Source: Candidatus Magasanikbacteria bacterium CG1_02_41_34 (GTDB taxonomy: Bacteria; Patescibacteriota; Patescibacteriia; Magasanikbacterales; UBA922). Taken from it: a stretch of DNA of 64,000 nucleotides. The notes beneath the pieces are model-generated. The model had not been told where the DNA came from. It did no database searches and was given only the letters and a program-made list of their open reading frames with translations. Location of the stretch: the NCBI GenBank assembly GCA_001871445.1, contig MNVD01000014.1:28776-92775 (forward strand), written 5' to 3'. How positions within the stretch are numbered: position 1 is the stretch's first letter; each line of letters opens with the position of its first letter. Positions 1 to 64,000 of the stretch are shown in pieces. Made by a program: the position numbers and the translations under genes.

Positions 1-1113
1 CCTTCACATCTTGCCTTGGTATTTGAACCTGATGTCGCCTTTGTCACACAAAAGATGGTGCCAAAGGAAGGTGCAACGTTGAGCGAACGATTGTGGTTAA
101 TTGAAAATGTTGACGAACATGTTACCAGTACAAGTTATACTATTACTGGAGCATTTGCTGGAGGAGAGGGTTCACTTATGGTCAACGTGCGTCTCGTTGG
201 GTGGCAAGATGGTCAGTCTCGCAGTGACGCCTACACACTTGCCATCGCAGAAAAAGAACTCGCTATAGAAGATCAACAACTTTCCATATCTCTCGTTGCC
301 AATGGGAGTCAGCAGGATATTACTGTTCAGCCAGGAGAGCATGTGAATGCAACTATCGTGGTAAAAAATAATACAGAAGAATCGCTCAAGAATGTTCGTG
401 TAAGACTCATGTTTGATGCGCCGTCCTCGAAAGGGCGAAGTATTATGGACTGGCCATCACTCGAGGATGCTGCCGATGGAAGTATTGTCGGAGAACAGTT
501 ATCAGATACTGTTCGGCGTGGGCAGATCACATGGAGTAGTGGCCAGCTTCGCGATCTTCGAGAGATCAAGGCAGGTGATCAGGTGACGATCGATGTATCG
601 ATTCCTATTAAGTCTGGTGATGATATAGATCTTGCTTCATACGAATCATACGAGATCGCTCTTGCTGGCGATGCACAATATACTATTGCGAGCGGAGAAG
701 AAACTGCTGCTGCTGCTGTACCTCTCGTACTTACCTTAAATTCTGACACAACGTTTGATGTTCGTGATGAGATTGATGAAAGTACTCATACGATTACCTG
801 GCTCATTGGTAATACATTTCATGCACTCAAGGATATCGAAGCCGAAGTCGATCTCTATGGCGAGATTGCATTCTCTCAGGATGCTGCCGTAGTGCCTGCT
901 GGAGAAATTGTATATAACAAAGCTGAAAAGAAATTGACATGGAAGGTGGACAGTATGCCATTGTCTGTGGATGTTTTGGCATTGCAATTTCCTATCACAC
1001 TCAACCAAGCAAATCCATCGCAGACGCAACTTACGTCAAAAGTACGTGTGACAGCAATTGATGAAGTTACTGGCAAGCAGATACTGTTGATAGGGAATGA
1101 AGTGGGATTGTAG
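1..1113 (+). CDS. Hypothetical secreted protein, 5' truncated by window edge; frame open from position 16.
   Basis: Long ORF with no start inside the window. Repetitive beta-rich sequence and no catalytic motif recognised. Confidence 0.4.
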   Translation, partial: PSHLALVFEPDVAFVTQKMVPKEGATLSERLWLIENVDEHVTSTSYTITGAFAGGEGSLMVNVRLVGWQDGQSRSDAYTLAIAEKELAIEDQQLSISLVANGSQQDITVQPGEHVNATIVVKNNTEESLKNVRVRLMFDAPSSKGRSIMDWPSLEDAADGSIVGEQLSDTVRRGQITWSSGQLRDLREIKAGDQVTIDVSIPIKSGDDIDLASYESYEIALAGDAQYTIASGEETAAAAVPLVLTLNSDTTFDVRDEIDESTHTITWLIGNTFHALKDIEAEVDLYGEIAFSQDAAVVPAGEIVYNKAEKKLTWKVDSMPLSVDVLALQFPITLNQANPSQTQLTSKVRVTAIDEVTGKQILLIGNEVGL

Positions 1114-1162
1114 TGTTTGATTGATGTAATAAAAAAATAGACTATTTAGTCTATTTTTTTTG

Positions 1163-1234
1163 TGCTCCCGGAGGGAATCGAACCCCCAACCGCGGTTCCG
1201 AAGACCGCTGTTATATCCATTTAACTACAGGAGC
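1163..1234 (-). tRNA. tRNA-Arg (anticodon UCG).
   Basis: Hand-folded cloverleaf on the reverse complement: acceptor GCTCCTG/CGGGAGC with one G-U pair, anticodon loop CTTCGGA, T-loop TTCGATT, discriminator A. Confidence 0.7.
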
Positions 1235-1346
1235 AGAAGAAATTTCTTACTTGGTAGGTCAGGTTAGGTGAGGTTATAGATTAGCATGAGATTGCTTCTC
1301 CGTAACCCCCTCTAACTCCCCCTACCATGGGGAGAAAAATACTGTG

Positions 1347-1419
1347 TGCGCCCAGAGGGATTCGAACCCCCGACCGTTTGGTTAAGAGCCAACTGCTCTA
1401 CCAGCTGAGCTATGAGCGC
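1347..1419 (-). tRNA. tRNA-Lys (anticodon CUU).
   Basis: Reverse complement GCGCTCATAGCTCAGCTGGTAGAGCAGTTGGCTCTTAACCAAACGGTCGGGGGTTCGAATCCC.... Anticodon loop CTCTTAA, T-loop TTCGAAT. Confidence 0.75.
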
Positions 1420-1538
1420 ATATAAATGCAAGACGGATAATAACAAATATCAGTAGTTTTGTCAATAAAAAATATTCTATGCACTACTAGAATATTTTTA
1501 TCATCTGCTATTCGCTATTTGTTATATGCTATGTAAAA

Positions 1539-2300
1539 TTACCCAATCGGATCACTCACACTTCTTTCAAGAATCTCTGTTTTTGGCCCTTTCCATTTTT
1601 TTTTTGCAAGGGCTGCTTCTGCTGCGGCGACTTGCGCTTCTTGTTTACTGCCACCTTCACCTTCTGCAATTTTTTCTTTTTCGAGATACACACCCACAAC
1701 AAATTGCTTTGCATGATCAGGGCCATCTTCTCGCATGACTTTATAGGTTGGGGTAACACCAACAATATCTTGTGCAGATTCTTGAAATCTTGATTTTGGA
1801 TCCATCCATAGTCCTAGGTCGAGGACTTCTCCAAGTTTGCTCACGATCCAACGGAGAACAAATTGCTTTGCCATTTCCCATCCTTGATCAAGATAAATAG
1901 CACCGATGACAGCTTCTACTGCGTTGGCGAGGATATATTCACGCGCTTTACTATTACTGTCTTGTGATTCTCCACGACTCAGAAAGAGATATGGTTCTAT
2001 ACCAATCTCATTGCCGACAAGAGCACAATTTTTTCCATTGACCAGTGCTGCTCGCCAGTTGGTGAGTTCTCCTTCCGGATTCAAATAATTTGCAAATAAA
2101 AATTCAGTAACAATCAATTCAAGTACCGCATCGCCAAGAAACTCAAGACGTTCATTGTGCGCAAGAGGGAAGTCTCTATTTTCATTCAAGAAAGACCGGT
2201 GCACGAGTGCTTGGACGAGCATGTCTTTATTGTTGAAGACAATGCCGAGAGAGTCTTCGAGTTGTTTGAAGTTGTGCTCTTCGTATTGTGGGACGGGCAT
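1539..2300 (-). CDS. rnc: Ribonuclease III.
   Basis: RNase III signature ERLEFLGDAVLEL; C-terminal dsRBD-like region with AKKKW. 253 aa. Confidence 0.9.
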   Translation of the reverse strand: MPVPQYEEHNFKQLEDSLGIVFNNKDMLVQALVHRSFLNENRDFPLAHNERLEFLGDAVLELIVTEFLFANYLNPEGELTNWRAALVNGKNCALVGNEIGIEPYLFLSRGESQDSNSKAREYILANAVEAVIGAIYLDQGWEMAKQFVLRWIVSKLGEVLDLGLWMDPKSRFQESAQDIVGVTPTYKVMREDGPDHAKQFVVGVYLEKEKIAEGEGGSKQEAQVAAAEAALAKKKWKGPKTEILERSVSDPIG

Positions 2301-2398
2301 AGAATGATAGCTATCCGTTCCGACTCACATCAGCTCTTATATGGAGAAGAGATTATGTGAAACGAAAGGGTGAATGATATATATGCATTGCTTTTTGT

Positions 2399-2830
2399 TC
2401 ACTGTGTATTATTTTCTTCTACTTCTTTGAACATTGCGCCGAGGATACCGTTGACAAATTTTCCTGATGATTGTCCACCGTATGATTTTGCAATTTCGAT
2501 CGCTTCATTGATAGCAACTTTTGCTGGGATCTCGCTGTTGAAATATAGTTCGTATACTCCAATGCGCAGAATATTTCGGTCAACAATTGCCATTTGTTCG
2601 AGTGACCAGTTTGGTGCATGTTCTTCTATTTTTTTATCGATGTCCTTTAAATGAACAAGAACACCATCAACGGTGTTCTTGACAAACTCTATTTCTTTTT
2701 CAAGTCCGACACCAAACTCTTCGATCTGCTGATCGACGATTGCTGGAATTCCTGCTGTAGGTCTTCCTTTGAAGTCCCATTGATATAGGACTTGCATGAC
2801 GATTGATCGTGCGAGATGTCGGTGTGACAT
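2399..2830 (-). CDS. nusB: Transcription antitermination factor NusB.
   Basis: 143 aa. N-terminus [17 protein letters not shown] is typical of the NusB family. Adjacent to rnc. Confidence 0.7.
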
Positions 2831-2872
2831 GGAAGAAGCGGTTAGTGTGTTGGCAAGCGTACTGCGAGAGTA

Positions 2873-3088
2873 TTAGCTAGCTTTTTTGACACGTCGGATA
2901 CGTCGTGTAGTTCGTTTTTCAACATCTACTGCTTGTTTCCCTTTGTACTTTCCTGTCACTGGACTTGCATGATGGGGAAGATGTGGGTTGCCGTCTTCGT
3001 CTACGAGAACTTTTATTGGTTTGAGGGCGTGGTGTGATCGTCGTGCACGTTGACGTGGTTTCGATGTTTTTGTTTTTGGATGTGCCAT
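2873..3088 (-). CDS. rpmF: 50S ribosomal protein L32.
   Basis: MAHPKTKTSKPRQRARRSHHAL... matches the L32 N-terminal consensus. Start taken at MAHPK, not the longer ORF start at 3115. Confidence 0.7.
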   Translation of the reverse strand: MAHPKTKTSKPRQRARRSHHALKPIKVLVDEDGNPHLPHHASPVTGKYKGKQAVDVEKRTTRRIRRVKKAS

Positions 3089-3221
3089 ATAAAATATAGT
3101 ATAGCAAAAAATCAAAGAGATTGCATGGATAAAGCCAAAAGACTATAGCATAGAAAGGGAAAAAGATCAAGTGTATAGCTTTGCTTTGCGGTTTTTGGTA
3201 CTTTTCAGGTACAATGGAGAT

Positions 3222-4157
3222 ATGGCTATACAAGCAATTACCCAAAAGGCTGACTGGAAGCCACAGACACAGGAATTCCTCCAATCTTGGGAATGGGGGG
3301 AATTTCAGTGTGCTGTAGGTCATGAGCCTCTGCGACTGTTGGTTGGTGGAGAATATGTGCAGGGATTTGTGCATCGATTACCACTTGGGTTGAAATACAT
3401 TTATTTTCCACGTTGTGATATAAAAAATTGGAAATTAGAAATTTCTGATTATGCAAAAAAGAAAGGATTCCTTTTTGCACGTATAGAACCAACAAATACA
3501 ATTTTGAAATTAGAAATTCGAAATTTTAAGATTCGTTGTCGTCAACCGCAACACACACTGGTCTTTGATCTCACACAATCAGAAGATGTACTTCTCAAAA
3601 ACATGCACAGCAAGACACGTTACAATATTCGTCTTGCAGAAAAAAAAAGAGTGGAAATTCGTGAAGAAAAAAACATAGATATTTTTTGGCAGCTTAATAA
3701 TGAAACAACAGAGAGAGATACCTTCAAAAGTCATGAGAAGGCATACTATACAGCGATGTTGGAAATGTCTATCGTACACCAATTCACGGCATGGTACGAA
3801 GGAAAACCACTTGCATCAAATATTTATATCGTACATAGCGATCGCATGACATATCTCCATGGTGCTTCGTCAAATGAATATCGTAATGTCATGGCACCCT
3901 ATTTGTTGCAATGGCAGTCGTTGCTCTGGGCAAAGAAACAAGGTATACAAAAATATGATGTGTGGGGTGTGGCTGCGCCAAAAAAAGAAGGGAATACATT
4001 TCACACATACACATGGGATGAATCAGATAGATTACACAACGTGACGAGATTTAAAGCTGGTTTTGGTGGCATGACTGTATCATATCCAGACGCGTGTGAA
4101 ATTCCGCTCAAGTCTTTGTCATACAAACTTTTTCAACTAGCAAAAAAGGTTTTATGA
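3222..4157 (+). CDS. FemAB-family peptidoglycan interpeptide-bridge aminoacyltransferase.
   Basis: Fem-family segments KTRYNIRLAEKKRVEIRE and LQWQSLLWAKKQG. Start set at the ATG preceded by GGAGA (MAIQ...); the ORF track starts at 3171. Confidence 0.6.
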   Translation: MAIQAITQKADWKPQTQEFLQSWEWGEFQCAVGHEPLRLLVGGEYVQGFVHRLPLGLKYIYFPRCDIKNWKLEISDYAKKKGFLFARIEPTNTILKLEIRNFKIRCRQPQHTLVFDLTQSEDVLLKNMHSKTRYNIRLAEKKRVEIREEKNIDIFWQLNNETTERDTFKSHEKAYYTAMLEMSIVHQFTAWYEGKPLASNIYIVHSDRMTYLHGASSNEYRNVMAPYLLQWQSLLWAKKQGIQKYDVWGVAAPKKEGNTFHTYTWDESDRLHNVTRFKAGFGGMTVSYPDACEIPLKSLSYKLFQLAKKVL

Positions 4158-4687
4158 ATCAGCCGTGGACAAGCAAATTGTTTTTGAAGATAAATAGCCT
4201 AGTAGGAAGATGGTCAGTTGTTGATCTCACGATGATTTTTTCGGCTAAATATTTAATTTGGATACTCTCCCTATTTCTTTTCCTATTTTTTTTGTACGAC
4301 AACAGGTGGCGCGCTGGTTTTTTTATTGTGTGGTGTGTTGTATTCGGGACTATGTTTCTTTGTTCATTTTTTTTCAGCTATCTTATTGCTTGGCTGTTTC
4401 CACATCCACGACCGATTCGTCAGTTTCCTGATATACACGTATTGATTCGTACATGGGGGACATGGAAATCGTTTCCGTCTGATCATGCTATTGGTGCTAC
4501 TATTTTAGCCTATGGAGCCTTGCTAACACTCACTGGATCGATACGGAGTATCTTTATGGTATGTGCGGTGCTTGTCGCTGTCAGTCGTGTCTGGGTAGGT
4601 GTGCACTATCCGAGAGATATTATTGCTGGAATCGTTGTTGGCAGTACCGTGGCTCTTGTGATACAGCAGATGTTATTCATAGGTTGA
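4154..4687 (+). CDS. PAP2-family membrane phosphatase, undecaprenyl-diphosphatase-like.
   Basis: PAP2 motifs SFPSDHA and SRVWVGVHYPRD; multiple TM helices. Confidence 0.65.
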   Translation: MNQPWTSKLFLKINSLVGRWSVVDLTMIFSAKYLIWILSLFLFLFFLYDNRWRAGFFIVWCVVFGTMFLCSFFFSYLIAWLFPHPRPIRQFPDIHVLIRTWGTWKSFPSDHAIGATILAYGALLTLTGSIRSIFMVCAVLVAVSRVWVGVHYPRDIIAGIVVGSTVALVIQQMLFIG

Positions 4688-4721
4688 CCATTTGCCTTTC
4701 CTTTCGTACAATAGTCTTACT

Positions 4722-5417
4722 ATGAATGCTATTATTCTTTGTGGAGGTCTCTCCACCCGTCTTGGTGATATTACCAAGACAATTCCAAAAATCCTTCTGT
4801 CGATCGGTGACAAAACTGTTCTTGATTGGCAGCTCGATATGCTCAAAACATTGGGCGTGTCTGAAGTTGTACTCGCGGCAGGGCATCTTTCTGATGTTCT
4901 CAAAAAAGAAGTAGGAGAGCAGCGTCATGGCATGAATTTGATCCATGTAGTGGAAGAAAAAAAACTTGGCACAGGAGGTGCTATCAAGCACGCGATGAAC
5001 CATGTGTCATCTCCAGATGATGTGACACTTATTTTGAATGGAGATATTTTGACGAATATTGATCTTGTGGATATGGTATCTCGAGTCGACCAGGAGAGTG
5101 AAGGTATGCTTCTTGGTACGCGTGTCGACAATGCCTCGAGCTATGGAACGTTGGAATACGATGACTCTGGACACCTCAATGCATTCAAAGAAAAAGAAGG
5201 CATTCATACACCAGGATATATCAATGGAGGAATTTATTTGTTTACGCCACATGCAAAAAAACATTTTCCTACGGTTGATACGTTTAGTATCGAATACGAT
5301 GTTTTTCCAAATATGAAAAATTTGTATGTCTATGAATCAGAGAGTCCTTGGGTAGATGTCGGTGTTCCAGAGCGTCTCGAGTGGGCGCGAAACAATTGGC
5401 ATGTCATTCGCGCATAA
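4722..5417 (+). CDS. Sugar-phosphate nucleotidyltransferase.
   Basis: N-terminus MNAIILCGGLSTRLG is the NTP-transferase G-rich loop. Start moved to MNAI, since the ORF track start at 4692 would overlap the upstream gene. Confidence 0.7.
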   Translation: MNAIILCGGLSTRLGDITKTIPKILLSIGDKTVLDWQLDMLKTLGVSEVVLAAGHLSDVLKKEVGEQRHGMNLIHVVEEKKLGTGGAIKHAMNHVSSPDDVTLILNGDILTNIDLVDMVSRVDQESEGMLLGTRVDNASSYGTLEYDDSGHLNAFKEKEGIHTPGYINGGIYLFTPHAKKHFPTVDTFSIEYDVFPNMKNLYVYESESPWVDVGVPERLEWARNNWHVIRA

Positions 5418-5421
5418 TCAT

Positions 5422-6447
5422 ATGAAAAAGAAATTACTTCTCATCGTAGTCGGCATCCTCCTCTTTGGAGGGTTTCTTTTCTATCGAAATATCTACACCG
5501 CTATTGGGATTGAAACTGACACAAAAGTAATATCAATACCATCCGGTTTGTCTGTGAGGGAAATCGCGGTTCTTCTTGAAGAACAGGGTATTGTCCCGTC
5601 GAGTAACATCCTTGTTCGATATCTTGTATGGAAAAACATGGATACAAAAATTCAGCATGGTGATATTACGTTTGTTCCCCCACACTCCATTGCACATGTT
5701 GCTATGGAATTAGCGAATCCTCAGGGGAGAAAAGAACGAGAAATTACGTTATTACCTGGTTGGGATATACGGCAAATTGCTGAGTATTTTGAAAAAGAGG
5801 GCATTGCTTCAGCAGAAGATTTTTATCGTGCTGTCGGCACACCACTGAATGAACGTCCAAGTACGTACGACATGAGTGATGTCCCACAGTTTGATTCAAA
5901 ATCAAAGGATGCAAATCTTGAAGGATATCTGCGTCCAGATACATATCGTATTTTTGAAAGTGCAAGTGTAGATGATATTGTCGGGAAACTTGTTCACGGC
6001 AGAGCTGATCAGTTTACTGATCAGATGCTAGCAGATACCAACGTGCAGGGGAAAACTGTGCATGAGATTCTCACCATGGCAAGTATTTTGGAAAGAGAAG
6101 TGAGAACGCCAGAAGATCGACGTTTGGTATCAGATCTTTTTTGGCGTCGGTATAATATTGGTATGGCACTTCAAGCTGATTCGACCGTTCACTATATTAC
6201 CGGTACAGAAGGAAGTGTATTTACCACCAAGAATGCACGAGAGGTGGATTCCTTATGGAACACATATAAATATCCTGGATTGCCACCTGGTCCAATTAGC
6301 AACCCGTCCGTTGGTGCTATTATGGCAGCCATCTATCCAGAAAAAAATACGAATTGGTATTTTCTCACCACGTTAGACACCGGAGAAGTGAAGTATGCAA
6401 AAACACTTGATCAGCAAAATGCCAATAGTGCCACATATTTACGCTAA
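5422..6447 (+). CDS. mltG: Endolytic murein transglycosylase MltG (YceG family).
   Basis: N-terminal TM helix; YceG signature LEGYLRPDTYRIF. Start at MKKKLL to avoid overlap. Confidence 0.8.
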   Translation: MKKKLLLIVVGILLFGGFLFYRNIYTAIGIETDTKVISIPSGLSVREIAVLLEEQGIVPSSNILVRYLVWKNMDTKIQHGDITFVPPHSIAHVAMELANPQGRKEREITLLPGWDIRQIAEYFEKEGIASAEDFYRAVGTPLNERPSTYDMSDVPQFDSKSKDANLEGYLRPDTYRIFESASVDDIVGKLVHGRADQFTDQMLADTNVQGKTVHEILTMASILEREVRTPEDRRLVSDLFWRRYNIGMALQADSTVHYITGTEGSVFTTKNAREVDSLWNTYKYPGLPPGPISNPSVGAIMAAIYPEKNTNWYFLTTLDTGEVKYAKTLDQQNANSATYLR

Positions 6448-6455
6448 AAATATAT

Positions 6456-7592
6456 ATGGATTCATTGCAATTCCACAAACAACTCAGAGGAAAAATAGAA
6501 GTCATCTCGCGTGCACCGATTATGAATAGAGAAGATCTTTCACTTGCCTATACACCTGGTGTGGCACAAGCGTGTCTTGCGATTGTCGAGGACCCTACAC
6601 AAGTCTATGAACTCACGAGAAAAAATAACATGGTTGCTGTGGTGACAGATGGAAGTGCTGTTCTCGGACTTGGGAATATCGGACCAGCAGCGAGTCTACC
6701 TGTGATGGAAGGAAAGGCGATTCTTTTCAAACAATTTGCCGATGTTGATGCATTTCCTATTGCGCTCGATACACAAGATACCGAAGAGATTATTGAAACC
6801 GTTATTCGCATTGCCCCAATGTTTGGGGGTATTAATCTCGAAGATATATCAGCACCGCGGTGTTTTGAAATAGAAGAACGTTTACAGAAAGCACTCAACA
6901 TCCCTGTCTTTCATGATGATCAACATGGTACTGCGATTGTTGTACTCGCGGGACTGTACAATGCACTGAAGGTTGTTGGTAAGAACATTAATGAAATTAC
7001 AGTCACAATGAGTGGTGTTGGTGCTGCTGGAGTTGCGATTACAAAATTACTTCTTCTTGCAGGAGTCAAAGATGTTTTTCTTGTCGATTCAAAAGGGTTG
7101 ATCTATGAGGGACGTGAGGACTTGAATGATGTAAAAATAGCACTCGCAACACAAACAAACAGAGAAAAACGAACAGGTTCATTAGAAGATGCTTTGAAAG
7201 GTGCAGATGTTTTTGTAGGCGTGAGTAAGCCAAATCTCGTGACGCCAGAGATGATCAAGTCCATGGCACCAGATTCAATTATTTTTGCCATGGCAAATCC
7301 AGATCCAGAAATTCTTCCGGACATTGCAAAAGAGGCTGGAGCAGCTGTGGTGGCCACAGGGAGAAGCGATTTTCCAAATCAAATTAATAATGTCCTTGCA
7401 TTTCCAGGCGTATTTCGTGGACTTCTCGATGCGCGCATCCCAAATGTTACGAACGATATGAAGCTCGCGGCGGCTCGTGCGTTGGCAGATGCTGTCGCAG
7501 AGCCCACTGCCGAGTATATTATTCCAGGTCCCTTTGAAAAAGGGATTGCTGAGGTTGTAGCAAAAGCAGTACAAGATGCGTATGCTACGTAA
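6456..7592 (+). CDS. NAD(P)-dependent malic enzyme, short form.
   Basis: Malic-enzyme motifs YTPGVAQAC, VTDGSAVLGLGNIGP, FHDDQHGTA. 378 aa. Confidence 0.8.
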   Translation: MDSLQFHKQLRGKIEVISRAPIMNREDLSLAYTPGVAQACLAIVEDPTQVYELTRKNNMVAVVTDGSAVLGLGNIGPAASLPVMEGKAILFKQFADVDAFPIALDTQDTEEIIETVIRIAPMFGGINLEDISAPRCFEIEERLQKALNIPVFHDDQHGTAIVVLAGLYNALKVVGKNINEITVTMSGVGAAGVAITKLLLLAGVKDVFLVDSKGLIYEGREDLNDVKIALATQTNREKRTGSLEDALKGADVFVGVSKPNLVTPEMIKSMAPDSIIFAMANPDPEILPDIAKEAGAAVVATGRSDFPNQINNVLAFPGVFRGLLDARIPNVTNDMKLAAARALADAVAEPTAEYIIPGPFEKGIAEVVAKAVQDAYAT

Positions 7593-7604
7593 TAGAGAGA
7601 ATCT

Positions 7605-8258
7605 ATGAAAAATAATCGTTCGATTTCAACGTATTCACTCATTGTTGTAAATCTCATTCCATTGTTTGGTGTGCTGTTTTTGTCGTGGAGTTTGATAGAA
7701 ATTTTGTTTTTATTTTGGGCAGAGACAGCGGTGATTGGATTTTTTACGTTTTGGAAAATATTTCTTTCAAAAAAAATAGATCCGGAAGAATTGACAACAG
7801 CAAAAAAACTACCAAATACACATATCCAGCCAGGAAGAGCAATAAAAATTGTGTTACTTTTTTTCTTTCCTTTTCATTTTGGTATGTTTATGCTCGGTCA
7901 TTTTATTTTTCTTATCATTGTGTTTGTCGAACATGGACCTTTTCAAACGCTTGGCGAAAATTTGGGGAAAGGAATACTGTTTTCATTTGTCAGTTTGTTC
8001 ATAAGTCATCTCATATCATTTTTGGTCAACTATATTGGAAAAAAAGAATATGAACAGTATTCTCCACAAGAACTTATGATACAGCCATACAAACGAGTTG
8101 TGATTATGCATGTTACTATTTTACTTGGGGGTATCGTGATTTCTGCACTTGGCGCGCCTGTCTTTGCATTGGTGATGCTAGTTTTGATGAAAATTTTATT
8201 GGATCTCTTTGCTCATACAAAAGAACACAGCAATAAGCAGACCCAACCACAGATATGA
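7605..8258 (+). CDS. Hypothetical polytopic membrane protein.
   Basis: Several hydrophobic helices; no recognisable domain. Confidence 0.4.
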   Translation: MKNNRSISTYSLIVVNLIPLFGVLFLSWSLIEILFLFWAETAVIGFFTFWKIFLSKKIDPEELTTAKKLPNTHIQPGRAIKIVLLFFFPFHFGMFMLGHFIFLIIVFVEHGPFQTLGENLGKGILFSFVSLFISHLISFLVNYIGKKEYEQYSPQELMIQPYKRVVIMHVTILLGGIVISALGAPVFALVMLVLMKILLDLFAHTKEHSNKQTQPQI

Positions 8259-9316
8259 AAACAGTAGACTTTGACTACATCTTGCCAAAAGAGTTGATTG
8301 CACAACGGTCTGTTGTACCTCGAGACAGCTCTCGTCTTATGGTTATCAATAGAGAAAAAAAACTATGTGAACACAAAATATTTTCTGACGTTGTTGACTA
8401 TTTTAAAAAAGGAGATGTGCTTGTCTGGAACAATTCAAAAGTATTCAAAGCACGTCTGCTCGGAAAAATGCATTCTCGTACAGGCAGAGATCTTGTAAAC
8501 CACATGAGAGACGTAGAAATTTTTCTCGTCCGTCCTATGGAAAATGTCGGTGTTTGGAAAGTACTTGCAAAACCAGGAAAGCATGTGTTGCCTGGCATGA
8601 CTATTTCTTTTGCAGAAGATTTTTATTGTAATGTCATGCTTAAGGAAGAAAATGGAACAGTTCTTGTACAGTTTCCATACAATGCTGCGACTGTGAGACG
8701 AAAAGCAAATCAGCATGGGCATATTCCTATTCCTCCGTATGTAAAGGATGAACCAGAGCAATTTGAATTCTATCAGACAGTCTATGCAAAAGAAGAAGGA
8801 TCTGTCGCAGCACCAACTGCAGGATTTCATTTCACGCCACGTGTTATCGAAGCGCTAAAGAAAAAAGGTGTAGACTTTGCAGAAGTGACACTTCATGTTG
8901 GTCTTGGGACATTTCTTCCTGTGAAGTCAGAAGATGTGGAAGATCATATCATGCATGGCGAGTGGGTAGAGATTACGGAAGAGAATGCAGAAAAAATAAA
9001 TACTGCAAAACAAGAAGGCCGAAGAATCGTTGCTGTAGGAACAACGAGTGTCAGAACGCTGGAAGGTGTTGCACAGTTTGGCAGTGGGGGACGAGTGAAT
9101 GCATATGAAGGAGACATTAATATGTTTATCTTACCAGGATTCACATTTCAAATTGTTGATGTGTTGATTACTAATTTTCATCTCCCAAAATCTACACTTC
9201 TCATGCTCGTGAGTGCGTTTGCAGGAGATCGTGAGTTTATGTTACGCTGTTATGAGGAGGCCGTATCACAACGCTATAGATTTTTTAGTTTTGGAGATGC
9301 GATGATTATTTATTAA
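8255..9316 (+). CDS. queA: S-adenosylmethionine:tRNA ribosyltransferase-isomerase.
   Basis: N-terminus MKTVDFDYILPKELIAQRSVVPRDSSRLMV is the canonical QueA start. Confidence 0.9.
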   Translation: MKTVDFDYILPKELIAQRSVVPRDSSRLMVINREKKLCEHKIFSDVVDYFKKGDVLVWNNSKVFKARLLGKMHSRTGRDLVNHMRDVEIFLVRPMENVGVWKVLAKPGKHVLPGMTISFAEDFYCNVMLKEENGTVLVQFPYNAATVRRKANQHGHIPIPPYVKDEPEQFEFYQTVYAKEEGSVAAPTAGFHFTPRVIEALKKKGVDFAEVTLHVGLGTFLPVKSEDVEDHIMHGEWVEITEENAEKINTAKQEGRRIVAVGTTSVRTLEGVAQFGSGGRVNAYEGDINMFILPGFTFQIVDVLITNFHLPKSTLLMLVSAFAGDREFMLRCYEEAVSQRYRFFSFGDAMIIY

Positions 9317-9327
9317 ATAAACATTGT

Positions 9328-9759
9328 ATGGAACCAGGTCATACAGCACACACAGACATGGGAAGGTGGACTCCTATGGAAGACAATGAAGAAGACGATC
9401 GACCAAAGGGGTATGTTCCTATTGAAAAGGTGGCAGATCCACATGGATTAAATCCAGAAGAAGCATTGTTGGCAAAAGAAGCCAAAAAAGCCGGTGATGA
9501 ATTCGAAAATGGAGAAACCTCTCGTCATGATGCACCTGTTATGGGTGAGGAAGATGATGATATGGATATTGAAGATGTTGGCGAAGATCAGAAACCAGAA
9601 GACGCAGAAGAATCTCACGGCGGCAAAATGGGACTGCATAGATTGGGAGCAATGCAAGACGGTTTCGTGAAGGGAGATGCCTTTGATCGTGGAAAACAAC
9701 CACCTAATAAAGGTGTACCGAGAAGAAGAGATCTACCCAATGTTCAAGAATCTGCGTAA
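9328..9759 (+). CDS. Acidic hypothetical protein (D/E-rich).
   Basis: ORF with typical AT-rich codon usage. A terminator-like hairpin lies downstream at 9783-9806. No domain recognised. Confidence 0.3.
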   Translation: MEPGHTAHTDMGRWTPMEDNEEDDRPKGYVPIEKVADPHGLNPEEALLAKEAKKAGDEFENGETSRHDAPVMGEEDDDMDIEDVGEDQKPEDAEESHGGKMGLHRLGAMQDGFVKGDAFDRGKQPPNKGVPRRRDLPNVQESA

Positions 9760-9782
9760 TTGTACAGTAATATATGAAAAAT

Positions 9783-9806
9783 AGAGGTATATGCCTCTAT
9801 TTTTTG
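9783..9806 (+). terminator. Rho-independent terminator.
   Basis: Stem agagg/cctct followed by attttttg. Confidence 0.5.
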
Positions 9807-9894
9807 TCCAAAAGTTTTTTTGAAAAAAGTTGAGGGAGTCACAGCGCGCCCCTCAGTTCGGGGCGCGCTGTGACGAGTGTGGACGGGCGAAGTC

Positions 9895-10110
9895 TTACCG
9901 CCGCTTGCGCCAGCCCGTGGGACGGCGAGCATGTTGGTGGGAGGAGAATTTCTTCGAGCTCGTCGTGTCACGACGAGGCATCATGGGGACGTTGTTTCCC
10001 CAGGGGCTGAAGCGAGGCTTTTCTTCCCCTTCTCCGATGACATACTCCGGCGGGAAGATCCCGCTGTGGGAGTATTGTATACCAACGATGATCCTTCGCG
10101 GTTTAGGCAT
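9895..10110 (-). CDS. Small GC-rich ORF (71 aa) with a basic C-terminal tail.
   Basis: Strong RBS GGAAAGAGGAAAG before the ATG. A perfect hairpin at 9838-9874 plus a U-run lies downstream on the minus strand. GC content is visibly higher than the flanks. Confidence 0.35.
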   Translation of the reverse strand: MPKPRRIIVGIQYSHSGIFPPEYVIGEGEEKPRFSPWGNNVPMMPRRDTTSSKKFSSHQHARRPTGWRKRR

Positions 10111-10370
10111 CTTTCCTCTTTCCTTTTATTGAAGGGGTTGTTGGAGGAGGTCCGATCCATTTCAGCTTGGTGACGTTTCCGTAGGAGTCACGGAAGACAA
10201 TCAACCTTGCATGAACTTGGGTCATTGAACTCCGTTCGAAGGCACCAGTCGATACCACGCCGAATAGGCGTCGCAATCCGGAATCCTTTTTCTAGGAGTA
10301 ACGCTGCCGGCATATTGCTATAAAAAGCAAAAAAATGCAAGTTGATGCATTTTTCTGCTTTCTTTTTCAA

Positions 10371-11561
<1,191 letters not shown>

Positions 11562-11636
11562 CTAGCAAAGTTTGACCATTTTATCAATGGTGCTGTACAG
11601 TAGATACAGGTGTCTTCATCGCAGGAGGAGTACTAC

Positions 11637-12104
11637 ATGGGATCCACGAGATCGAGTAGCCCAAAGCAGATGACGAGACACCACAAAGTGCCTCGTTTCC
11701 GATGCATAAAAGGGATGCCACAGCCTGACAACGTTGTGCTCCTTGAGCGTCGGTTTCATGAGGCCTGGCATACGCTTTTTGCGGACCGAACCCCGTTCGA
11801 GATTGCTATTCTTCTCATCAAGAAGCGTTTCAATCACGGAGTAGTCAGGTCTGCCACGCTCCATGCAGCGTGGCAAGGGGGAGAAGAAACGTTTACCTAC
11901 CGATACCGACGCGATCATCCTCCATTTGAGCCCTGGACTTTCAAGGCGCCTCAGATGCGAGCGTGGCACATGCTCTTCGCTGATCGTAGCGATTACAGCG
12001 TGTTGCACGAAGTGGTGAGAGCTTCTCGTTGGTCTCCTGCTGGATATTTCCCCATGGGTCACATTGTCCTGGCGGGTGGTGGAAAGATCACGTACGGTTT
12101 TTGA
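11637..12104 (+). CDS. Small HNH-like nuclease-fold protein with an internal duplication; GC-rich.
   Basis: HHKVPR...DNVVLLERRFHEAWHTLFADRTP resembles the HNH core (HH..P...N..L..H...H). A second partial copy reads RRDHPPFEPW...RAWHMLFADRSD. AGGAGG RBS 8 nt upstream of the ATG at 11637. Confidence 0.4.
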   Translation: MGSTRSSSPKQMTRHHKVPRFRCIKGMPQPDNVVLLERRFHEAWHTLFADRTPFEIAILLIKKRFNHGVVRSATLHAAWQGGEETFTYRYRRDHPPFEPWTFKAPQMRAWHMLFADRSDYSVLHEVVRASRWSPAGYFPMGHIVLAGGGKITYGF

Positions 12105-12150
12105 TGAAGAAGGAAGGGATGGGCTACTTTCGGGTGGCCCTTTTCTCTAT

Positions 12151-12969
12151 ATGAAACAGGCTTTTTCAAAAATAAATACATTTCTCATATTTTTCAATAT
12201 TTTTCTTATGTTGAGTATTGCATATTTGTGGTATCCAACATACAAAGAGGAAAAAGATATTTCAGTATTTTATGTTGCTACCAAGGTGGAACATATAAAT
12301 ACGAAATTAGAAATTACAGATAATGTAGTAGAACAGAGTACTTCCTCAACTACATCAACCATTGATGTTCCACTAGATAGTGTCAGCACACCAATCGTTC
12401 TTTCTCCAACAATCAATCTTTCTGTTCCTTTCACATCGCAGGCACCCGAAGCAAATTGGGATCAGCCGTGGCAAGACGCATGTGAAGAAGCGGCGATTCT
12501 TATGCTTGATGCATATTACAAGGGATATACTTTGAGTCCACTTTTTGCAAAAGACGAATTATTAAAAATGGTGGCATGGGAAGAACAAAAATCGTGGGGG
12601 TATAGTATTCCTCTCGTAGATGTTCAGAAAGTGTCAGAGTGGTACATGGGAAATTCATTTTCATTTCATATACAAAAAGAACCGTCGATAGAAGGAATCA
12701 AACAAACCCTTGCAGCAGGAAATCCTGTGTTGGTTGTTGCATATGGGAAGTTACTCGAGAATCCAAACTTTCGTGAAGGTGGACCGGAATATCATGCATT
12801 GATTATTCGTGGGTACAATCAAGATGGGTTTATTACGAATGATCCTGGAACGAGAAATGGAAAAGAATTTTTTTACACATATGATAATTTGATGAGTAGT
12901 ATTCATGATTGGAACGGGGGAGATGTTGAACATGGCGATGCTGTAGTACTTGTTGTAGAACGGTTGTAG
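12151..12969 (+). CDS. Secreted or membrane-anchored protein with a C-terminal peptidase-C39-like (BtrH/DUF3335-like) domain.
   Basis: N-terminal TM helix, an S/T-rich linker, and a C-terminal region with a conserved Cys and ...YHALIIRGYNQDGFITNDPG. Confidence 0.4.
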   Translation: MKQAFSKINTFLIFFNIFLMLSIAYLWYPTYKEEKDISVFYVATKVEHINTKLEITDNVVEQSTSSTTSTIDVPLDSVSTPIVLSPTINLSVPFTSQAPEANWDQPWQDACEEAAILMLDAYYKGYTLSPLFAKDELLKMVAWEEQKSWGYSIPLVDVQKVSEWYMGNSFSFHIQKEPSIEGIKQTLAAGNPVLVVAYGKLLENPNFREGGPEYHALIIRGYNQDGFITNDPGTRNGKEFFYTYDNLMSSIHDWNGGDVEHGDAVVLVVERL

Positions 12970-13024
12970 CACGACGCAGCCTTTCTTTGATATTTCTGCC
13001 AAACTCCGCTATCATGATTACACT

Positions 13025-15049
13025 ATGAATATACAAGAGCTTAATGAAGAACAACAACAAGTCGTGCTTCATGGAGATGGACCATGTCTCGTACTCGCTG
13101 GCGCAGGGAGTGGAAAAACACGCACTATTACGTATCGTGTTGCATATTTATTAGAGCAAGGCATTGAGCCTGAACGCATTTTGCTCGTTACATTTACCAA
13201 TAAAGCGTCAAAAGAAATGATGGAGCGAGTGGCGGCAGCAAGTGGAGCTGGAATGAAATTGCCATGGGCTGGAACATTCCATCATATTTCCTATAGAATA
13301 TTAAAAAAATATGCTCCCCTCCTGGGGTATAAATCAAACTTTACTATTTTAGATTCTGGAGATAGTCTCGATATTCTCAAACTGTGTCTCAAGGTGGAGG
13401 GTATCAATAGAAATGAACGACGGTTTCCGTCACCAAAAGTGTTGCAATCTATTATTTCTTACGCCAGAAATGCAGAAACCACCATAGCGGATGTACTAGA
13501 TCTCAAACATCCGAATTGGCTCGACATTGCAGACGTCATCACACGCATTGCAGAAGAATATCGGAAGCGAAAGATCGATGCAAATGCAATGGATTTCGAT
13601 GACTTACTCGTCAATCTTTATTTACTCCTTCTCAAAGAGCCTTCTGTTAAACAAACATTTGCCAATCAATTTCTCTACATTCTTGTCGATGAGTATCAAG
13701 ATACGAATAAAATTCAAGCGTCGATTATCAATCAATTTGCTGCTGTGCATCACAATGTGCTCGTTGTTGGTGATGATGCACAAAGTATTTATTCATTTCG
13801 TGCGGCAGATATTCAAAACATTCTTGATTTTGATGTGCAATATCCCGGAGCAAACATGTTCCGACTCGAAACAAATTATCGGTCCACACCAAATATTCTT
13901 GACGTTGCAAATGATGTCATTGCAAATAATACACGTCAACATCAAAAAACATTGCGGAGTTCGAAAGAATCTTTTATGCGTCCCGAAGTGCATGCATTTG
14001 CTGACGATCGAGAAGAGGCAGAATTTATTGCAGGGCAAATATTGCAATTCCGTGAGGAAGGAATACAATTCGACCATATGGCTGTGCTCTTTCGAGCAGC
14101 ATTTCATTCTCAGGCACTCGAAATGGAACTCATGAAACGTGATATTCCGTATGATTATCGTGGCGGGGTGAGATTTTTTGAACGGTCTCATATAAAAAAT
14201 GTGTTGGCATATCTTAGAATTGTTGCAAATAAAGATGATGTCGTGGCATGGTCGCGCGTACTCAATATGCAGGTTGGCCTCGGTCCTGTAACGGTTGAAA
14301 AGATTATCCGAACGATTCGACAGTCGGAAGAATTAGAAAATCTTTCGCACATTGGTTCTTCTTTGCCAGCACGAGCGCAGATAGGGTGGATGGATTTTCT
14401 TGCTATCTGGCAAGATCTCTTGGCATCGGACCAAACCGTGTCTGGACTGATCCGAGCGGTAGCAGAATCAAAATATGCTGAATATCTGGAAAATGAACAT
14501 TCAGATTATCGTGAGCGATTGCAAGACATAGAACAACTTGCTGTGTTTGGTGAGCGCGCAACTGACCTTTCTACATTTCTCGCCGAAGCAAGCATGCAAG
14601 AAAGTTATCAGGCGACCACAGCCCAGGGAGGAAATGAAGAAGAAAAAGTGGTTCTCTCTACCATTCACCAAGCAAAAGGGCTCGAGTGGGAAGTCGTGTT
14701 TGTTATTGGTCTTGCCGCAGGAAAGTTTCCACACGAGCGATCGCTCAGAGAGACAAATGGCCTTGAAGAAGAACGTCGCCTTTTTTACGTTGCTGTGACA
14801 CGTGCAAAAAAATATTTGTACATGACGTATCCGCTTCTTGCCAGCTTTACCAGTTCATTGTCTGGACCAAGCATGTTTATTGAAGAAATTGGGAGGGACC
14901 TTGTGCATCATGAAGGATTTCATGAAGAAACGAGCATTTTTGATGATCCAAGCGATGACGTTGATGATATCACCTACGTACCAGATCCTGACTACGGAGA
15001 AGCACCTCCAAAACGACGTGGTATTTTGAAGAGTATTGATGAATTGTAG
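13025..15049 (+). CDS. ATP-dependent DNA helicase, UvrD/PcrA family.
   Basis: Walker A AGAGSGKT near the N-terminus; helicase motifs VDEYQDTN and TIHQAKGLEW. 674 aa. Confidence 0.9.
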   Translation: MNIQELNEEQQQVVLHGDGPCLVLAGAGSGKTRTITYRVAYLLEQGIEPERILLVTFTNKASKEMMERVAAASGAGMKLPWAGTFHHISYRILKKYAPLLGYKSNFTILDSGDSLDILKLCLKVEGINRNERRFPSPKVLQSIISYARNAETTIADVLDLKHPNWLDIADVITRIAEEYRKRKIDANAMDFDDLLVNLYLLLLKEPSVKQTFANQFLYILVDEYQDTNKIQASIINQFAAVHHNVLVVGDDAQSIYSFRAADIQNILDFDVQYPGANMFRLETNYRSTPNILDVANDVIANNTRQHQKTLRSSKESFMRPEVHAFADDREEAEFIAGQILQFREEGIQFDHMAVLFRAAFHSQALEMELMKRDIPYDYRGGVRFFERSHIKNVLAYLRIVANKDDVVAWSRVLNMQVGLGPVTVEKIIRTIRQSEELENLSHIGSSLPARAQIGWMDFLAIWQDLLASDQTVSGLIRAVAESKYAEYLENEHSDYRERLQDIEQLAVFGERATDLSTFLAEASMQESYQATTAQGGNEEEKVVLSTIHQAKGLEWEVVFVIGLAAGKFPHERSLRETNGLEEERRLFYVAVTRAKKYLYMTYPLLASFTSSLSGPSMFIEEIGRDLVHHEGFHEETSIFDDPSDDVDDITYVPDPDYGEAPPKRRGILKSIDEL

Positions 15050-15135
15050 CTATAGTAATATGGCCATACACATCGTCCCCATTGACAAAAGTGACATGTA
15101 TATCTATACTCTCGGCAACATAAATAAGAAAAAGT

Positions 15136-15618
15136 ATGCAATTTGAAGGAATTAGAGAAAAAACACTCGTGATTATCAAGCCAGACGCAATTCAACGTGG
15201 GTTGTTTGGTCAAATTACTTCACGATTTGAACAAAAAGGATTGAAACTTATTGGAACGAGAATGCTTCGACTTGAATCTGTGATTCTTCGTGAACATTAC
15301 GCACACATTGCAGACAAGCCTTTTTATCCTGGTGTAGAAGCATTTATGATGAGTGCTCCTGCGATTGTACAATGCTGGGAAGGTCTCGATGTTGTCAACA
15401 CTGTTCGAAAAATTACCGGTATCACAAAAGCTCGTGAAGCTGAAGCTGGTTCTATTCGAGGAGACTTCGCAATGAGTGTTGCGTGCAATGTAATCCATGC
15501 ATCAGATTCAGTAGAAACGGCAAAGTCAGAGGTCGTACGATTTTTCAAAGAAGAAGATCTCTATGAATACGACAAGACAGATTATATGCATGTATATATT
15601 GATGAAGAACGGGCATAA
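15136..15618 (+). CDS. ndk: Nucleoside diphosphate kinase.
   Basis: KTLVIIKPDAIQRGL... and the catalytic His region. A 160-aa size is unusually long for Ndk. Confidence 0.85.
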   Translation: MQFEGIREKTLVIIKPDAIQRGLFGQITSRFEQKGLKLIGTRMLRLESVILREHYAHIADKPFYPGVEAFMMSAPAIVQCWEGLDVVNTVRKITGITKAREAEAGSIRGDFAMSVACNVIHASDSVETAKSEVVRFFKEEDLYEYDKTDYMHVYIDEERA

Positions 15619-15640
15619 TTACGAAATACATATTACATAT

Positions 15641-15672
15641 AGCACGTACCAAATGGTACGTGCTTTTTTTTG
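15641..15672 (+). terminator. Rho-independent terminator after ndk.
   Basis: Palindrome agcacgtacc-aaat-ggtacgtgct followed by TTTTTTTT. Confidence 0.6.
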
Positions 15673-16213
15673 TGATCCTGCACGGCGCAGCTTTAGCAGA
15701 GTCGTGTGTGGATAACTCATTTGACCGATAGAAATATATCACGTAATCTTTTAATTAGTATGCATTACATAGAAACCGCAATCCAAAGTATCAAGAAGCA
15801 ACTCCTCCTCGTGGTGAATGTTGTGTTTGGCCGATTTACATGGCTCAATCTCAACATTATTACACCGACTGGGGTGTTGTATGCAGATGGATGCGGATGT
15901 GAAAAATGCGATTGTAAAGGATAACGATTCACACACATACATACAACACCCCGACTCAGAAAAGAGCGGGGTGTTTTATTTCCATACGTCAATTGTTGTG
16001 ATGATATATCGTCGCAACACCAGACAGATGGAAAAAGTTGTTCTTTTACATTGTTGTCGTTCATGTTTTTTCATGATACACAACGTATATTGCGACGCAG
16101 TAAGAAACATATATCCAGATGGATGAGTGTGCACATACATTGCATAGTCATCCGTCTGGATATGACCACCGAGAGCCGGTGATTCATTTTAGACTTCATC
16201 AGGAGGAAGCCAC

Positions 16214-16429
16214 ATGTGTACGGTCAGAACTTGGGAAGGAACTCCCGTGTCAGATGATTTGTACTGGAAGCTCGTCCGATCTGATCGTTCGGGAAATCCT
16301 AACAAGCCCTTTGAGCTTCTTGAGCTTGTGAAGAAGGCTCCGGCGAAGCTCGAGGATCCCGATGCGCGGCTGAACTGGGCACGTCTCCAGAGAGGACGGA
16401 AGAGGCAGAAGGCCAACACCAAGTCCTGA
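16214..16429 (+). CDS. Small GC-rich ORF (71 aa).
   Basis: AGGAGG RBS 7 nt upstream. A 17-bp inverted repeat lies in the upstream region at 16111-16127 / 16147-16163. Antisense ORFs here are judged GC artefacts. Confidence 0.35.
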   Translation: MCTVRTWEGTPVSDDLYWKLVRSDRSGNPNKPFELLELVKKAPAKLEDPDARLNWARLQRGRKRQKANTKS

Positions 16430-16663
16430 ACCTCGGAAAAAGGTACGGCATTCTCCCGCGCCGTGGACCATCTCGCTTGCGAGAACATACTGGTCCGGGC
16501 GTCTTCTCACTGCGTCGCCCACCTCCAATATCTTCATGTTCTTAAAGTTGATAACGTTTGTAACGTTTGTTGGCACCTTCAACAATGTTAGAAATCTCAG
16601 CAACCTCAAACAACATGAAGCTATTGGATGTGGTTCATACGATCAATGTAATTTGTATCTTTC

Positions 16664-16885
16664 TTGACAAGAGATACGTACGCGTTATACTAAGAGCGAT
16701 CCTTCGGACAGCATTATCTCATTCTATACATCTCCCTAGGGTTACCTAGTATCGACTTTGTTTGCTGATTCGTTCAGAGACATTGCTCTGCGGTTGCCCA
16801 CTTGATACACAGGGATGATGATAGCGCTGTCCAATACAAGGATCATGAAGACACAAACCCGACATCCGTCGGGTTTTGTCTTTTT
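16664..16885 (+). ncRNA. Candidate small non-coding RNA of about 180 nt; function unknown.
   Basis: Sigma70-like promoter TTGACA-16/17-TATACT at 16664-16691 and a terminator hairpin acccgac...gtcgggt plus U-run at 16856-16885. No ORF of 60 aa or more between them. Long-range complementarity gatccttcggacagc with gctgtcc..aaggatc. Confidence 0.3.
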
Positions 16886-16958
16886 GAACATAATGCTTGT
16901 ATTTTCTTTCGGTTTCGATATACTTTTGTCACAAAACATGTAGCAAAACCTTCCAAGA

Positions 16959-17032
16959 CGGACTATAGCGCAGTTGGCTAGCGCGCAGGGCTGGGGGTCC
17001 TGAGGTCGGCAGTTCGAGCCTGCCTAGTCCGA
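16959..17032 (+). tRNA. tRNA-Pro (anticodon GGG).
   Basis: CGGACTATAGCGCAGTTGGCTAGCGCGCAGGGCTGGGGGTCCTGAGGTCGGCAGTTCGAGCCTGCCTAGTCCGA. Anticodon loop CTGGGGG, T-loop TTCGAGC. Confidence 0.7.
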
Positions 17033-17043
17033 CAAGTAGTTGC

Positions 17044-18021
17044 TTGATGTCATTGACAAATATACGACAAATTCGGTATAGTTTTGCTTCTATGTACCAA
17101 ACATTGTTGTATTATAAAATTGTTCCAATCAAATATCCCGAGTCAGAGTTGAAAAAGCATCTCGAGGTATGTAAGGCACTTCAGCTGAAGGGTCGTATTT
17201 TGATAAGTAAAGATGGTGTCAACGGAAATATCGGCGGATCGCCAGAAAGCATAACACTGTATCGTGCTTACATGGATGTGCATGAGACATTTCAAAACAT
17301 AGATTTCAAACAGCACGATACAGATATCATGCCATTTCTAAAATTGTCTATCAAAGTGCGAGATGAGATTATAACGACAGAAGCACACAAAGATATTGAT
17401 TGGAGTAATAGGGGAACATATGTTGATAGAGATACGTTTCATCAGTGGTTAAAAAGTGGAGAAGAAATGGTCATCATCGACATGCGAAATGATTATGAAT
17501 GGGCGATCGGGCATTTCAAAAATGCAGTGAAGCCACCAGTAAAATATTTTAGAGAGATCAAACATACGATGGACTACTACGAACAGTTCAAAGACAAAAA
17601 AATTGTCATGTATTGTACTGGAGGTATCCGTTGTGAACCTGCAACTGCACTATTTGTAAAGTACGGATTCAATAAAAAAAACGTGTATCACCTCGAAGGA
17701 GGTATTGTGAAGTATGCAGAAAAGTATGGGAATGAAGGATTTTTTGAAGGAAAATGTTTTACGTTTGATGATCGACTTGCTATTGTTATCAATACGAGCG
17801 ATACTGCGGTCGTCCTCGGCAACTGTGAAGGATGTGGTGTAAATACAGACGAGTATCGCAATTGTTTGAACAAACATTGCAACAAATTATTTATTGGTTG
17901 TGATGATTGTATGGAGAAGACGAATAATACCTGTAAGCAAGCATGTCAGGATAGTATCAAGGATGCCGAGAACATGAGATCGCCACGAGCAAACACGAAG
18001 GCCTTGCATCGAAACAAATAA
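17044..18021 (+). CDS. Rhodanese-domain protein of the UPF0176/YceA family (tRNA uridine(34) hydroxylase TrhO-like) with a Cys-rich C-terminal extension.
   Basis: Rhodanese active-site loop MYCTGGIRCE. C-terminal CxxC-rich segment. True start may be the internal MYQTLL. Confidence 0.6.
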   Translation: MMSLTNIRQIRYSFASMYQTLLYYKIVPIKYPESELKKHLEVCKALQLKGRILISKDGVNGNIGGSPESITLYRAYMDVHETFQNIDFKQHDTDIMPFLKLSIKVRDEIITTEAHKDIDWSNRGTYVDRDTFHQWLKSGEEMVIIDMRNDYEWAIGHFKNAVKPPVKYFREIKHTMDYYEQFKDKKIVMYCTGGIRCEPATALFVKYGFNKKNVYHLEGGIVKYAEKYGNEGFFEGKCFTFDDRLAIVINTSDTAVVLGNCEGCGVNTDEYRNCLNKHCNKLFIGCDDCMEKTNNTCKQACQDSIKDAENMRSPRANTKALHRNK

Positions 18022-18072
18022 TTGCTATGATACAAGAGGGTACACCCTCTTGTATTTATACTATCATCTTTT

Positions 18073-18525
18073 ATGAAATTGACGTCGTCTGCATTTTTCA
18101 ATGAAATGTGTATCCCCGCAATATATACTTGTGATGGACAGGATATCAGTCCACCCCTTACGATTTCAGATGTCCCCTCTGAGGCAAAAAGTCTTGCACT
18201 CATTATGGACGATCCTGATGCCATGAAACCTACTGGCAACGTGTGGAATCATTGGCTTGTGTGGAATATTGATCCAACAACTGTTCATATCTCAGAGGGA
18301 GAAGAGCCTGTCGGGACGCATGGTACTGGCACAGGTGGGGAAACAATATATCATGGACCTTGTCCACCAGATGCAGAGCATCGATATTCATTTCGACTGT
18401 ATGCGCTGGATACGATGCTTGATCTTCAAGAAGGATCAACGAAAGGAGAGCTTGAGCAGGCAATGGATGGACATATTCTGGCGCAGGTAGAATTGGCAGG
18501 GACCTATAATAGAAAAATAAAGTAA
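18073..18525 (+). CDS. YbhB/YbcL-family Raf-kinase-inhibitor-like (PEBP) protein.
   Basis: PEBP motifs MDDPDA, HWLVWNI, YHGPCPP...HRYSFRLYALD. Confidence 0.75.
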   Translation: MKLTSSAFFNEMCIPAIYTCDGQDISPPLTISDVPSEAKSLALIMDDPDAMKPTGNVWNHWLVWNIDPTTVHISEGEEPVGTHGTGTGGETIYHGPCPPDAEHRYSFRLYALDTMLDLQEGSTKGELEQAMDGHILAQVELAGTYNRKIK

Positions 18526-18610
18526 TACAGTTTTTTATAGGGGAGGATCAGCGTACAACAAAAAAAAGAATGCAATATCGCATTCTTTTTTCTATATTTT
18601 TTGATTTATA

Positions 18611-19150
18611 TTATGATACTGGGATTTTTATACCCAATGCTTTTTCATACCCAGCAATGTCATTGGTATAGACTTGCATAATAAATTCGGCACCTCTTGT
18701 TATCGCTGCAATATTTCCTTGCATTGTGGCTGCAAACGTAATTTCATATTGTGCCTTTTTTCCACCGGTCGTTGCTGTAACACCTCCACTAGGGAGTGTG
18801 GCAAATGTATATCCCAAGTCTTTCCATGCTGCCACTTCTGTCTCGGTTAAATCATTCATAGAAAATACACTATAGACTATGGCATCCTTTTTATATGTTT
18901 GTGCAAAGATGATTCTTTTTTTATTCGTAATTTTGACGAGTGGTCGCATGAGAATATGATAGTTTCGATTTGTTTTTGCTCCTACAAGAGAATATTGTTT
19001 ATGTGCGAGATGAGATGGTTTTTCTTCAAATATACTAGTTTCTCCTTCTGTAAAAGGAAAATTACTTACTAATTTTGTTTTTTTGAAACGAGTATATACG
19101 AATATAGCCCCGACAAAAAATATGATAACTATGATCCATGTAGTGTTCAT
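18611..19150 (-). CDS. Hypothetical membrane-anchored protein.
   Basis: N-terminal TM helix; no recognised domain. Confidence 0.4.
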   Translation of the reverse strand: MNTTWIIVIIFFVGAIFVYTRFKKTKLVSNFPFTEGETSIFEEKPSHLAHKQYSLVGAKTNRNYHILMRPLVKITNKKRIIFAQTYKKDAIVYSVFSMNDLTETEVAAWKDLGYTFATLPSGGVTATTGGKKAQYEITFAATMQGNIAAITRGAEFIMQVYTNDIAGYEKALGIKIPVS

Positions 19151-19254
19151 ATAATGAGTATGTGTTATGAATAGCGACAGAAATAGTATAATCTAAAAAA
19201 GGAAAATAAACAAAAAAAGAATGTACCAAGTACATTCTTTTTTTTGTTTTTCAG

Positions 19255-19449
19255 TTATGCTATGACGATTGTAGCTGCAGTCGTCTTTGCAGCACGCTTT
19301 GCTGTAGTTCGGATGCATCGTGTGCAGACTTTTTGTCCATCCACCTTTTGAAGATTTGGATATTGTCTACGAATGGTTTTGATTTTTGAGTGGCTGCGGC
19401 TAGCGGCTTTTTTTGATCCCTTTCCGCATATGTCACAAGTTCGTGCCAT
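19255..19449 (-). CDS. rpmB: 50S ribosomal protein L28.
   Basis: MARTCDICGKG...SHS.KT.RRQYPNLQ resembles the L28 consensus. Start placed at MART, not the longer ORF. Confidence 0.6.
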   Translation of the reverse strand: MARTCDICGKGSKKAASRSHSKIKTIRRQYPNLQKVDGQKVCTRCIRTTAKRAAKTTAATIVIA

Positions 19450-19560
19450 AGGAATAGTGTTAGAGTTGATTTGTATGTGAAAGGAGTGTACACTACAGAC
19501 CAATCTTTGTCAAGAGATAAGGATAGCATGATGCTTTAGTACCAATTTCTTCTATATAGT

Positions 19561-20160
19561 ATGGATACTGTTTTTCTCGTATTTGTTATTGTCTTTTCTG
19601 CCATTATACATGAGTATGCTCATGGTTGGATGGCAAACCAGCTGGGGGATCCTACGGCAAAGTATGCCGGTCGTCTCACCCTGAATCCACTAAAACACAT
19701 CGATCCAATAGGGTCAATTTTGTTGCCACTTCTCCTCATCCCAACAGGCTTCCTCTTTGCATACGCAAAACCAGTACCCTACAATCCATACAATCTGAAA
19801 GATCAAAAGTGGGGACCAGTAAAAGTAGCTTTCGCAGGGCCTTTGGCAAACTTTTTTTTGGCATTCATCTTTGGTATCACGCTCCAACTCGTTCCTGCTG
19901 GACCTATGACCAGTTTTTTCTACATTATTGTCTATGCCAATGTCTTGCTCGGTGTGTTCAATTTGGTCCCGATTCCACCGCTAGATGGATCAAAGCTTCT
20001 CTTTGCGTTTTTGCCAAGTAATGCTATTCGTGTACGTCAAGTATTACAGCAATACGGATTTTTGATTCTCCTCGTCTTCATCATGTCTTTTTCTTCTATC
20101 TTGAGTCCGGTTATTCAGTTTTTCGTGAATTTGTTTGTAGGTGGGGGACCGAGGTTTTAG
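19561..20160 (+). CDS. Site-2 protease / M50-like membrane zinc metalloprotease (COG1994 family).
   Basis: HEYAH zinc motif in the first TM helix; NPLKHIDP; multiple TM helices. 199 aa. Confidence 0.7.
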   Translation: MDTVFLVFVIVFSAIIHEYAHGWMANQLGDPTAKYAGRLTLNPLKHIDPIGSILLPLLLIPTGFLFAYAKPVPYNPYNLKDQKWGPVKVAFAGPLANFFLAFIFGITLQLVPAGPMTSFFYIIVYANVLLGVFNLVPIPPLDGSKLLFAFLPSNAIRVRQVLQQYGFLILLVFIMSFSSILSPVIQFFVNLFVGGGPRF

Positions 20161-20212
20161 CTTCTCACTGAGAGTGAATAGTATTGTTATCCAGACAATA
20201 TAAAAATATGAA

Positions 20213-20247
20213 CCCCACGTAGCGCTAGGCGCCGCGTGGGGTTTTTT
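20213..20247. terminator. Bidirectional rho-independent terminator.
   Basis: ccccacg...cgtgggg stem enclosing a GC-rich inner palindrome. TTTTTT on the plus strand and a U-rich tract on the minus strand. Confidence 0.6.
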
Positions 20248-20248
20248 A

Positions 20249-20470
20249 TCAGCGTGGGTCGAAGCCGTTGTCTCTGCTCTCTTGGGCGACGATACCCACC
20301 GAGAAGCCCATTTGGAAGACTTTGTCTTCCGAGCTGGGGATGTCGAACTTGCTTTTTATGCCCTCGTCGTAGCCTTTACGCCATCGGATCTTTGTCTCCT
20401 GGTCGCTGCGCGGACACTGGACGGCGTGGTGGCCGTCTAGGTACTGGCAGTAGAAACACGATGCCATCAC
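20249..20470 (-). CDS. Small GC-rich ORF (73 aa) with a Cys/His cluster (CFYCQYLDGHHAVQC).
   Basis: RBS AAAGAGG before the ATG. Stop codon abuts the terminator hairpin. GC-rich relative to its surroundings. Confidence 0.35.
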   Translation of the reverse strand: MMASCFYCQYLDGHHAVQCPRSDQETKIRWRKGYDEGIKSKFDIPSSEDKVFQMGFSVGIVAQESRDNGFDPR

Positions 20471-20571
20471 TGAACCTCTTTGCGGGAAGTTGCAGTGATG
20501 AGTTTTTTTGAAAAATTTGCAACTTCTTGAGTAGAAAACTACAAAATATAGTTGATTTTGTCAATATCCCC

Positions 20572-20600
20572 TTGACATCCTCCCCCTTATATAGTATATT
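20572..20600 (+). promoter_or_regulatory. Sigma70-like promoter of the str operon (rpsL-rpsG-fusA).
   Basis: TTGACA at 20572-20577, a 17-nt spacer, TATATT at 20595-20600. A roughly 200-nt leader follows, with a hairpin at 20686-20711 and a T-run at 20758-20771. Confidence 0.5.
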
Positions 20601-20806
20601 CCTCGCACTACACAGGTTTCCTTGTGAGTGCAGTACCTCAATCCCGACTTTCGCTACCCGGGGCCGCTTGATTTCAAGCATGAGGGAAGTGTCCTTCTTT
20701 CTTCGGAAAGAAGGACAGCGCTCGAGGCAGTTGTTTTATTATAACTGGCTTGAGCAAAGCCGTTTTTTTTTATTCAAAAGTGTTTTAAGCCTTGTAAGCA
20801 TTTTCT

Positions 20807-21229
20807 ATGCCAACAATGAACCAGATTCTCCGCAAAGGGAGAACCTCACTAAAGGCGAAATCAAAATCGCCGGCGATGCAGTACACATGGGACAGTCTGC
20901 ACCGAAAATACACGAACCTCAAAAAAGGTTCCCCATTCAAACGTGGTGTGTGTACAAAGGTATACACCATGACTCCAAAGAAGCCAAACTCTGCGCTTCG
21001 AAAAGTTGCGAAGGTTCGTCTTTCAAACGGACAAGAAGTTATCGCATATATCGGGGGAGAAGGACACAATCTTCAAGAACACAGTATTGTACTCATCCGT
21101 GGTGGTCGTGTAAAAGATCTTCCGGGTGTTCGCTATCATATCGTTCGTGGTGTCTATGACACCCAAGGTGTCGACGGACGAAGACAAAGTCGTTCAAAAT
21201 ACGGAGCGAAACGACCTAAAAAAGCCTAA
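20807..21229 (+). CDS. rpsL: 30S ribosomal protein S12.
   Basis: [19 protein letters not shown]...[19 protein letters not shown]. Carries an insertion near the N-terminus relative to typical S12. Confidence 0.9.
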
Positions 21230-21317
21230 GCTTTGTTTATCGCTTATCGCTTATCCCGCCAGTGCTCTGCCTGGACGGGATCCCTGCCAAAGGCGGGATT
21301 GTTAATTGTTAATTGAT

Positions 21318-21791
21318 ATGTCTAGAGGAAAAGCAGCACCAAAGCGTGTCCCAATGCCGGATCCAGTATATGGTAACGAGCTCATTGGACGGTTTATCAA
21401 TTTTTTGATGGAACGTGGAAAAAAATCTGTTGCGCAATCAATCGTGTATGATGCACTCATACTCGTGAAGGCAAAAAAGAGTGAAGATCCTGTAAAGATT
21501 TTTGAACAAGTTATTAATACTGCAAAACCACAAGTCGAGGTTCGTTCTCGCCGTGTTGGTGGTGCAAACTATCAAGTTCCAATGCCTGTTGTTGGTAATC
21601 GTCAAGATTCGCTCGCATTCCGATGGATCATCGCAGCAGCACGATCACGAAAAGGATCTATGGCAGAAAAACTTTCTGCAGAATTTCTTGATATTCTCGA
21701 AGGTACTGGTGGCACGATGAAAAAGCGTGATGATGTTCACCGTATGGCAGAAGCAAATAAAGCATTTGCTCATTTTGCACGACGTGGATAA
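21318..21791 (+). CDS. rpsG: 30S ribosomal protein S7.
   Basis: MSRGKAAPKRVPMPDPVYGNELIGRFINFLMERGKKSVAQ is the canonical S7 start. Confidence 0.9.
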   Translation: MSRGKAAPKRVPMPDPVYGNELIGRFINFLMERGKKSVAQSIVYDALILVKAKKSEDPVKIFEQVINTAKPQVEVRSRRVGGANYQVPMPVVGNRQDSLAFRWIIAAARSRKGSMAEKLSAEFLDILEGTGGTMKKRDDVHRMAEANKAFAHFARRG

Positions 21792-21888
21792 AAAATCCAA
21801 CAAGGTGAGAAAGGCTTACGATGCCAACAAGGCAGCCTTGTAAGCCTTCCTAGCCTTATACGCTTTATAAGCCTTATATTTTATATTT

Positions 21889-23988
21889 ATGCCTAGAGAA
21901 TACTCACTCGAACGAACCCGAAATATCGGGATCATGGCGCACATCGATGCAGGGAAAACTACGTTTACCGAGCGCGTCCTCTTTTATACAGGAAAAAAGC
22001 ACAAGATTGGTGAAGTTCACGAAGGTGCTGCGGAAATGGACTGGATGGAACAAGAAAAAGAACGTGGTATCACCATTACGAGTGCGGCAACAACATGTTT
22101 TTGGACACCTACGATTGGTGAGACTCCTGTAGCACACCGTATCAATATTATCGATACACCAGGGCATGTAGATTTTACGGTAGAAGTAGAACGATCACTG
22201 CGTGTGCTTGACGGAGCTGTTGCTGTTTTTGATGGATCCCAAGGTGTGGAACCTCAGTCAGAAACTGTGTGGCGCCAAGCTGACAAATATCGTGTTCCTC
22301 GTGTTTGTTTTGTAAACAAAATGGATAAAACAGGTGCAGATTTTTACATGAGTTTAAAATCTGTTCAACATCGATTGTCAGATAAGGCTGTTGCTATCCA
22401 ACTTCCTGTTGGCCAGGAATCAGAATTCCGTGGCATTATTGATTTGATTGAACAAAAAGCATATGCCTTTGAAGGGGATCACGGTATCGATATGGTTGAG
22501 ATCCCTATACCGGCAGATATGACTGAAAAAGTAATAGAGTATCGTGATATTCTTCTTGAAAAAGTTGCTGAAGCAAATGACACGTTGATGGACAAATACC
22601 TGAATGGAGAAGCACTCAGTATTTCAGAAATCAGAGCGGGAATTCGAAGTCTTGTTCTTGGAGATAGCATCTATCCTGTAATGTGTGGATCAGCGCTCGC
22701 AAATATTGGTGTACAGCTCGCACTCAATGAAGTTGTACATTCATTGCCATCTCCACTCGACGTGCCTCCTGCTATTGCGACAGATCCCGATGATGAAGAA
22801 AAGAAAACTGAAGTGGTTGCAGATGACAGCGCACCATTTGCGGCATTGGCATTCAAAGTAGCAACAGATCCATACGTTGGAAAATTGACATTCTTCCGTG
22901 TGTATTCTGGAACGCTCAAAGCTGGAAGTTATGTCATAAATACGACGACAGGAGAAAAAGAACGTATCGGTCGTCTCGTTATGCTTCATGCAAATAGTCG
23001 CCAAGAAGTGGGAGAAGTATTTGCAGGAGATATTGCTGCAGGTATTGGATTCAAAAGAACAACCACTGGTGATACGATCTGTGCAGAAAATCGTGAGCTT
23101 GTACTTGAAAAAATTACGTTTCCTGAACCTGTTATTCACATTGCTATTGAACCAAAGACAAAACCAGACCAAGAAAAAATGGGTATGGCACTGCAAAAAC
23201 TTGCAGAAGAAGACCCTACGTTCAAAGTTCATACAGACGAGGAAACACTCCAGACTATTATTTCTGGTATGGGAGAACTTCATCTCGACATTCTCGTGGA
23301 TCGTATGAAACGTGAATTTGGCGTTGAGGCAAATATCGGTGCACCACAAGTTGCGTATCGTGAAGCCATCAAAAATGAAGCAGAAGCAGAAGGAAAATAT
23401 GTCAAACAGTCAGGTGGACGTGGACAATTTGGACATTGTTGGATTCGTATCGAACCAAAAGAGGGAGGTACTGGATTTGAATTTGTGGATGACATCAAAG
23501 GTGGTTCTATTCCAAAAGAATATATTCCAGCTATCCAAAAAGGTATTCGAGAAACCATGGACAAAGGTGTTGTTGCTGGCTATCCAATGCTTGATATCAA
23601 AGCAACGGTGTACGATGGATCGTACCATGAAGTTGACTCGAGCGAAATTGCTTTCAAAATGGCAGGAAGTATGGCATTCAAGGCAGCAGCAAAAGCTGCA
23701 AACCCTGTTGTCATGGAACCTATCATGAAGGTGGAAGTTACAACGCCAGAAGAACACATGGGAGACGTTATCGGAGATATTAGTTCAAAACGTGGAACGA
23801 TTGAGGAAATGACAGATCGTGGAAAAGCAAAAGTTATCCGCGCAAAAGTACCACTTTCAGAAATGTTTGGGTACGTAAACAATCTTCGTTCTATGACACA
23901 AGGTCGTGCTTCGTATGCCATGGAATTTTCGCATTATCAAGAAGTTCCAAAGAATATTGAAGCAGAGATCGTTGCAGGAAAAAAATAA
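21889..23988 (+). CDS. fusA: Elongation factor G.
   Basis: G-domain motifs [22 protein letters not shown]. 699 aa. Follows rpsL-rpsG. Confidence 0.95.
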
Positions 23989-24000
23989 GTATAGAGATTA

Positions 24001-24032
24001 AAAAAAGACGACTCACAAGAGTCGTCTTTTTT
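24001..24032 (+). terminator. Rho-independent terminator after fusA.
   Basis: aaaaaa-gacgactc-acaa-gagtcgtc-tttttt. Confidence 0.65.
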
Positions 24033-24077
24033 GTACTTATTGAATTATCCTGGTTTTTCCTATAGGATACCTCTACT

Positions 24078-25172
24078 ATGAAAGAGCACTTACAAGCATT
24101 ATTAGAAAAGATTACGTCCACGTGGGCGCTTTTGGATATTGATGGACAAAAGGAAGAGTTGCAAAAATTGGAACAGGATATGCAAGCAGAAGGGTTTTGG
24201 AATGATACCGAGCAGGCTACCAAGATCAGTAAGCGTCATGAAGAATTGAAATCAGAAATTGATACGTGGCAATTACTTCAAGATGAAGTAGAAGGGCTCC
24301 TCAGTTTGAGTAAAGAATTGGAAGAGTCGCCCGATGAGGACATGGAAGCTGAAATTGATCAAAAAACAGAAAGTCTCGAAAAACAATTTGAAAAACTCGA
24401 ATTTATTCTACTCTTTGACGGAAAGCATGATAGAGACAATGCGCTTGTTACTATTCAAGCGGGGAGTGGTGGTACGGAAGCGCAAGATTGGGCTGAGATG
24501 CTTGAGAGAATGATTTTGCGATATGTAGAGAAAAAGGGATGGAAGGCAACATTGCTAGATGAATCAAAAGGTGCAGAAGCCGGCATAAAGTCAGCAACAG
24601 TTGAAGTGACTGGGCGATATGCTTTTGGGCATTTGAAAAGTGAACATGGAACACATCGGCTCGTTCGTCTTTCTCCTTTTGACGCAGAAGGGATGCGACA
24701 CACGTCTTTTGCATCGATAGAAGTCATTCCAGAAATGGAGACTGGTGATGCGGTGGTGATTGATCCAAAAGAGTTACGTGTCGACACATTTATGGCTGGA
24801 GGAAAAGGGGGGCAGAGTGTGAACACCACATATTCTGCTGTTCGTATTGTACATGTTCCTACGGGTATTACCGTACAATGTCAAAATGAACGATCGCAAG
24901 TTCAAAATAAAGAAAGCGCCATGCGTGTCCTTCAGGCAAAGTTGCAAAAGGTGCAGGAGGATCAAGAAGAGGCGGAGCGATTGAAACTTCGTGGCGAGCA
25001 CAAAAGTCCAGAGTGGGGAAATCAGATTCGTAATTATGTATTGCATCCATACCATCTAGTAAAAGATGTTCGTACAAAATATGAAACAGCAGATGATGAG
25101 CGTGTGTTGAATGGGGAGATTGATGATTTTATTGAAGCCTATTTGCGATGGATAAAATCACAAAACATGTAA
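24078..25172 (+). CDS. prfB: Peptide chain release factor 2.
   Basis: SPF tripeptide (RLSPFDAEG) and GGQ motif (GGKGGQSVNTT). One continuous 364-aa frame with no internal programmed frameshift. Confidence 0.85.
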   Translation: MKEHLQALLEKITSTWALLDIDGQKEELQKLEQDMQAEGFWNDTEQATKISKRHEELKSEIDTWQLLQDEVEGLLSLSKELEESPDEDMEAEIDQKTESLEKQFEKLEFILLFDGKHDRDNALVTIQAGSGGTEAQDWAEMLERMILRYVEKKGWKATLLDESKGAEAGIKSATVEVTGRYAFGHLKSEHGTHRLVRLSPFDAEGMRHTSFASIEVIPEMETGDAVVIDPKELRVDTFMAGGKGGQSVNTTYSAVRIVHVPTGITVQCQNERSQVQNKESAMRVLQAKLQKVQEDQEEAERLKLRGEHKSPEWGNQIRNYVLHPYHLVKDVRTKYETADDERVLNGEIDDFIEAYLRWIKSQNM

Positions 25173-25189
25173 CACGTAACAATTGTTAT

Positions 25190-25798
25190 ATGAACGTTAT
25201 TGATAAAAAACAACTAGACATTTCATCTCTTGCCCAAGCATTATTTGCCGGACAGACCATTGTCTATCCCACAGAAACATGTTACGGGCTTGGGTGTGAT
25301 GCGACAAATCAATTGGCTGTTGATACAATTTTTGATATTAAAAAAAGACAACGCAATAAACCCGTGTTGGTTGTCGCGCATGATCTTTCTGTGATGCTTG
25401 AACATGTATTTGATTCAGAAACACTTTTTGAAATAGAAGAAAAATATTGGCCAGGACCACTCACTGTTGTGACCAAGGTTCGTCTAGATTCAACCCTTGC
25501 AAAAGGCGTGATCGCTGAAGATGGAACGGTAGCATTTCGTATTACAGAGCACCCCATCGCGGCAGCACTCTGCCAGGCAATAAACGGACCTCTTGTTTCT
25601 ACTTCTGCAAATATTTCTACACACGAAAGTCCGTATGATATCAAGAACGTACTTGCTATGTTTGATCATGAACTCGTGCAGCCTGATATTGTCATTGATG
25701 GAGGGAAGCTTTCACACGAAAGCCCATCGACTATTGTGAGAATTCATGAAGATGGTACACTGGAAGTTCTTCGCGAGGGAGAAATTATTCTACATTAA
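25190..25798 (+). CDS. tsaC: L-threonylcarbamoyladenylate synthase (YrdC/Sua5/TsaC family).
   Basis: YPTETCYGLGCDA, KKRQRNKPVLVVAHD. Start set at the MNVID downstream of the prfB stop. Confidence 0.8.
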   Translation: MNVIDKKQLDISSLAQALFAGQTIVYPTETCYGLGCDATNQLAVDTIFDIKKRQRNKPVLVVAHDLSVMLEHVFDSETLFEIEEKYWPGPLTVVTKVRLDSTLAKGVIAEDGTVAFRITEHPIAAALCQAINGPLVSTSANISTHESPYDIKNVLAMFDHELVQPDIVIDGGKLSHESPSTIVRIHEDGTLEVLREGEIILH

Positions 25799-25927
25799 AT
25801 TCTTCCCCTACGAGGGGGAGCTAGAGGGGGTCTTTAGTACAAAAGACTGTATAGGATATACTATGAAGTGATTTCTTGCTAAAGACCCCACCTAACCTCC
25901 CCTGATAGGGGAGGAATATATTATTCT

Positions 25928-27091
25928 ATGTTTCACACGTCAAAATATTATTTTCCTATATTTATTGTTGCTGTAGCTTTTTTTACTGCGGGTGTTGGTT
26001 GGCAGTGGATTGAGGTTCAACAGGAGAGTGGTTTTTATTATTATTTTGGAACGCTCGATGAAGCTCCAAAAGATGCACTCGCTGTCCGACTCTATCAAGC
26101 ACAAAAGAAAGATGCCGCAAAACCAGAGAAACTCGAAGTAAAAGGGATTTATCTCACAGCATATACTGCGAGCAATGATACATCGAGACAGCGACTTATT
26201 GATCTCATCAATGCGACAGAACTCAACGCGGTAGTGATAGATATAAAAGATTATACGGGGTATATGTTGTACGACAGCAATATTGATAGCGTGAATGAAC
26301 TCGGTACTGATAAAGACAGGCTTGGAGATGTAAAAAAAATCGTAGACGATTTTCATGATCATGATATTTACGTTATTGCGAGGCAGACCGTTTTTCAAGA
26401 TCCTGTGCTTGCAGAAAAAAAACATGCATGGGCAATTGGTGCAAAAACAGGAGGACTCTGGCGAGATAATAAAGGGCTTGCTTGGGTTGACCCAACAAAA
26501 GAAGAAGTGTGGCAATACAATGTGGATATTGCAAAGGAAGTTATTGCTTTTGGTTTCGATGAAGTGCAATTTGACTACGTGCGCTTCCCATCCGATGGTA
26601 ATATGAGCAATGTCGTCTACACCAATGGCGTAGAAGAAAAGTACGATGTCATGCGTCATTTTTATACGTTTCTCGGTGAACAGCTCGCAGATGAGCCTGC
26701 TTGGATCTCACTCGATATGTTTGGTTTTGTTATGGAACGGCATGATGGTATGAATATTGGTCAGAGGCTTGAAGATGCTGTCGGTAATGTCGATTACATC
26801 TCACCGATGATGTATCCTTCTCATTATCCTGCAGGCCATCTTGGCCTTGCAAATCCTGCAGCGTCTCCTGGTATTGTTATAGCAAATGGTATGCAAAAGG
26901 GGATATCGTTTTTTGAACATACAAAAACAGAAGTTCGTCCCTGGATACAAGCCTTCAATATAGGTGCTGTGTATGGTGCGACGAATATTCGGGCACAGAT
27001 AGATAATGTAGAAAAGTACACTGACGGCGGTTGGCTTTTGTGGAATGCGGCGAATCGGTATAGCAGTGCTGGATTGGAATCTGCTGAGTAA
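25928..27091 (+). CDS. Putative glycoside hydrolase-like TIM-barrel protein (DUF4015-like) with an N-terminal TM helix.
   Basis: GFDEVQFDYVRFPSDG and the surrounding pattern resemble the DUF4015 / GH-like family. Confidence 0.5.
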   Translation: MFHTSKYYFPIFIVAVAFFTAGVGWQWIEVQQESGFYYYFGTLDEAPKDALAVRLYQAQKKDAAKPEKLEVKGIYLTAYTASNDTSRQRLIDLINATELNAVVIDIKDYTGYMLYDSNIDSVNELGTDKDRLGDVKKIVDDFHDHDIYVIARQTVFQDPVLAEKKHAWAIGAKTGGLWRDNKGLAWVDPTKEEVWQYNVDIAKEVIAFGFDEVQFDYVRFPSDGNMSNVVYTNGVEEKYDVMRHFYTFLGEQLADEPAWISLDMFGFVMERHDGMNIGQRLEDAVGNVDYISPMMYPSHYPAGHLGLANPAASPGIVIANGMQKGISFFEHTKTEVRPWIQAFNIGAVYGATNIRAQIDNVEKYTDGGWLLWNAANRYSSAGLESAE

Positions 27092-27103
27092 CTTTTTGGA
27101 TGT

Positions 27104-27715
27104 ATGAACGCACATAAGGGGAAAACAGCGGTGGCGGTGTCAGCAGACGATATAAAACAAACATTGCCTGGCTATAATCCAAGAGCCTCTCATCTTGTTC
27201 ATAGAGAATCAACACGTATTGCGGATCGTCAGTTTTTTTTTCTTCTCAAAGACACGGATTATAACGATGTCGTGCTCATGTCTGGAGGTTCTGCATCTGG
27301 CAAAACGGAATATATTGAAACCTTCCTTTTGGACGAGGAGCATATCATTTTTGATGGTACACTTCCTACCGTGCTTGGTGCATCAATAAAGATAAAACAG
27401 GCTCAGAAATATAAAAAGAATGTTTCTATCCATGCTGTAATTCCAGATGACCTGCGTAGGGCATACCTTGCATTTTTGGGGAGGGAACGTCAGTATGAGG
27501 ATATACATTTTTTTCGAACTCACTCTGATTCGAGAAGAACCCTGTTGAATATAGCATCAGCATACCCTGATATGAAGATCACTCTCATTGAAAGTTCGTA
27601 TAGGAGGAATATGCTTCGGTTTGAAGAATTCATATTTCCTGTCAGAGAAGACATGATTGAATTTTTAGAGAGTATTCAGTATACTGAGAGTGAAATACAA
27701 CATTTCGTAGTATGA
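27104..27715 (+). CDS. P-loop kinase-like protein (zeta-toxin / AAA_33-like).
   Basis: Walker A-like SGGSASGKTEYI; no other motif recognised. Confidence 0.35.
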   Translation: MNAHKGKTAVAVSADDIKQTLPGYNPRASHLVHRESTRIADRQFFFLLKDTDYNDVVLMSGGSASGKTEYIETFLLDEEHIIFDGTLPTVLGASIKIKQAQKYKKNVSIHAVIPDDLRRAYLAFLGRERQYEDIHFFRTHSDSRRTLLNIASAYPDMKITLIESSYRRNMLRFEEFIFPVREDMIEFLESIQYTESEIQHFVV

Positions 27716-27969
27716 AAAAAAGAGTCTTGATACCAAAACGTCCATCCAATCCTTCCTTACGAGCGTATACAAGAGCTGTCCGCCAAGGACAACTCGGCAT
27801 CCATGTGGTAAAGCATGAAAAAGGATGGGTGGTGAAAAAAATTGGGGGTACTCAGCACCCAATATTTGATACCCAAGAAGATGCCGAAAAGCATGCTTTG
27901 CGTCAAAAGAAGAAAGCAAATACGGTATATGTGCATGGGCGTGATGGACGGATAAAACGGGTTCATTAG
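27712..27969 (+). CDS. DUF2188-family small protein.
   Basis: Two DUF2188-type signatures, HVVKHEKGWVVKKIGG...F.T.EDA and VYVHGRDGRIKR. Start overlaps the upstream stop (ATGA). Confidence 0.55.
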   Translation: MKKRVLIPKRPSNPSLRAYTRAVRQGQLGIHVVKHEKGWVVKKIGGTQHPIFDTQEDAEKHALRQKKKANTVYVHGRDGRIKRVH

Positions 27970-27999
27970 TATGTTTTATTATTCTAAACATGGAGGTGT

Positions 28000-28587
28000 A
28001 TGCTAGGCATTTTTTTAAAAAAATATGGAAATAAACAGCTCAGCTGGGCTGTGTTTAGTATTGTATTCCTTGTGTTGCTTGTGGGGGCTTTTTTGTTTTG
28101 GAGGAATAAAACAGTGACCCCTGAGGTTCGTGGAAGTGTTGAAGTGGTAGGTGAGGGGATTGAGGTCGTGGAGGAATATGGAAAGAAAGTTATTGTGAAT
28201 GAGGAGGATGGGTATCGGATTACCGTTGCGGATATAGAATGGGTAAAGAAAGAACCAGGTTCTCTTTTTATAGATTTACCGGATGTGTATGGAGATGGAA
28301 TAGAGGGTGGTGGATATAAACCGAGCATATCAATAACCTCTCATAAAACGTCTTTGACAGCACTGGAAGAAGCAGAAAAATGGATTTCCAATCAGAAGGA
28401 TTCCAAATACTATTCAGCCGAGGTGCAAAAAGATGATACAGGGAGGACCTATGCTGTTGTACACGATAATGCCTTTTTTGGTGGGCCAAAACCATATATC
28501 TTTTTTATATATGAGCAAACACTGCACGTCATAGATGCGGATTTTGTGGATGTGAAAGAAGTTTTAGATAGTTTGAGATTTCTATGA
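28000..28587 (+). CDS. Hypothetical membrane-anchored protein.
   Basis: N-terminal TM helix; no domain recognised. Confidence 0.35.
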   Translation: MLGIFLKKYGNKQLSWAVFSIVFLVLLVGAFLFWRNKTVTPEVRGSVEVVGEGIEVVEEYGKKVIVNEEDGYRITVADIEWVKKEPGSLFIDLPDVYGDGIEGGGYKPSISITSHKTSLTALEEAEKWISNQKDSKYYSAEVQKDDTGRTYAVVHDNAFFGGPKPYIFFIYEQTLHVIDADFVDVKEVLDSLRFL

Positions 28588-31500
28588 AAAAATTAGGAGG
28601 GGAAACACTGTTATTCATTTTAGCTTTTTATCTCTTGCCTTGTATTGCTATTGCGGCAACGATTGGATTTCAGCTGCCTATTAAAGAAAATTTTACGACA
28701 AGTCTCACGCTAGGGGAATCATGGAAAAATGGTGCTTGGCTGTTTGGTCATATGGGAGATGACTTGGTAGTGGGTGCGGGAACAAATGTGTATGCAGTCG
28801 CAGATGGAAAAGTTGTGTACGTCAAAAAATGGCCTCTGTGTGATGTGTATAAGGATGTCAGTGGAGTCAAAACATTGATTGAAAGTGATCATGGTTGGGG
28901 AGGAGTTGTTATTATTGAACACAGGTTACCTTCATCAGAAAGTTTTATTGTACAAGATTCGTACATTACATCTGATGGCATCGATATAGCTCCTCGAGCT
29001 GTATACACCCAGTATGGACACCTTGGAAATATTCTTGTTGAAGAAGGACAAGAGATCTCTTTCAATCAGAAAATTGCTGAGGTTGGAGATATGTGCAAAT
29101 GGAGACCTCATCTCCATTTTGAAGTAAAAAGTGTGCAAGGGTACAATACTGATCTTTCGTCATCATCAGGAGCAGGTTTTGGGTATTCCGGTACAGATGC
29201 GTACGCTCCTTATAGATACATACCATCAAAATTTGTAGAACTCAACAAGGCAGGAATTGTAGAAGAGGCTACCCAGTTTCCAGCCCAGCAAAATTCAAAC
29301 ACGATTTCCAACCCCAATACATCACCATCCTTTTGGCAAAAAATAAAACTCTTTTTTTCAGACGTATTCTCTCATAGCGGCAAAGCGGATACTCAATCCG
29401 AACAAAACATTGAGCCCATAGAAATTGCAGAGAAGACGCCGGAAATGACACAAGAGAAAAAAGAAACACCAACATCGGCGCAGACGAACGCCACTTTTCT
29501 TCCTGCATATATAACAATCACTGCTCTGCCCGGGCAAACGGATGCCGAGCTTATCATTTTTGCAAAAAATACCGGCAATACCACATGGCTGCGAGATAAT
29601 ACATCACTCAATGTTGTCGGGGGTTCACAGGCAAATATTCAATTTCATCACTCACAATGGGTCACTCAGCTGCGACCCACACTCATGAAAGAAGCAACCG
29701 TCCTTCCGGGTGATGTCGGCTCATTTGCATTCCGCGCATCATTGCCGGAGGATATCTCACAGATATTTCATCTTCAGCTCGTACAACAACAGGGGAGTAG
29801 CTTTACCCAAATAGGATCACAATTCGTACAGGTTGCTTTTGCTGTGAAAGAAAAAGAGGAAAAAACAGACATCACCGAACAGACGAATCCGCAGGATGAG
29901 AACACATTTTTTGAAAAGCTCAATACCATACAAGACGTCCTTGGTGAAAAGATTTCAGAGGTTTTTCAAGACATTGCAAAGATTATACCGAACACCTTTT
30001 TTGGTGGAGGGTCAGGTACCCAAGATACACAGCAAGAAGAACAAGCCGAGACAGATGAAGAGCCTGAAGAAGATACTGAACATCCTGAAATCACAATCAC
30101 CTCGCCGACCACAACAATGCTATATACAACCGTACCGACAACGACTCTTCATGGAACATCAAACGAAGATGTGGCACTCATCACCGTAAACGGCACTTCA
30201 ACACAGGATCTTGTACTCGATATTGTGAATGGTGTGTGGAAATTTTCGCCAACACTTCAGGAATACACGACGAGTACGTTTACGTTCATCGGGTGGAATG
30301 CCGAGAGCACCGTGAGCAGCACCTCACATTCTGTTTCGTATTATTACGAACGACCGGCGCCGCCTGCGCCGGAGATCAGTATCACATCACCGACATCGAG
30401 TGTGATATACGTGACCAGCATGCCGGTGACAATTGCCGGAGTGTTTAGCGACCAGACATCGTACCTTACGATAAACGGCGTGACCTCCTCAGTGTTTGTC
30501 TACGATGCGACAAGGAGTGAATGGTCTATTGAACTCAGTGATATCCCCGCGCATACAACGACCACCTACGAATTTGTCGGATGGAGTGCCGAAAGCACAA
30601 CAAGCAGCTCACCGGTCAGCATCGATGTCTTGTATGAACCTCAGATTGTTCCTCTTGCCAAAGCACCAACGATTTTGACTCCAACAGCAAGTGGTGAATA
30701 TACGACACATGCCATTTCAGTTCAGATTGGTGGAACAGCACCTACAGGAACAGTTTCTGTTGCGCTCGTTGCCGCAGGCGTCACGACGACTGTTTCTGTC
30801 GAACACAATGCATGGATGACCTCTATTCATCTGCCTGGCACCGGCGTCTATGACGTCGTCGCCTATGGAGTGAGTGTTGCGGCGAACATATCAGCAAGCA
30901 TTTCATTAGTGGTACATGTGGAACGGTATACCGAAGCGGAATATATCTCTTTGAGTGAAATAGCATGGATGGGGACAAAAGCCGCTGCGGACGATGAATG
31001 GTTTGAGGTCATGATTATCCCTCCTGAAGAAGGAGGCGTTCCATCTCTTTTTGAGGATGATGAGTTTTCACCCGACAGCTCAGAACTGTTTCGGGTGGTA
31101 TGGGGCACATACGATAGCGAGACAGGTCTGTACGATCATACTGTATCTTTTCATGAAGAAGATTTTGCTTTGATTCAAGGACCCGGCGCTCCGATAGATA
31201 TTGGTCAGGGTAATCGTTCGCTACAACCATCGCCAATACAGATCGTGTTCGAACGAACATCATCAAGCACGCTGAGGAATGCTTCGGGAATTGTGTATAC
31301 CGGTTTGCTAAAAAACACCGGCGAGCGTATGCTTGTCCTTCTGGGAGGAACAATTATTGTGGATGATGTTGATGCGCGAAATGCATGGTTTGAGAAAGGC
31401 GACAATACAACAAAACAGGCTATGCACAGAATTGATCCTACCCTGTCAGGGTCTGATCCCGGCAACTGGTGTACGTTTGATGAGTGCTCGGAAAACACAC

Positions 31501-31598
31501 AGTATCTCGGAGAAGCCCAGGCATTGGATGCCGGCGGGAACCTAGTTCACGGATCTCCTTATAGCCCGAACATAGACATCAGCGGTCCCTATTGGTAG
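28584..31598 (+). CDS. Large (1004 aa) secreted M23/LytM-family peptidase with three tandem S/T-rich Ig-like repeats of about 80 aa.
   Basis: M23 motifs near the N-terminus (GDDLVVGAGTNVYAVADGKVVYV and HLHFEV). Three repeats I[TS]ITSPT...GW[NS]AESTxSS. Signal peptide. Confidence 0.65.
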   Translation: MKKLGGETLLFILAFYLLPCIAIAATIGFQLPIKENFTTSLTLGESWKNGAWLFGHMGDDLVVGAGTNVYAVADGKVVYVKKWPLCDVYKDVSGVKTLIESDHGWGGVVIIEHRLPSSESFIVQDSYITSDGIDIAPRAVYTQYGHLGNILVEEGQEISFNQKIAEVGDMCKWRPHLHFEVKSVQGYNTDLSSSSGAGFGYSGTDAYAPYRYIPSKFVELNKAGIVEEATQFPAQQNSNTISNPNTSPSFWQKIKLFFSDVFSHSGKADTQSEQNIEPIEIAEKTPEMTQEKKETPTSAQTNATFLPAYITITALPGQTDAELIIFAKNTGNTTWLRDNTSLNVVGGSQANIQFHHSQWVTQLRPTLMKEATVLPGDVGSFAFRASLPEDISQIFHLQLVQQQGSSFTQIGSQFVQVAFAVKEKEEKTDITEQTNPQDENTFFEKLNTIQDVLGEKISEVFQDIAKIIPNTFFGGGSGTQDTQQEEQAETDEEPEEDTEHPEITITSPTTTMLYTTVPTTTLHGTSNEDVALITVNGTSTQDLVLDIVNGVWKFSPTLQEYTTSTFTFIGWNAESTVSSTSHSVSYYYERPAPPAPEISITSPTSSVIYVTSMPVTIAGVFSDQTSYLTINGVTSSVFVYDATRSEWSIELSDIPAHTTTTYEFVGWSAESTTSSSPVSIDVLYEPQIVPLAKAPTILTPTASGEYTTHAISVQIGGTAPTGTVSVALVAAGVTTTVSVEHNAWMTSIHLPGTGVYDVVAYGVSVAANISASISLVVHVERYTEAEYISLSEIAWMGTKAAADDEWFEVMIIPPEEGGVPSLFEDDEFSPDSSELFRVVWGTYDSETGLYDHTVSFHEEDFALIQGPGAPIDIGQGNRSLQPSPIQIVFERTSSSTLRNASGIVYTGLLKNTGERMLVLLGGTIIVDDVDARNAWFEKGDNTTKQAMHRIDPTLSGSDPGNWCTFDECSENTQYLGEAQALDAGGNLVHGSPYSPNIDISGPYW

Positions 31599-31608
31599 AA
31601 TAACGCAC

Positions 31609-32442
31609 ATGTTTCCTTCCCTTTCTCCCTCACAACTAAAATCTCTTTGCGAGACCTATCACCTTACACCTTCAAAAAAATACGGTCAGAATTATCTTAT
31701 CTCAGAATCACCAATCAATAAGATGATTGAAGCAGGGGAGTTGACTCCTGACGATACAATTGTTGAGATTGGGCCTGGTTTTGGGGTGCTCACCCTTGCG
31801 ATGGCACCACATGTAAAGAAGGTGGTGGCGTTTGAAATAGAAAAGAAATTGGAAACGTATTGGGAAGAAAAACAAAGAGCATATAAGAATATTCACGTTG
31901 TATGGGGAAATGCGCTGAAAGAAATTGGTAATAAGAAATTGGAAATTGGGCGTGTATACAAAGTACTTGCCAATCTTCCATATCAAATTACTTCTCACGT
32001 TATTCGTACACTCCTTGAGCTAGAGCAAAAACCTGAAAGAATTGTCATTATGGTACAAAAAGAAGTGGCTGAACGTATTTGTGCAAAAGCAGGGGATATG
32101 AGTGTATTAGCCGTATCGATTCAGTATTATGGTACGCCAAAGATTGTGACAAAAGTAACCAAAGGGAATTTTTGGCCATCACCAAAAGTTGATTCAGCAG
32201 TTGTTGCTATTACGAATATACAAGAAAGAAACGATGCTGAAACATTTTTTAGGTATGTTCGAGCAGGATTTCAAAATAAAAGAAAGCAACTGTGGAGAAA
32301 TCTTTCTCAAACATTGCATCTTGACCCTGATACGGTAAAGCGGACATTGCAGGACGTTGTAGGGGACGAGAAGGTTCGAGCGGAGGGTCTTTCCATAGAA
32401 CATTGGATACTTGTTATAGACAAATTGGAAGGAAAAACATAA
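31609..32442 (+). CDS. rsmA: 16S rRNA (adenine1518/1519-N6)-dimethyltransferase.
   Basis: KKYGQNYLISE, IVEIGPGFGVLT, NLPYQITS. Confidence 0.9.
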   Translation: MFPSLSPSQLKSLCETYHLTPSKKYGQNYLISESPINKMIEAGELTPDDTIVEIGPGFGVLTLAMAPHVKKVVAFEIEKKLETYWEEKQRAYKNIHVVWGNALKEIGNKKLEIGRVYKVLANLPYQITSHVIRTLLELEQKPERIVIMVQKEVAERICAKAGDMSVLAVSIQYYGTPKIVTKVTKGNFWPSPKVDSAVVAITNIQERNDAETFFRYVRAGFQNKRKQLWRNLSQTLHLDPDTVKRTLQDVVGDEKVRAEGLSIEHWILVIDKLEGKT

Positions 32443-32613
32443 AAAAGGAGACTGACGAGTGTTTGCTCGCTATTTCAGAATGAATGATTTGGACATTTTC
32501 AACAAGCGGATGAATACCATTCTTTTCTTTACTGTTAGATTTATCCCCGAACACGAACAGTACCGCTGTTCGTGTTTTTGTTTTTTTGGTATACTGAGAA
32601 CATTGAATTGATT

Positions 32614-33459
32614 ATGGCAGAATCGCCAAATCCAAAACGAATAACTATTGGACAAAAGGTTGGTGTGACCTTTATGTTTTTGTTTGCATTTTTGGCACTT
32701 GGCATGGGGGTATTGCAACTCCGTACAACAGTCTATGGACCTTTTGTGAGTCAGACTCGTTCAAAAGTCAGTGCGGCTGAACAAGCGCAATTGCAATTTG
32801 ATGAATCTCTCAAACTTCAGCGTATTGATACTGACAAAGATGGCTTGAATGATTTTGAAGAATTAAATTTTTATCAGACCAGTGCATATTTGCCAGATAC
32901 GGATTCAGATGGTATCAGTGATAAAAAAGAAATCAACGATGGAACAGATCCTCTTTGCCCAGAAGGAAAAGATTGTGGGCTCGGTGCTGATGGGACAAGT
33001 ACAGAAACAGTAGATGGTGCGACATTGGAAAACCCAATTTTTGATAAAGCATTTCAGACAAGTGGTAATATGTTGGGAGCGGGACAAACAGGGGAGGCGC
33101 CTAGTATATTGGATTTGAATGCATTACTCGGAGATCCAACGCAACTACGCGCTGCGCTTCTTGCCTCTGGTCAACTGAGTGCAGAAGAACTCGCACAGTT
33201 CAATGATGCTCAACTCATTGATCTTGCACAGAATGCACTCAAGTCTCAATCTGTCTCTACACAACAAACGCAAGCACCTGTTGCTGTCTCTACACAAACA
33301 GATGTGACAGTAGAACAACTGCAAGCATTGCTTGAAAAGCCAGATGAATTGCGTCAGCTTCTTATTACAACAGAAAAAATGACTAAAGAACAACTTGATC
33401 AAATAGATGATGCAACACTCATCTCGGTCACGAAGGACATTATTGCAAAAAATCGCTAG
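32614..33459 (+). CDS. Membrane-anchored protein with thrombospondin-type-3-like calcium-binding repeats.
   Basis: DTDKDGLNDFEE, DTDSDGISDKKEINDGTDP. Extended -10 TGgTATACT at 32589-32597. Start at MAESP. Confidence 0.45.
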   Translation: MAESPNPKRITIGQKVGVTFMFLFAFLALGMGVLQLRTTVYGPFVSQTRSKVSAAEQAQLQFDESLKLQRIDTDKDGLNDFEELNFYQTSAYLPDTDSDGISDKKEINDGTDPLCPEGKDCGLGADGTSTETVDGATLENPIFDKAFQTSGNMLGAGQTGEAPSILDLNALLGDPTQLRAALLASGQLSAEELAQFNDAQLIDLAQNALKSQSVSTQQTQAPVAVSTQTDVTVEQLQALLEKPDELRQLLITTEKMTKEQLDQIDDATLISVTKDIIAKNR

Positions 33460-33463
33460 ATCT

Positions 33464-36400
33464 ATGAATCGACAGAGAAGCATAAAAAAAATAAAAAAAG
33501 CACAGGCATATATATTTGTAAGTCTGTTTCTTTCATTTCAATTGAGTTTTTTTGTCATGAGCGCTACACAAGTGCAAGCAGCCTATGTAGATCCTGGCAT
33601 TATTAATATTGATCTCCCACGTAAGGTATCTGAAATACAGGAGAGTGTCTCTAAGTCACTCTTGTCGGGTGTCCTTGGCTCTCTTGTCAATATGGCATCA
33701 TACTTTATGAGGACGCTTGCCTATGATACTGCAAGTTATGTCGCATCTGGTGGAAAAGGACAAGGATCATTAATTTTTGAAAAACCATTTGGAGAATATA
33801 TCGCGGGTGTTGCGGCTAATTCTGTTGGAGAAGCTATTGATTCTTTGGGAAAAGGATTTGGTGTTAATCTTTGTGCGCCACCTGATTTGAGGTTGCAGGC
33901 GCAATTGAAAGTTGGACTCGATAGAATTTACAATCCTGTCACGGCTGCGGGAAAGAGTCTTGGTAATACGTCAGGCACGAGTGCCTCAGGACCACAATCA
34001 AGTTGTTCATGGCAAAAACTCAAAGAGAACTGGAGTGATGGTATCGACGTGGGGGTGGATATCAATGTCGCTGCAGACTTTGCATCTGAAGTAAATGTGA
34101 CTGAAACAGATTTTGGATATGCATTAAGTGCATTTCAACAACTGGATAGTCTCAAAGCAACACAAGAAAAAGCGGCTGAGCTTGAATCACTTGTGGGAAA
34201 TGGATTTAAGAGTGTTACTGATTTGGTGAGTGGGCATGTCAATACGCCGGCACAACAAATTCAAGACGAAACAAAAGCGCTCACGGCAAAGCATCAAGGA
34301 GAGTTGAGTTCACAGCAGATTGCGGGAATATATTCATCTGGTCTGTGGCAAGTTATCCCAACTGCAGCGTCAGTGTTTCTCAATACGCTCACATCACAAC
34401 TGCTCAATCGATTGTTTACTGGTGGGCTGGTACCATCAGAAAAAGAACGTGGGCAGGGAGTGGCAGATTTTTATGCTATCAATTCTGTTATCAGTCAACG
34501 ACAAGTTGCTCAGCGAGCTTTTAGTTTTCTCACTGCAAAAACAGGAGTCAAAGATCCGTCAGAATATGATATCCTCGCTGAATTTAGTGTCTGCCCAAGT
34601 AGCCCTGGCCTCAATAACTGTATCATGAATAATGACATGAAGACCGCTATTGACAGGGCATTGATCGGAAAGCCACTTACACTGTATGATGCAGTCTTTA
34701 AAGAAGGATTCATTTCTCCGAATACACCACTTATTTCTCCACGTAGAACAGCTGATAATGAATCTCTCGATTGTTATAAAGAGAATTTGTGTTATTCCAA
34801 CATTCAAAAAATGAGGAAAGCGCGTATCATGCCACTTGGTATGGAAATAGCTGCTCTGCGATCGGATCCAGATAACCCATGGACTATAGGAGAAGTACTC
34901 CAAGGATTTGAAAAATGTCCAACACTAAATGTGGATGGTTCAATAACGTCAGACATCACAAATTTCCCATTCTGTCATTTAGTTAATCCAAATTGGATTC
35001 TTCGTGCACCAGATGTTCGATGTGAAAATAGGGTTTATTCACCAGAATTATTAGTCCCTGAGTCCCCACGTCGACATGAAGATTGTGTTGATATTTCGAC
35101 ATGTCTTACTGAAGATGAAAATGGAAATTGTGTGGGTGATAAGTATTATGGATTCTGTACTCAAGAAAAAAATGTGTGGTTTTTTCCTGGTGATACCTGT
35201 GAACCAGCGTTTGCATCATGCAAAGCGTATACCAATCAGGAGACCAGAACGATAGTATCATATTTGTCACGTACACTTGAGTATGGTAGTTGTAATGAAA
35301 ACGCTGTTGGGTGTCTTCCATATGTGACAGAAAAGAAAGCTGGAACAGAGGAATGGAAAGGCACAAAAGATAGCATTGTCGGCGACAAGCTGTCTGGTGC
35401 TATGCAGGTATTGTATCTCAATGATCGTATCACCAATAGAGAGAATACATGTCCTGACACAGCTGATGGCTGTACCAAATTTGTTGGTGCTGAGCGAAAC
35501 AGTATGACCGGGGCATATATTCAAGATCCTGCCAAAGCGTATATTCAGGACACGACACGTCTTAGAAGTCTCAAAAAAGCACCAAATTATCTTGGGTGCT
35601 ACGATACAACGTTTACTGAAAATAGCCCAGAAGTCAATTTTCCAACAACACCACTTGAAATTGCTGTACTGACAGATGATCCACGTTGTGATGCCTACGC
35701 ATCTGTCTGTTTACCAGAAGAAGTGGGTTGTGAAGCTTATACCCCAGCAGGGGGCGGAGAAGCTGTCCCTGGTGTCGTCGGAGATAACTTTTGTCCAGCT
35801 GCTTGTGTTGGATACGATACCTTCCGTCAAGAAAAAACCAATTTTGAATCAAGTGAATATCCACTATACTTTATTCCAGCCAATGGCACAGAGTGTAGTG
35901 CACAACACGTTGGGTGTGACGAATTTACCAATATTGATGATGTTTCTCAAGGTGGGGAACAACTAGAGTACTATAGCTATATAAAGCAGTGTGAAGAACC
36001 TACTGGAGATAATAGAAGTGTTTATTATTCATGGGAAGGTTCTGAATCCACAGGATTTGTGTTGAGGGTTCACACGCTTGCAAAAGTCGGATCAGATTAC
36101 GAATTTATTCCATCAAGTCTTCAAGCAGATTTTCCACCTGAGTCTCCTGCCTATGCCGATGATTCTTCTGCAAATCTTTTAGAAAATGATGGACTATGTA
36201 ATGAAACGCTGTATACAAATGTTCTTAGTGGAGTTCCGGATGCACCACGTGCTTTTGCAGACTGTCGAGCACTCTATGATGCAAAAGGGGTGGCATATTA
36301 TCGACTGCTCGCTGAGACAGTGACGGTTTCTTCGGCATGTCATCCTATTCGTAAGACGGCGTCACGACTCGTTGTTAGTGATGATATTACGTCTGCAAAT

Positions 36401-39400
36401 ACCTGTTTACGAAAAAATGGATACTGGGACGGTAGCTCTTGTCAGGTGTGTTTTGGCGGGGGCAATTGGGTTGCGCAAGATGGCAATGCCACACAAGGAT
36501 CGTGTGTCTATTATGCGATTGATGCACCAGGAGAATCTGTCTCATGTCCTGCGTCGGCAAATGAATGTCGAGCCTATACCGGAAATGCTGGTAACAATGT
36601 CCGCCCAGTATTTGAAAGCGGGACGGATACGTTCGAACCTCTTGGTGATGATGCTGACTCACTGAGTCAAGCAAAATCTGCGTGGTCACCTGCTGATCAA
36701 GTGAGTATTGCGGCAGAGGCTCTCCAAGTAACATTCAATTCGCTCAGAGTCAATGGTGGTGCTGCTGCAAATAGCATTTCACGATCATTGCCGGCTGGAG
36801 CTTTCGAATCAAATACGGCGTACCAGCTGACATTTTGGGCACGGGGGACAGCGCAGACACTTAGTATTTCCTTGCAACAAGGTGATGATACCCGGTCGTT
36901 GACGACGGATCCTGTTACCAATACAAATCTTCCTATTTCTATTTCACAGACATGGCGAGCATATACGGTTGGCCCTGTGATATTTACCGGTGATGCCACA
37001 GCACCACTTGATCTTGTATTTCAGCGAGCAGGTGCATCAAACGGTATCTATTTCTTGGACAATGTTTCACTCTTGCGTACGGATGAAAATACCAATCGTA
37101 TCAAAAATTCATGGAAGACTGTCGAAGGATACGACGCACCAGCAGAATGTTTTGCTGATTCGCAAAATCCTCGTGGACCATTTCCTGGTGCAGCACTTGG
37201 CTGCCAAGAATACACGACCAGTCTTGGACAAACAGTATATGCAACAGGATTTGAACGACTCTGTAGAGAAAAAGCCGTAGGCTGTGCCCCATTGTGGGAC
37301 ACATTTAATTCTGATTCAACAGAAGCAGAGGTGTATAATGCGAGGTGTATCAGCGGTACATTGACACAAACACGGTATTCTCGAAATCCCGTTACTGCGG
37401 CAACAACATGTACGATCACGGTAGAAAGTTCAGAGTATACATGTTCTATTGCAGCAGGAGAGAGTTCCTGTGTGATTCCTGGGCCGATTCGTCTTTCATC
37501 GGATGAATTGATCACACCATTGAGTGCTCCTGGAACGGGTATACTAGTAATCAAAGAGGGTTCTGCTTCAGCATTGCATTTTGACAATCCTAGTTTCTTT
37601 GCTATTGTCGACAAATCAAGTGTCTATATTCCTGCAGACACGCCATTTGAATCTCCTGTATTTTTGACTGATACACCAGAATATATTTGTGCAGACAAAT
37701 ATCTTGGTTGTCGGGTGACAGGTCTCGAGGAACAGCATACGCCAGATAATGCAAGTGCGGTATCATATTCGTATACAGATCAGGGTGTGATCAATCTTCC
37801 TTCCACATATCTGGGTGATCAAGGGATTCTCTGTGTTCAAGATCAAGTTGCTTGTAGCGCTTTTACCACAAGTGATGGATCCACCAGTTATTTCAAGGAT
37901 CCTGCCGTCAATGCAAATAAACTGTGCGTGTATCAAGCTCCTCAAACAAATAATGTTGATGCACCTGAGGGATGGTTCCTCAAGTCTGTCGGGCATTGTA
38001 GTCAGGATGATGCTATTCTTTGTGATAGCAATGCTGCGTGTGGTGAAGGGAACACGTGTGTCGAGATTGGCGAATCAGAACCATGTTATCCAACATATCA
38101 GACAAATTTGGAAAGCTATGGTCTCTGGTCAAATGGATCGCAACAATATAGTGGTTATGTAGGGGAGTGTCCAGCGACACAAAATTTATGTACTGAGCTT
38201 GTTGATCCGTATGATGTAGATACGTCTGGCAAAAATCCTGATGGAAAACCATATTATGTTATCTATGATGATCAGGTAACTAAAAATGCGGATGAATGCG
38301 GCGGACAAGCAAGTCTCCGTGAAGGATGTGCTCTTTTTGATAATACCGAGGTTCCAACAAAATCATACGATACGGATGCTACATATGGATCCAGTGAGCA
38401 AAGAGCAGCAAAAGGCGACATTAATACACTCGTTGCGACAGTTTCGACAGACAAAAATGATGCGAATGTGCTTTTGAAAGTACAGCGAAATCGAGAGTGT
38501 AGTGAATGGCTTGCGTGTGAATCATATGAGCCGATTCAGACAGGAGATGGAAAACAAATATTTGCTTGTGAATCATTTGCTCGATGTATAGCCTTCGATG
38601 GTGTTGGGTGTTCGTCATGGGCAACAGACAATGGATCAACCAAACCATCAAATACATTTTTAAACCTAGACGTATATATCAGTCGTGATACGAGTTGGAA
38701 TGGTGCTGAATATACAGGATATTCACTGTACAACCGATTTGGATTGGGTGATCTCAAAATTATTAAGTTTTCTCAGAGTGAGCGTTTTTCGAATGCTGGT
38801 GTTGATGCCGATAATGGGTACCTCGGGTATGTTCTTTCTGATACCTATCTTACTGATAATCAAGGAGATACCTGCTTGAATGCGACCGTGGGAGATGTAT
38901 GTGGTATCAATGGGGAAGGACGTTGTATCAATACACAATGTGTTGTCCCCGCAGATGGTGCTTTTGATGCCAAGGATACGACTCTTTCTAATATTGCGAC
39001 AGCACTTGGTGTTGCCGAGTGTAAAGTCCCACCAGAACAAGATAGTCCATTTTCTTTTGATGTTATTCCACTCATTGAAAATAGAGATAAACATGGTTTT
39101 GCAAATAATAATGTTACTACAGATCTTGTACGATATACCTTTTCACACCGTCCTGCTGAGGTAAATGTTTGTCAAAGTGGTGATTGCACATGTAATTATG
39201 TGGCGGTTTCTTATGGTTCCTTAGTAAAAGATTATTGGGCATCAGACACGTATCACAAAAAGAGTAGTGATATTAGTCTGTGGGGTATTTGTACTGGTGC
39301 ATCTGAAACGGAAGGAGATTATTGTCGAGAAGATAATGACTGTAGTTTTGGGACATGTCAGAAAATAGATCGTATCGAGACACAAATAGGTTCGACAGGT

Positions 39401-42400
39401 CATTGTTTGGAATACGATTTTTCGAGGAAGATCTTTTCACCGAGTAGTGAACCACGGTATGCGTGTCTCACTTGGTACCCGTCTGATAAAAGCTTCGGGA
39501 ATGTAGACACCCGAAATCTTTTTTCTGCAGCAGGGTATGATCCTGCCATTGATGCATCAACCAGTAGTGGAGATACCGGAGGACAAGTGTATTGTACAAA
39601 CAGTTTTGGAAGAAGTGCCGGTGCATATGAAGGAGATGGTAATCTCTTGATACATCAGTTGTATGGAGGAGGATCAATGAAGAACGCTCCTGGATTACCA
39701 ATCGCTGCCTATGCGTATGATAGTCAGTCTTGTGCTCCTTTGACTATAGGACCAAATTCTGATAATCCATTTTTTAAGCAAAAAGCAGACGGAAGTATAT
39801 ATCTTCCAGAGTCATGGAGTCAGGTTGTCGGCTGTTCAATAGACTGGTTTTCAAAAATAAATACCAACCCTTTTGCGGGTTATGTCTGTGGGGCTCTGTA
39901 TGCTCATTCCTATAGTCGATCAGGAAATATCGATCCAAGTTGTGGATTAACAACCATACCTGAATATACACGAAAAGACTCTCTCAATTTCCTCTACAAT
40001 CTTATGTCCGGATTCGGATGGGAATTTATAGATAAAAATGCTGTGGTATTGCGCGTTGAAGGAGATACTTCTAGTGAATATTCTACCACGGGTGGACACC
40101 ACTTCGGTTATTGGGGTAAAGAAGATACATATCTTGTCAATGCTTTGGTCCCCAGTATGTCGATAATCGCTCAGATGAGGGATACACAGACACTCATGCA
40201 TCCACCGAGATTTGAGCTTACTGATGGTACATTTTCTTTTGACAACGCTGTACCAGTTGGAACTGGGGGAAATTTTATAGGGGTAAAAACAGATACGTTA
40301 TGTTTGCGTGCTGGGGGCTGTCCTTTTTACGAAGATTGGCCGACGCTTGCAACAGAAACTGAGGGATATCTTAATATACAGGCATTGAATTCTGTATACT
40401 TCATACCGTTACGCTCAACAGCTCCGTACAGTTCCCCTGTCATCTTCCAACCTGCAATTCTAAGTAAAGATCTAAAAATTGATTTTAGGGGACAACTTGG
40501 CACGAAACCAGAAGTATCAATATTATCGGCCCCTGATATGGTGGGTATTCCGGTTGGCCCAGATGCCACAACCAAAAGTACAAAAACGGCTGTAACGTCG
40601 TATAAATTGGAAAGAGATACTGCAAGTAATATTCCGTGCGATGGATTAGTTTCTTTTTGTTCCTATAGTGGGGGTTCTGATCTTGGTCAGGGAGAAAAAT
40701 ATACCTATACACCATCTAACACAGCAAATACTGATGATGCAGTAGCCTTTATTCAGTCAAAAAGAAATGAAGTTGCGACACGGTATGTTGTAGTATACTA
40801 TCCTCAGGAGCAGAATCTTTTACCATCATTTGTCAAAAATTCACCCAGTGAAAAGTTTACGAAACCTACATCTATAGAAACAGACCCATTTTCCGCCCAA
40901 TGTGTCTTCGCGGTAGGGAGTACTGTAAAAACAGATTATTTCGCTATAGGAATGGACTTTAATAAAGATGGAGAATTTCTAGGATATATCTCACGTAATT
41001 GTGGATATTATGGTATGCAAATGGCTGTCATCGCAACAATGAAGGATCAGTGTAGTGAATTTGTTAGTGTGTACAGAAATGTTGATCCGACCACTGAAAG
41101 CAACAAAGCCTGGACAAACCGGGTATGGAAAGGAACACAATATACACTCAAGGCAAGTTACACTGCACAGGTGTCGCAAGATGCGCAACATCCTCCATTT
41201 GGATCGTCACCATTTACAGAACAAGATATTACCACTGATGGCGCTGATTATAGAGCACAGGCGGCACTGTTAGCCTCTGTATTTACGAATTCAAAATTTG
41301 GTTATCCGTTCTTCTGTTACCCAGGCAACATAGCCAGTAGAAGTGTATTTGGTGATACCTCTCGCTGCGCATCACTAGTAGATGATGGATTTGATGCCAA
41401 TACTGTAGAAGCGTTCAGTGTGTTTAGCAATAAGGTGATGGGGGGGGGGTATTTCGACGGACCGTTTATTCATCCTTTCAATGGAGAAGAACTTCTATCT
41501 AGATTGTTTGCAAAATATTATGTAAAGAATGTATTCCCATTTGATACTGCTGTATCACTTGATTCACAGCATGGAGATTTGTATTATACGGATCCAGATA
41601 TGATTGAAGGAGCACATCTACAATATCCTCAGATATATTCGTTGAATCCTATCACTTGTTTCCCAAGAGAAAGCGCGATAAATTGTTCTGTTGCAAAAGA
41701 AAATGCGTTTTCTATCGGCGAAGCAGACAACGAGCAATATATTGGGAAAGGTACATATTCGGCAAAAGCACGGTTTTTCGCTTTTGCCGATGACAATCGT
41801 ATGCCTATTCGGCGTGTCATGATTGATTGGGATGATGGGGATACCACCAATAAAGGTGTGTTTGGAATGTATAAAAATAAAAAACCATATTGTGAGCCGA
41901 GCGACACACCTCCTACAGAGACATCTCTTGGATATTGTCGCAACCAAGCAACACGGGAATTTACACTTGTGACATGTCAGCAAGATTTGGACTGTCCAAC
42001 AGATGGAGAATATCATTGTTTACATACGTGGAGCAATACTCCTGAAGATGTCCAATATGGTATAGATGAACAAGTAGGTGGTGCAGAGTTTGTAGCGCCA
42101 CGGTTTGGAAATATGCCACGTGCATGTGATGCAAAACCATTTGAATATTATCATGCCTATGGTTGTGACAATCCTACACAAACAATATCCATGGTTCGTG
42201 ATCAACTGACAGATATAACCTACAACAAACTTATTGAAAGTGGATTGAATGATGGTAGTAAGATTTGTGTCTACCAACCGAAAGTGCAGGTACTTGACAA
42301 CTGGGGGTATTGTAATGGTAGTTGTAATGGAGCAGGGAATACTGGGTGTTATAATGATGATGGAATAGGTGGTATATTAGAATGTGATGCACCTGATTAT

Positions 42401-42451
42401 AGTACTCTCCATTGGACACCGTATCAGGGAATTATCGTAATTATCCCATAA
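33464..42451 (+). CDS. Giant (2995 aa) secreted Cys-rich surface protein.
   Basis: Uninterrupted frame over 9 kb. N-terminal signal/TM helix with AAY cleavage-like site. Many Cys and Gly residues, and one homopolymer G10. Start placed 5 nt after the upstream stop. Confidence 0.7.
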   Translation: MNRQRSIKKIKKAQAYIFVSLFLSFQLSFFVMSATQVQAAYVDPGIINIDLPRKVSEIQESVSKSLLSGVLGSLVNMASYFMRTLAYDTASYVASGGKGQGSLIFEKPFGEYIAGVAANSVGEAIDSLGKGFGVNLCAPPDLRLQAQLKVGLDRIYNPVTAAGKSLGNTSGTSASGPQSSCSWQKLKENWSDGIDVGVDINVAADFASEVNVTETDFGYALSAFQQLDSLKATQEKAAELESLVGNGFKSVTDLVSGHVNTPAQQIQDETKALTAKHQGELSSQQIAGIYSSGLWQVIPTAASVFLNTLTSQLLNRLFTGGLVPSEKERGQGVADFYAINSVISQRQVAQRAFSFLTAKTGVKDPSEYDILAEFSVCPSSPGLNNCIMNNDMKTAIDRALIGKPLTLYDAVFKEGFISPNTPLISPRRTADNESLDCYKENLCYSNIQKMRKARIMPLGMEIAALRSDPDNPWTIGEVLQGFEKCPTLNVDGSITSDITNFPFCHLVNPNWILRAPDVRCENRVYSPELLVPESPRRHEDCVDISTCLTEDENGNCVGDKYYGFCTQEKNVWFFPGDTCEPAFASCKAYTNQETRTIVSYLSRTLEYGSCNENAVGCLPYVTEKKAGTEEWKGTKDSIVGDKLSGAMQVLYLNDRITNRENTCPDTADGCTKFVGAERNSMTGAYIQDPAKAYIQDTTRLRSLKKAPNYLGCYDTTFTENSPEVNFPTTPLEIAVLTDDPRCDAYASVCLPEEVGCEAYTPAGGGEAVPGVVGDNFCPAACVGYDTFRQEKTNFESSEYPLYFIPANGTECSAQHVGCDEFTNIDDVSQGGEQLEYYSYIKQCEEPTGDNRSVYYSWEGSESTGFVLRVHTLAKVGSDYEFIPSSLQADFPPESPAYADDSSANLLENDGLCNETLYTNVLSGVPDAPRAFADCRALYDAKGVAYYRLLAETVTVSSACHPIRKTASRLVVSDDITSANTCLRKNGYWDGSSCQVCFGGGNWVAQDGNATQGSCVYYAIDAPGESVSCPASANECRAYTGNAGNNVRPVFESGTDTFEPLGDDADSLSQAKSAWSPADQVSIAAEALQVTFNSLRVNGGAAANSISRSLPAGAFESNTAYQLTFWARGTAQTLSISLQQGDDTRSLTTDPVTNTNLPISISQTWRAYTVGPVIFTGDATAPLDLVFQRAGASNGIYFLDNVSLLRTDENTNRIKNSWKTVEGYDAPAECFADSQNPRGPFPGAALGCQEYTTSLGQTVYATGFERLCREKAVGCAPLWDTFNSDSTEAEVYNARCISGTLTQTRYSRNPVTAATTCTITVESSEYTCSIAAGESSCVIPGPIRLSSDELITPLSAPGTGILVIKEGSASALHFDNPSFFAIVDKSSVYIPADTPFESPVFLTDTPEYICADKYLGCRVTGLEEQHTPDNASAVSYSYTDQGVINLPSTYLGDQGILCVQDQVACSAFTTSDGSTSYFKDPAVNANKLCVYQAPQTNNVDAPEGWFLKSVGHCSQDDAILCDSNAACGEGNTCVEIGESEPCYPTYQTNLESYGLWSNGSQQYSGYVGECPATQNLCTELVDPYDVDTSGKNPDGKPYYVIYDDQVTKNADECGGQASLREGCALFDNTEVPTKSYDTDATYGSSEQRAAKGDINTLVATVSTDKNDANVLLKVQRNRECSEWLACESYEPIQTGDGKQIFACESFARCIAFDGVGCSSWATDNGSTKPSNTFLNLDVYISRDTSWNGAEYTGYSLYNRFGLGDLKIIKFSQSERFSNAGVDADNGYLGYVLSDTYLTDNQGDTCLNATVGDVCGINGEGRCINTQCVVPADGAFDAKDTTLSNIATALGVAECKVPPEQDSPFSFDVIPLIENRDKHGFANNNVTTDLVRYTFSHRPAEVNVCQSGDCTCNYVAVSYGSLVKDYWASDTYHKKSSDISLWGICTGASETEGDYCREDNDCSFGTCQKIDRIETQIGSTGHCLEYDFSRKIFSPSSEPRYACLTWYPSDKSFGNVDTRNLFSAAGYDPAIDASTSSGDTGGQVYCTNSFGRSAGAYEGDGNLLIHQLYGGGSMKNAPGLPIAAYAYDSQSCAPLTIGPNSDNPFFKQKADGSIYLPESWSQVVGCSIDWFSKINTNPFAGYVCGALYAHSYSRSGNIDPSCGLTTIPEYTRKDSLNFLYNLMSGFGWEFIDKNAVVLRVEGDTSSEYSTTGGHHFGYWGKEDTYLVNALVPSMSIIAQMRDTQTLMHPPRFELTDGTFSFDNAVPVGTGGNFIGVKTDTLCLRAGGCPFYEDWPTLATETEGYLNIQALNSVYFIPLRSTAPYSSPVIFQPAILSKDLKIDFRGQLGTKPEVSILSAPDMVGIPVGPDATTKSTKTAVTSYKLERDTASNIPCDGLVSFCSYSGGSDLGQGEKYTYTPSNTANTDDAVAFIQSKRNEVATRYVVVYYPQEQNLLPSFVKNSPSEKFTKPTSIETDPFSAQCVFAVGSTVKTDYFAIGMDFNKDGEFLGYISRNCGYYGMQMAVIATMKDQCSEFVSVYRNVDPTTESNKAWTNRVWKGTQYTLKASYTAQVSQDAQHPPFGSSPFTEQDITTDGADYRAQAALLASVFTNSKFGYPFFCYPGNIASRSVFGDTSRCASLVDDGFDANTVEAFSVFSNKVMGGGYFDGPFIHPFNGEELLSRLFAKYYVKNVFPFDTAVSLDSQHGDLYYTDPDMIEGAHLQYPQIYSLNPITCFPRESAINCSVAKENAFSIGEADNEQYIGKGTYSAKARFFAFADDNRMPIRRVMIDWDDGDTTNKGVFGMYKNKKPYCEPSDTPPTETSLGYCRNQATREFTLVTCQQDLDCPTDGEYHCLHTWSNTPEDVQYGIDEQVGGAEFVAPRFGNMPRACDAKPFEYYHAYGCDNPTQTISMVRDQLTDITYNKLIESGLNDGSKICVYQPKVQVLDNWGYCNGSCNGAGNTGCYNDDGIGGILECDAPDYSTLHWTPYQGIIVIIP

Positions 42452-42463
42452 GCAAAATTAAAC

Positions 42464-42500
42464 AAAAAACGACCATTAATATAAAAATGGTCGTTTTTTT
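42464..42500. terminator. Bidirectional rho-independent terminator.
   Basis: A-run, cgaccatt...aatggtcg stem, then TTTTTTT. Confidence 0.55.
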
Positions 42501-42621
42501 ATCCTTTAGTATGTCATTGAATATAACATGCTAAAGGATCAGGTGTGAGGGCACAAGATCCACTGTTTGTTCTATCGCAAACTTGTTCGTTACACCCTCT
42601 CAAGTGCGATAGTCAGGGGTT

Positions 42622-43065
42622 CTACTCGATCAAGATTCCGCCAAATGAACATCGCTCCATGCCGAGCGGTCGTTCGAGTTGGAATCCCGTGTCTGTCTTG
42701 ACGAGGTCAGACACGTACACATGAAAAGATGGCGTACACTTCGCGACACAGACCCCTTCGCTCTCGTAGAGCTCTAGAGTGCATTGCCCCGTGGTACCGA
42801 TGCCATTCTCGAGCGCACATGTGATGGTGTCACCGATGTGCTCGTAGAGCCACGGGTAGGTCTCACAGCCCTGCGCCGCGGGGACCGTGTCAGCCGCCTT
42901 CGGGATCGACGACGTGTCGGTCGGGTAGGGGCTGTCGGCCTTGCCGGAATCGGAGGAGTACGTGTCACTCCCGGCTTGGCCCGGGCTGTTGTCTCCACAC
43001 GCGGTGAAGGGAAAGAACAGGAGAGCCGCCAGGATGGCGGCGAAGGTGGTCAGCTGCTGGATCAT
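42622..43065 (-). CDS. GC-rich putative lipoprotein (148 aa, 6 Cys).
   Basis: AAGGAG RBS 8 nt before the ATG (MIQQLTTFAAILAALLFFPFTAC). Lipobox-like FTAC. The segment is visibly GC-rich; overlapping antisense ORFs are judged artefacts. Confidence 0.45.
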   Translation of the reverse strand: MIQQLTTFAAILAALLFFPFTACGDNSPGQAGSDTYSSDSGKADSPYPTDTSSIPKAADTVPAAQGCETYPWLYEHIGDTITCALENGIGTTGQCTLELYESEGVCVAKCTPSFHVYVSDLVKTDTGFQLERPLGMERCSFGGILIE

Positions 43066-43363
43066 GGCGGTCGCTCCTTGTCCCGACTGAGTCGGGACGG
43101 AAAGGGAAGGGTTGAGTTCGGACAGACGATGACACATCATCATTTCTCGGAACCCAATCCTTCTGTAGTGGAGGACGCCTTGTTGTTCTTCTCACACACC
43201 ATTATGTGATATCCCATATCCATATATGACATATAGGTAAAGGATACGATTGAAAAAGAACGAGATATATATTTCCCTCAGAAGAGAAACATTCCTCCAA
43301 ATTGAGCATAGTATAAAAAATATGATTTGTCAATATGTCAAGGGGATAACATTCTTCACGTAA

Positions 43364-43393
43364 CACGCCGTGCCTGCCGGCAGGCTGGTAACA
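43364..43393. repeat. Left copy of a 30-bp perfect inverted repeat containing the palindrome GCCTGCCGGCAGGC.
   Basis: cacgccgtgcctgccggcaggctggtaaca; its exact reverse complement lies at 44160-44189. Confidence 0.8.
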
Positions 43394-43588
43394 AGTTTGT
43401 AGCGCACGGGTTTGGTTTGCAAAACGACAGTCTTGGGTATGCAATGCTATCCATTATATATTTTTTTACCCTGTTAATACCTCCTTGTTACATGTTATGT
43501 GATTTGTGTTTCGTGAAGTTACGTGTATATTGACATGCCAGCCTAATTCCGACATACTAGATATATCTATACACCTAACTTCACACAT

Positions 43589-44053
43589 ATGGAGGAATCA
43601 ACCACAAAAAAACTTACCCTTGACGACAAAGTGGATATTCTTATAGAAAAAGTGGATGGGAATACCAAAAACATAGACTCTCTCACAGATACCCTTTCAG
43701 AATTTATGGGCTTTGTTCGGGATAACATGGCGACAAAAGATGATATTGAAGACCTTAGGAAAGAGGTAAAAGGTGATAGTGCTACCCTCAGGACAGAATT
43801 AAAAGGCGAGATGGCTGAGATGAAGGAAGAAATTGGGGACTTGCGTTTGGAGATGCAAGCGGGCTTTCGTGGCATAGAAAAGGAGTTAATGGACATCAAA
43901 GCATCGCTCGACCGTCTTGAGAAAAAAACACAAGAAGATGATGATGCAACAGTACAAGAAATCTTCCTTCTCAAAAAACGGGTCGCCCAGGTTGAGAAAG
44001 AATTAGTACTTCTCAAAAAGGATCAAAAACATCACGTAACACATAGCACGTAA
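43589..44053 (+). CDS. Small coiled-coil protein (154 aa).
   Basis: Heptad-like K/E/L-rich sequence. The last codons are encoded by the CACGTAACA repeat array. Flanked by the 30-bp inverted-repeat pair. Confidence 0.45.
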   Translation: MEESTTKKLTLDDKVDILIEKVDGNTKNIDSLTDTLSEFMGFVRDNMATKDDIEDLRKEVKGDSATLRTELKGEMAEMKEEIGDLRLEMQAGFRGIEKELMDIKASLDRLEKKTQEDDDATVQEIFLLKKRVAQVEKELVLLKKDQKHHVTHST

Positions 44054-44159
44054 CATGTAGCATGTAACATGTCTGTAATGCGTTAGTTGAGTGGCACACA
44101 GTGGTCTTGGATATGCAATGAACCCATTGTATATTTTTTGCTCTTGTTAGCTTCGACCA

Positions 44160-44189
44160 TGTTACCAGCCTGCCGGCAGGCACGGCGTG
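44160..44189. repeat. Right copy of the 30-bp inverted repeat.
   Basis: tgttaccagcctgccggcaggcacggcgtg is the reverse complement of 43364-43393. Confidence 0.8.
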
Positions 44190-44565
44190 CTAAGTGATAT
44201 GTGTATCGTGACATAGGATTTGCTTGTACATACATGAATGGAGTAACGAACGCAAGTTCGTTTGTTAGCGGCGAGTACCTTGCTAATAGACGAACTTGCG
44301 TTCGTCACTCCTGCAGTATGGTAGGAAATATTTTGATCTTGACTATGTCGAGACAGGATGATAGCACGTAGCACGTTTGTAAGGAGAAGGTCTTCCATAT
44401 GCAATTCTACCCATTGCATATTCACCCAAACCCATAGCTCCGACCTTGCTACATGTTTCGTGTTACGTGCTATGTGCTCCATGTTCCGTGTTATAAAATC
44501 TGTCCCCATTTCCCTCTACGCAAGTCAAAATTTGTGATATACTCTGTGTATATTTATCCTGTTCC

Positions 44566-47500
44566 ATGCTTGCACGGATAACACACTACAATCGAGCCTT
44601 TTTTTCGCTATGTAAGAAACTTCTCCCGAAAGGACGTGCGAAGTTTTTTGTATTGCCGGTTGTTGGTGCGATTGCAAGTATTGGTATTTTCGTGGTCGTC
44701 GATCCTGCACATGCACAGGGGTTTTTAGAAGATATCATAAATGGCATGATGGTCTTTTTTAGCTGGGTCATGTTTATTCTTGCGCGATTGTTTATTGGTA
44801 TTACGATTTTTGCTCTCAAGTTTTTTATAGAAGTCGCATCATACAACAATTTTATTAATACGCCTACCGTCAAGATCGGTTGGTTCCTTGTGCGTGATGT
44901 AGCAAATATGTTTTTTGTGGTACTGCTTCTCGTCATTGCCTTTGGGACGATCCTAGGCCTGGAGCAATATGAATGGAAAAAGACACTGATCAAGTTGATT
45001 CTTGCGGCAGTCTTTATCAATTTTTCCAACATGATCGCACAGCTCATCATTGATGTGGCGCATGTCTTTACTATTACCTTTGTCAATGCAATATCAGCGA
45101 CAGCGGGAGGTAATATTATTCAGTTGTTCAATATCGACTCGGTGTATAAAATCACCGGGGCAGACAAGCTCGGCGTAGGGGGGGATCTTAAAATAGAGGC
45201 ATTTGCCGCTTCGGTAGCGTCATTTTTGCTGGCACTCATCATGATGACGACGATGGGCGCGTTTGCGATCGTCATGGCGGCTCGCATGGTCATTTTATGG
45301 GTACTCATCATTTTGTCTCCTCTCGCCTATATTTTTCAAGTTATTCCCCAAACACAAAAGTATGCTCAAGAGTGGTGGAGTGAATTTACCAATCATGTCA
45401 TCGTCGCGCCAGTTATGGTGTTTTTTCTCTGGCTTGCGTTTGCGACACTCAATAGCTCCGTACCACAGCTTGATTTTGGAAGTGCTGGAGCAGAAGCGAC
45501 AAGCGTTATAGGGAGTGGGGCACAAGTCGTTGACGCGCAGAAGAAATTGAGTATTTCAGATGCAACGACCTGGGAGAATCTTGCGAGCTTTATGATTGCT
45601 ACGGTCTTTCTTATTATTGGTCTGAAAACTGTGCGGAATCTCGGTGTTGTTGCTGGTGGTTTGACCTCGAGTGCAACAGGATTTGTGAAGAATGTTGCGA
45701 CTATTGCGACGGGAATTACTGCTGCTCGTGCTGTTGGTAGATATGCAAAGAAGAAGGGTGATGAAAATTTTCTTCAGCCTGTACGTGAATTTGGTGATCG
45801 TGTCAAGAAACGTGTCAATATTGCCAGAGCAAAAGTGCCGTATTTACGAAAAATTCCGTTTATTGGGAGAATGGGTCAATTGCGTCGTCAAAAATTAAAT
45901 GAGGAACTCGACCGAAATAGTAAAATGACAGATGAAAATATTATTGATACTATAAGTCGAAAGGAAAATATAGGGACGTTGGATAGAATTGGAAATAAAT
46001 TTGGGTTTGGTATTGAGTCGTGGAAGAAAAAAAGATATAAGCTCGAAGCTGAATCTGATATTATACAAGCAGAAAAAGCAGAATCAAAACGAGAGCGTAA
46101 AGCAAAAGCTGCGGCTGCTTTTGCTGATAAAGCAAATAAAGTAATCAAAGAAAATGGCGGAGAAAAACAAATTGCAGCTGAAAAAGAAAAAGCGCTAAAC
46201 ACTTTTCGAAATGCTGAGGAGAATAAAGATGAGCTTGCTGAAGTTGGAGATGACTGGGCGAATGGAAAAGTGAATGCTGACGCCATGAAAGCGCAGGCAA
46301 TACGGACTCTCCAAGAGGAAACAGAAGAAATTTTGAAAGAAGGATTTGAGGCTACTGATGATGGTAAAAAATTGGAAGCCCCTGTAGCTGCTTTGCAGAC
46401 GCATCTTCAGGGTGTTACAGAAACGTATAAAACAGAATTTCAAAAATATTTGAATGGGCTTGCCGCAAAAGATTTGGAACCAATCATAGCAGATGATTTT
46501 ACTGATAAAGACAAACAAAAAATTGCTGATGCAAGAAAGGCTGATCCAACAAAACAGGATGCTGAAATTATACAAACATTAGTGCGTAATGGACAAATTG
46601 CTGTCGATCCTGAGAGTGAAACAGGAAAAGCGCTTCGTGAAGAATTTGAACAAACGACGACTGGCAAAGGAACTATGGCTGCTATTGCTGGTGTAAACAC
46701 TAACTTAGAAGCATCCCGTACTGCGAAACAGGTCGCGCTTGACGCGTATAAGAAAGAAAACGGTTCAAAAGCAGAAGAAAAAGCATTAGCAAAGTCTGGT
46801 TTTAAAGAGAGAGTCGCTAGTGCAAAGAAAAAAGTAATAAATGAAGAAAACGTAAAACGTCGAGAACAGGCAGAAAGGGCGTTTGGCGAAACAGAACCTG
46901 CAAAGAAGCTTGTAGCAAAGTCTCAAGAAAATATTCTTCAGTTAGCAAATGATATCGCTAAAGGTAAAACAAAATTGCCTGGAAATCCAGATCTCAAAAC
47001 ACGACAAGGTATTGCCGAGCGATTGCGTATGCAGGCAAAAACTATGGGTGCTGACAGACAAGAAGCCGAGAAAAAGCGAGCAGATGCTCAAATTGCTGGT
47101 ACATTACAGAAAACTGAATTTGGCCAAGCTATGATGATGCAGCAGGATATCGCAGAGAGGGCAGAAGCTGCTTCTAAAGATACGGCAGAGATATTTAAGA
47201 ATGAAAAAATTACCAAAGAACTCAAACATACAGCAGAATTGTTAGCCCAAAAAATGAAACTCGGGGGAGGCGAAGCTGCTGCGGCGATTGATAAAGCGTT
47301 GAAAAAAAATATATATGCTCAGTCTGCCGAGCAATCTCAAATACTCGAAAAGACTAAGTTTGATAGAGGACGACAAGACACATTGCTGAAAGAAGCTGCG
47401 AATGGGCTTGCTGTTGAGAAAAAAAATAATGGAGAGGCTACTCCTACTCAGGCTTTGATTCCTTATATAAAACGAGACATCGAAGCATTGAGCGGACAAG

Positions 47501-48813
47501 AAGCCGATGCTGCAGGAGCATATGCTCAAAAGTTATTGGCTCATATTTTGTATGATGCTTCTGCTGGAAAAATGACAGGAGAACAGCACGCTGCTCTTAT
47601 GACGACTGTTATGAGTCTTGCCAAAGGTGGATATCTGGACGATGCGGTAGGATCTGTGTTGAAAAATGTTGATAAGTTAGACACGGGCGTAATAACGGAA
47701 GATTCTGATGAAGGAAAACAAACCAAAAATTTGAAGACTATTTTTAACCAGTTGGGTATTTTGCAGAAAGATGCACAAGGTGCATGGATATACAATAGGA
47801 CCAACGCAGCACGATTGCAACAGCTTGTGGTGTCTGGTGGAGACGCTGCGCTTGTGAGTGACAATAAAATGATTAGTGATATCCAGCAACAAGCACAAAG
47901 AGATGGTAGCGTAAAACTCAAAAATGATCAGAAAATTGAAGCAGCTGATTCGTACCAAGCAATGCTTGAAAAGTTAAGTGCCGCGGGTATGTTGTTATCA
48001 GGCACCGTAGATAAATTCAAAGAAAAACTTGAGGCTTCACAAGAGTTTATGCAAGAAGGGGCAAGTTATTTCAAACGAGAGGCACTCAATACCAATCATC
48101 CTGAAGTCGGTGGTCATTTTAAATATGATGATGATCTTGGCATGTACCGCATGTCGACAGTAAAGGAAGCTGATGATTTGATGGCGGCAGAACAGGCAAA
48201 GAGAAAAGGAAAATTAGCAACACAAATTCATGGATTGGGAACAATTGGTTTGGTAGATGGTCAGTTGAAAGCTATTGATCGGCAGGCCGCGACTAGTATC
48301 TTGGAAGAATTGAAGTCTTCTCAGGCAACCAGACAAATGCCACAGAGAACTGTCAATCGTATGTTGGGGTATGAGCAAAATGAAGAGATGGCAACCGATG
48401 CACAGGGAAATGTGATAGTAGGAAAGAGTGACGCGTATATAGACAAAAATCATGGAAATTTTGATAATTATATGAAGAACATTGTTCTTCCTATGCTTCT
48501 TGCCAACTCTGAATCACTCAAGTACATCGCGAGAGAAAAGGCACAACATGTGGATACCATAAGTTCTGATCGTGGTATGGCTCGAATATCTATTGCTGGT
48601 CATATAACAGGAGAAACCAATAGCGCTTTATTGAAAGACGTTATTAGGTATGCAACAGAAAACGGACGTAACTTATTGAATGATGCTGATTTAACCACGT
48701 TGCGACGAGGTGTGGAAGCATCGGAGAAAAAGGAAGCTACGTTAGATAAGAGGGGAAGGGTAAGTAAGGCTGATCAAGAAGCAGAAGAGGAACGACAATC
48801 TCGCGAGTCTTGA
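44566..48813 (+). CDS. VirB6/TrbL-like polytopic membrane protein with a roughly 1000-aa K/E/A-rich coiled-coil C-terminal extension (1415 aa).
   Basis: Signal peptide (AHA-QG), then 6-8 hydrophobic helices over the first 400 aa, then a low-complexity charged alpha-helical tail. Extended -10 TGaTATACT at 44537-44545. Confidence 0.5.
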   Translation: MLARITHYNRAFFSLCKKLLPKGRAKFFVLPVVGAIASIGIFVVVDPAHAQGFLEDIINGMMVFFSWVMFILARLFIGITIFALKFFIEVASYNNFINTPTVKIGWFLVRDVANMFFVVLLLVIAFGTILGLEQYEWKKTLIKLILAAVFINFSNMIAQLIIDVAHVFTITFVNAISATAGGNIIQLFNIDSVYKITGADKLGVGGDLKIEAFAASVASFLLALIMMTTMGAFAIVMAARMVILWVLIILSPLAYIFQVIPQTQKYAQEWWSEFTNHVIVAPVMVFFLWLAFATLNSSVPQLDFGSAGAEATSVIGSGAQVVDAQKKLSISDATTWENLASFMIATVFLIIGLKTVRNLGVVAGGLTSSATGFVKNVATIATGITAARAVGRYAKKKGDENFLQPVREFGDRVKKRVNIARAKVPYLRKIPFIGRMGQLRRQKLNEELDRNSKMTDENIIDTISRKENIGTLDRIGNKFGFGIESWKKKRYKLEAESDIIQAEKAESKRERKAKAAAAFADKANKVIKENGGEKQIAAEKEKALNTFRNAEENKDELAEVGDDWANGKVNADAMKAQAIRTLQEETEEILKEGFEATDDGKKLEAPVAALQTHLQGVTETYKTEFQKYLNGLAAKDLEPIIADDFTDKDKQKIADARKADPTKQDAEIIQTLVRNGQIAVDPESETGKALREEFEQTTTGKGTMAAIAGVNTNLEASRTAKQVALDAYKKENGSKAEEKALAKSGFKERVASAKKKVINEENVKRREQAERAFGETEPAKKLVAKSQENILQLANDIAKGKTKLPGNPDLKTRQGIAERLRMQAKTMGADRQEAEKKRADAQIAGTLQKTEFGQAMMMQQDIAERAEAASKDTAEIFKNEKITKELKHTAELLAQKMKLGGGEAAAAIDKALKKNIYAQSAEQSQILEKTKFDRGRQDTLLKEAANGLAVEKKNNGEATPTQALIPYIKRDIEALSGQEADAAGAYAQKLLAHILYDASAGKMTGEQHAALMTTVMSLAKGGYLDDAVGSVLKNVDKLDTGVITEDSDEGKQTKNLKTIFNQLGILQKDAQGAWIYNRTNAARLQQLVVSGGDAALVSDNKMISDIQQQAQRDGSVKLKNDQKIEAADSYQAMLEKLSAAGMLLSGTVDKFKEKLEASQEFMQEGASYFKREALNTNHPEVGGHFKYDDDLGMYRMSTVKEADDLMAAEQAKRKGKLATQIHGLGTIGLVDGQLKAIDRQAATSILEELKSSQATRQMPQRTVNRMLGYEQNEEMATDAQGNVIVGKSDAYIDKNHGNFDNYMKNIVLPMLLANSESLKYIAREKAQHVDTISSDRGMARISIAGHITGETNSALLKDVIRYATENGRNLLNDADLTTLRRGVEASEKKEATLDKRGRVSKADQEAEEERQSRES

Positions 48814-48856
48814 TGTCCATTGGTAACAACACTATATCATTGCAATTAGTCTTCGT

Positions 48857-50356
48857 ATGATGTTAGAAGAAAAACAATTTGAACAATTTCACACGAGTGA
48901 CTTTATAAAAAGTGTGGAGGCATTTCGTGCACTTGAACAATTTTTTGCAGGGCAAACTGTTGTTCGTTTTTCAGAAGATCCACAGTCATTCCCTGTCATG
49001 ATTCGTGATATTGCTGATATCGCAGATACCTATACAAAAGAAACGTCGGAAGCCTATCCGTTTGTCCAAGAAAAGAGTGTGCTGGAAATGTTTGATATGG
49101 ATACGGTCACCACATTTGTGAAGACATGGAATGCCTGGATTGCTTCATATACACAGATACCCGACACATCGTCAATTGAAGATCAGACGTATCGAGTGGT
49201 TTCTTCTGCCGACATGAATAATTTTGCAAAGAAGTGCGGTGTTGCTCCAGACAGTATCAATTTTTTGACTACCCAGTATGATGGCTTTTCCGATGTGGTA
49301 AAACAGAATATCTCACGTACATTTGGAGACGTTGAAAACAGTGGTGAGGATATGATAGCTCAGATAGAACTTCTTGCTGGATTTTTGAAAGTTTCTTCTA
49401 TACAAACATATTCGACAGATGAATTTAAAGCAGTACTTGCTGGAGATATTTCTACATACGAAGGACCTCGTCTTGCTGCTACGATTCGGTATATGCTCGA
49501 TAATGATGAGGGACTAGCGTTAAGTGCGATTGCGTATGAACATTTGCATGTGGTGGATATCTACAAAAAATCGACATATACTTGGGACGAAGCTTTTTAT
49601 CTGACGGCGTTGCTCCATGCACCGTTCATCCATTTCCGACGGTTGTATTGGGAATTTCAAGAATTTTGGCTGATGTTTTATTTCGTCAAGGCACAAATTG
49701 CTGGTGTTCCATTGACACATATTTTGCAAGACTATTTGTATCAAGAGACAGCGACACTCCTAGAGTATGCAGAAGAAAATATTTTTTTGATGAAGAGTCT
49801 TGATAAAAATAAGGAAATGTTGCCTCTTGGATTGGATGGAGAAGCCATTGCGCTCAGTGCTTTGTATAAGGATTACATGCTTCGATTGGGAGACAAATTC
49901 AATGATGGTTACCGAAGAGAAGAATATATCCAAGAGCATGTGGTACACGTGAAACACAAAGAATTATGGAAGCATGTTCTCAGAACAGTGTTGTATATCT
50001 ATAGCCATATAAAATCTGTAGATCTTATTGAAAAAAATAGGGGATCCGAACCGACAGAAAAAGAAATATATGACAATCAACTTCGACATCTCTTGACGTG
50101 GTGGATGGATGAAGATTTTTGGCAACTGATTGCAGACTTCTTTACAAAACCACACACGCCACCTGCTATTGTCCCCTTGCACGCAGTTATAGCACAGATT
50201 CAACAACACGAATCACTCGAAGATCCCAAAGTGCAAGATAAAGCTGTCCGATTCAACGAATTTTTGCGTGAGCAGGGTGTGTTAAAAGAGGAGCAAGATA
50301 TTGTTGTGTATAATGAACAGACAACGACATTTGAATGGAATAAAGATATTTTCTAA
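48857..50356 (+). CDS. Hypothetical cytoplasmic protein (499 aa) within the T4SS-like locus.
   Basis: Clean ORF; no NTP-binding or other motif recognised. Confidence 0.4.
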   Translation: MMLEEKQFEQFHTSDFIKSVEAFRALEQFFAGQTVVRFSEDPQSFPVMIRDIADIADTYTKETSEAYPFVQEKSVLEMFDMDTVTTFVKTWNAWIASYTQIPDTSSIEDQTYRVVSSADMNNFAKKCGVAPDSINFLTTQYDGFSDVVKQNISRTFGDVENSGEDMIAQIELLAGFLKVSSIQTYSTDEFKAVLAGDISTYEGPRLAATIRYMLDNDEGLALSAIAYEHLHVVDIYKKSTYTWDEAFYLTALLHAPFIHFRRLYWEFQEFWLMFYFVKAQIAGVPLTHILQDYLYQETATLLEYAEENIFLMKSLDKNKEMLPLGLDGEAIALSALYKDYMLRLGDKFNDGYRREEYIQEHVVHVKHKELWKHVLRTVLYIYSHIKSVDLIEKNRGSEPTEKEIYDNQLRHLLTWWMDEDFWQLIADFFTKPHTPPAIVPLHAVIAQIQQHESLEDPKVQDKAVRFNEFLREQGVLKEEQDIVVYNEQTTTFEWNKDIF

Positions 50357-50358
50357 CT

Positions 50359-51570
50359 ATGGCAGAGCCGACCGTCCTCATAAAAAAAGCCGATGGAACG
50401 AGCGAGCGAGTGCCGTTGTCTTTGCTTAGAAAAAAAACAAGCGAGAATACTACTCCACCAACCCCAAACAACCCCATACCCACAGAAGAAAAAATATCGC
50501 AACCTGCAACCAGTGATCAGAAACCAGTTTTAGACGTATCCTCAGAAAGTTCTGATGCAGCAGAACCAAAAGAATTTGTTCCACCCAACAGCGAACACCG
50601 TTCAGCACCCCAAACGCCAAATCCTGCACCCACAAAAAAACAAACATTTCTCACCGCACCACCAGACCACGACACGCCAAGACAGACAGACGTATCTTCA
50701 AAAAGCGATCTCCCCATGGAAGAATCACCACACGAACTCGCAACCACGACGCCTGTTTCTGATTACTTCACTGATCTTGCAAAAGCACATGAGTGGAACG
50801 AACGTGATCATAGATCTCCACTCGAAGAGACAATCAATCATGAAGATGTAACAAATCCTCTTTCAACGACGATGCCGTCTGCCCGGTTTGAGGATGTTAC
50901 TATGGTGACAAAAAAACTTTCATTTTCAATACCAGTAGATCTTGAAAGTCGATTGCATTCTCTGATACAGTCACGACTCAAAGATATCCGAAGTGATGAA
51001 CAAGTTATCGACTATGCGACACGTCCTACAGAACATGGTGGTCTTGCGCTCACGAGTGAACAGGCACAGGAGCTCATACAAGTAATTCAGACGTCACTCG
51101 AGACATCTCGACAAGAACATATCCCCGCACCAAGAAGAACGGTCCAACAAACACCCTCAGCACAAAAAACATCGACAATTTTCGCAGACGCACCAACAAT
51201 GTCGCCATCTTCTGTGGGAAAAGACACGTCGTTTACAGACATTCATGCTCCAGAACCACTACAAAAAATTGTCGGGCCACTCGAGGAAATAGGGCAGATC
51301 ACATTGACTGATTTTCGTCGCTATGGAAAAGATCCCGCAAAAGCTACCGCAATACTGAAAGCGAAAATAACTGTTATCCGAGATGAATCTTACCTTGAGT
51401 TTCAAAAAGTAAAAGTGGCATGGACACAAAGTCCGCTGTATGGGCAGTATCTCTCACATATCGCACAGTCGCTCTCAGAAAAAACACCGCTTGCCATCTC
51501 AGACAGCGATGATATGTCTCCTGATGATATGAAAGAAATTGCCGTGTTTAGTGCGATGTTACGCATGTAA
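50359..51570 (+). CDS. Hypothetical Pro/Thr/Ser-rich protein (403 aa).
   Basis: Start 3 nt after the upstream stop. Low-complexity N-terminal half. The stop is embedded in a CACATAACA array. Confidence 0.4.
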   Translation: MAEPTVLIKKADGTSERVPLSLLRKKTSENTTPPTPNNPIPTEEKISQPATSDQKPVLDVSSESSDAAEPKEFVPPNSEHRSAPQTPNPAPTKKQTFLTAPPDHDTPRQTDVSSKSDLPMEESPHELATTTPVSDYFTDLAKAHEWNERDHRSPLEETINHEDVTNPLSTTMPSARFEDVTMVTKKLSFSIPVDLESRLHSLIQSRLKDIRSDEQVIDYATRPTEHGGLALTSEQAQELIQVIQTSLETSRQEHIPAPRRTVQQTPSAQKTSTIFADAPTMSPSSVGKDTSFTDIHAPEPLQKIVGPLEEIGQITLTDFRRYGKDPAKATAILKAKITVIRDESYLEFQKVKVAWTQSPLYGQYLSHIAQSLSEKTPLAISDSDDMSPDDMKEIAVFSAMLRM

Positions 51571-51728
51571 CACATAACACATAACACATAACAAGAGGCT
51601 GATTATGGGATTGGGATACTATGCAATGGATAACATCGCATGATAAAGATCCATATATTCCTCAGCCAACCCTCGCATTACAAACTTGTTACGTGCTACG
51701 TGCTACGTGCTACGTGTTACGTGAGTAT

Positions 51729-52163
51729 ATGCAACAATTCGTTGTTCCACAATTTATCGATGTTGAAGACAAGATTTTTGGTCCGATTACCACGAGGCAA
51801 TTTGTTATTTTACTTGCTGCCGGCATTACTATTTTCGGAACATATAGACTTGCCGATACGACATTGTTTATTTCGATTGCGGTTCTTGTAGGTATTATTG
51901 CGATCGTCTTTTCGTTTGTCAGAGTAAATGGTCAGGTGTTTCATGTTTTTCTTCTCAATATTATTCAGACCATGAAACGTCCAGGACTTCGTATTTGGCA
52001 CAAATCATATACAGACAAAGATTTGGAATATTTTATGCACAGTGGTGATGACGATGAAATTTCTGATCATGTAATCAAAAAGGCTGTGCACAAACAACAT
52101 ATTAAAGACCTGTCGCTGGTAGTAAATACAGGGGGATATTATAGACCTGATGAACATCTGTAG
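51729..52163 (+). CDS. PrgI/VirB3-like small membrane protein of type IV secretion systems.
   Basis: MQQFVVPQFIDVEDKIFGPITTRQFVILLAAG followed by two TM helices, which matches the PrgI-family N-terminus. The ORF track start at 51621 reads through the repeat array and is rejected. Confidence 0.5.
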   Translation: MQQFVVPQFIDVEDKIFGPITTRQFVILLAAGITIFGTYRLADTTLFISIAVLVGIIAIVFSFVRVNGQVFHVFLLNIIQTMKRPGLRIWHKSYTDKDLEYFMHSGDDDEISDHVIKKAVHKQHIKDLSLVVNTGGYYRPDEHL

Positions 52164-52223
52164 ATTGGGTGACCTTTCGTTCTGTTCATGATATACTTGA
52201 CACACTGCGTGTCAACGCATTGT

Positions 52224-52907
52224 ATGAAAGATACCAAAAAAAAAGCAAAGAAACATACGCGTCCTGCGACACAAACCTATCTTCCAATTGCGGAGATTCG
52301 AGATGGCGTTGTCGTATTGAAGGATGGAACGCTGAGAAAAGTGCTGATAACATCGAGCATAAATTTTGCATTAAAATCAGAAGATGAACAAAACGCGCTT
52401 ATTTCTTCGTATGTTAGCTTTCTCAATTCGCTTGAATTTCCTATACAGATTGTTGTACAGTCGCGTCGTTTGCAGATCAAGCCATATCTTGCAAAACTGG
52501 TAGAAAAAGAAAAAAAACAAACAAGTGAGTTGTTGCGAGTACAAATTGCCGATTATCGTGCCTTTGTGGAGGAGCTTGTAGATATCGGGCAGATCATGAC
52601 AAAACGGTTTTATGTGGTTGTTCCGTATGATTCATTATCAAACAGAAAAAAAGGTTTTTTTGCTCAATTTAAGGAAGTTTTGAAGCCTGCGTTCACGGTT
52701 CGACTAAAGGATGAACGATTTCAAAAGAGAAAAGAAGATTTGGAAGTACGTGTGCGTCAGGTGATGGGAGGTCTCGATGGCATGTCACTCCAGACCGTCG
52801 AGCTTGACACCGAGGCACTCATCGAGCTCTACTATATGGGCTACAATCCCGACATTGCCTTTGCCGAAAGCCTCGGAGATGTCGATGCATTGCAGATAGA
52901 CACATAA
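52224..52907 (+). CDS. VirB4/PrgJ/TraC-type conjugative ATPase, N-terminal domain, encoded as a separate ORF.
   Basis: YLPIAEIRDGVVVLKDGTLRKVLITSSINFALKSEDEQNALISSYVSFLNSLEFPIQIVVQS is the characteristic VirB4 N-terminal segment. Stop TAA at 52905-52907. Confidence 0.6.
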   Translation: MKDTKKKAKKHTRPATQTYLPIAEIRDGVVVLKDGTLRKVLITSSINFALKSEDEQNALISSYVSFLNSLEFPIQIVVQSRRLQIKPYLAKLVEKEKKQTSELLRVQIADYRAFVEELVDIGQIMTKRFYVVVPYDSLSNRKKGFFAQFKEVLKPAFTVRLKDERFQKRKEDLEVRVRQVMGGLDGMSLQTVELDTEALIELYYMGYNPDIAFAESLGDVDALQIDT

Positions 52908-52978
52908 CACGAATCACGTAACACATAGCACGTAACAATTCTTAAAAAATGTGTTATGTGCTACGTGATATGTGATTC
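52908..52978. repeat. 71-bp palindromic element built from CACGTAACA / CACATAACA repeats, separating the two VirB4 ORFs.
   Basis: Left arm cacgaatcacgtaacacatagcacgtaaca, AT-rich loop aattcttaaaaaat, right arm tgttatgtgctacgtgatatgtgattcgtg. About 26 of 30 arm positions are complementary. Confidence 0.7.
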
Positions 52979-52990
52979 GTGAAAAATAGT

Positions 52991-54859
52991 ATGCCATTCA
53001 AACCACTCACAAGAAAAACAGCCAAAAAAGAGCGTGGTCATGACCCGAAAAAGGATTTGACCAAGGATGATCTTATCACGCTCGAAGAAGAGCGGCTGTA
53101 TCGAGAGGGTACTGTAGCAATCAAAGATTTGATTGCACCATCCGCTTTTCGTGTAGAATCAAACTTTCTTCAGCTTGGTGAAGTTTTTTTGCGCACCATG
53201 TATGTCATTACGTATCCAAGATACATTTCTGTTGGGTGGAGTTCGCCAATTTTGAATTTGAATTCAACCATGGACCTCTCGATGTTTTTTTATCCTGTAG
53301 AATCTGCATTGATTCTCAAACAACTCAAGAAAAAAGTTGGTGCACTCCAAGCACAGTTATCAGGTGATGCAGAAAAAGGGGCTCCACGTGATCCTCTGAG
53401 AGAAACAGCACTTCGTGATATCGAGCAACTCCGTGATGATTTGACGCAAGGTATTGAACATTTTTTTCAATTTGCTTTTTATGTAACGATTTATGCAAAT
53501 GATAGAAAGGAACTTGATACGTTGACAGAAGATTTAGAAAATATTTTTGGCACAAGACTTATTTATACCAAAAATGTTCTGTTTCAGTCAGAACAAGGAT
53601 TCACCTCCACTATGCCGCTCGGGATTGATGATTTGATGGTGGCATTCAATATGAATTCGTCTCCTATTGCATCATCATTTCCATTTATGTCGTCAGAACT
53701 TACCAGTGACGATGGTATTCTCTACGGCATCAATCGGCACAATAATAGTTTGATTTTGTTTGATAGATTTTCACTCCAAAATGCGAACATGGTTGTCTTT
53801 GCAACGTCTGGTGCTGGAAAATCCTATGCTGTAAAGCTCGAAGTGTTGCGTAGTCTTATGATGGGGATCGATGTGATTGTTATCGACCCAGAACGTGAGT
53901 ACGAGCATCTTTCCGAAGCTGTAGGTGGCACATATATCAATATTTCGCTTGCTTCAGAAGGAAAGGTTAATCCGTTTGATTTGCCGCGTCCTGTTGGAGA
54001 ACAAGTGTCAACAGAAGATATCATTCGTAGTGCGGTCATCACGGCAAAAGGATTACTTCGTATCATGCTTGGCACGGTGACGGCGACAGAGGATTCTCTT
54101 CTTGACCGCGCTCTTCTCGAGGCATATGCCAAAAAAGATATTACCTCGTCATCTGACCTTGCGACAGTGGAGCCACCCATTATGCAGGATCTGCTCGATG
54201 TTCTCGAAGGTATAGATGGAGCAAGTGAATTGGTTATTAAACTGAGCAAATATACCGACGGGACCTTTGCAGGATTGTTCAATGCACCTACCAATGTGGA
54301 CGTGAATAATGCACTTGTTATATTCAGTGTCAGAGATCTTGAGGATGAATTACGTCCAATGGCGATTTATACGTTGGTAAATTATATTTGGAATATTGTA
54401 CGCAGTGAACGAAAAAAACGGTTGCTTATTATTGATGAAGCCTGGTGGCTCATGCAACATGAAGACAGTGCGAAGTTTATTTTTGCACTGGTAAAACGTT
54501 GTCGAAAGTATTATCTAGGCGTGACAACAATCACACAGGATGTCAATGATTTTTTGAGTTCTCAATATGGACAAGCGATTGTGACGAACTCTGCCTTACA
54601 ACTTTTGCTCCGACAGTCGCCAGCATCTATAGATATGATCCAAAAGACATTTTTGCTTACAGAAGGAGAAAAATATTTATTGCTTGAAGGAGCTGTAGGT
54701 GAAGGTATATTTTTTGCTGGATTAAAGCACGCAGCTATCAAAGTCGTTGCATCGTATACAGAGGATCAGCTCATTACGTCAGATCCAGAGCAACTTATGC
54801 AGATAGAACAAGCCAAAAAAGATTTTGAACAACAAGTTATTAGCCCTGGTAGATCATAA
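52991..54859 (+). CDS. VirB4/PrgJ/TraC-type type IV secretion ATPase, ATPase domain.
   Basis: Walker A FATSGAGKSY and Walker B LLIIDEAWWLM (the DEAW signature). Preceded by the VirB4 linker region P.AF....LQLGEVFLRTMYVITYP. Alternative GTG start at 52979. Confidence 0.8.
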   Translation: MPFKPLTRKTAKKERGHDPKKDLTKDDLITLEEERLYREGTVAIKDLIAPSAFRVESNFLQLGEVFLRTMYVITYPRYISVGWSSPILNLNSTMDLSMFFYPVESALILKQLKKKVGALQAQLSGDAEKGAPRDPLRETALRDIEQLRDDLTQGIEHFFQFAFYVTIYANDRKELDTLTEDLENIFGTRLIYTKNVLFQSEQGFTSTMPLGIDDLMVAFNMNSSPIASSFPFMSSELTSDDGILYGINRHNNSLILFDRFSLQNANMVVFATSGAGKSYAVKLEVLRSLMMGIDVIVIDPEREYEHLSEAVGGTYINISLASEGKVNPFDLPRPVGEQVSTEDIIRSAVITAKGLLRIMLGTVTATEDSLLDRALLEAYAKKDITSSSDLATVEPPIMQDLLDVLEGIDGASELVIKLSKYTDGTFAGLFNAPTNVDVNNALVIFSVRDLEDELRPMAIYTLVNYIWNIVRSERKKRLLIIDEAWWLMQHEDSAKFIFALVKRCRKYYLGVTTITQDVNDFLSSQYGQAIVTNSALQLLLRQSPASIDMIQKTFLLTEGEKYLLLEGAVGEGIFFAGLKHAAIKVVASYTEDQLITSDPEQLMQIEQAKKDFEQQVISPGRS

Positions 54860-54870
54860 CCTTTGCATGT

Positions 54871-55467
54871 ATGTTGGATATTCGTCAACGTCTGTTTCTC
54901 ATTGTAAGTATTGCTGTTCTACTTGTCTTGGCAATTGTCTTGAGTATTCTGGGAATAAAAAAATACAATGATACCACGTCTGTGAAGCTAGATATTATAC
55001 AGCAAGAATCTGGTAGTGGTGAAGAGCAGCCTCAAATGTATGATGCATCACTCAATTTGCAGCCAGTCATAGGTGATCCTCAGCAGCTTGGAAGTGTACT
55101 TGCAAATGAAGACGAAACCGAACGTTTTGTACGGCAGCGTTCCATTGATTTTGTAGAACGTTTTCTTTCTTATTCCAATCAATCACGGAATACTCATATT
55201 CGTGATGTACTTCCTCTCGTCACACCTGAGATGGCGTCTTGGATAGAGACGCAGTCGCAACACTATAGTGATATCTATCAAGGTAGTACCACACAGGTCA
55301 TCGTGAGTCGTATCGAAAATGTGACAGACCAGACTGCCTCAGTTCATGTAGAAGCACAACAACATCTTGAATCAAAAGATATCGATGAACGGGTATATCA
55401 TGTGGGTCGTGTAGAACTCGTCGAGACAAATGGTGTATGGTATGTCGATGGGTTGTATTGGGAATAA
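54871..55467 (+). CDS. Membrane-anchored hypothetical protein; candidate VirB8/PrgL-like component.
   Basis: One N-terminal TM helix plus a compact C-terminal domain. Assignment is by size, topology and position only. Confidence 0.3.
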   Translation: MLDIRQRLFLIVSIAVLLVLAIVLSILGIKKYNDTTSVKLDIIQQESGSGEEQPQMYDASLNLQPVIGDPQQLGSVLANEDETERFVRQRSIDFVERFLSYSNQSRNTHIRDVLPLVTPEMASWIETQSQHYSDIYQGSTTQVIVSRIENVTDQTASVHVEAQQHLESKDIDERVYHVGRVELVETNGVWYVDGLYWE

Positions 55468-55494
55468 CCATGTATGGTATTTGTAAGGGGGGCT

Positions 55495-56190
55495 ATGAAA
55501 ACAGTGAAAGACTACCTCTTTCCTGTTTTTTGTTTGTCATGTGGAATAGAAGGGTTCTGGATGTGTGACAATTGTTTTAGTTTTATAGATATCACCACAC
55601 AATTGTTTTGTCCATTGTGTCATGAGAAAACATCTGCTGGGGAAGTGTGTCTCGTATGTATGAAAAAACAATTAACATCATTTCTTACGCAGCATATCGC
55701 AAGCACTATGTATGAAGAATCAGGACGTATTGGAAAAATTATTCATACATTAAAGTACGATTTTGCCGACGACAGCATGCCTGTGATTGAAAAGATTATT
55801 CAAACATGGGTAAAAAAACATAGAGATCATCTCCCAGACGTCGATGTGATTATTCCTGTCCCACTGCACAAAAAACGCTATGCCGAACGAGGATTCAACC
55901 AGGCAATATTGCTTGCTCGTGTGTTAGCAAAAGAGGGGGAAATTCCTATTGATGAAAACATACTTACACGTTCAAGAAATACGCCACATCAAGCTAGGCT
56001 CGATAGAGAAGGAAGGCTGCAGAATGTTAAGGAGGCATTCCATGTATTCACACTAGACAGTATACAAGGCAAACGTGTCTTATTAGTAGATGATGTGTAT
56101 ACCACAGGAGCCACTATGCAGACCTGTGCTGAGGCGCTTCTTGCTTCTGGGGCATCTTCTGTATATGGATGGACGTTGGCTCGTGGGTAA
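55495..56190 (+). CDS. comFC: ComF-family competence protein (ComFC; double zinc ribbon plus phosphoribosyltransferase domain).
   Basis: N-terminal CLSCG...CDNC...CPLC...CLVC and the PRTase motif VLLVDDVYTTGATM. RBS AAGGGGGG. Confidence 0.75.
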   Translation: MKTVKDYLFPVFCLSCGIEGFWMCDNCFSFIDITTQLFCPLCHEKTSAGEVCLVCMKKQLTSFLTQHIASTMYEESGRIGKIIHTLKYDFADDSMPVIEKIIQTWVKKHRDHLPDVDVIIPVPLHKKRYAERGFNQAILLARVLAKEGEIPIDENILTRSRNTPHQARLDREGRLQNVKEAFHVFTLDSIQGKRVLLVDDVYTTGATMQTCAEALLASGASSVYGWTLARG

Positions 56191-56240
56191 GTGTTTTTTT
56201 GTATAAAAAAAACAAAGTTGTATATGACTTTGTTTTTTTG

Positions 56241-56327
56241 CGGAGAGTGGAGGATTCGAACCCCCGGTCCTCTTTCAAGGACGACAGTTTAGTAAACTGC
56301 TGCTATAGACCGCTCAGCCAACTCTCC
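56241..56327 (-). tRNA. Class II tRNA (long variable arm), Ser-type; anticodon reads ACU in my fold, which is unusual.
   Basis: GGAGAGTTGGCTGAGCGGTCTATAGCAGCAGTTTACTAAACTGTCGTCCTTGAAAGAGGACCGGGGGTTCGAATCCTCCACTCTCCG. Discriminator G, T-loop TTCGAAT. Anticodon stem GCAGT/ACTGT with loop TTACTAA. Confidence 0.55.
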
Positions 56328-56445
56328 ATATGTCTCTCTGTGAGGAAAGGGTAGAATTCGTTCCGACAGATGTCGGGATTATTGTTCCCTGAAATCCTTC
56401 CTTTTTTTCTTTCAATACGATATTCTTTTTTTGGGAAAAACGTCC

Positions 56446-56531
<86 letters not shown>

Positions 56532-56549
56532 CGATATTTTGATGCACAG

Positions 56550-56636
56550 CGGAGGGATAGGGATTCGAACCCTAGGTGGACTTTCATCCACAACGGTTTT
56601 CAAGACCGCCGCCTTCGACCGCTCAGCCATCCCTCC
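56550..56636 (-). tRNA. tRNA-Ser (anticodon UGA).
   Basis: GGAGGGATGGCTGAGCGGTCGAAGGCGGCGGTCTTGAAAACCGTTGTGGATGAAAGTCCACCTAGGGTTCGAATCCCTATCCCTCCG. Anticodon loop CTTGAAA, long variable arm. Confidence 0.7.
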
Positions 56637-56766
56637 GCTTTACATCAAAATATATACGCTCTCTTAGAGAGAGCCTGAATAGTATAGCTTGTAATGCTAC
56701 ATTCGTCAATATATGTATGCAGAGGATTTCAAAAAATTAAAAAATTTGCTATAGTATAGCTATTAT

Positions 56767-57231
56767 ATGAACACACAAGGTGATGACATTTTTTCATTGA
56801 TTTTGGAGTCTCAAAAAGCCGATAGGCAGACACCAATCAATATATCCTCAAAGAAAAAAGAGGATGCATTTTCTGATTGGGCACCAACTGGAGAAGGTCG
56901 TCTTGCTATCGATGTCTATGACATGGATCAAGAGATTCTTGTCCTTGCACCAATGGCAGGCGTTGATCCCGAAACTGTGGATGTACATATTCATGAAGAT
57001 TTACTTTCTATCCGTGGTACACGACAAAAACCTGCATTAACAGATACGGCATCTGGACAGTATCATGCAGAGTGTTATTGGGGACCTTTTTCTCGAAGTA
57101 TTGTACTCCCTGCAGACGTTGTGTCAGGTGGGGCTGTTGCTGAATATACGCACGGACTTCTGAGCATCCGTATTCCAAAAGCAATGGAATCAAAAGGAAG
57201 AACAATTCCTATAGAAATTGTTGAAGAATAG
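56767..57231 (+). CDS. Hsp20/alpha-crystallin family small heat-shock protein.
   Basis: Alpha-crystallin domain pattern LAIDVYDMDQEILVLAPMAGVDPETVDVHIHEDLLSIRG...GLLSIRIPK. Confidence 0.8.
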   Translation: MNTQGDDIFSLILESQKADRQTPINISSKKKEDAFSDWAPTGEGRLAIDVYDMDQEILVLAPMAGVDPETVDVHIHEDLLSIRGTRQKPALTDTASGQYHAECYWGPFSRSIVLPADVVSGGAVAEYTHGLLSIRIPKAMESKGRTIPIEIVEE

Positions 57232-57233
57232 AT

Positions 57234-59318
57234 ATGGAACATGATGTGCAACAAGAATTGAAAGAAGTAACAAAAAAAATGCAAACAATTTCTTGGGGGC
57301 GCATTTGGGTATGGGTTGTTTCTTTTCTTGTTATATTGGGCATTGGTTTTGGGGGATTGGTCTCCTATGCGTCTTCATACGAAAACCGTGTATTGCCAGG
57401 AGTATCAATAGGGAGTGTCCATGTTGGTGGTATGGACAGGGAAGAATTGACAACGTTTTTTCGAGAGATGAATAATAAGTTGGTGGATGCAGGAATTGTT
57501 CTTTCCTTTGATATAAATGGAAATACACAGCGTGTGTATATAGAATCAAGTGTGGTGGCACAAGATGCTTTTTTTGAGTTGATTCAAATGAATGTAGAAC
57601 AAGAGGTTGAACAGTTGTTGTCATACCAAAAAACTGGAAATTTATTGATACGTGGGTGGTCAGCATTGCTTGTGCGTGTTTCAAAACCTCAATTAGAACT
57701 GACTACCGTTATGCTTGATAGAGAACGGTTCGAAGAAGTTGTTGCTGAAAAATTGGCTCCATATATAGAAGAGGCGCGGAATGCTGATATTGACGTTTCT
57801 AGCATACAGCCACTTCTTTTTACTACTGTGAGTTCGACTGTAGGTGTGACATTTGCATATCAAGATATTATTGGAAAAATTGTTGCAGCATGGAATGCTC
57901 TTGAAGTACCAGAAATTACTATTGTGCGTATTGTCCAAAAACCAACACTTGTAGAAGTCGACCTTCAGCCGTTGCTCAATCGTTTACCCTACGTGTTTGA
58001 TGGAGGAGATATTGATCTCACATATACAGATGAACAAACAAAAAAAGAATCTACTTGGACAATTTTTACTGATGATATCGCACAGTGGCTAGAAGTTCAA
58101 ATGCATGAAGACGCCGTTGGTTTTGGGCTCAATGCTTCGTCGACAAAAGCATTTTTGGAAGAAACTATTGCACAAGAGATAGATCAAGATGCCCGAGAAG
58201 CAAAATTTGCGATAGGGCAAAACAATAAAGTCAATGAGTTCCAAGGATCTCGGCCTGGTATAGTTGTAGACATAGATGCTCTATATACCTCTCTCAATGA
58301 GGCTGTACTTCAGCGTACATGGGATGATGGGAGATATGTGACGTCATTGCCAGTCATAGTCAAACAAGTAGAACCAGCGGTAAAAACAGGAGAAGTCAAT
58401 GACCTTGGTATTACTGAAATTCTGGGTACAGGATATTCCAATTTTAGTGGTAGTCCAACAAATCGTGTTAAAAATATTCGTCATGCCGTGGTCGATAAAT
58501 TGAATGGATTATTGATAAAGCCAGATGAAGTTTTTTCATTGCTTGGTGCACTGCAACCTTTTACGATAGAAGGTGGGTATTTACCAGAACTGGTTATTAA
58601 AGGAGATGAAATTAAACCTGAGGTTGCCGGTGGTCTTTGCCAAGTGGGAACAACTTTGTTTCGAAGCGTCATGAATGCAGGGCTTGATGTTGTCAGTCGC
58701 CGAAACCATTCCCTTGTGGTGAGTTATTATAATGACCAGCGCAATGGAAATCCTGGGACTGATGCAACTATTTATGATCCTGCACCTGATTTTACATTCA
58801 AAAATGACACTGGAAATTATATTCTTTTGACCACCAACATGAATACGCAAAATGGTGATTTGACGTTCACTTTTTGGGGAACTAATGATGGCAGAAAAGG
58901 ATATTACACTGAGCCTGTTGTTCACAGGTGGATTCCAACAGGACCAGCACAGACTATTGAGACGATTGATCTTGCACCCGGTGTGCGAAATTGTCAAAGT
59001 GCCCATCCTGGAGCAGAAACATCGTTTACGTATGTACGTGTTTTACCAAATGGAGAGGAAGAAAAAGAAGTGTTTAGCAGTTATTATCGTCCATTACCAA
59101 AAATTTGTCTTGTCGGTATAGAAAAGAAGATCATACCAGAGCAAACATGTGAAACGCTCCCAGATGGCAATATCAATTGTTCTATTATTGAACAAACAGG
59201 TGATATCGTGCAAGAAGGGGTTACTATGGAAGATGACATACCTACTATCAATGCAGATACACTGACGCAGCAGGATGTCCTTTCGCAAGAAGACATGGTA
59301 GATCCTGGACAAGCATAA
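57234..59318 (+). CDS. VanW-domain membrane-anchored protein (694 aa).
   Basis: N-terminal TM helix. VanW-like core EVAGGLCQVGTTLFRSVMNAG near residues 440-480. Confidence 0.6.
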   Translation: MEHDVQQELKEVTKKMQTISWGRIWVWVVSFLVILGIGFGGLVSYASSYENRVLPGVSIGSVHVGGMDREELTTFFREMNNKLVDAGIVLSFDINGNTQRVYIESSVVAQDAFFELIQMNVEQEVEQLLSYQKTGNLLIRGWSALLVRVSKPQLELTTVMLDRERFEEVVAEKLAPYIEEARNADIDVSSIQPLLFTTVSSTVGVTFAYQDIIGKIVAAWNALEVPEITIVRIVQKPTLVEVDLQPLLNRLPYVFDGGDIDLTYTDEQTKKESTWTIFTDDIAQWLEVQMHEDAVGFGLNASSTKAFLEETIAQEIDQDAREAKFAIGQNNKVNEFQGSRPGIVVDIDALYTSLNEAVLQRTWDDGRYVTSLPVIVKQVEPAVKTGEVNDLGITEILGTGYSNFSGSPTNRVKNIRHAVVDKLNGLLIKPDEVFSLLGALQPFTIEGGYLPELVIKGDEIKPEVAGGLCQVGTTLFRSVMNAGLDVVSRRNHSLVVSYYNDQRNGNPGTDATIYDPAPDFTFKNDTGNYILLTTNMNTQNGDLTFTFWGTNDGRKGYYTEPVVHRWIPTGPAQTIETIDLAPGVRNCQSAHPGAETSFTYVRVLPNGEEEKEVFSSYYRPLPKICLVGIEKKIIPEQTCETLPDGNINCSIIEQTGDIVQEGVTMEDDIPTINADTLTQQDVLSQEDMVDPGQA

Positions 59319-59707
59319 ATTTTGCTAAAATTAGCCAAAAAATACTCTTTCCACAGTACACACCTTGACAAAGGTGTGTTTGTGTGGTATAGTGAGCAAT
59401 CGGTTCATGAACCGTACAACTCTATCCCGCTTGCGGGACACATTATTATATTCGGCTGGACCGAATCGTACCAAGATATTATCGTATAGACTCGCAGTAA
59501 AGAAACGTGATAATGTGCTCTTTCATCGTACATCCTAGGAGATACAGTGAGTATTTATTAGATCGATTGCATATTCGTTTTAGTAAATACAACTCTGTAT
59601 CCACGACAAGCATGGAGGTGTGTCCTCGGCCTGCGTAGGCTCCGGCTCACACTTGAACAAGAACACACCTTCTTGGATACAGTTTCAGGGCATGCCCTGT
59701 ACATATG

Positions 59708-59748
59708 CAAAAAAAAGCTCGTTAGCCATATTGGTAGACGAGTTTTTT
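59708..59748. terminator. Bidirectional terminator-like hairpin.
   Basis: aaaaaaaa-gctcgttagccatattggtagacgagc-tttttt. Shares the core ccatattggtagacg with the terminator at 60157-60193. Confidence 0.5.
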
Positions 59749-59858
59749 GTTTGTTAGAGATATGGAGTTGTCCCCATCTGTTTTTACAACTACTGCATAC
59801 ATGTAAAGTATGGTATACTTTTAGTACTATTCTTTTATTTATTTTTTACCATTCTTTT

Positions 59859-60140
59859 ATGATGGCAAAATCATGTGGATGCACAGCATCCAAAGTACTC
59901 GGAGCGCTCGTTGTTATCGGCGCACTCAACTGGGGTTTGATTGGCCTCGGTGGATTTTTTGGTGGCAATTGGAACGTGGTCAATTTATTGCTCGGTAGTT
60001 GGGCATGGCTTGAATGGTTTGTATATCTCCTCGTCGGTGTAGCCGGTGTGATGATGTTGCTTGGTGGATGCAAGTGTCGCAAATGCAAGGCTTGCAATGG
60101 TGGTGACATGATGAAAAAAGATGCCAACATGTCTGCGTAA
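59859..60140 (+). CDS. DUF378-family small membrane protein with a Cys/Lys-rich C-terminus.
   Basis: VIGALNWGLIGLGGFFGGNWNVVNLLLG...WFVYLLVGVAGV is DUF378-typical. Start at MMAKS; the longer ORF start is rejected. Confidence 0.6.
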   Translation: MMAKSCGCTASKVLGALVVIGALNWGLIGLGGFFGGNWNVVNLLLGSWAWLEWFVYLLVGVAGVMMLLGGCKCRKCKACNGGDMMKKDANMSA

Positions 60141-60156
60141 GTGTTTTGACTCGAAT

Positions 60157-60193
60157 AAAAAAAACGTCTACCAATATTGGTAGACGTTTTTTT
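60157..60193. terminator. Bidirectional rho-independent terminator (perfect 24-bp palindrome).
   Basis: aaaaaaaa-acgtctaccaatattggtagacgt-ttttttt. Serves the plus-strand DUF378 gene and the minus-strand gene ending at 60207. Confidence 0.7.
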
Positions 60194-60206
60194 ATATGTA
60201 CAAGAT

Positions 60207-61040
60207 TTATGAGTTTTGTTGATTTGTGAATACCCCATGTATACCTCGACGTCCTTTCATCATTCCCATACCTCCACTTTCACCATGTTGTTGGTCTGCT
60301 GGAATACCCAGTTCGTCTGCAATCGTTTTTGCCCCTTCCCAGTCACCAGCTTGCATGAGGTCATGCATCTCGGCAAACTGTGCGAAGTTTGTTTCGTTGA
60401 TATGATCAAGAAAAGGTGTCCGTGTTCCCGCAGCTTTTACAAATGCAGAGTAATCTCTCGCGTCTATTGCAGCATCCACTGCTGCACGGTTTGTTTCTTT
60501 TTCTTGATGTTGCAATGACATTCTATTAAATTGTGTTTCAGTAATGCGTGTAGCATTGTCGCCATGAGCTTTTACAAATGCAGAGTAATCTCCAGTTTCG
60601 AGTGCTGCGTTTACGGCAGTTCTTTGTTCTTTAGTAAGCTGTAGTCCTCCTCGATCCCCACGTGGTTTCATTCTTTCATTACCACCACCACGATGTATGT
60701 TGCCCATTGCTGGGATGCCTAGCTCGTTTGCAATAGCTTTTGCTCCTTCTATATCATCTGATTGCATCAGTTCGTGCATCTTAAAAAATTGATCAAAATT
60801 TTCTGCAGTAATAACATCAAGAATCTTTGCATCAGTTCCTACGGCATCTACAAATGATACATAGTCTTTTGCTTCAAGTGCGTGTGCCATAGCGTTGTTA
60901 TGTTCTTGTACAAAAGAACGATTTTGTTGGGCATTCCCACCTTGTGAAGAGGTGTTGCCCTGTGCATTTGCGATACCTATTCCTATTGTTGCGACAGCAA
61001 AGAGAATAGCTGCCGTTGTTGTTATTTGGGGTTTGTTCAT
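60207..61040 (-). CDS. Secreted protein with three tandem repeats of about 45 aa (DYSAFVKA...EGAKxIAxELGIPA).
   Basis: Signal peptide with AQG cleavage-like site. Three internal repeats and a Gly/Met-rich C-terminus. Confidence 0.45.
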   Translation of the reverse strand: MNKPQITTTAAILFAVATIGIGIANAQGNTSSQGGNAQQNRSFVQEHNNAMAHALEAKDYVSFVDAVGTDAKILDVITAENFDQFFKMHELMQSDDIEGAKAIANELGIPAMGNIHRGGGNERMKPRGDRGGLQLTKEQRTAVNAALETGDYSAFVKAHGDNATRITETQFNRMSLQHQEKETNRAAVDAAIDARDYSAFVKAAGTRTPFLDHINETNFAQFAEMHDLMQAGDWEGAKTIADELGIPADQQHGESGGMGMMKGRRGIHGVFTNQQNS

Positions 61041-61163
61041 ATGAAATATGAATGAGTGAATATAGATTGTGTCTGTTTTTGTGCCCTTCTGTTATCTATT
61101 ACGCATCCCTCGTACATTTTCTTTCATATGAAAAAAGAGGCATGGTTTGCCTCTTTTTCTTGG

Positions 61164-61958
61164 TTAATCTTCATACATTTGGATAAGTGGTGGTATGGAA
61201 GATTGTTTATTATGTTTTTTCCATCTTGGATCAATGCTCAGGGTATTGAAGGGCAGAATAACTTGAGCGAAAAATTGGTGTTCCTCAATTTCATTATCTT
61301 CCATTTCTTCTCCTAAGGCTCGAATACGGTCCTGGAGATGTATTCCTGTTGGTGGAAGGATTGTTGTTGGTTTTACAATCACAATCCATGTACCTTCTAA
61401 AAGTGGATTTTCGATATACACTCTGGTCGTTGTAGAGGACATTGATTCTATAATAGCAACACGACCTGTTAAGATACCTTTTTCAGGATGACTGAGTCCT
61501 TTGAGTCGTGGATTGAATATGTGTGCTTGTCCTGGGACACCCTGTGTGATAAGCGTGTCAATTTTTTGACCAACACCAATCACGTGAAGACAAAATCCAA
61601 GCAATATGCTTGTACCTAAAGCGGCAAAGAAAAGAGGAAGTGAGGTATATTTGTATCCTCGCTTTGTGTGGCGAATATCAATATAGAGTAATACCAACAT
61701 GAGCAAAAAAATTGCAAGCCACAAATAGGGAAGTGTTGATACAATATGTATCATTTTCGATTCGTGCAACTCATTGTAGATATCCCAATCATTTTTTGTA
61801 AAAATGAATACCATTGTTGCGACACCAACAGACCCTAGTATTAGAAGCAAACTAGAAAGCACCCATAATCCATACGTACGTGTCAAAAATTTCCATGCAG
61901 GAATTGGCGTGAGCTGTTTTTCTTTTATTGTATCTAGAATTTTTTGTTTGATGTTCAT
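61164..61958 (-). CDS. Membrane protein; putative anti-sigma factor cognate to the upstream ECF sigma.
   Basis: Directly downstream of the sigma gene, 4 nt apart. 6-7 TM helices. No conserved anti-sigma motif recognised. Confidence 0.3.
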   Translation of the reverse strand: MNIKQKILDTIKEKQLTPIPAWKFLTRTYGLWVLSSLLLILGSVGVATMVFIFTKNDWDIYNELHESKMIHIVSTLPYLWLAIFLLMLVLLYIDIRHTKRGYKYTSLPLFFAALGTSILLGFCLHVIGVGQKIDTLITQGVPGQAHIFNPRLKGLSHPEKGILTGRVAIIESMSSTTTRVYIENPLLEGTWIVIVKPTTILPPTGIHLQDRIRALGEEMEDNEIEEHQFFAQVILPFNTLSIDPRWKKHNKQSSIPPLIQMYED

Positions 61959-61962
61959 ATGG

Positions 61963-62607
61963 TTATGATCTGATATTCATGTCGTGTCCTGCGATGATGT
62001 GCCGAAGTTGTTTTTTTGCTCTATTTATTCTTGTTCCTACTGTTTTTACTGGAATTTTGAGGATATCTGATATTTCTTGGTAGCTTTTTTCTTCGAGATA
62101 TCTAAGAATTAATACATCTTTATATTTCGGACCAAGACTATCTAATACGTCCTGAATTTGACGTTGAAGTGTTTCACGATCTATGTCTGCAGTAATATCT
62201 AGATCGGCGGCAACATTCTGAAGGTACGTATTGCCATCTTCTTCCCGAATAATTTTTGGTCTGACTGACCGTTTGCGGAAGTGACTAATGGTTTCATTGT
62301 GAGCAATGCGGTACATCCATGAAGAAAAAGAGAGAGATGGATCAAAATTGTGCAAATAGCGATAGGATTTCAAAAACGTTTCTTGCAAAATATCTTCACA
62401 TTCTTCATGGTTCACATCTGTGATACGACGAACATAGCGATAGAGTTTTTGCTCATATCGCCCAACAAGTGCTCCAAATGCGTCATGATCGGTCGCAGAG
62501 AGAAGAGCAAGAGATTCATCTGTTTGGTCAGAATAATCAGTCATGAAGAGAGTATACACACTTTTTCTGTATCTTGTAATACGTATAAATGCTGTACATT
62601 CTTTCAT
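61963..62607 (-). CDS. ECF-type (sigma-70 family) RNA polymerase sigma factor.
   Basis: Region 2 FLKSYRYLHNFDPSLSFSSWMYRIAHN and region 4 SYQEISDILKIPVKTVGTRINRAKKQLR. Confidence 0.8.
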   Translation of the reverse strand: MKECTAFIRITRYRKSVYTLFMTDYSDQTDESLALLSATDHDAFGALVGRYEQKLYRYVRRITDVNHEECEDILQETFLKSYRYLHNFDPSLSFSSWMYRIAHNETISHFRKRSVRPKIIREEDGNTYLQNVAADLDITADIDRETLQRQIQDVLDSLGPKYKDVLILRYLEEKSYQEISDILKIPVKTVGTRINRAKKQLRHIIAGHDMNIRS

Positions 62608-62663
62608 TTCAATAGAGACAAAAAACGCCTTGTAAAGCGTTTTTTTATTATATGTGTTTGTTG

Positions 62664-64000
62664 TTATGCCTTTCTTCCTGAACGCTTGCGGTCGTTTTCT
62701 GTAAGGAATTGTTTTCTGATACGAATATTTTTTGGTGTAATTTCGAGATATTCATCTTCGCTCATAATTTCGAGTCCTCGTTCGAGAGTGACATCCATAT
62801 GGGGGGTGAGATTCAAAGCGTCATCCGTTCCACTTGCACGCATGTTGGTAAGTTGTTTTCCTTTGATTGGGTTCACAGCCATATCTTCTCCTTTTGCTGT
62901 ATTCCCAATGACCATACCTTCGTATACTTCTACGGTAGGTCCGATATAGAGTGTTCCTCGATCTTGGAGATTGGCGAGTGAGTACCCAAGAGCTTTTCCG
63001 GCAACCATAGAAATCATAGATCCGACATTTCGTTTTTCTATTTCACCTACATATGGTTTGAATCCCGCTCCTTGACTTGCCATGAGACCTTCACCCTTTG
63101 TGTCCATGATAAATGGTCCTCGATATCCGAGAAGTCCTCGTGATGGTATGTCAAAAGTAATGCGTGCATGGCCATTTTTTGAAACCATGTTTGTCATGAC
63201 TCCTTTTCTTTTACTCAATTTTTCGATGACCGTTCCTGTAAATTGTTCTGGGACATCGATAGTTACTTCTTCAAATGGTTCACTTTTCTTCCCCTCAATT
63301 TCTTTGATAATAACTTTTGGTTGACTAACCTGAATTTCAAATCCTTCGCGACGCATTTGTTCAAGTAAAATGGCAATATGAAGTTCTCCACGTCCATATA
63401 CTTTAAATTTGTCTGAGTCAGAAAAATCAATTTTTAGACCCACGTTAATTTCCAATTCTTTTTGCAGTCGTTCTTTAATTTGTCTTGTTGTGACAAATTT
63501 TCCTTCTTTGCCGGCAAACGGTGAGTTGTTTACCAAAAAATCGACACCAATCGTTGGTTCATCAACTTGAATTGCAGGCAGTGGTTCTTGATCAGCACTA
63601 TGACAAATGGTTTCTCCAATATCGATATCTGGAATACCTGATATCATAACAATGTCTCCGGCAAATGCTTCCGTCGTTTCGATACGATCAAACCCTTTAA
63701 ATTGTTGCAATTTTGTAATTGTACCACTGCGTGTTTCGCCAGATGATTTTTTGATAATGACTTTGTCACTCACATGAAGTTTTCCTTCATAAATGCGTCC
63801 AATGGCAAGTCGTCCAACAAAATCATCATAAGCAAGATTGAATGGCTGCATTCGAAATGGTGCAGATGTATCGTGCGGTGCTGGTGATACATGCTCGAGT
63901 ATGAGATCCAGGAGTGGTGTCATGTCTGTCGACGTATCATCCAATGTTTTTTTTGCAATGCCCTGTTTGCCGATTGCGTAGCAATAAGGGAAATTCATTT
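62664..64000 (-). CDS. typA: Translational GTPase TypA/BipA, 3' portion; N-terminal G-domain lies beyond the window edge.
   Basis: BipA-typical PLLDLILEHVSPAP and EF-G-like domains III-V. The Met at 63998 is internal. Confidence 0.8.
   Translation of the reverse strand, partial: MNFPYCYAIGKQGIAKKTLDDTSTDMTPLLDLILEHVSPAPHDTSAPFRMQPFNLAYDDFVGRLAIGRIYEGKLHVSDKVIIKKSSGETRSGTITKLQQFKGFDRIETTEAFAGDIVMISGIPDIDIGETICHSADQEPLPAIQVDEPTIGVDFLVNNSPFAGKEGKFVTTRQIKERLQKELEINVGLKIDFSDSDKFKVYGRGELHIAILLEQMRREGFEIQVSQPKVIIKEIEGKKSEPFEEVTIDVPEQFTGTVIEKLSKRKGVMTNMVSKNGHARITFDIPSRGLLGYRGPFIMDTKGEGLMASQGAGFKPYVGEIEKRNVGSMISMVAGKALGYSLANLQDRGTLYIGPTVEVYEGMVIGNTAKGEDMAVNPIKGKQLTNMRASGTDDALNLTPHMDVTLERGLEIMSEDEYLEITPKNIRIRKQFLTENDRKRSGRKA

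Follow-up and report, generated by a model that had tools for sequence, protein, structure and literature searches.

Considering that the two regions of a VirB4 ATPase are encoded, in the 64,000-nucleotide stretch analysed here (the window), by consecutive open reading frames (ORFs) with a palindromic repeat between them, the question raised by this locus is whether the repeat broke one gene or settled between two. A palindrome lying between the halves of a familiar protein invites the explanation that an insertion split the gene, and comparison with relatives settles the matter quickly. We consider it highly probable that this is a normal two-gene VirB4 whose spacer the palindrome entered only later, where it may be tolerated through translational coupling.

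Identity of the two genes

The upstream ORF (52188-52907, 239 aa, stop TAA 52905-52907) was found as the sequence-only reading had described it, the true start being ATG 52224; the exact 227-aa product has been called on 17 contigs. Its interpretation as the N-terminal segment of VirB4 was borne out by NCBIfam profiles, by alignment to the fused homologue P0242 and by Foldseek matches. The ORF aligns with the N-terminal ends of four NCBIfam profiles (three from the VirB4 family, and that of the stand-alone TrsD/TraD) and covers positions 9-94 of profile NF045971. Precomputed tables assign the family PF26593 to the exact 227-aa product, and its 120 best homologues all carry this family too; a local Pfam scan of the ORF did not report it and returned as its sole match a sub-threshold DUF3900. 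Against the NCBIfam TrsD/TraD profile NF041427 the score was 28.7 bits for a cut-off of 200, which places the protein outside that narrower subfamily, as a distant relative of staphylococcal TrsD. Given that a PDB sequence search with this ORF returned nothing, even at E = 10, a fold search was needed. The AF2 model (pLDDT 81) gave R388 TrwK/VirB4 for all of the top 14 Foldseek matches in the PDB, with E-values between 1e-3 and 5e-2, all but one of them below 1e-2, probabilities of 0.99-1.00 and a TM-score of about 0.5 normalised to the query. Judging from its sequence, the upstream product belongs to the TrsD/'TraC-like' (PF26593) family. In all 82 orthologous loci it adjoins virB4 on the upstream side, in agreement with a 2025 study which reports TrsD beside VirB4 across Patescibacteria, with 1,664 homologues adjacent to virB4. 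According to that study, TrsD shows remote homology to the N-terminal portion of VirB4, outnumbers every other T4SS component of these bacteria and is indispensable to Ca. Southlakia epibionticum ML1 (PMC12102498).

The downstream ORF (52979-54859, 626 aa) was also present as described. Of the two starts proposed for it, GTG 52979 was discarded and ATG 52991 (622 aa) retained, the sequence MPFKP/MAFxP being conserved at the start of this gene across relatives. The ORF scores 337.5 bits against NF045971 (cut-off 325) over profile positions 169-728 of 752, matches Pfam P-loop_TraG at 2.5e-27 (96 bits for a threshold of 25.8) and PDB 4AG5 at 5.8e-49, and the Walker A and B motifs attributed to it are read directly from the translation as GAGKS and LLIIDEAW. 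Full-length VirB4 profiles begin with roughly 170 positions that it lacks; this first part is encoded by the separate upstream ORF, and the downstream product is thus not a single polypeptide that includes the N-terminal domain. It is best described as a predicted T4SS ATPase of the VirB4/TrsE type, and it sits in a T4SS locus together with PrgI and TrbL/VirB6, in a gene order that is the same in the relative L003. The coordinates of these genes and of the repeat elements discussed below are given in Table 1.

Table 1. Genes and repeat elements of the locus, with positions in the window.
Feature	Position	Strand	Basis or remark
prgI / virB3-like gene, 144 aa	51729..52163	+	Pfam PrgI 1.7e-11
trsD-like gene, predicted stand-alone VirB4 N-domain protein, 227 aa, PF26593 'TraC-like'	52224..52907	+	stop TAA 52905-52907
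Heptamer-array palindrome at the trsD-virB4 junction	52901..52981	.	arms conserved with respect to ten other family copies (alignment)
Unpaired 9 nt AAAAATAGT between stem base and virB4 start codon	52982..52990	+	no Shine-Dalgarno motif
Predicted virB4 (TrsE-type) ATPase gene, 622 aa	52991..54859	+	NF045971, P-loop_TraG, PDB 4AG5, Walker motifs
virB6/trbL-like gene	44566..48813		TrbL/VirB6
Minimal copy composed of three TAA-terminated heptamers and a short hairpin	25159..25193	.	between stop 25170-25172 and ATG 25191
Family copy with nested CCTGCCGGCAGG palindrome	43354..43520	.	alignment of family copies
Family copy; left arm shares the 23-mer CACGTAACACATAGCACGTAACA with 52915-52937	44028..44210	.	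alignment of family copies
Family copy just upstream of the virB6/trbL-like gene	44358..44495	.	alignment of family copies
Full-length family copy (heptamer arms and core of about 100 nt)	51564..51725	.	spacer from the stop of gene 50359-51570 to the prgI start

One gene or two

To place the junction among its relatives, trsD and virB4 were compared in 82 orthologous loci, which represent 61 distinct junctions, and the two genes are separate in every one. Their spacers range from 1 bp (TAAtATG) to 472 bp, with 28 junctions at 13 bp or less, 14 at 14-59 bp and 19 at 60 bp or more; the 1-bp form, TAAtATG or TAGtATG, accounts for at least a dozen distinct junctions, and each possible frame offset (0, 1 or 2) is represented. 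Relatives with two ORFs and no repeat had been named beforehand as the observation that would point to a stable two-gene arrangement, and such relatives were found in L007 (90% identity, 28-bp spacer) and L003/L044 (82% identity, 26-bp spacer). The homologues of the N-domain ORF, 7,746 in number, give a similar picture: the 120 that match best, all of them from Magasanikbacteria/Patescibacteria, stand alone at lengths of 216-252 aa, and among the best 150 cluster representatives at 50% identity 149 measure 132-443 aa and a single one, P0242 (898 aa), is fused. An alignment with full-length VirB4 had been proposed to see whether the two ORFs abut. They are indeed colinear with it, both in NF045971 (9-94, then 169-728) and in P0242, where residues 11-223 match the N-domain ORF and residues 322-890 the ATPase ORF; instead of abutting, they leave between them a linker of about 98 aa in P0242 that has no counterpart in the window proteins. 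The break between trsD and virB4 thus falls in the variable linker of the rare fused forms.

These comparisons refute the proposal that a recent insertion of the palindrome split or inactivated an intact virB4, with precise excision restoring a protein of about 850 aa, and we regard it as very improbable. The arithmetic behind it is sound, as 791 and 71 both leave a remainder of 2 on division by 3, matching the +2 offset of the ORFs, and fused homologues such as P0242 do exist. Removing 52908-52978 would nevertheless not fuse the ORFs, because the TAA stop lies outside these 71 bp and remains in place; a coincidence of frame expected once in three cases is unremarkable; each of the 82 loci has a stop and a separate start, even where the spacer is element-free and measures 1-28 bp, and all three offsets are represented; and both ORFs are 55-98% identical to their clade orthologues with no sign of decay. 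Programmed recoding (readthrough, frameshift or ribosome bypass) yielding one VirB4 polypeptide could be imagined, since a strong hairpin directly after a stop resembles some recoding signals. It is scarcely credible here, considering that the frame relation of the ORFs is not conserved (0, 1, 2), that the heptamer array places TAA or TAG in every frame, that some relatives have no hairpin at all and that the downstream ORF has its own conserved ATG. Palindromes can also cause mis-assembly, and the chance that the junction is a sequencing or assembly artefact is practically negligible: its 111 bp are identical base for base in two other public records, GCA_002792975.1 and JGI 3300004088, the exact TrsD protein occurs on 17 contigs, and related elements occupy the same site in the independent MAGs L006 and L001/L002.

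The genuine two-subunit VirB4, which had been listed among the possibilities and in which the two products would associate, is therefore supported by all 82 loci and agrees with an arrangement already published (PMC12102498). The comparison establishes that the TrsD plus VirB4 layout is the ancestral, functional and normal form of the T4SS motor in this Candidatus Magasanikbacteria, and that it is older than the repeat. Pseudogene fragment is the wrong label for the upstream ORF, as truncated is for the ATPase; the two should be annotated as trsD (VirB4 N-domain protein) and virB4, and the T4SS of this genome should be counted as intact. This matters because the machine proved essential in the single cultivated Patescibacteria strain in which it was tested experimentally (PMC12102498).

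Anatomy and folding of the junction palindrome

The left arm of the palindrome consists of CACATAA, which holds the trsD stop, followed by CACGAAT, CACGTAA, CACATAG, CACGTAA and CA; after a loop of 14 nt, the right arm reads TGTTATG, TGCTACG, TGATATG, TGATTCG and TG. The units are thus tandem heptamers, CACRTAR on the left and YTAYGTG on the right. The inverted arms (52908-52937 and 52952-52981) are 30 nt each and 87% complementary, so that the imperfect 30-nt arms of the 71-bp element first proposed were correct, with the loop corrected from 13 to 14 nt and the end from 52978 to 52981. As the heptamer array begins at 52901, the TAA stop of trsD lies inside its first unit, and as the real virB4 start is ATG 52991 the true spacer between the genes is 83 bp.

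The predicted RNA fold of the hairpin is very stable on both strands, with -38.9 kcal/mol (z -7.3) on the plus strand and -40.1 kcal/mol (z -7.6) on the minus strand, and none of 200 shuffled sequences folds as well. The stem is followed by AAAAAUAGU with no U-tract, as opposed to a Rho-independent terminator, and is not flagged by a terminator scan; a promoter and terminator scan of the trsD-virB4 spacer gave no consensus. At Rfam gathering thresholds only tRNAs pass in the whole window. An Rfam family for the hairpin was sought in E-value mode on 43200-44600 and 51450-53100, and the only matches were sub-threshold eukaryotic miRNA precursors (20-31 bits for thresholds of 80-195), which mean "long hairpin" and nothing more.

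A family of heptamer-array palindromes

The palindrome is confined at this junction to the closest relatives, of at least 93% identity. Orthologous and longer copies occur in L006 (96% identity, 182 bp) and L001 (93% identity, 99 bp), and the element is absent from L007 and L003/L044. The copies of the window, L006 and L001 are orthologous and not independent insertions, and that of the window, reduced to its arms and the 14-nt loop, is a short form of the element that is 182 bp long in L006. Other Magasanikbacteria carry different genome-specific palindromes at the trsD-virB4 junction, built from 7-9-nt units. Each lineage has a unit sequence of its own within the same architecture; the units of other lineages include TACGAAA, TACTAAT, TTGTAAA, CTGAGAA and AACCCTA. 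The long spacers of L017, L038, L084 and L085 are non-palindromic, and thus the hairpin is not required for a long spacer.

The same units had been reported elsewhere in the locus, and the window indeed contains 15 occurrences of CACRTAACA where 1.09 would be expected, a count that none of 100 shuffles reaches. The search for other copies, which had also been suggested, yielded at least five more in the 64-kb window with conserved arms (Table 1). The full-length copy upstream of prgI has an orthologue in L006 (8387-8551), and the equivalent spacer of L003 is 2 bp; in L001 the prgI-trsD spacer also harbours a copy, unlike that of the window. The left arm of the 44028-44210 copy encodes the last seven codons and the stop of ORF 43589-44053, and in general the units carry TAA on one arm and ATG or GTG on the other, often supplying the stop of a neighbouring gene. 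In metagenomes, at least 120 contigs contain three consecutive units (CACRTAR-CACRTAR-CACRTAA-CA), about a third of them as hairpins; the hairpins among those listed end in AAT-CAY...RTG-ATT (hyphens at the element boundary) or close variants.

Taken together, the palindrome is a later arrival in the trsD-virB4 spacer and derives from a genome-specific intergenic family. The junction element looks like a spacer occupant of the REP/MITE kind. It shares with REPs a short imperfect palindrome in many intergenic copies (six in 64 kb), and with MITEs terminal inverted repeats, here the 30-nt arms, and insertion polymorphism between relatives, as copies differ among the window, L001, L006, L007 and L044. 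Nothing in the empty-site spacers of L003 and L007 corresponds to the sequence of the filled sites, so that no target-site duplication is definable, and no transposase or RAYT was detected among the ten locus proteins scanned. An integron attC site was rejected by eye, since the arms read RYRYAAC/GTTRYRY rather than RYYYAAC/GTTRRRY and the element lies between essential operon genes. Also rejected was a TIGR (Tas-associated) array, whose 36-nt units of edge and loop repeats contain two spacers (PMC12045711), the present units being contiguous 7-mers without spacers. Stops in all three frames are not a general design of such arrays, as they hold for CACRTAA units and fail for TACGAAA.

Proposed translational coupling and alternative roles

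Many relatives have stop-start junctions of 1-13 nt without a Shine-Dalgarno motif, which suggests that translation of virB4 is coupled to termination of trsD. At the window junction the TAA is followed immediately by the stem, whose far end lies 9 nt from the ATG; the trsD stop and the virB4 start would thus remain neighbours, with the element persisting as a single enclosing hairpin within the spacer. Ribosomes reaching the end of trsD would open the lower stem and thereby expose the start of virB4, and such coupling would hold the two products in a ratio of about 1:1; the hairpin may also cause partial attenuation or be a site of mRNA processing. The element may be tolerated, we infer, since its folding would preserve coupling in a genome without a Shine-Dalgarno signal. 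In agreement with this, the minimum-energy fold of 11 out of 13 long palindromic junctions is one enclosing helix that leaves 2-22 nt unpaired (9 in the window). Of 29 hairpins that lie between co-oriented ORFs, 28 have the stop of the upstream ORF within -10 to +25 nt of the hairpin start, a clustering partly built in because the search covered a 100-nt window around each hairpin; the stop is often at +7, +14 or +21, that is, the TAA of a heptamer. Shine-Dalgarno-like motifs precede 5 of 52 ORFs, no different from the 9.9% background, with starts taken as first-ATG approximations.

Given that a G.U pair on one strand becomes an A.C mismatch on the other, an asymmetry in folding could reveal selection at the RNA level, and the strands were therefore scored with respect to the orientation of the flanking genes. 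The preference was inconsistent (sense better in 13 hairpins, antisense in 19), so that the folds do not demonstrate selection on mRNA structure. A role at the level of the DNA (as a cruciform, through heptamers that bind a protein, or in mobility) stands on an equal footing with it. Such a role would make the heptamers protein-binding sites, either iteron-like or for a transposase or recombinase, and the element a MITE-like mobile element or recombination site whose position is incidental. The strand-symmetric folding, the common ends of the metagenomic hairpins listed, the presence or absence of copies at spacers of close relatives (prgI-trsD in L001 and the window) and the private unit sequence of each lineage within one architecture all speak for it; we hold it to be rather doubtful in view of the indefinable target-site duplication, the ten scanned proteins without transposase or RAYT, and the orthology of the junction copies in the window, L006 and L001.

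The hairpin might otherwise act on the transcript by partly terminating or attenuating it, by serving as an RNase III-type processing site or by stabilising the 3' end, and so set different levels of TrsD and VirB4 mRNA. A regulatory attenuator or pause site between the domains, which had been listed beforehand, is likewise a candidate role. REP hairpins in E. coli operons are known for such effects, and both the stability of the stem within an operon and the position of the family between co-oriented genes in most metagenomic examples are consistent with this. The lack of a U-tract, the negative terminator scan, the 9 nt after the stem with neither room nor consensus for a virB4 promoter, and the absence of a strand bias in folding weigh against it, as do the 1-bp spacers of relatives, which indicate that co-transcription of trsD and virB4 is the ancestral state; we take an action on the transcript as possible rather than probable.

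Returning to translational coupling, a wider generalisation can be put forward tentatively. Inverted arrays of genome-specific 7-9-nt units may form a widespread and apparently undescribed class of intergenic element in Magasanikbacteria and related Patescibacteria. It would colonise the tight stop-start junctions of the T4SS operon time and again, and would persist because the hairpin keeps stop and start adjacent and renders downstream translation dependent on upstream termination where no Shine-Dalgarno signal exists, the CACRTAR units donating TAA and ATG/GTG to the genes on either side. Our search of the literature for the repeat sequence, and for palindromic, heptamer or MITE repeats of CPR bacteria, found no description. 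As a lead in their own right these palindromes are modest: they show that, in genomes otherwise streamlined, intergenic spacers turn over rapidly and differently from lineage to lineage, and they offer a testable case of structure-bridged translational coupling.

Comparison with known systems

The gene pair resembles the TrsD plus TrsE (VirB4) pair of pGO1/pSK41-type MPF-FATA conjugation systems and the TrsD-VirB4 pair of Patescibacteria (PMC12102498), in which a VirB4 N-part homologue of about 200-230 aa lies directly upstream of a VirB4 ATPase without that part, with prgI/virB3 and virB6/trbL-like genes as neighbours; it differs in that the window protein is assigned to PF26593 'TraC-like' and the spacer holds a repeat element. 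With full-length VirB4/TrwK of R388 and with P0242 it shares colinearity along the single chain and an ATPase domain matching 4AG5 and TrwK, whereas the window encodes two polypeptides and not one.

Like REP/BIME elements and MITEs (Correia, RUP, BOX, ERIC), the palindrome is a short, imperfect, structured intergenic element, of a kind often found inside operons and varying between close relatives. In contrast to them, its arms are built of tandem 7-nt units that carry TAA or ATG/GTG and often supply the stop codon of a neighbour. Most REPs are tagged by GTAG/CGTC heads (PMC3733652), whereas the window element ends in CAC(G/A)...(C/T)GTG. Genome-specific 7-nt tandem units in the intergenic regions of many operons have parallels in other bacteria. 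The cyanobacterial STRR are intergenic heptanucleotide tandem repeats. Intergenic TAACTGA heptanucleotide repeats are described from Beggiatoaceae, where all but one of 169 repeat sets are reported to be direct (PMC4679880). In the window, two arrays instead stand opposite one another and form a hairpin, in many cases with a core of about 100 nt between them.

The trsD and virB4 genes are separate and adjacent

The sequence-only reading had described two ORFs and an intervening stop codon, and these are present at the positions claimed. For trsD, the upstream gene, the start codon is ATG 52224 and the product has 227 aa; gene calls on 17 public contigs give the identical product, and its orthologues measure 227-228 aa. 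The virB4 gene starts at ATG 52991 (622 aa), with the N-terminus MPFKP (MAFxP in some relatives) conserved at the gene start across relatives. Given that trsD ends at 52907, the spacer measures 83 bp, of which all but the final 9 nt is occupied by a palindrome. The remaining T4SS genes of the window agree with the published description of Patescibacteria T4SS (PMC12102498). Coordinates are collected in the table.

Genes, repeats and spacer units of the window and of orthologous loci (window positions unless a locus is named)
Feature	Position	Remark
Single ORF, 3,014 aa	33407-42451	directly upstream of the repeat-rich region and T4SS locus
virB6/trbL-like	44566-48813	
Unknown gene	48857-50356	
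Unknown gene	50359-51570	
prgI/virB3	51729-52163	
trsD	52224-52907	
virB4	52991-54859	
Unknown gene	54871-55467	
ComFC-like	55474-56190	
tRNA-Ser, anticodon ACT	56240-56327	minus strand
Minimal repeat-family copy	25159-25193	
Longer repeat-family copy	43354-43520	
Longer repeat-family copy	44028-44210	
Longer repeat-family copy	44358-44495	
Longer repeat-family copy	51564-51725	
Coiled-coil ORF, 154 aa	43589-44053	repeat copies on both sides
Block	43345-44500	missing entirely from L044
CCTGCCGGCAGG	43373-43384; 44169-44180	12-bp perfect palindrome
GGAGTRACGARCG...CGYTCGTYACTCC palindrome	44239-44312; L006 9006-9066 and core of L006 8387-8551	stem about 22 bp
GTCATTC(C/T)..GCGAA(A/G)GC..GAATGAC repeat	L014 7133-7238; L027 10673-10845	trsD-virB4 spacer
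TTGTAAA unit	L009 trsD-virB4 spacer	
TACGAAA unit	L010 trsD-virB4 spacer	
TACTAAT unit	L032/L036/L037 trsD-virB4 spacers	
AAATAACG unit	L049 trsD-virB4 spacer	
AGCACTT unit	L052 trsD-virB4 spacer	
CTGAGAA unit	L080 trsD-virB4 spacer	
AACCCTA unit	L068 trsD-virB4 spacer	complement of telomere-like TTAGGGT-type unit

The assignment of the two ORFs as VirB4 N-domain plus ATPase was correct, since profile matches, a structure model and alignment to a fused homologue place both parts colinearly on single-chain VirB4. The downstream product, a VirB4-type ATPase, matches NCBIfam NF045971 (337.5 bits, cut-off 325), Pfam P-loop_TraG, AAA_10 and DUF87, and the VirB4 C-terminal domain structure 4AG5 (5.8e-49), and its full-length profile match starts only at position 169 of 752. 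The upstream ORF matches four NCBIfam profiles over roughly their first 90-240 positions, all under their full-length cut-offs; one is the stand-alone TrsD/TraD profile and the three others are full-length VirB4-family profiles. Precomputed tables assign this ORF to Pfam PF26593 "TraC-like". For its AlphaFold2 model, built from 38 homologues (mean pLDDT 81), the top 14 solved-structure matches are all TrwK/VirB4 chains of plasmid R388 (probability 0.99-1.00, query-normalised TM about 0.43-0.51). A rare fused homologue, P0242 (898 aa), aligns with the upstream ORF at residues 11-223 and with the downstream ORF at residues 322-890, the two segments being separated by a linker of about 98 aa.

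Two further features of the window lie 3' of virB4. The ComFC-like protein, which combines a double zinc ribbon with a phosphoribosyltransferase domain, is encoded two genes 3' of virB4, both here and in relatives, and hints at a connection between the T4SS and DNA uptake. Beside tRNA-Ser GCT and TGA, ARAGORN also reports a tRNA-Ser whose anticodon is ACT (Rfam tRNA score 51.8 bits); an A at position 34 that looks unmodified is unusual for a bacterial seryl tRNA.

The repeat did not split virB4

The proposal that insertion of the palindrome split a single virB4 is refuted by the comparison with relatives. A search of the N-domain ORF against 5.8 billion proteins gave 7,746 homologues, the best 120 of which are all stand-alone proteins of 216-252 aa (69-93% identity) from Candidatus Magasanikbacteria and other Patescibacteria; among the best 150 representatives clustered at 50% identity, 149 measure 132-443 aa and one is fused. 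We retrieved 80 genome loci (55-96% identity) and measured the junction wherever both genes occurred. The two ORFs are separate in 82 of 82 loci, which represent 61 distinct junction sequences: 28 have spacers of at most 13 bp, 14 of 14-59 bp and 19 of at least 60 bp. At least 12 of the 28 short junctions have a 1-bp spacer, TAAtATG or TAGtATG, and all three frame offsets are found. Two ORFs without the repeat occur in close relatives, namely L007 (90% identity), with a 28-bp spacer free of heptamers, and L003 and L044 (82% identity), with 26-bp spacers; the sequence-only reading had itself set this outcome as refuting its proposal. Neither would loss of 52908-52978 restore one VirB4, as had been suggested, because the TAA would stay after the deletion. 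The genes are separate, conserved and adjacent, and the repeat arrived late in the spacer between them and is specific to the lineage.

The alternative of a genuine two-subunit VirB4 was right, and is already in the literature: a 2025 study of Patescibacteria T4SS treats the two-gene arrangement, for which the pGO1-type conjugation system of monoderm bacteria serves as prototype (PMC12102498). There TrsD is the most abundant T4SS component recovered (2,272 homologues, 1,664 of them VirB4-associated), and Ca. Southlakia epibionticum ML1 has a TrsD homologue listed as essential (PMC12102498). Among the retrieved records, many (for example L011, L012, L014, L016 and L019-L021) bear the title 'uncultured Gammaproteobacteria bacterium' despite a typical Magasanikbacteria T4SS locus, a label that is probably wrong.

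A heptamer palindrome and its turnover

The inverted repeat between the ORFs was confirmed with small corrections: its 30-nt arms lie at 52908-52937 and 52952-52981, are 87% complementary and are separated by 14 nt. Tandem heptamers make up the left arm (CACATAA CACGAAT CACGTAA CACATAG CACGTAA CA), to which the right arm is complementary. Because the array begins at 52901, the TAA of trsD belongs to the first heptamer. The predicted RNA fold reaches -38.9 kcal/mol on the plus strand (z about -7.3) and -40.1 kcal/mol on the minus strand (z about -7.6), equalled by none of 200 shuffles, and the window contains 15 occurrences of CACRTAACA, where 1.09 are expected. An assembly artefact was considered and rejected, the 111-bp junction being identical in GCA_002792975.1 (PFPI01000009.1) and JGI metagenome 3300004088.

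A search for further copies, as the sequence-only reading had advised, found five more within the window, of which the longer ones share the arms of the junction palindrome, here enclosing a core of about 100 nt with a small conserved hairpin, ATATGCAATG...CATTGCATAT. At the trsD-virB4 junction, the relative L006 (96% identity) holds a 182-bp copy with the core and L001/L002 (93% identity) a 99-bp copy; given these longer orthologous copies, the window copy looks like a core-deleted derivative. CACRTAR arrays were absent from L007 and L044. The prgI-trsD spacer is 60 bp of ordinary sequence in the window, and holds a heptamer copy in L001 and a palindrome of another kind in L006. A scan of metagenomes with CACRTARCACRTARCACRTAACA matched at least 120 contigs; among the matches listed, about one third carry complete hairpins with 8-200-nt loops, and the hairpins listed have ends of the AAT|CAY...RTG|ATT type.

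Other elements accompany the repeats. A heptamer array encodes the last seven codons and stop (HHVTHST*) of the coiled-coil ORF, which lies within the block missing from L044. The CCTGCCGGCAGG palindrome (2 hits in the window against 0.02 expected), together with some 8 nt of flank common to its copies, sits in opposite orientations inside heptamer elements, including the L006 trsD-virB4 element, and looks like a mini-insertion. A second, unrelated family, GGAGTRACGARCG...CGYTCGTYACTCC, occupies intergenic spacers of the T4SS locus in the window and its 96% relative; for it Rfam gave only sub-threshold miRNA-precursor matches.

Similar spacers in other Magasanikbacteria

In other Magasanikbacteria the trsD-virB4 spacer holds inverted arrays of a genome-specific 7-9-nt unit, different in sequence and alike in architecture. 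These spacers (L009, L010, L032, L036, L037, L049, L052, L068, L079 and L080, the L079 array having its own tandem unit) lie near locus position 10,650-10,900. In most of these loci, L052 and L080 excepted, further copies of the unit occur outside the spacer, in some at neighbouring T4SS junctions. Strong hairpins (z <= -4.6) are found in 13 of 18 spacers of 60-300 bp, the window's included. Since each lineage has its own unit at this junction and units recur at others, tight T4SS-operon junctions are colonised independently and repeatedly, a parallel that may merit a separate look. Two other lineages (L014 and L027) carry a different, G+C-rich palindromic repeat in the same spacer.

Possible role of the hairpin

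At the ancestral trsD-virB4 junction, where stop and start are often only 1 bp apart, there is no Shine-Dalgarno motif, which suggests that ribosomes completing trsD go on to translate virB4. Translation in this genome appears to start without Shine-Dalgarno pairing: such motifs precede 5 of the 52 window ORFs of at least 150 aa, not enriched over the 9.9% background. Many starts in the window follow T/A-rich sequence ending in TATG. A palindrome could be inserted at such a junction without moving the stop away from the start; of 13 long palindromic junctions, 11 have a minimum-energy fold consisting of one enclosing helix, which leaves 2-22 nt unpaired (9 in the window). A ribosome halting at the TAA, at the stem foot, would melt the lower part of the stem and uncover the sequence immediately 5' of the ATG, yielding the two motor halves in about equal amounts. 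Such opening of a stem corresponds to the classical unwinding mode of translational coupling. In the CACRTAA/TTAYGTG units, one arm provides a stop and the other ATG/GTG. Of 29 metagenomic hairpins with co-oriented flanking ORFs, 28 have the upstream stop at the left arm or slightly within it, and this stop often coincides with the end of heptamer 1, 2 or 3, a clustering overstated because the search window spanned only 100 nt.

Against a coupling role, the hairpins fold without strand preference and some long trsD-virB4 spacers are not palindromic. The hairpin may instead serve attenuation or processing, or the element may exist purely at the DNA level or as a selfish sequence.

A TIGR array was rejected as the identity of the heptamer palindrome, no Rfam family matched it, and the searchable literature gave no description. 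It is a new family within the familiar REP/MITE-like intergenic palindromes, among which its unusual feature is the tandem-heptamer arms.
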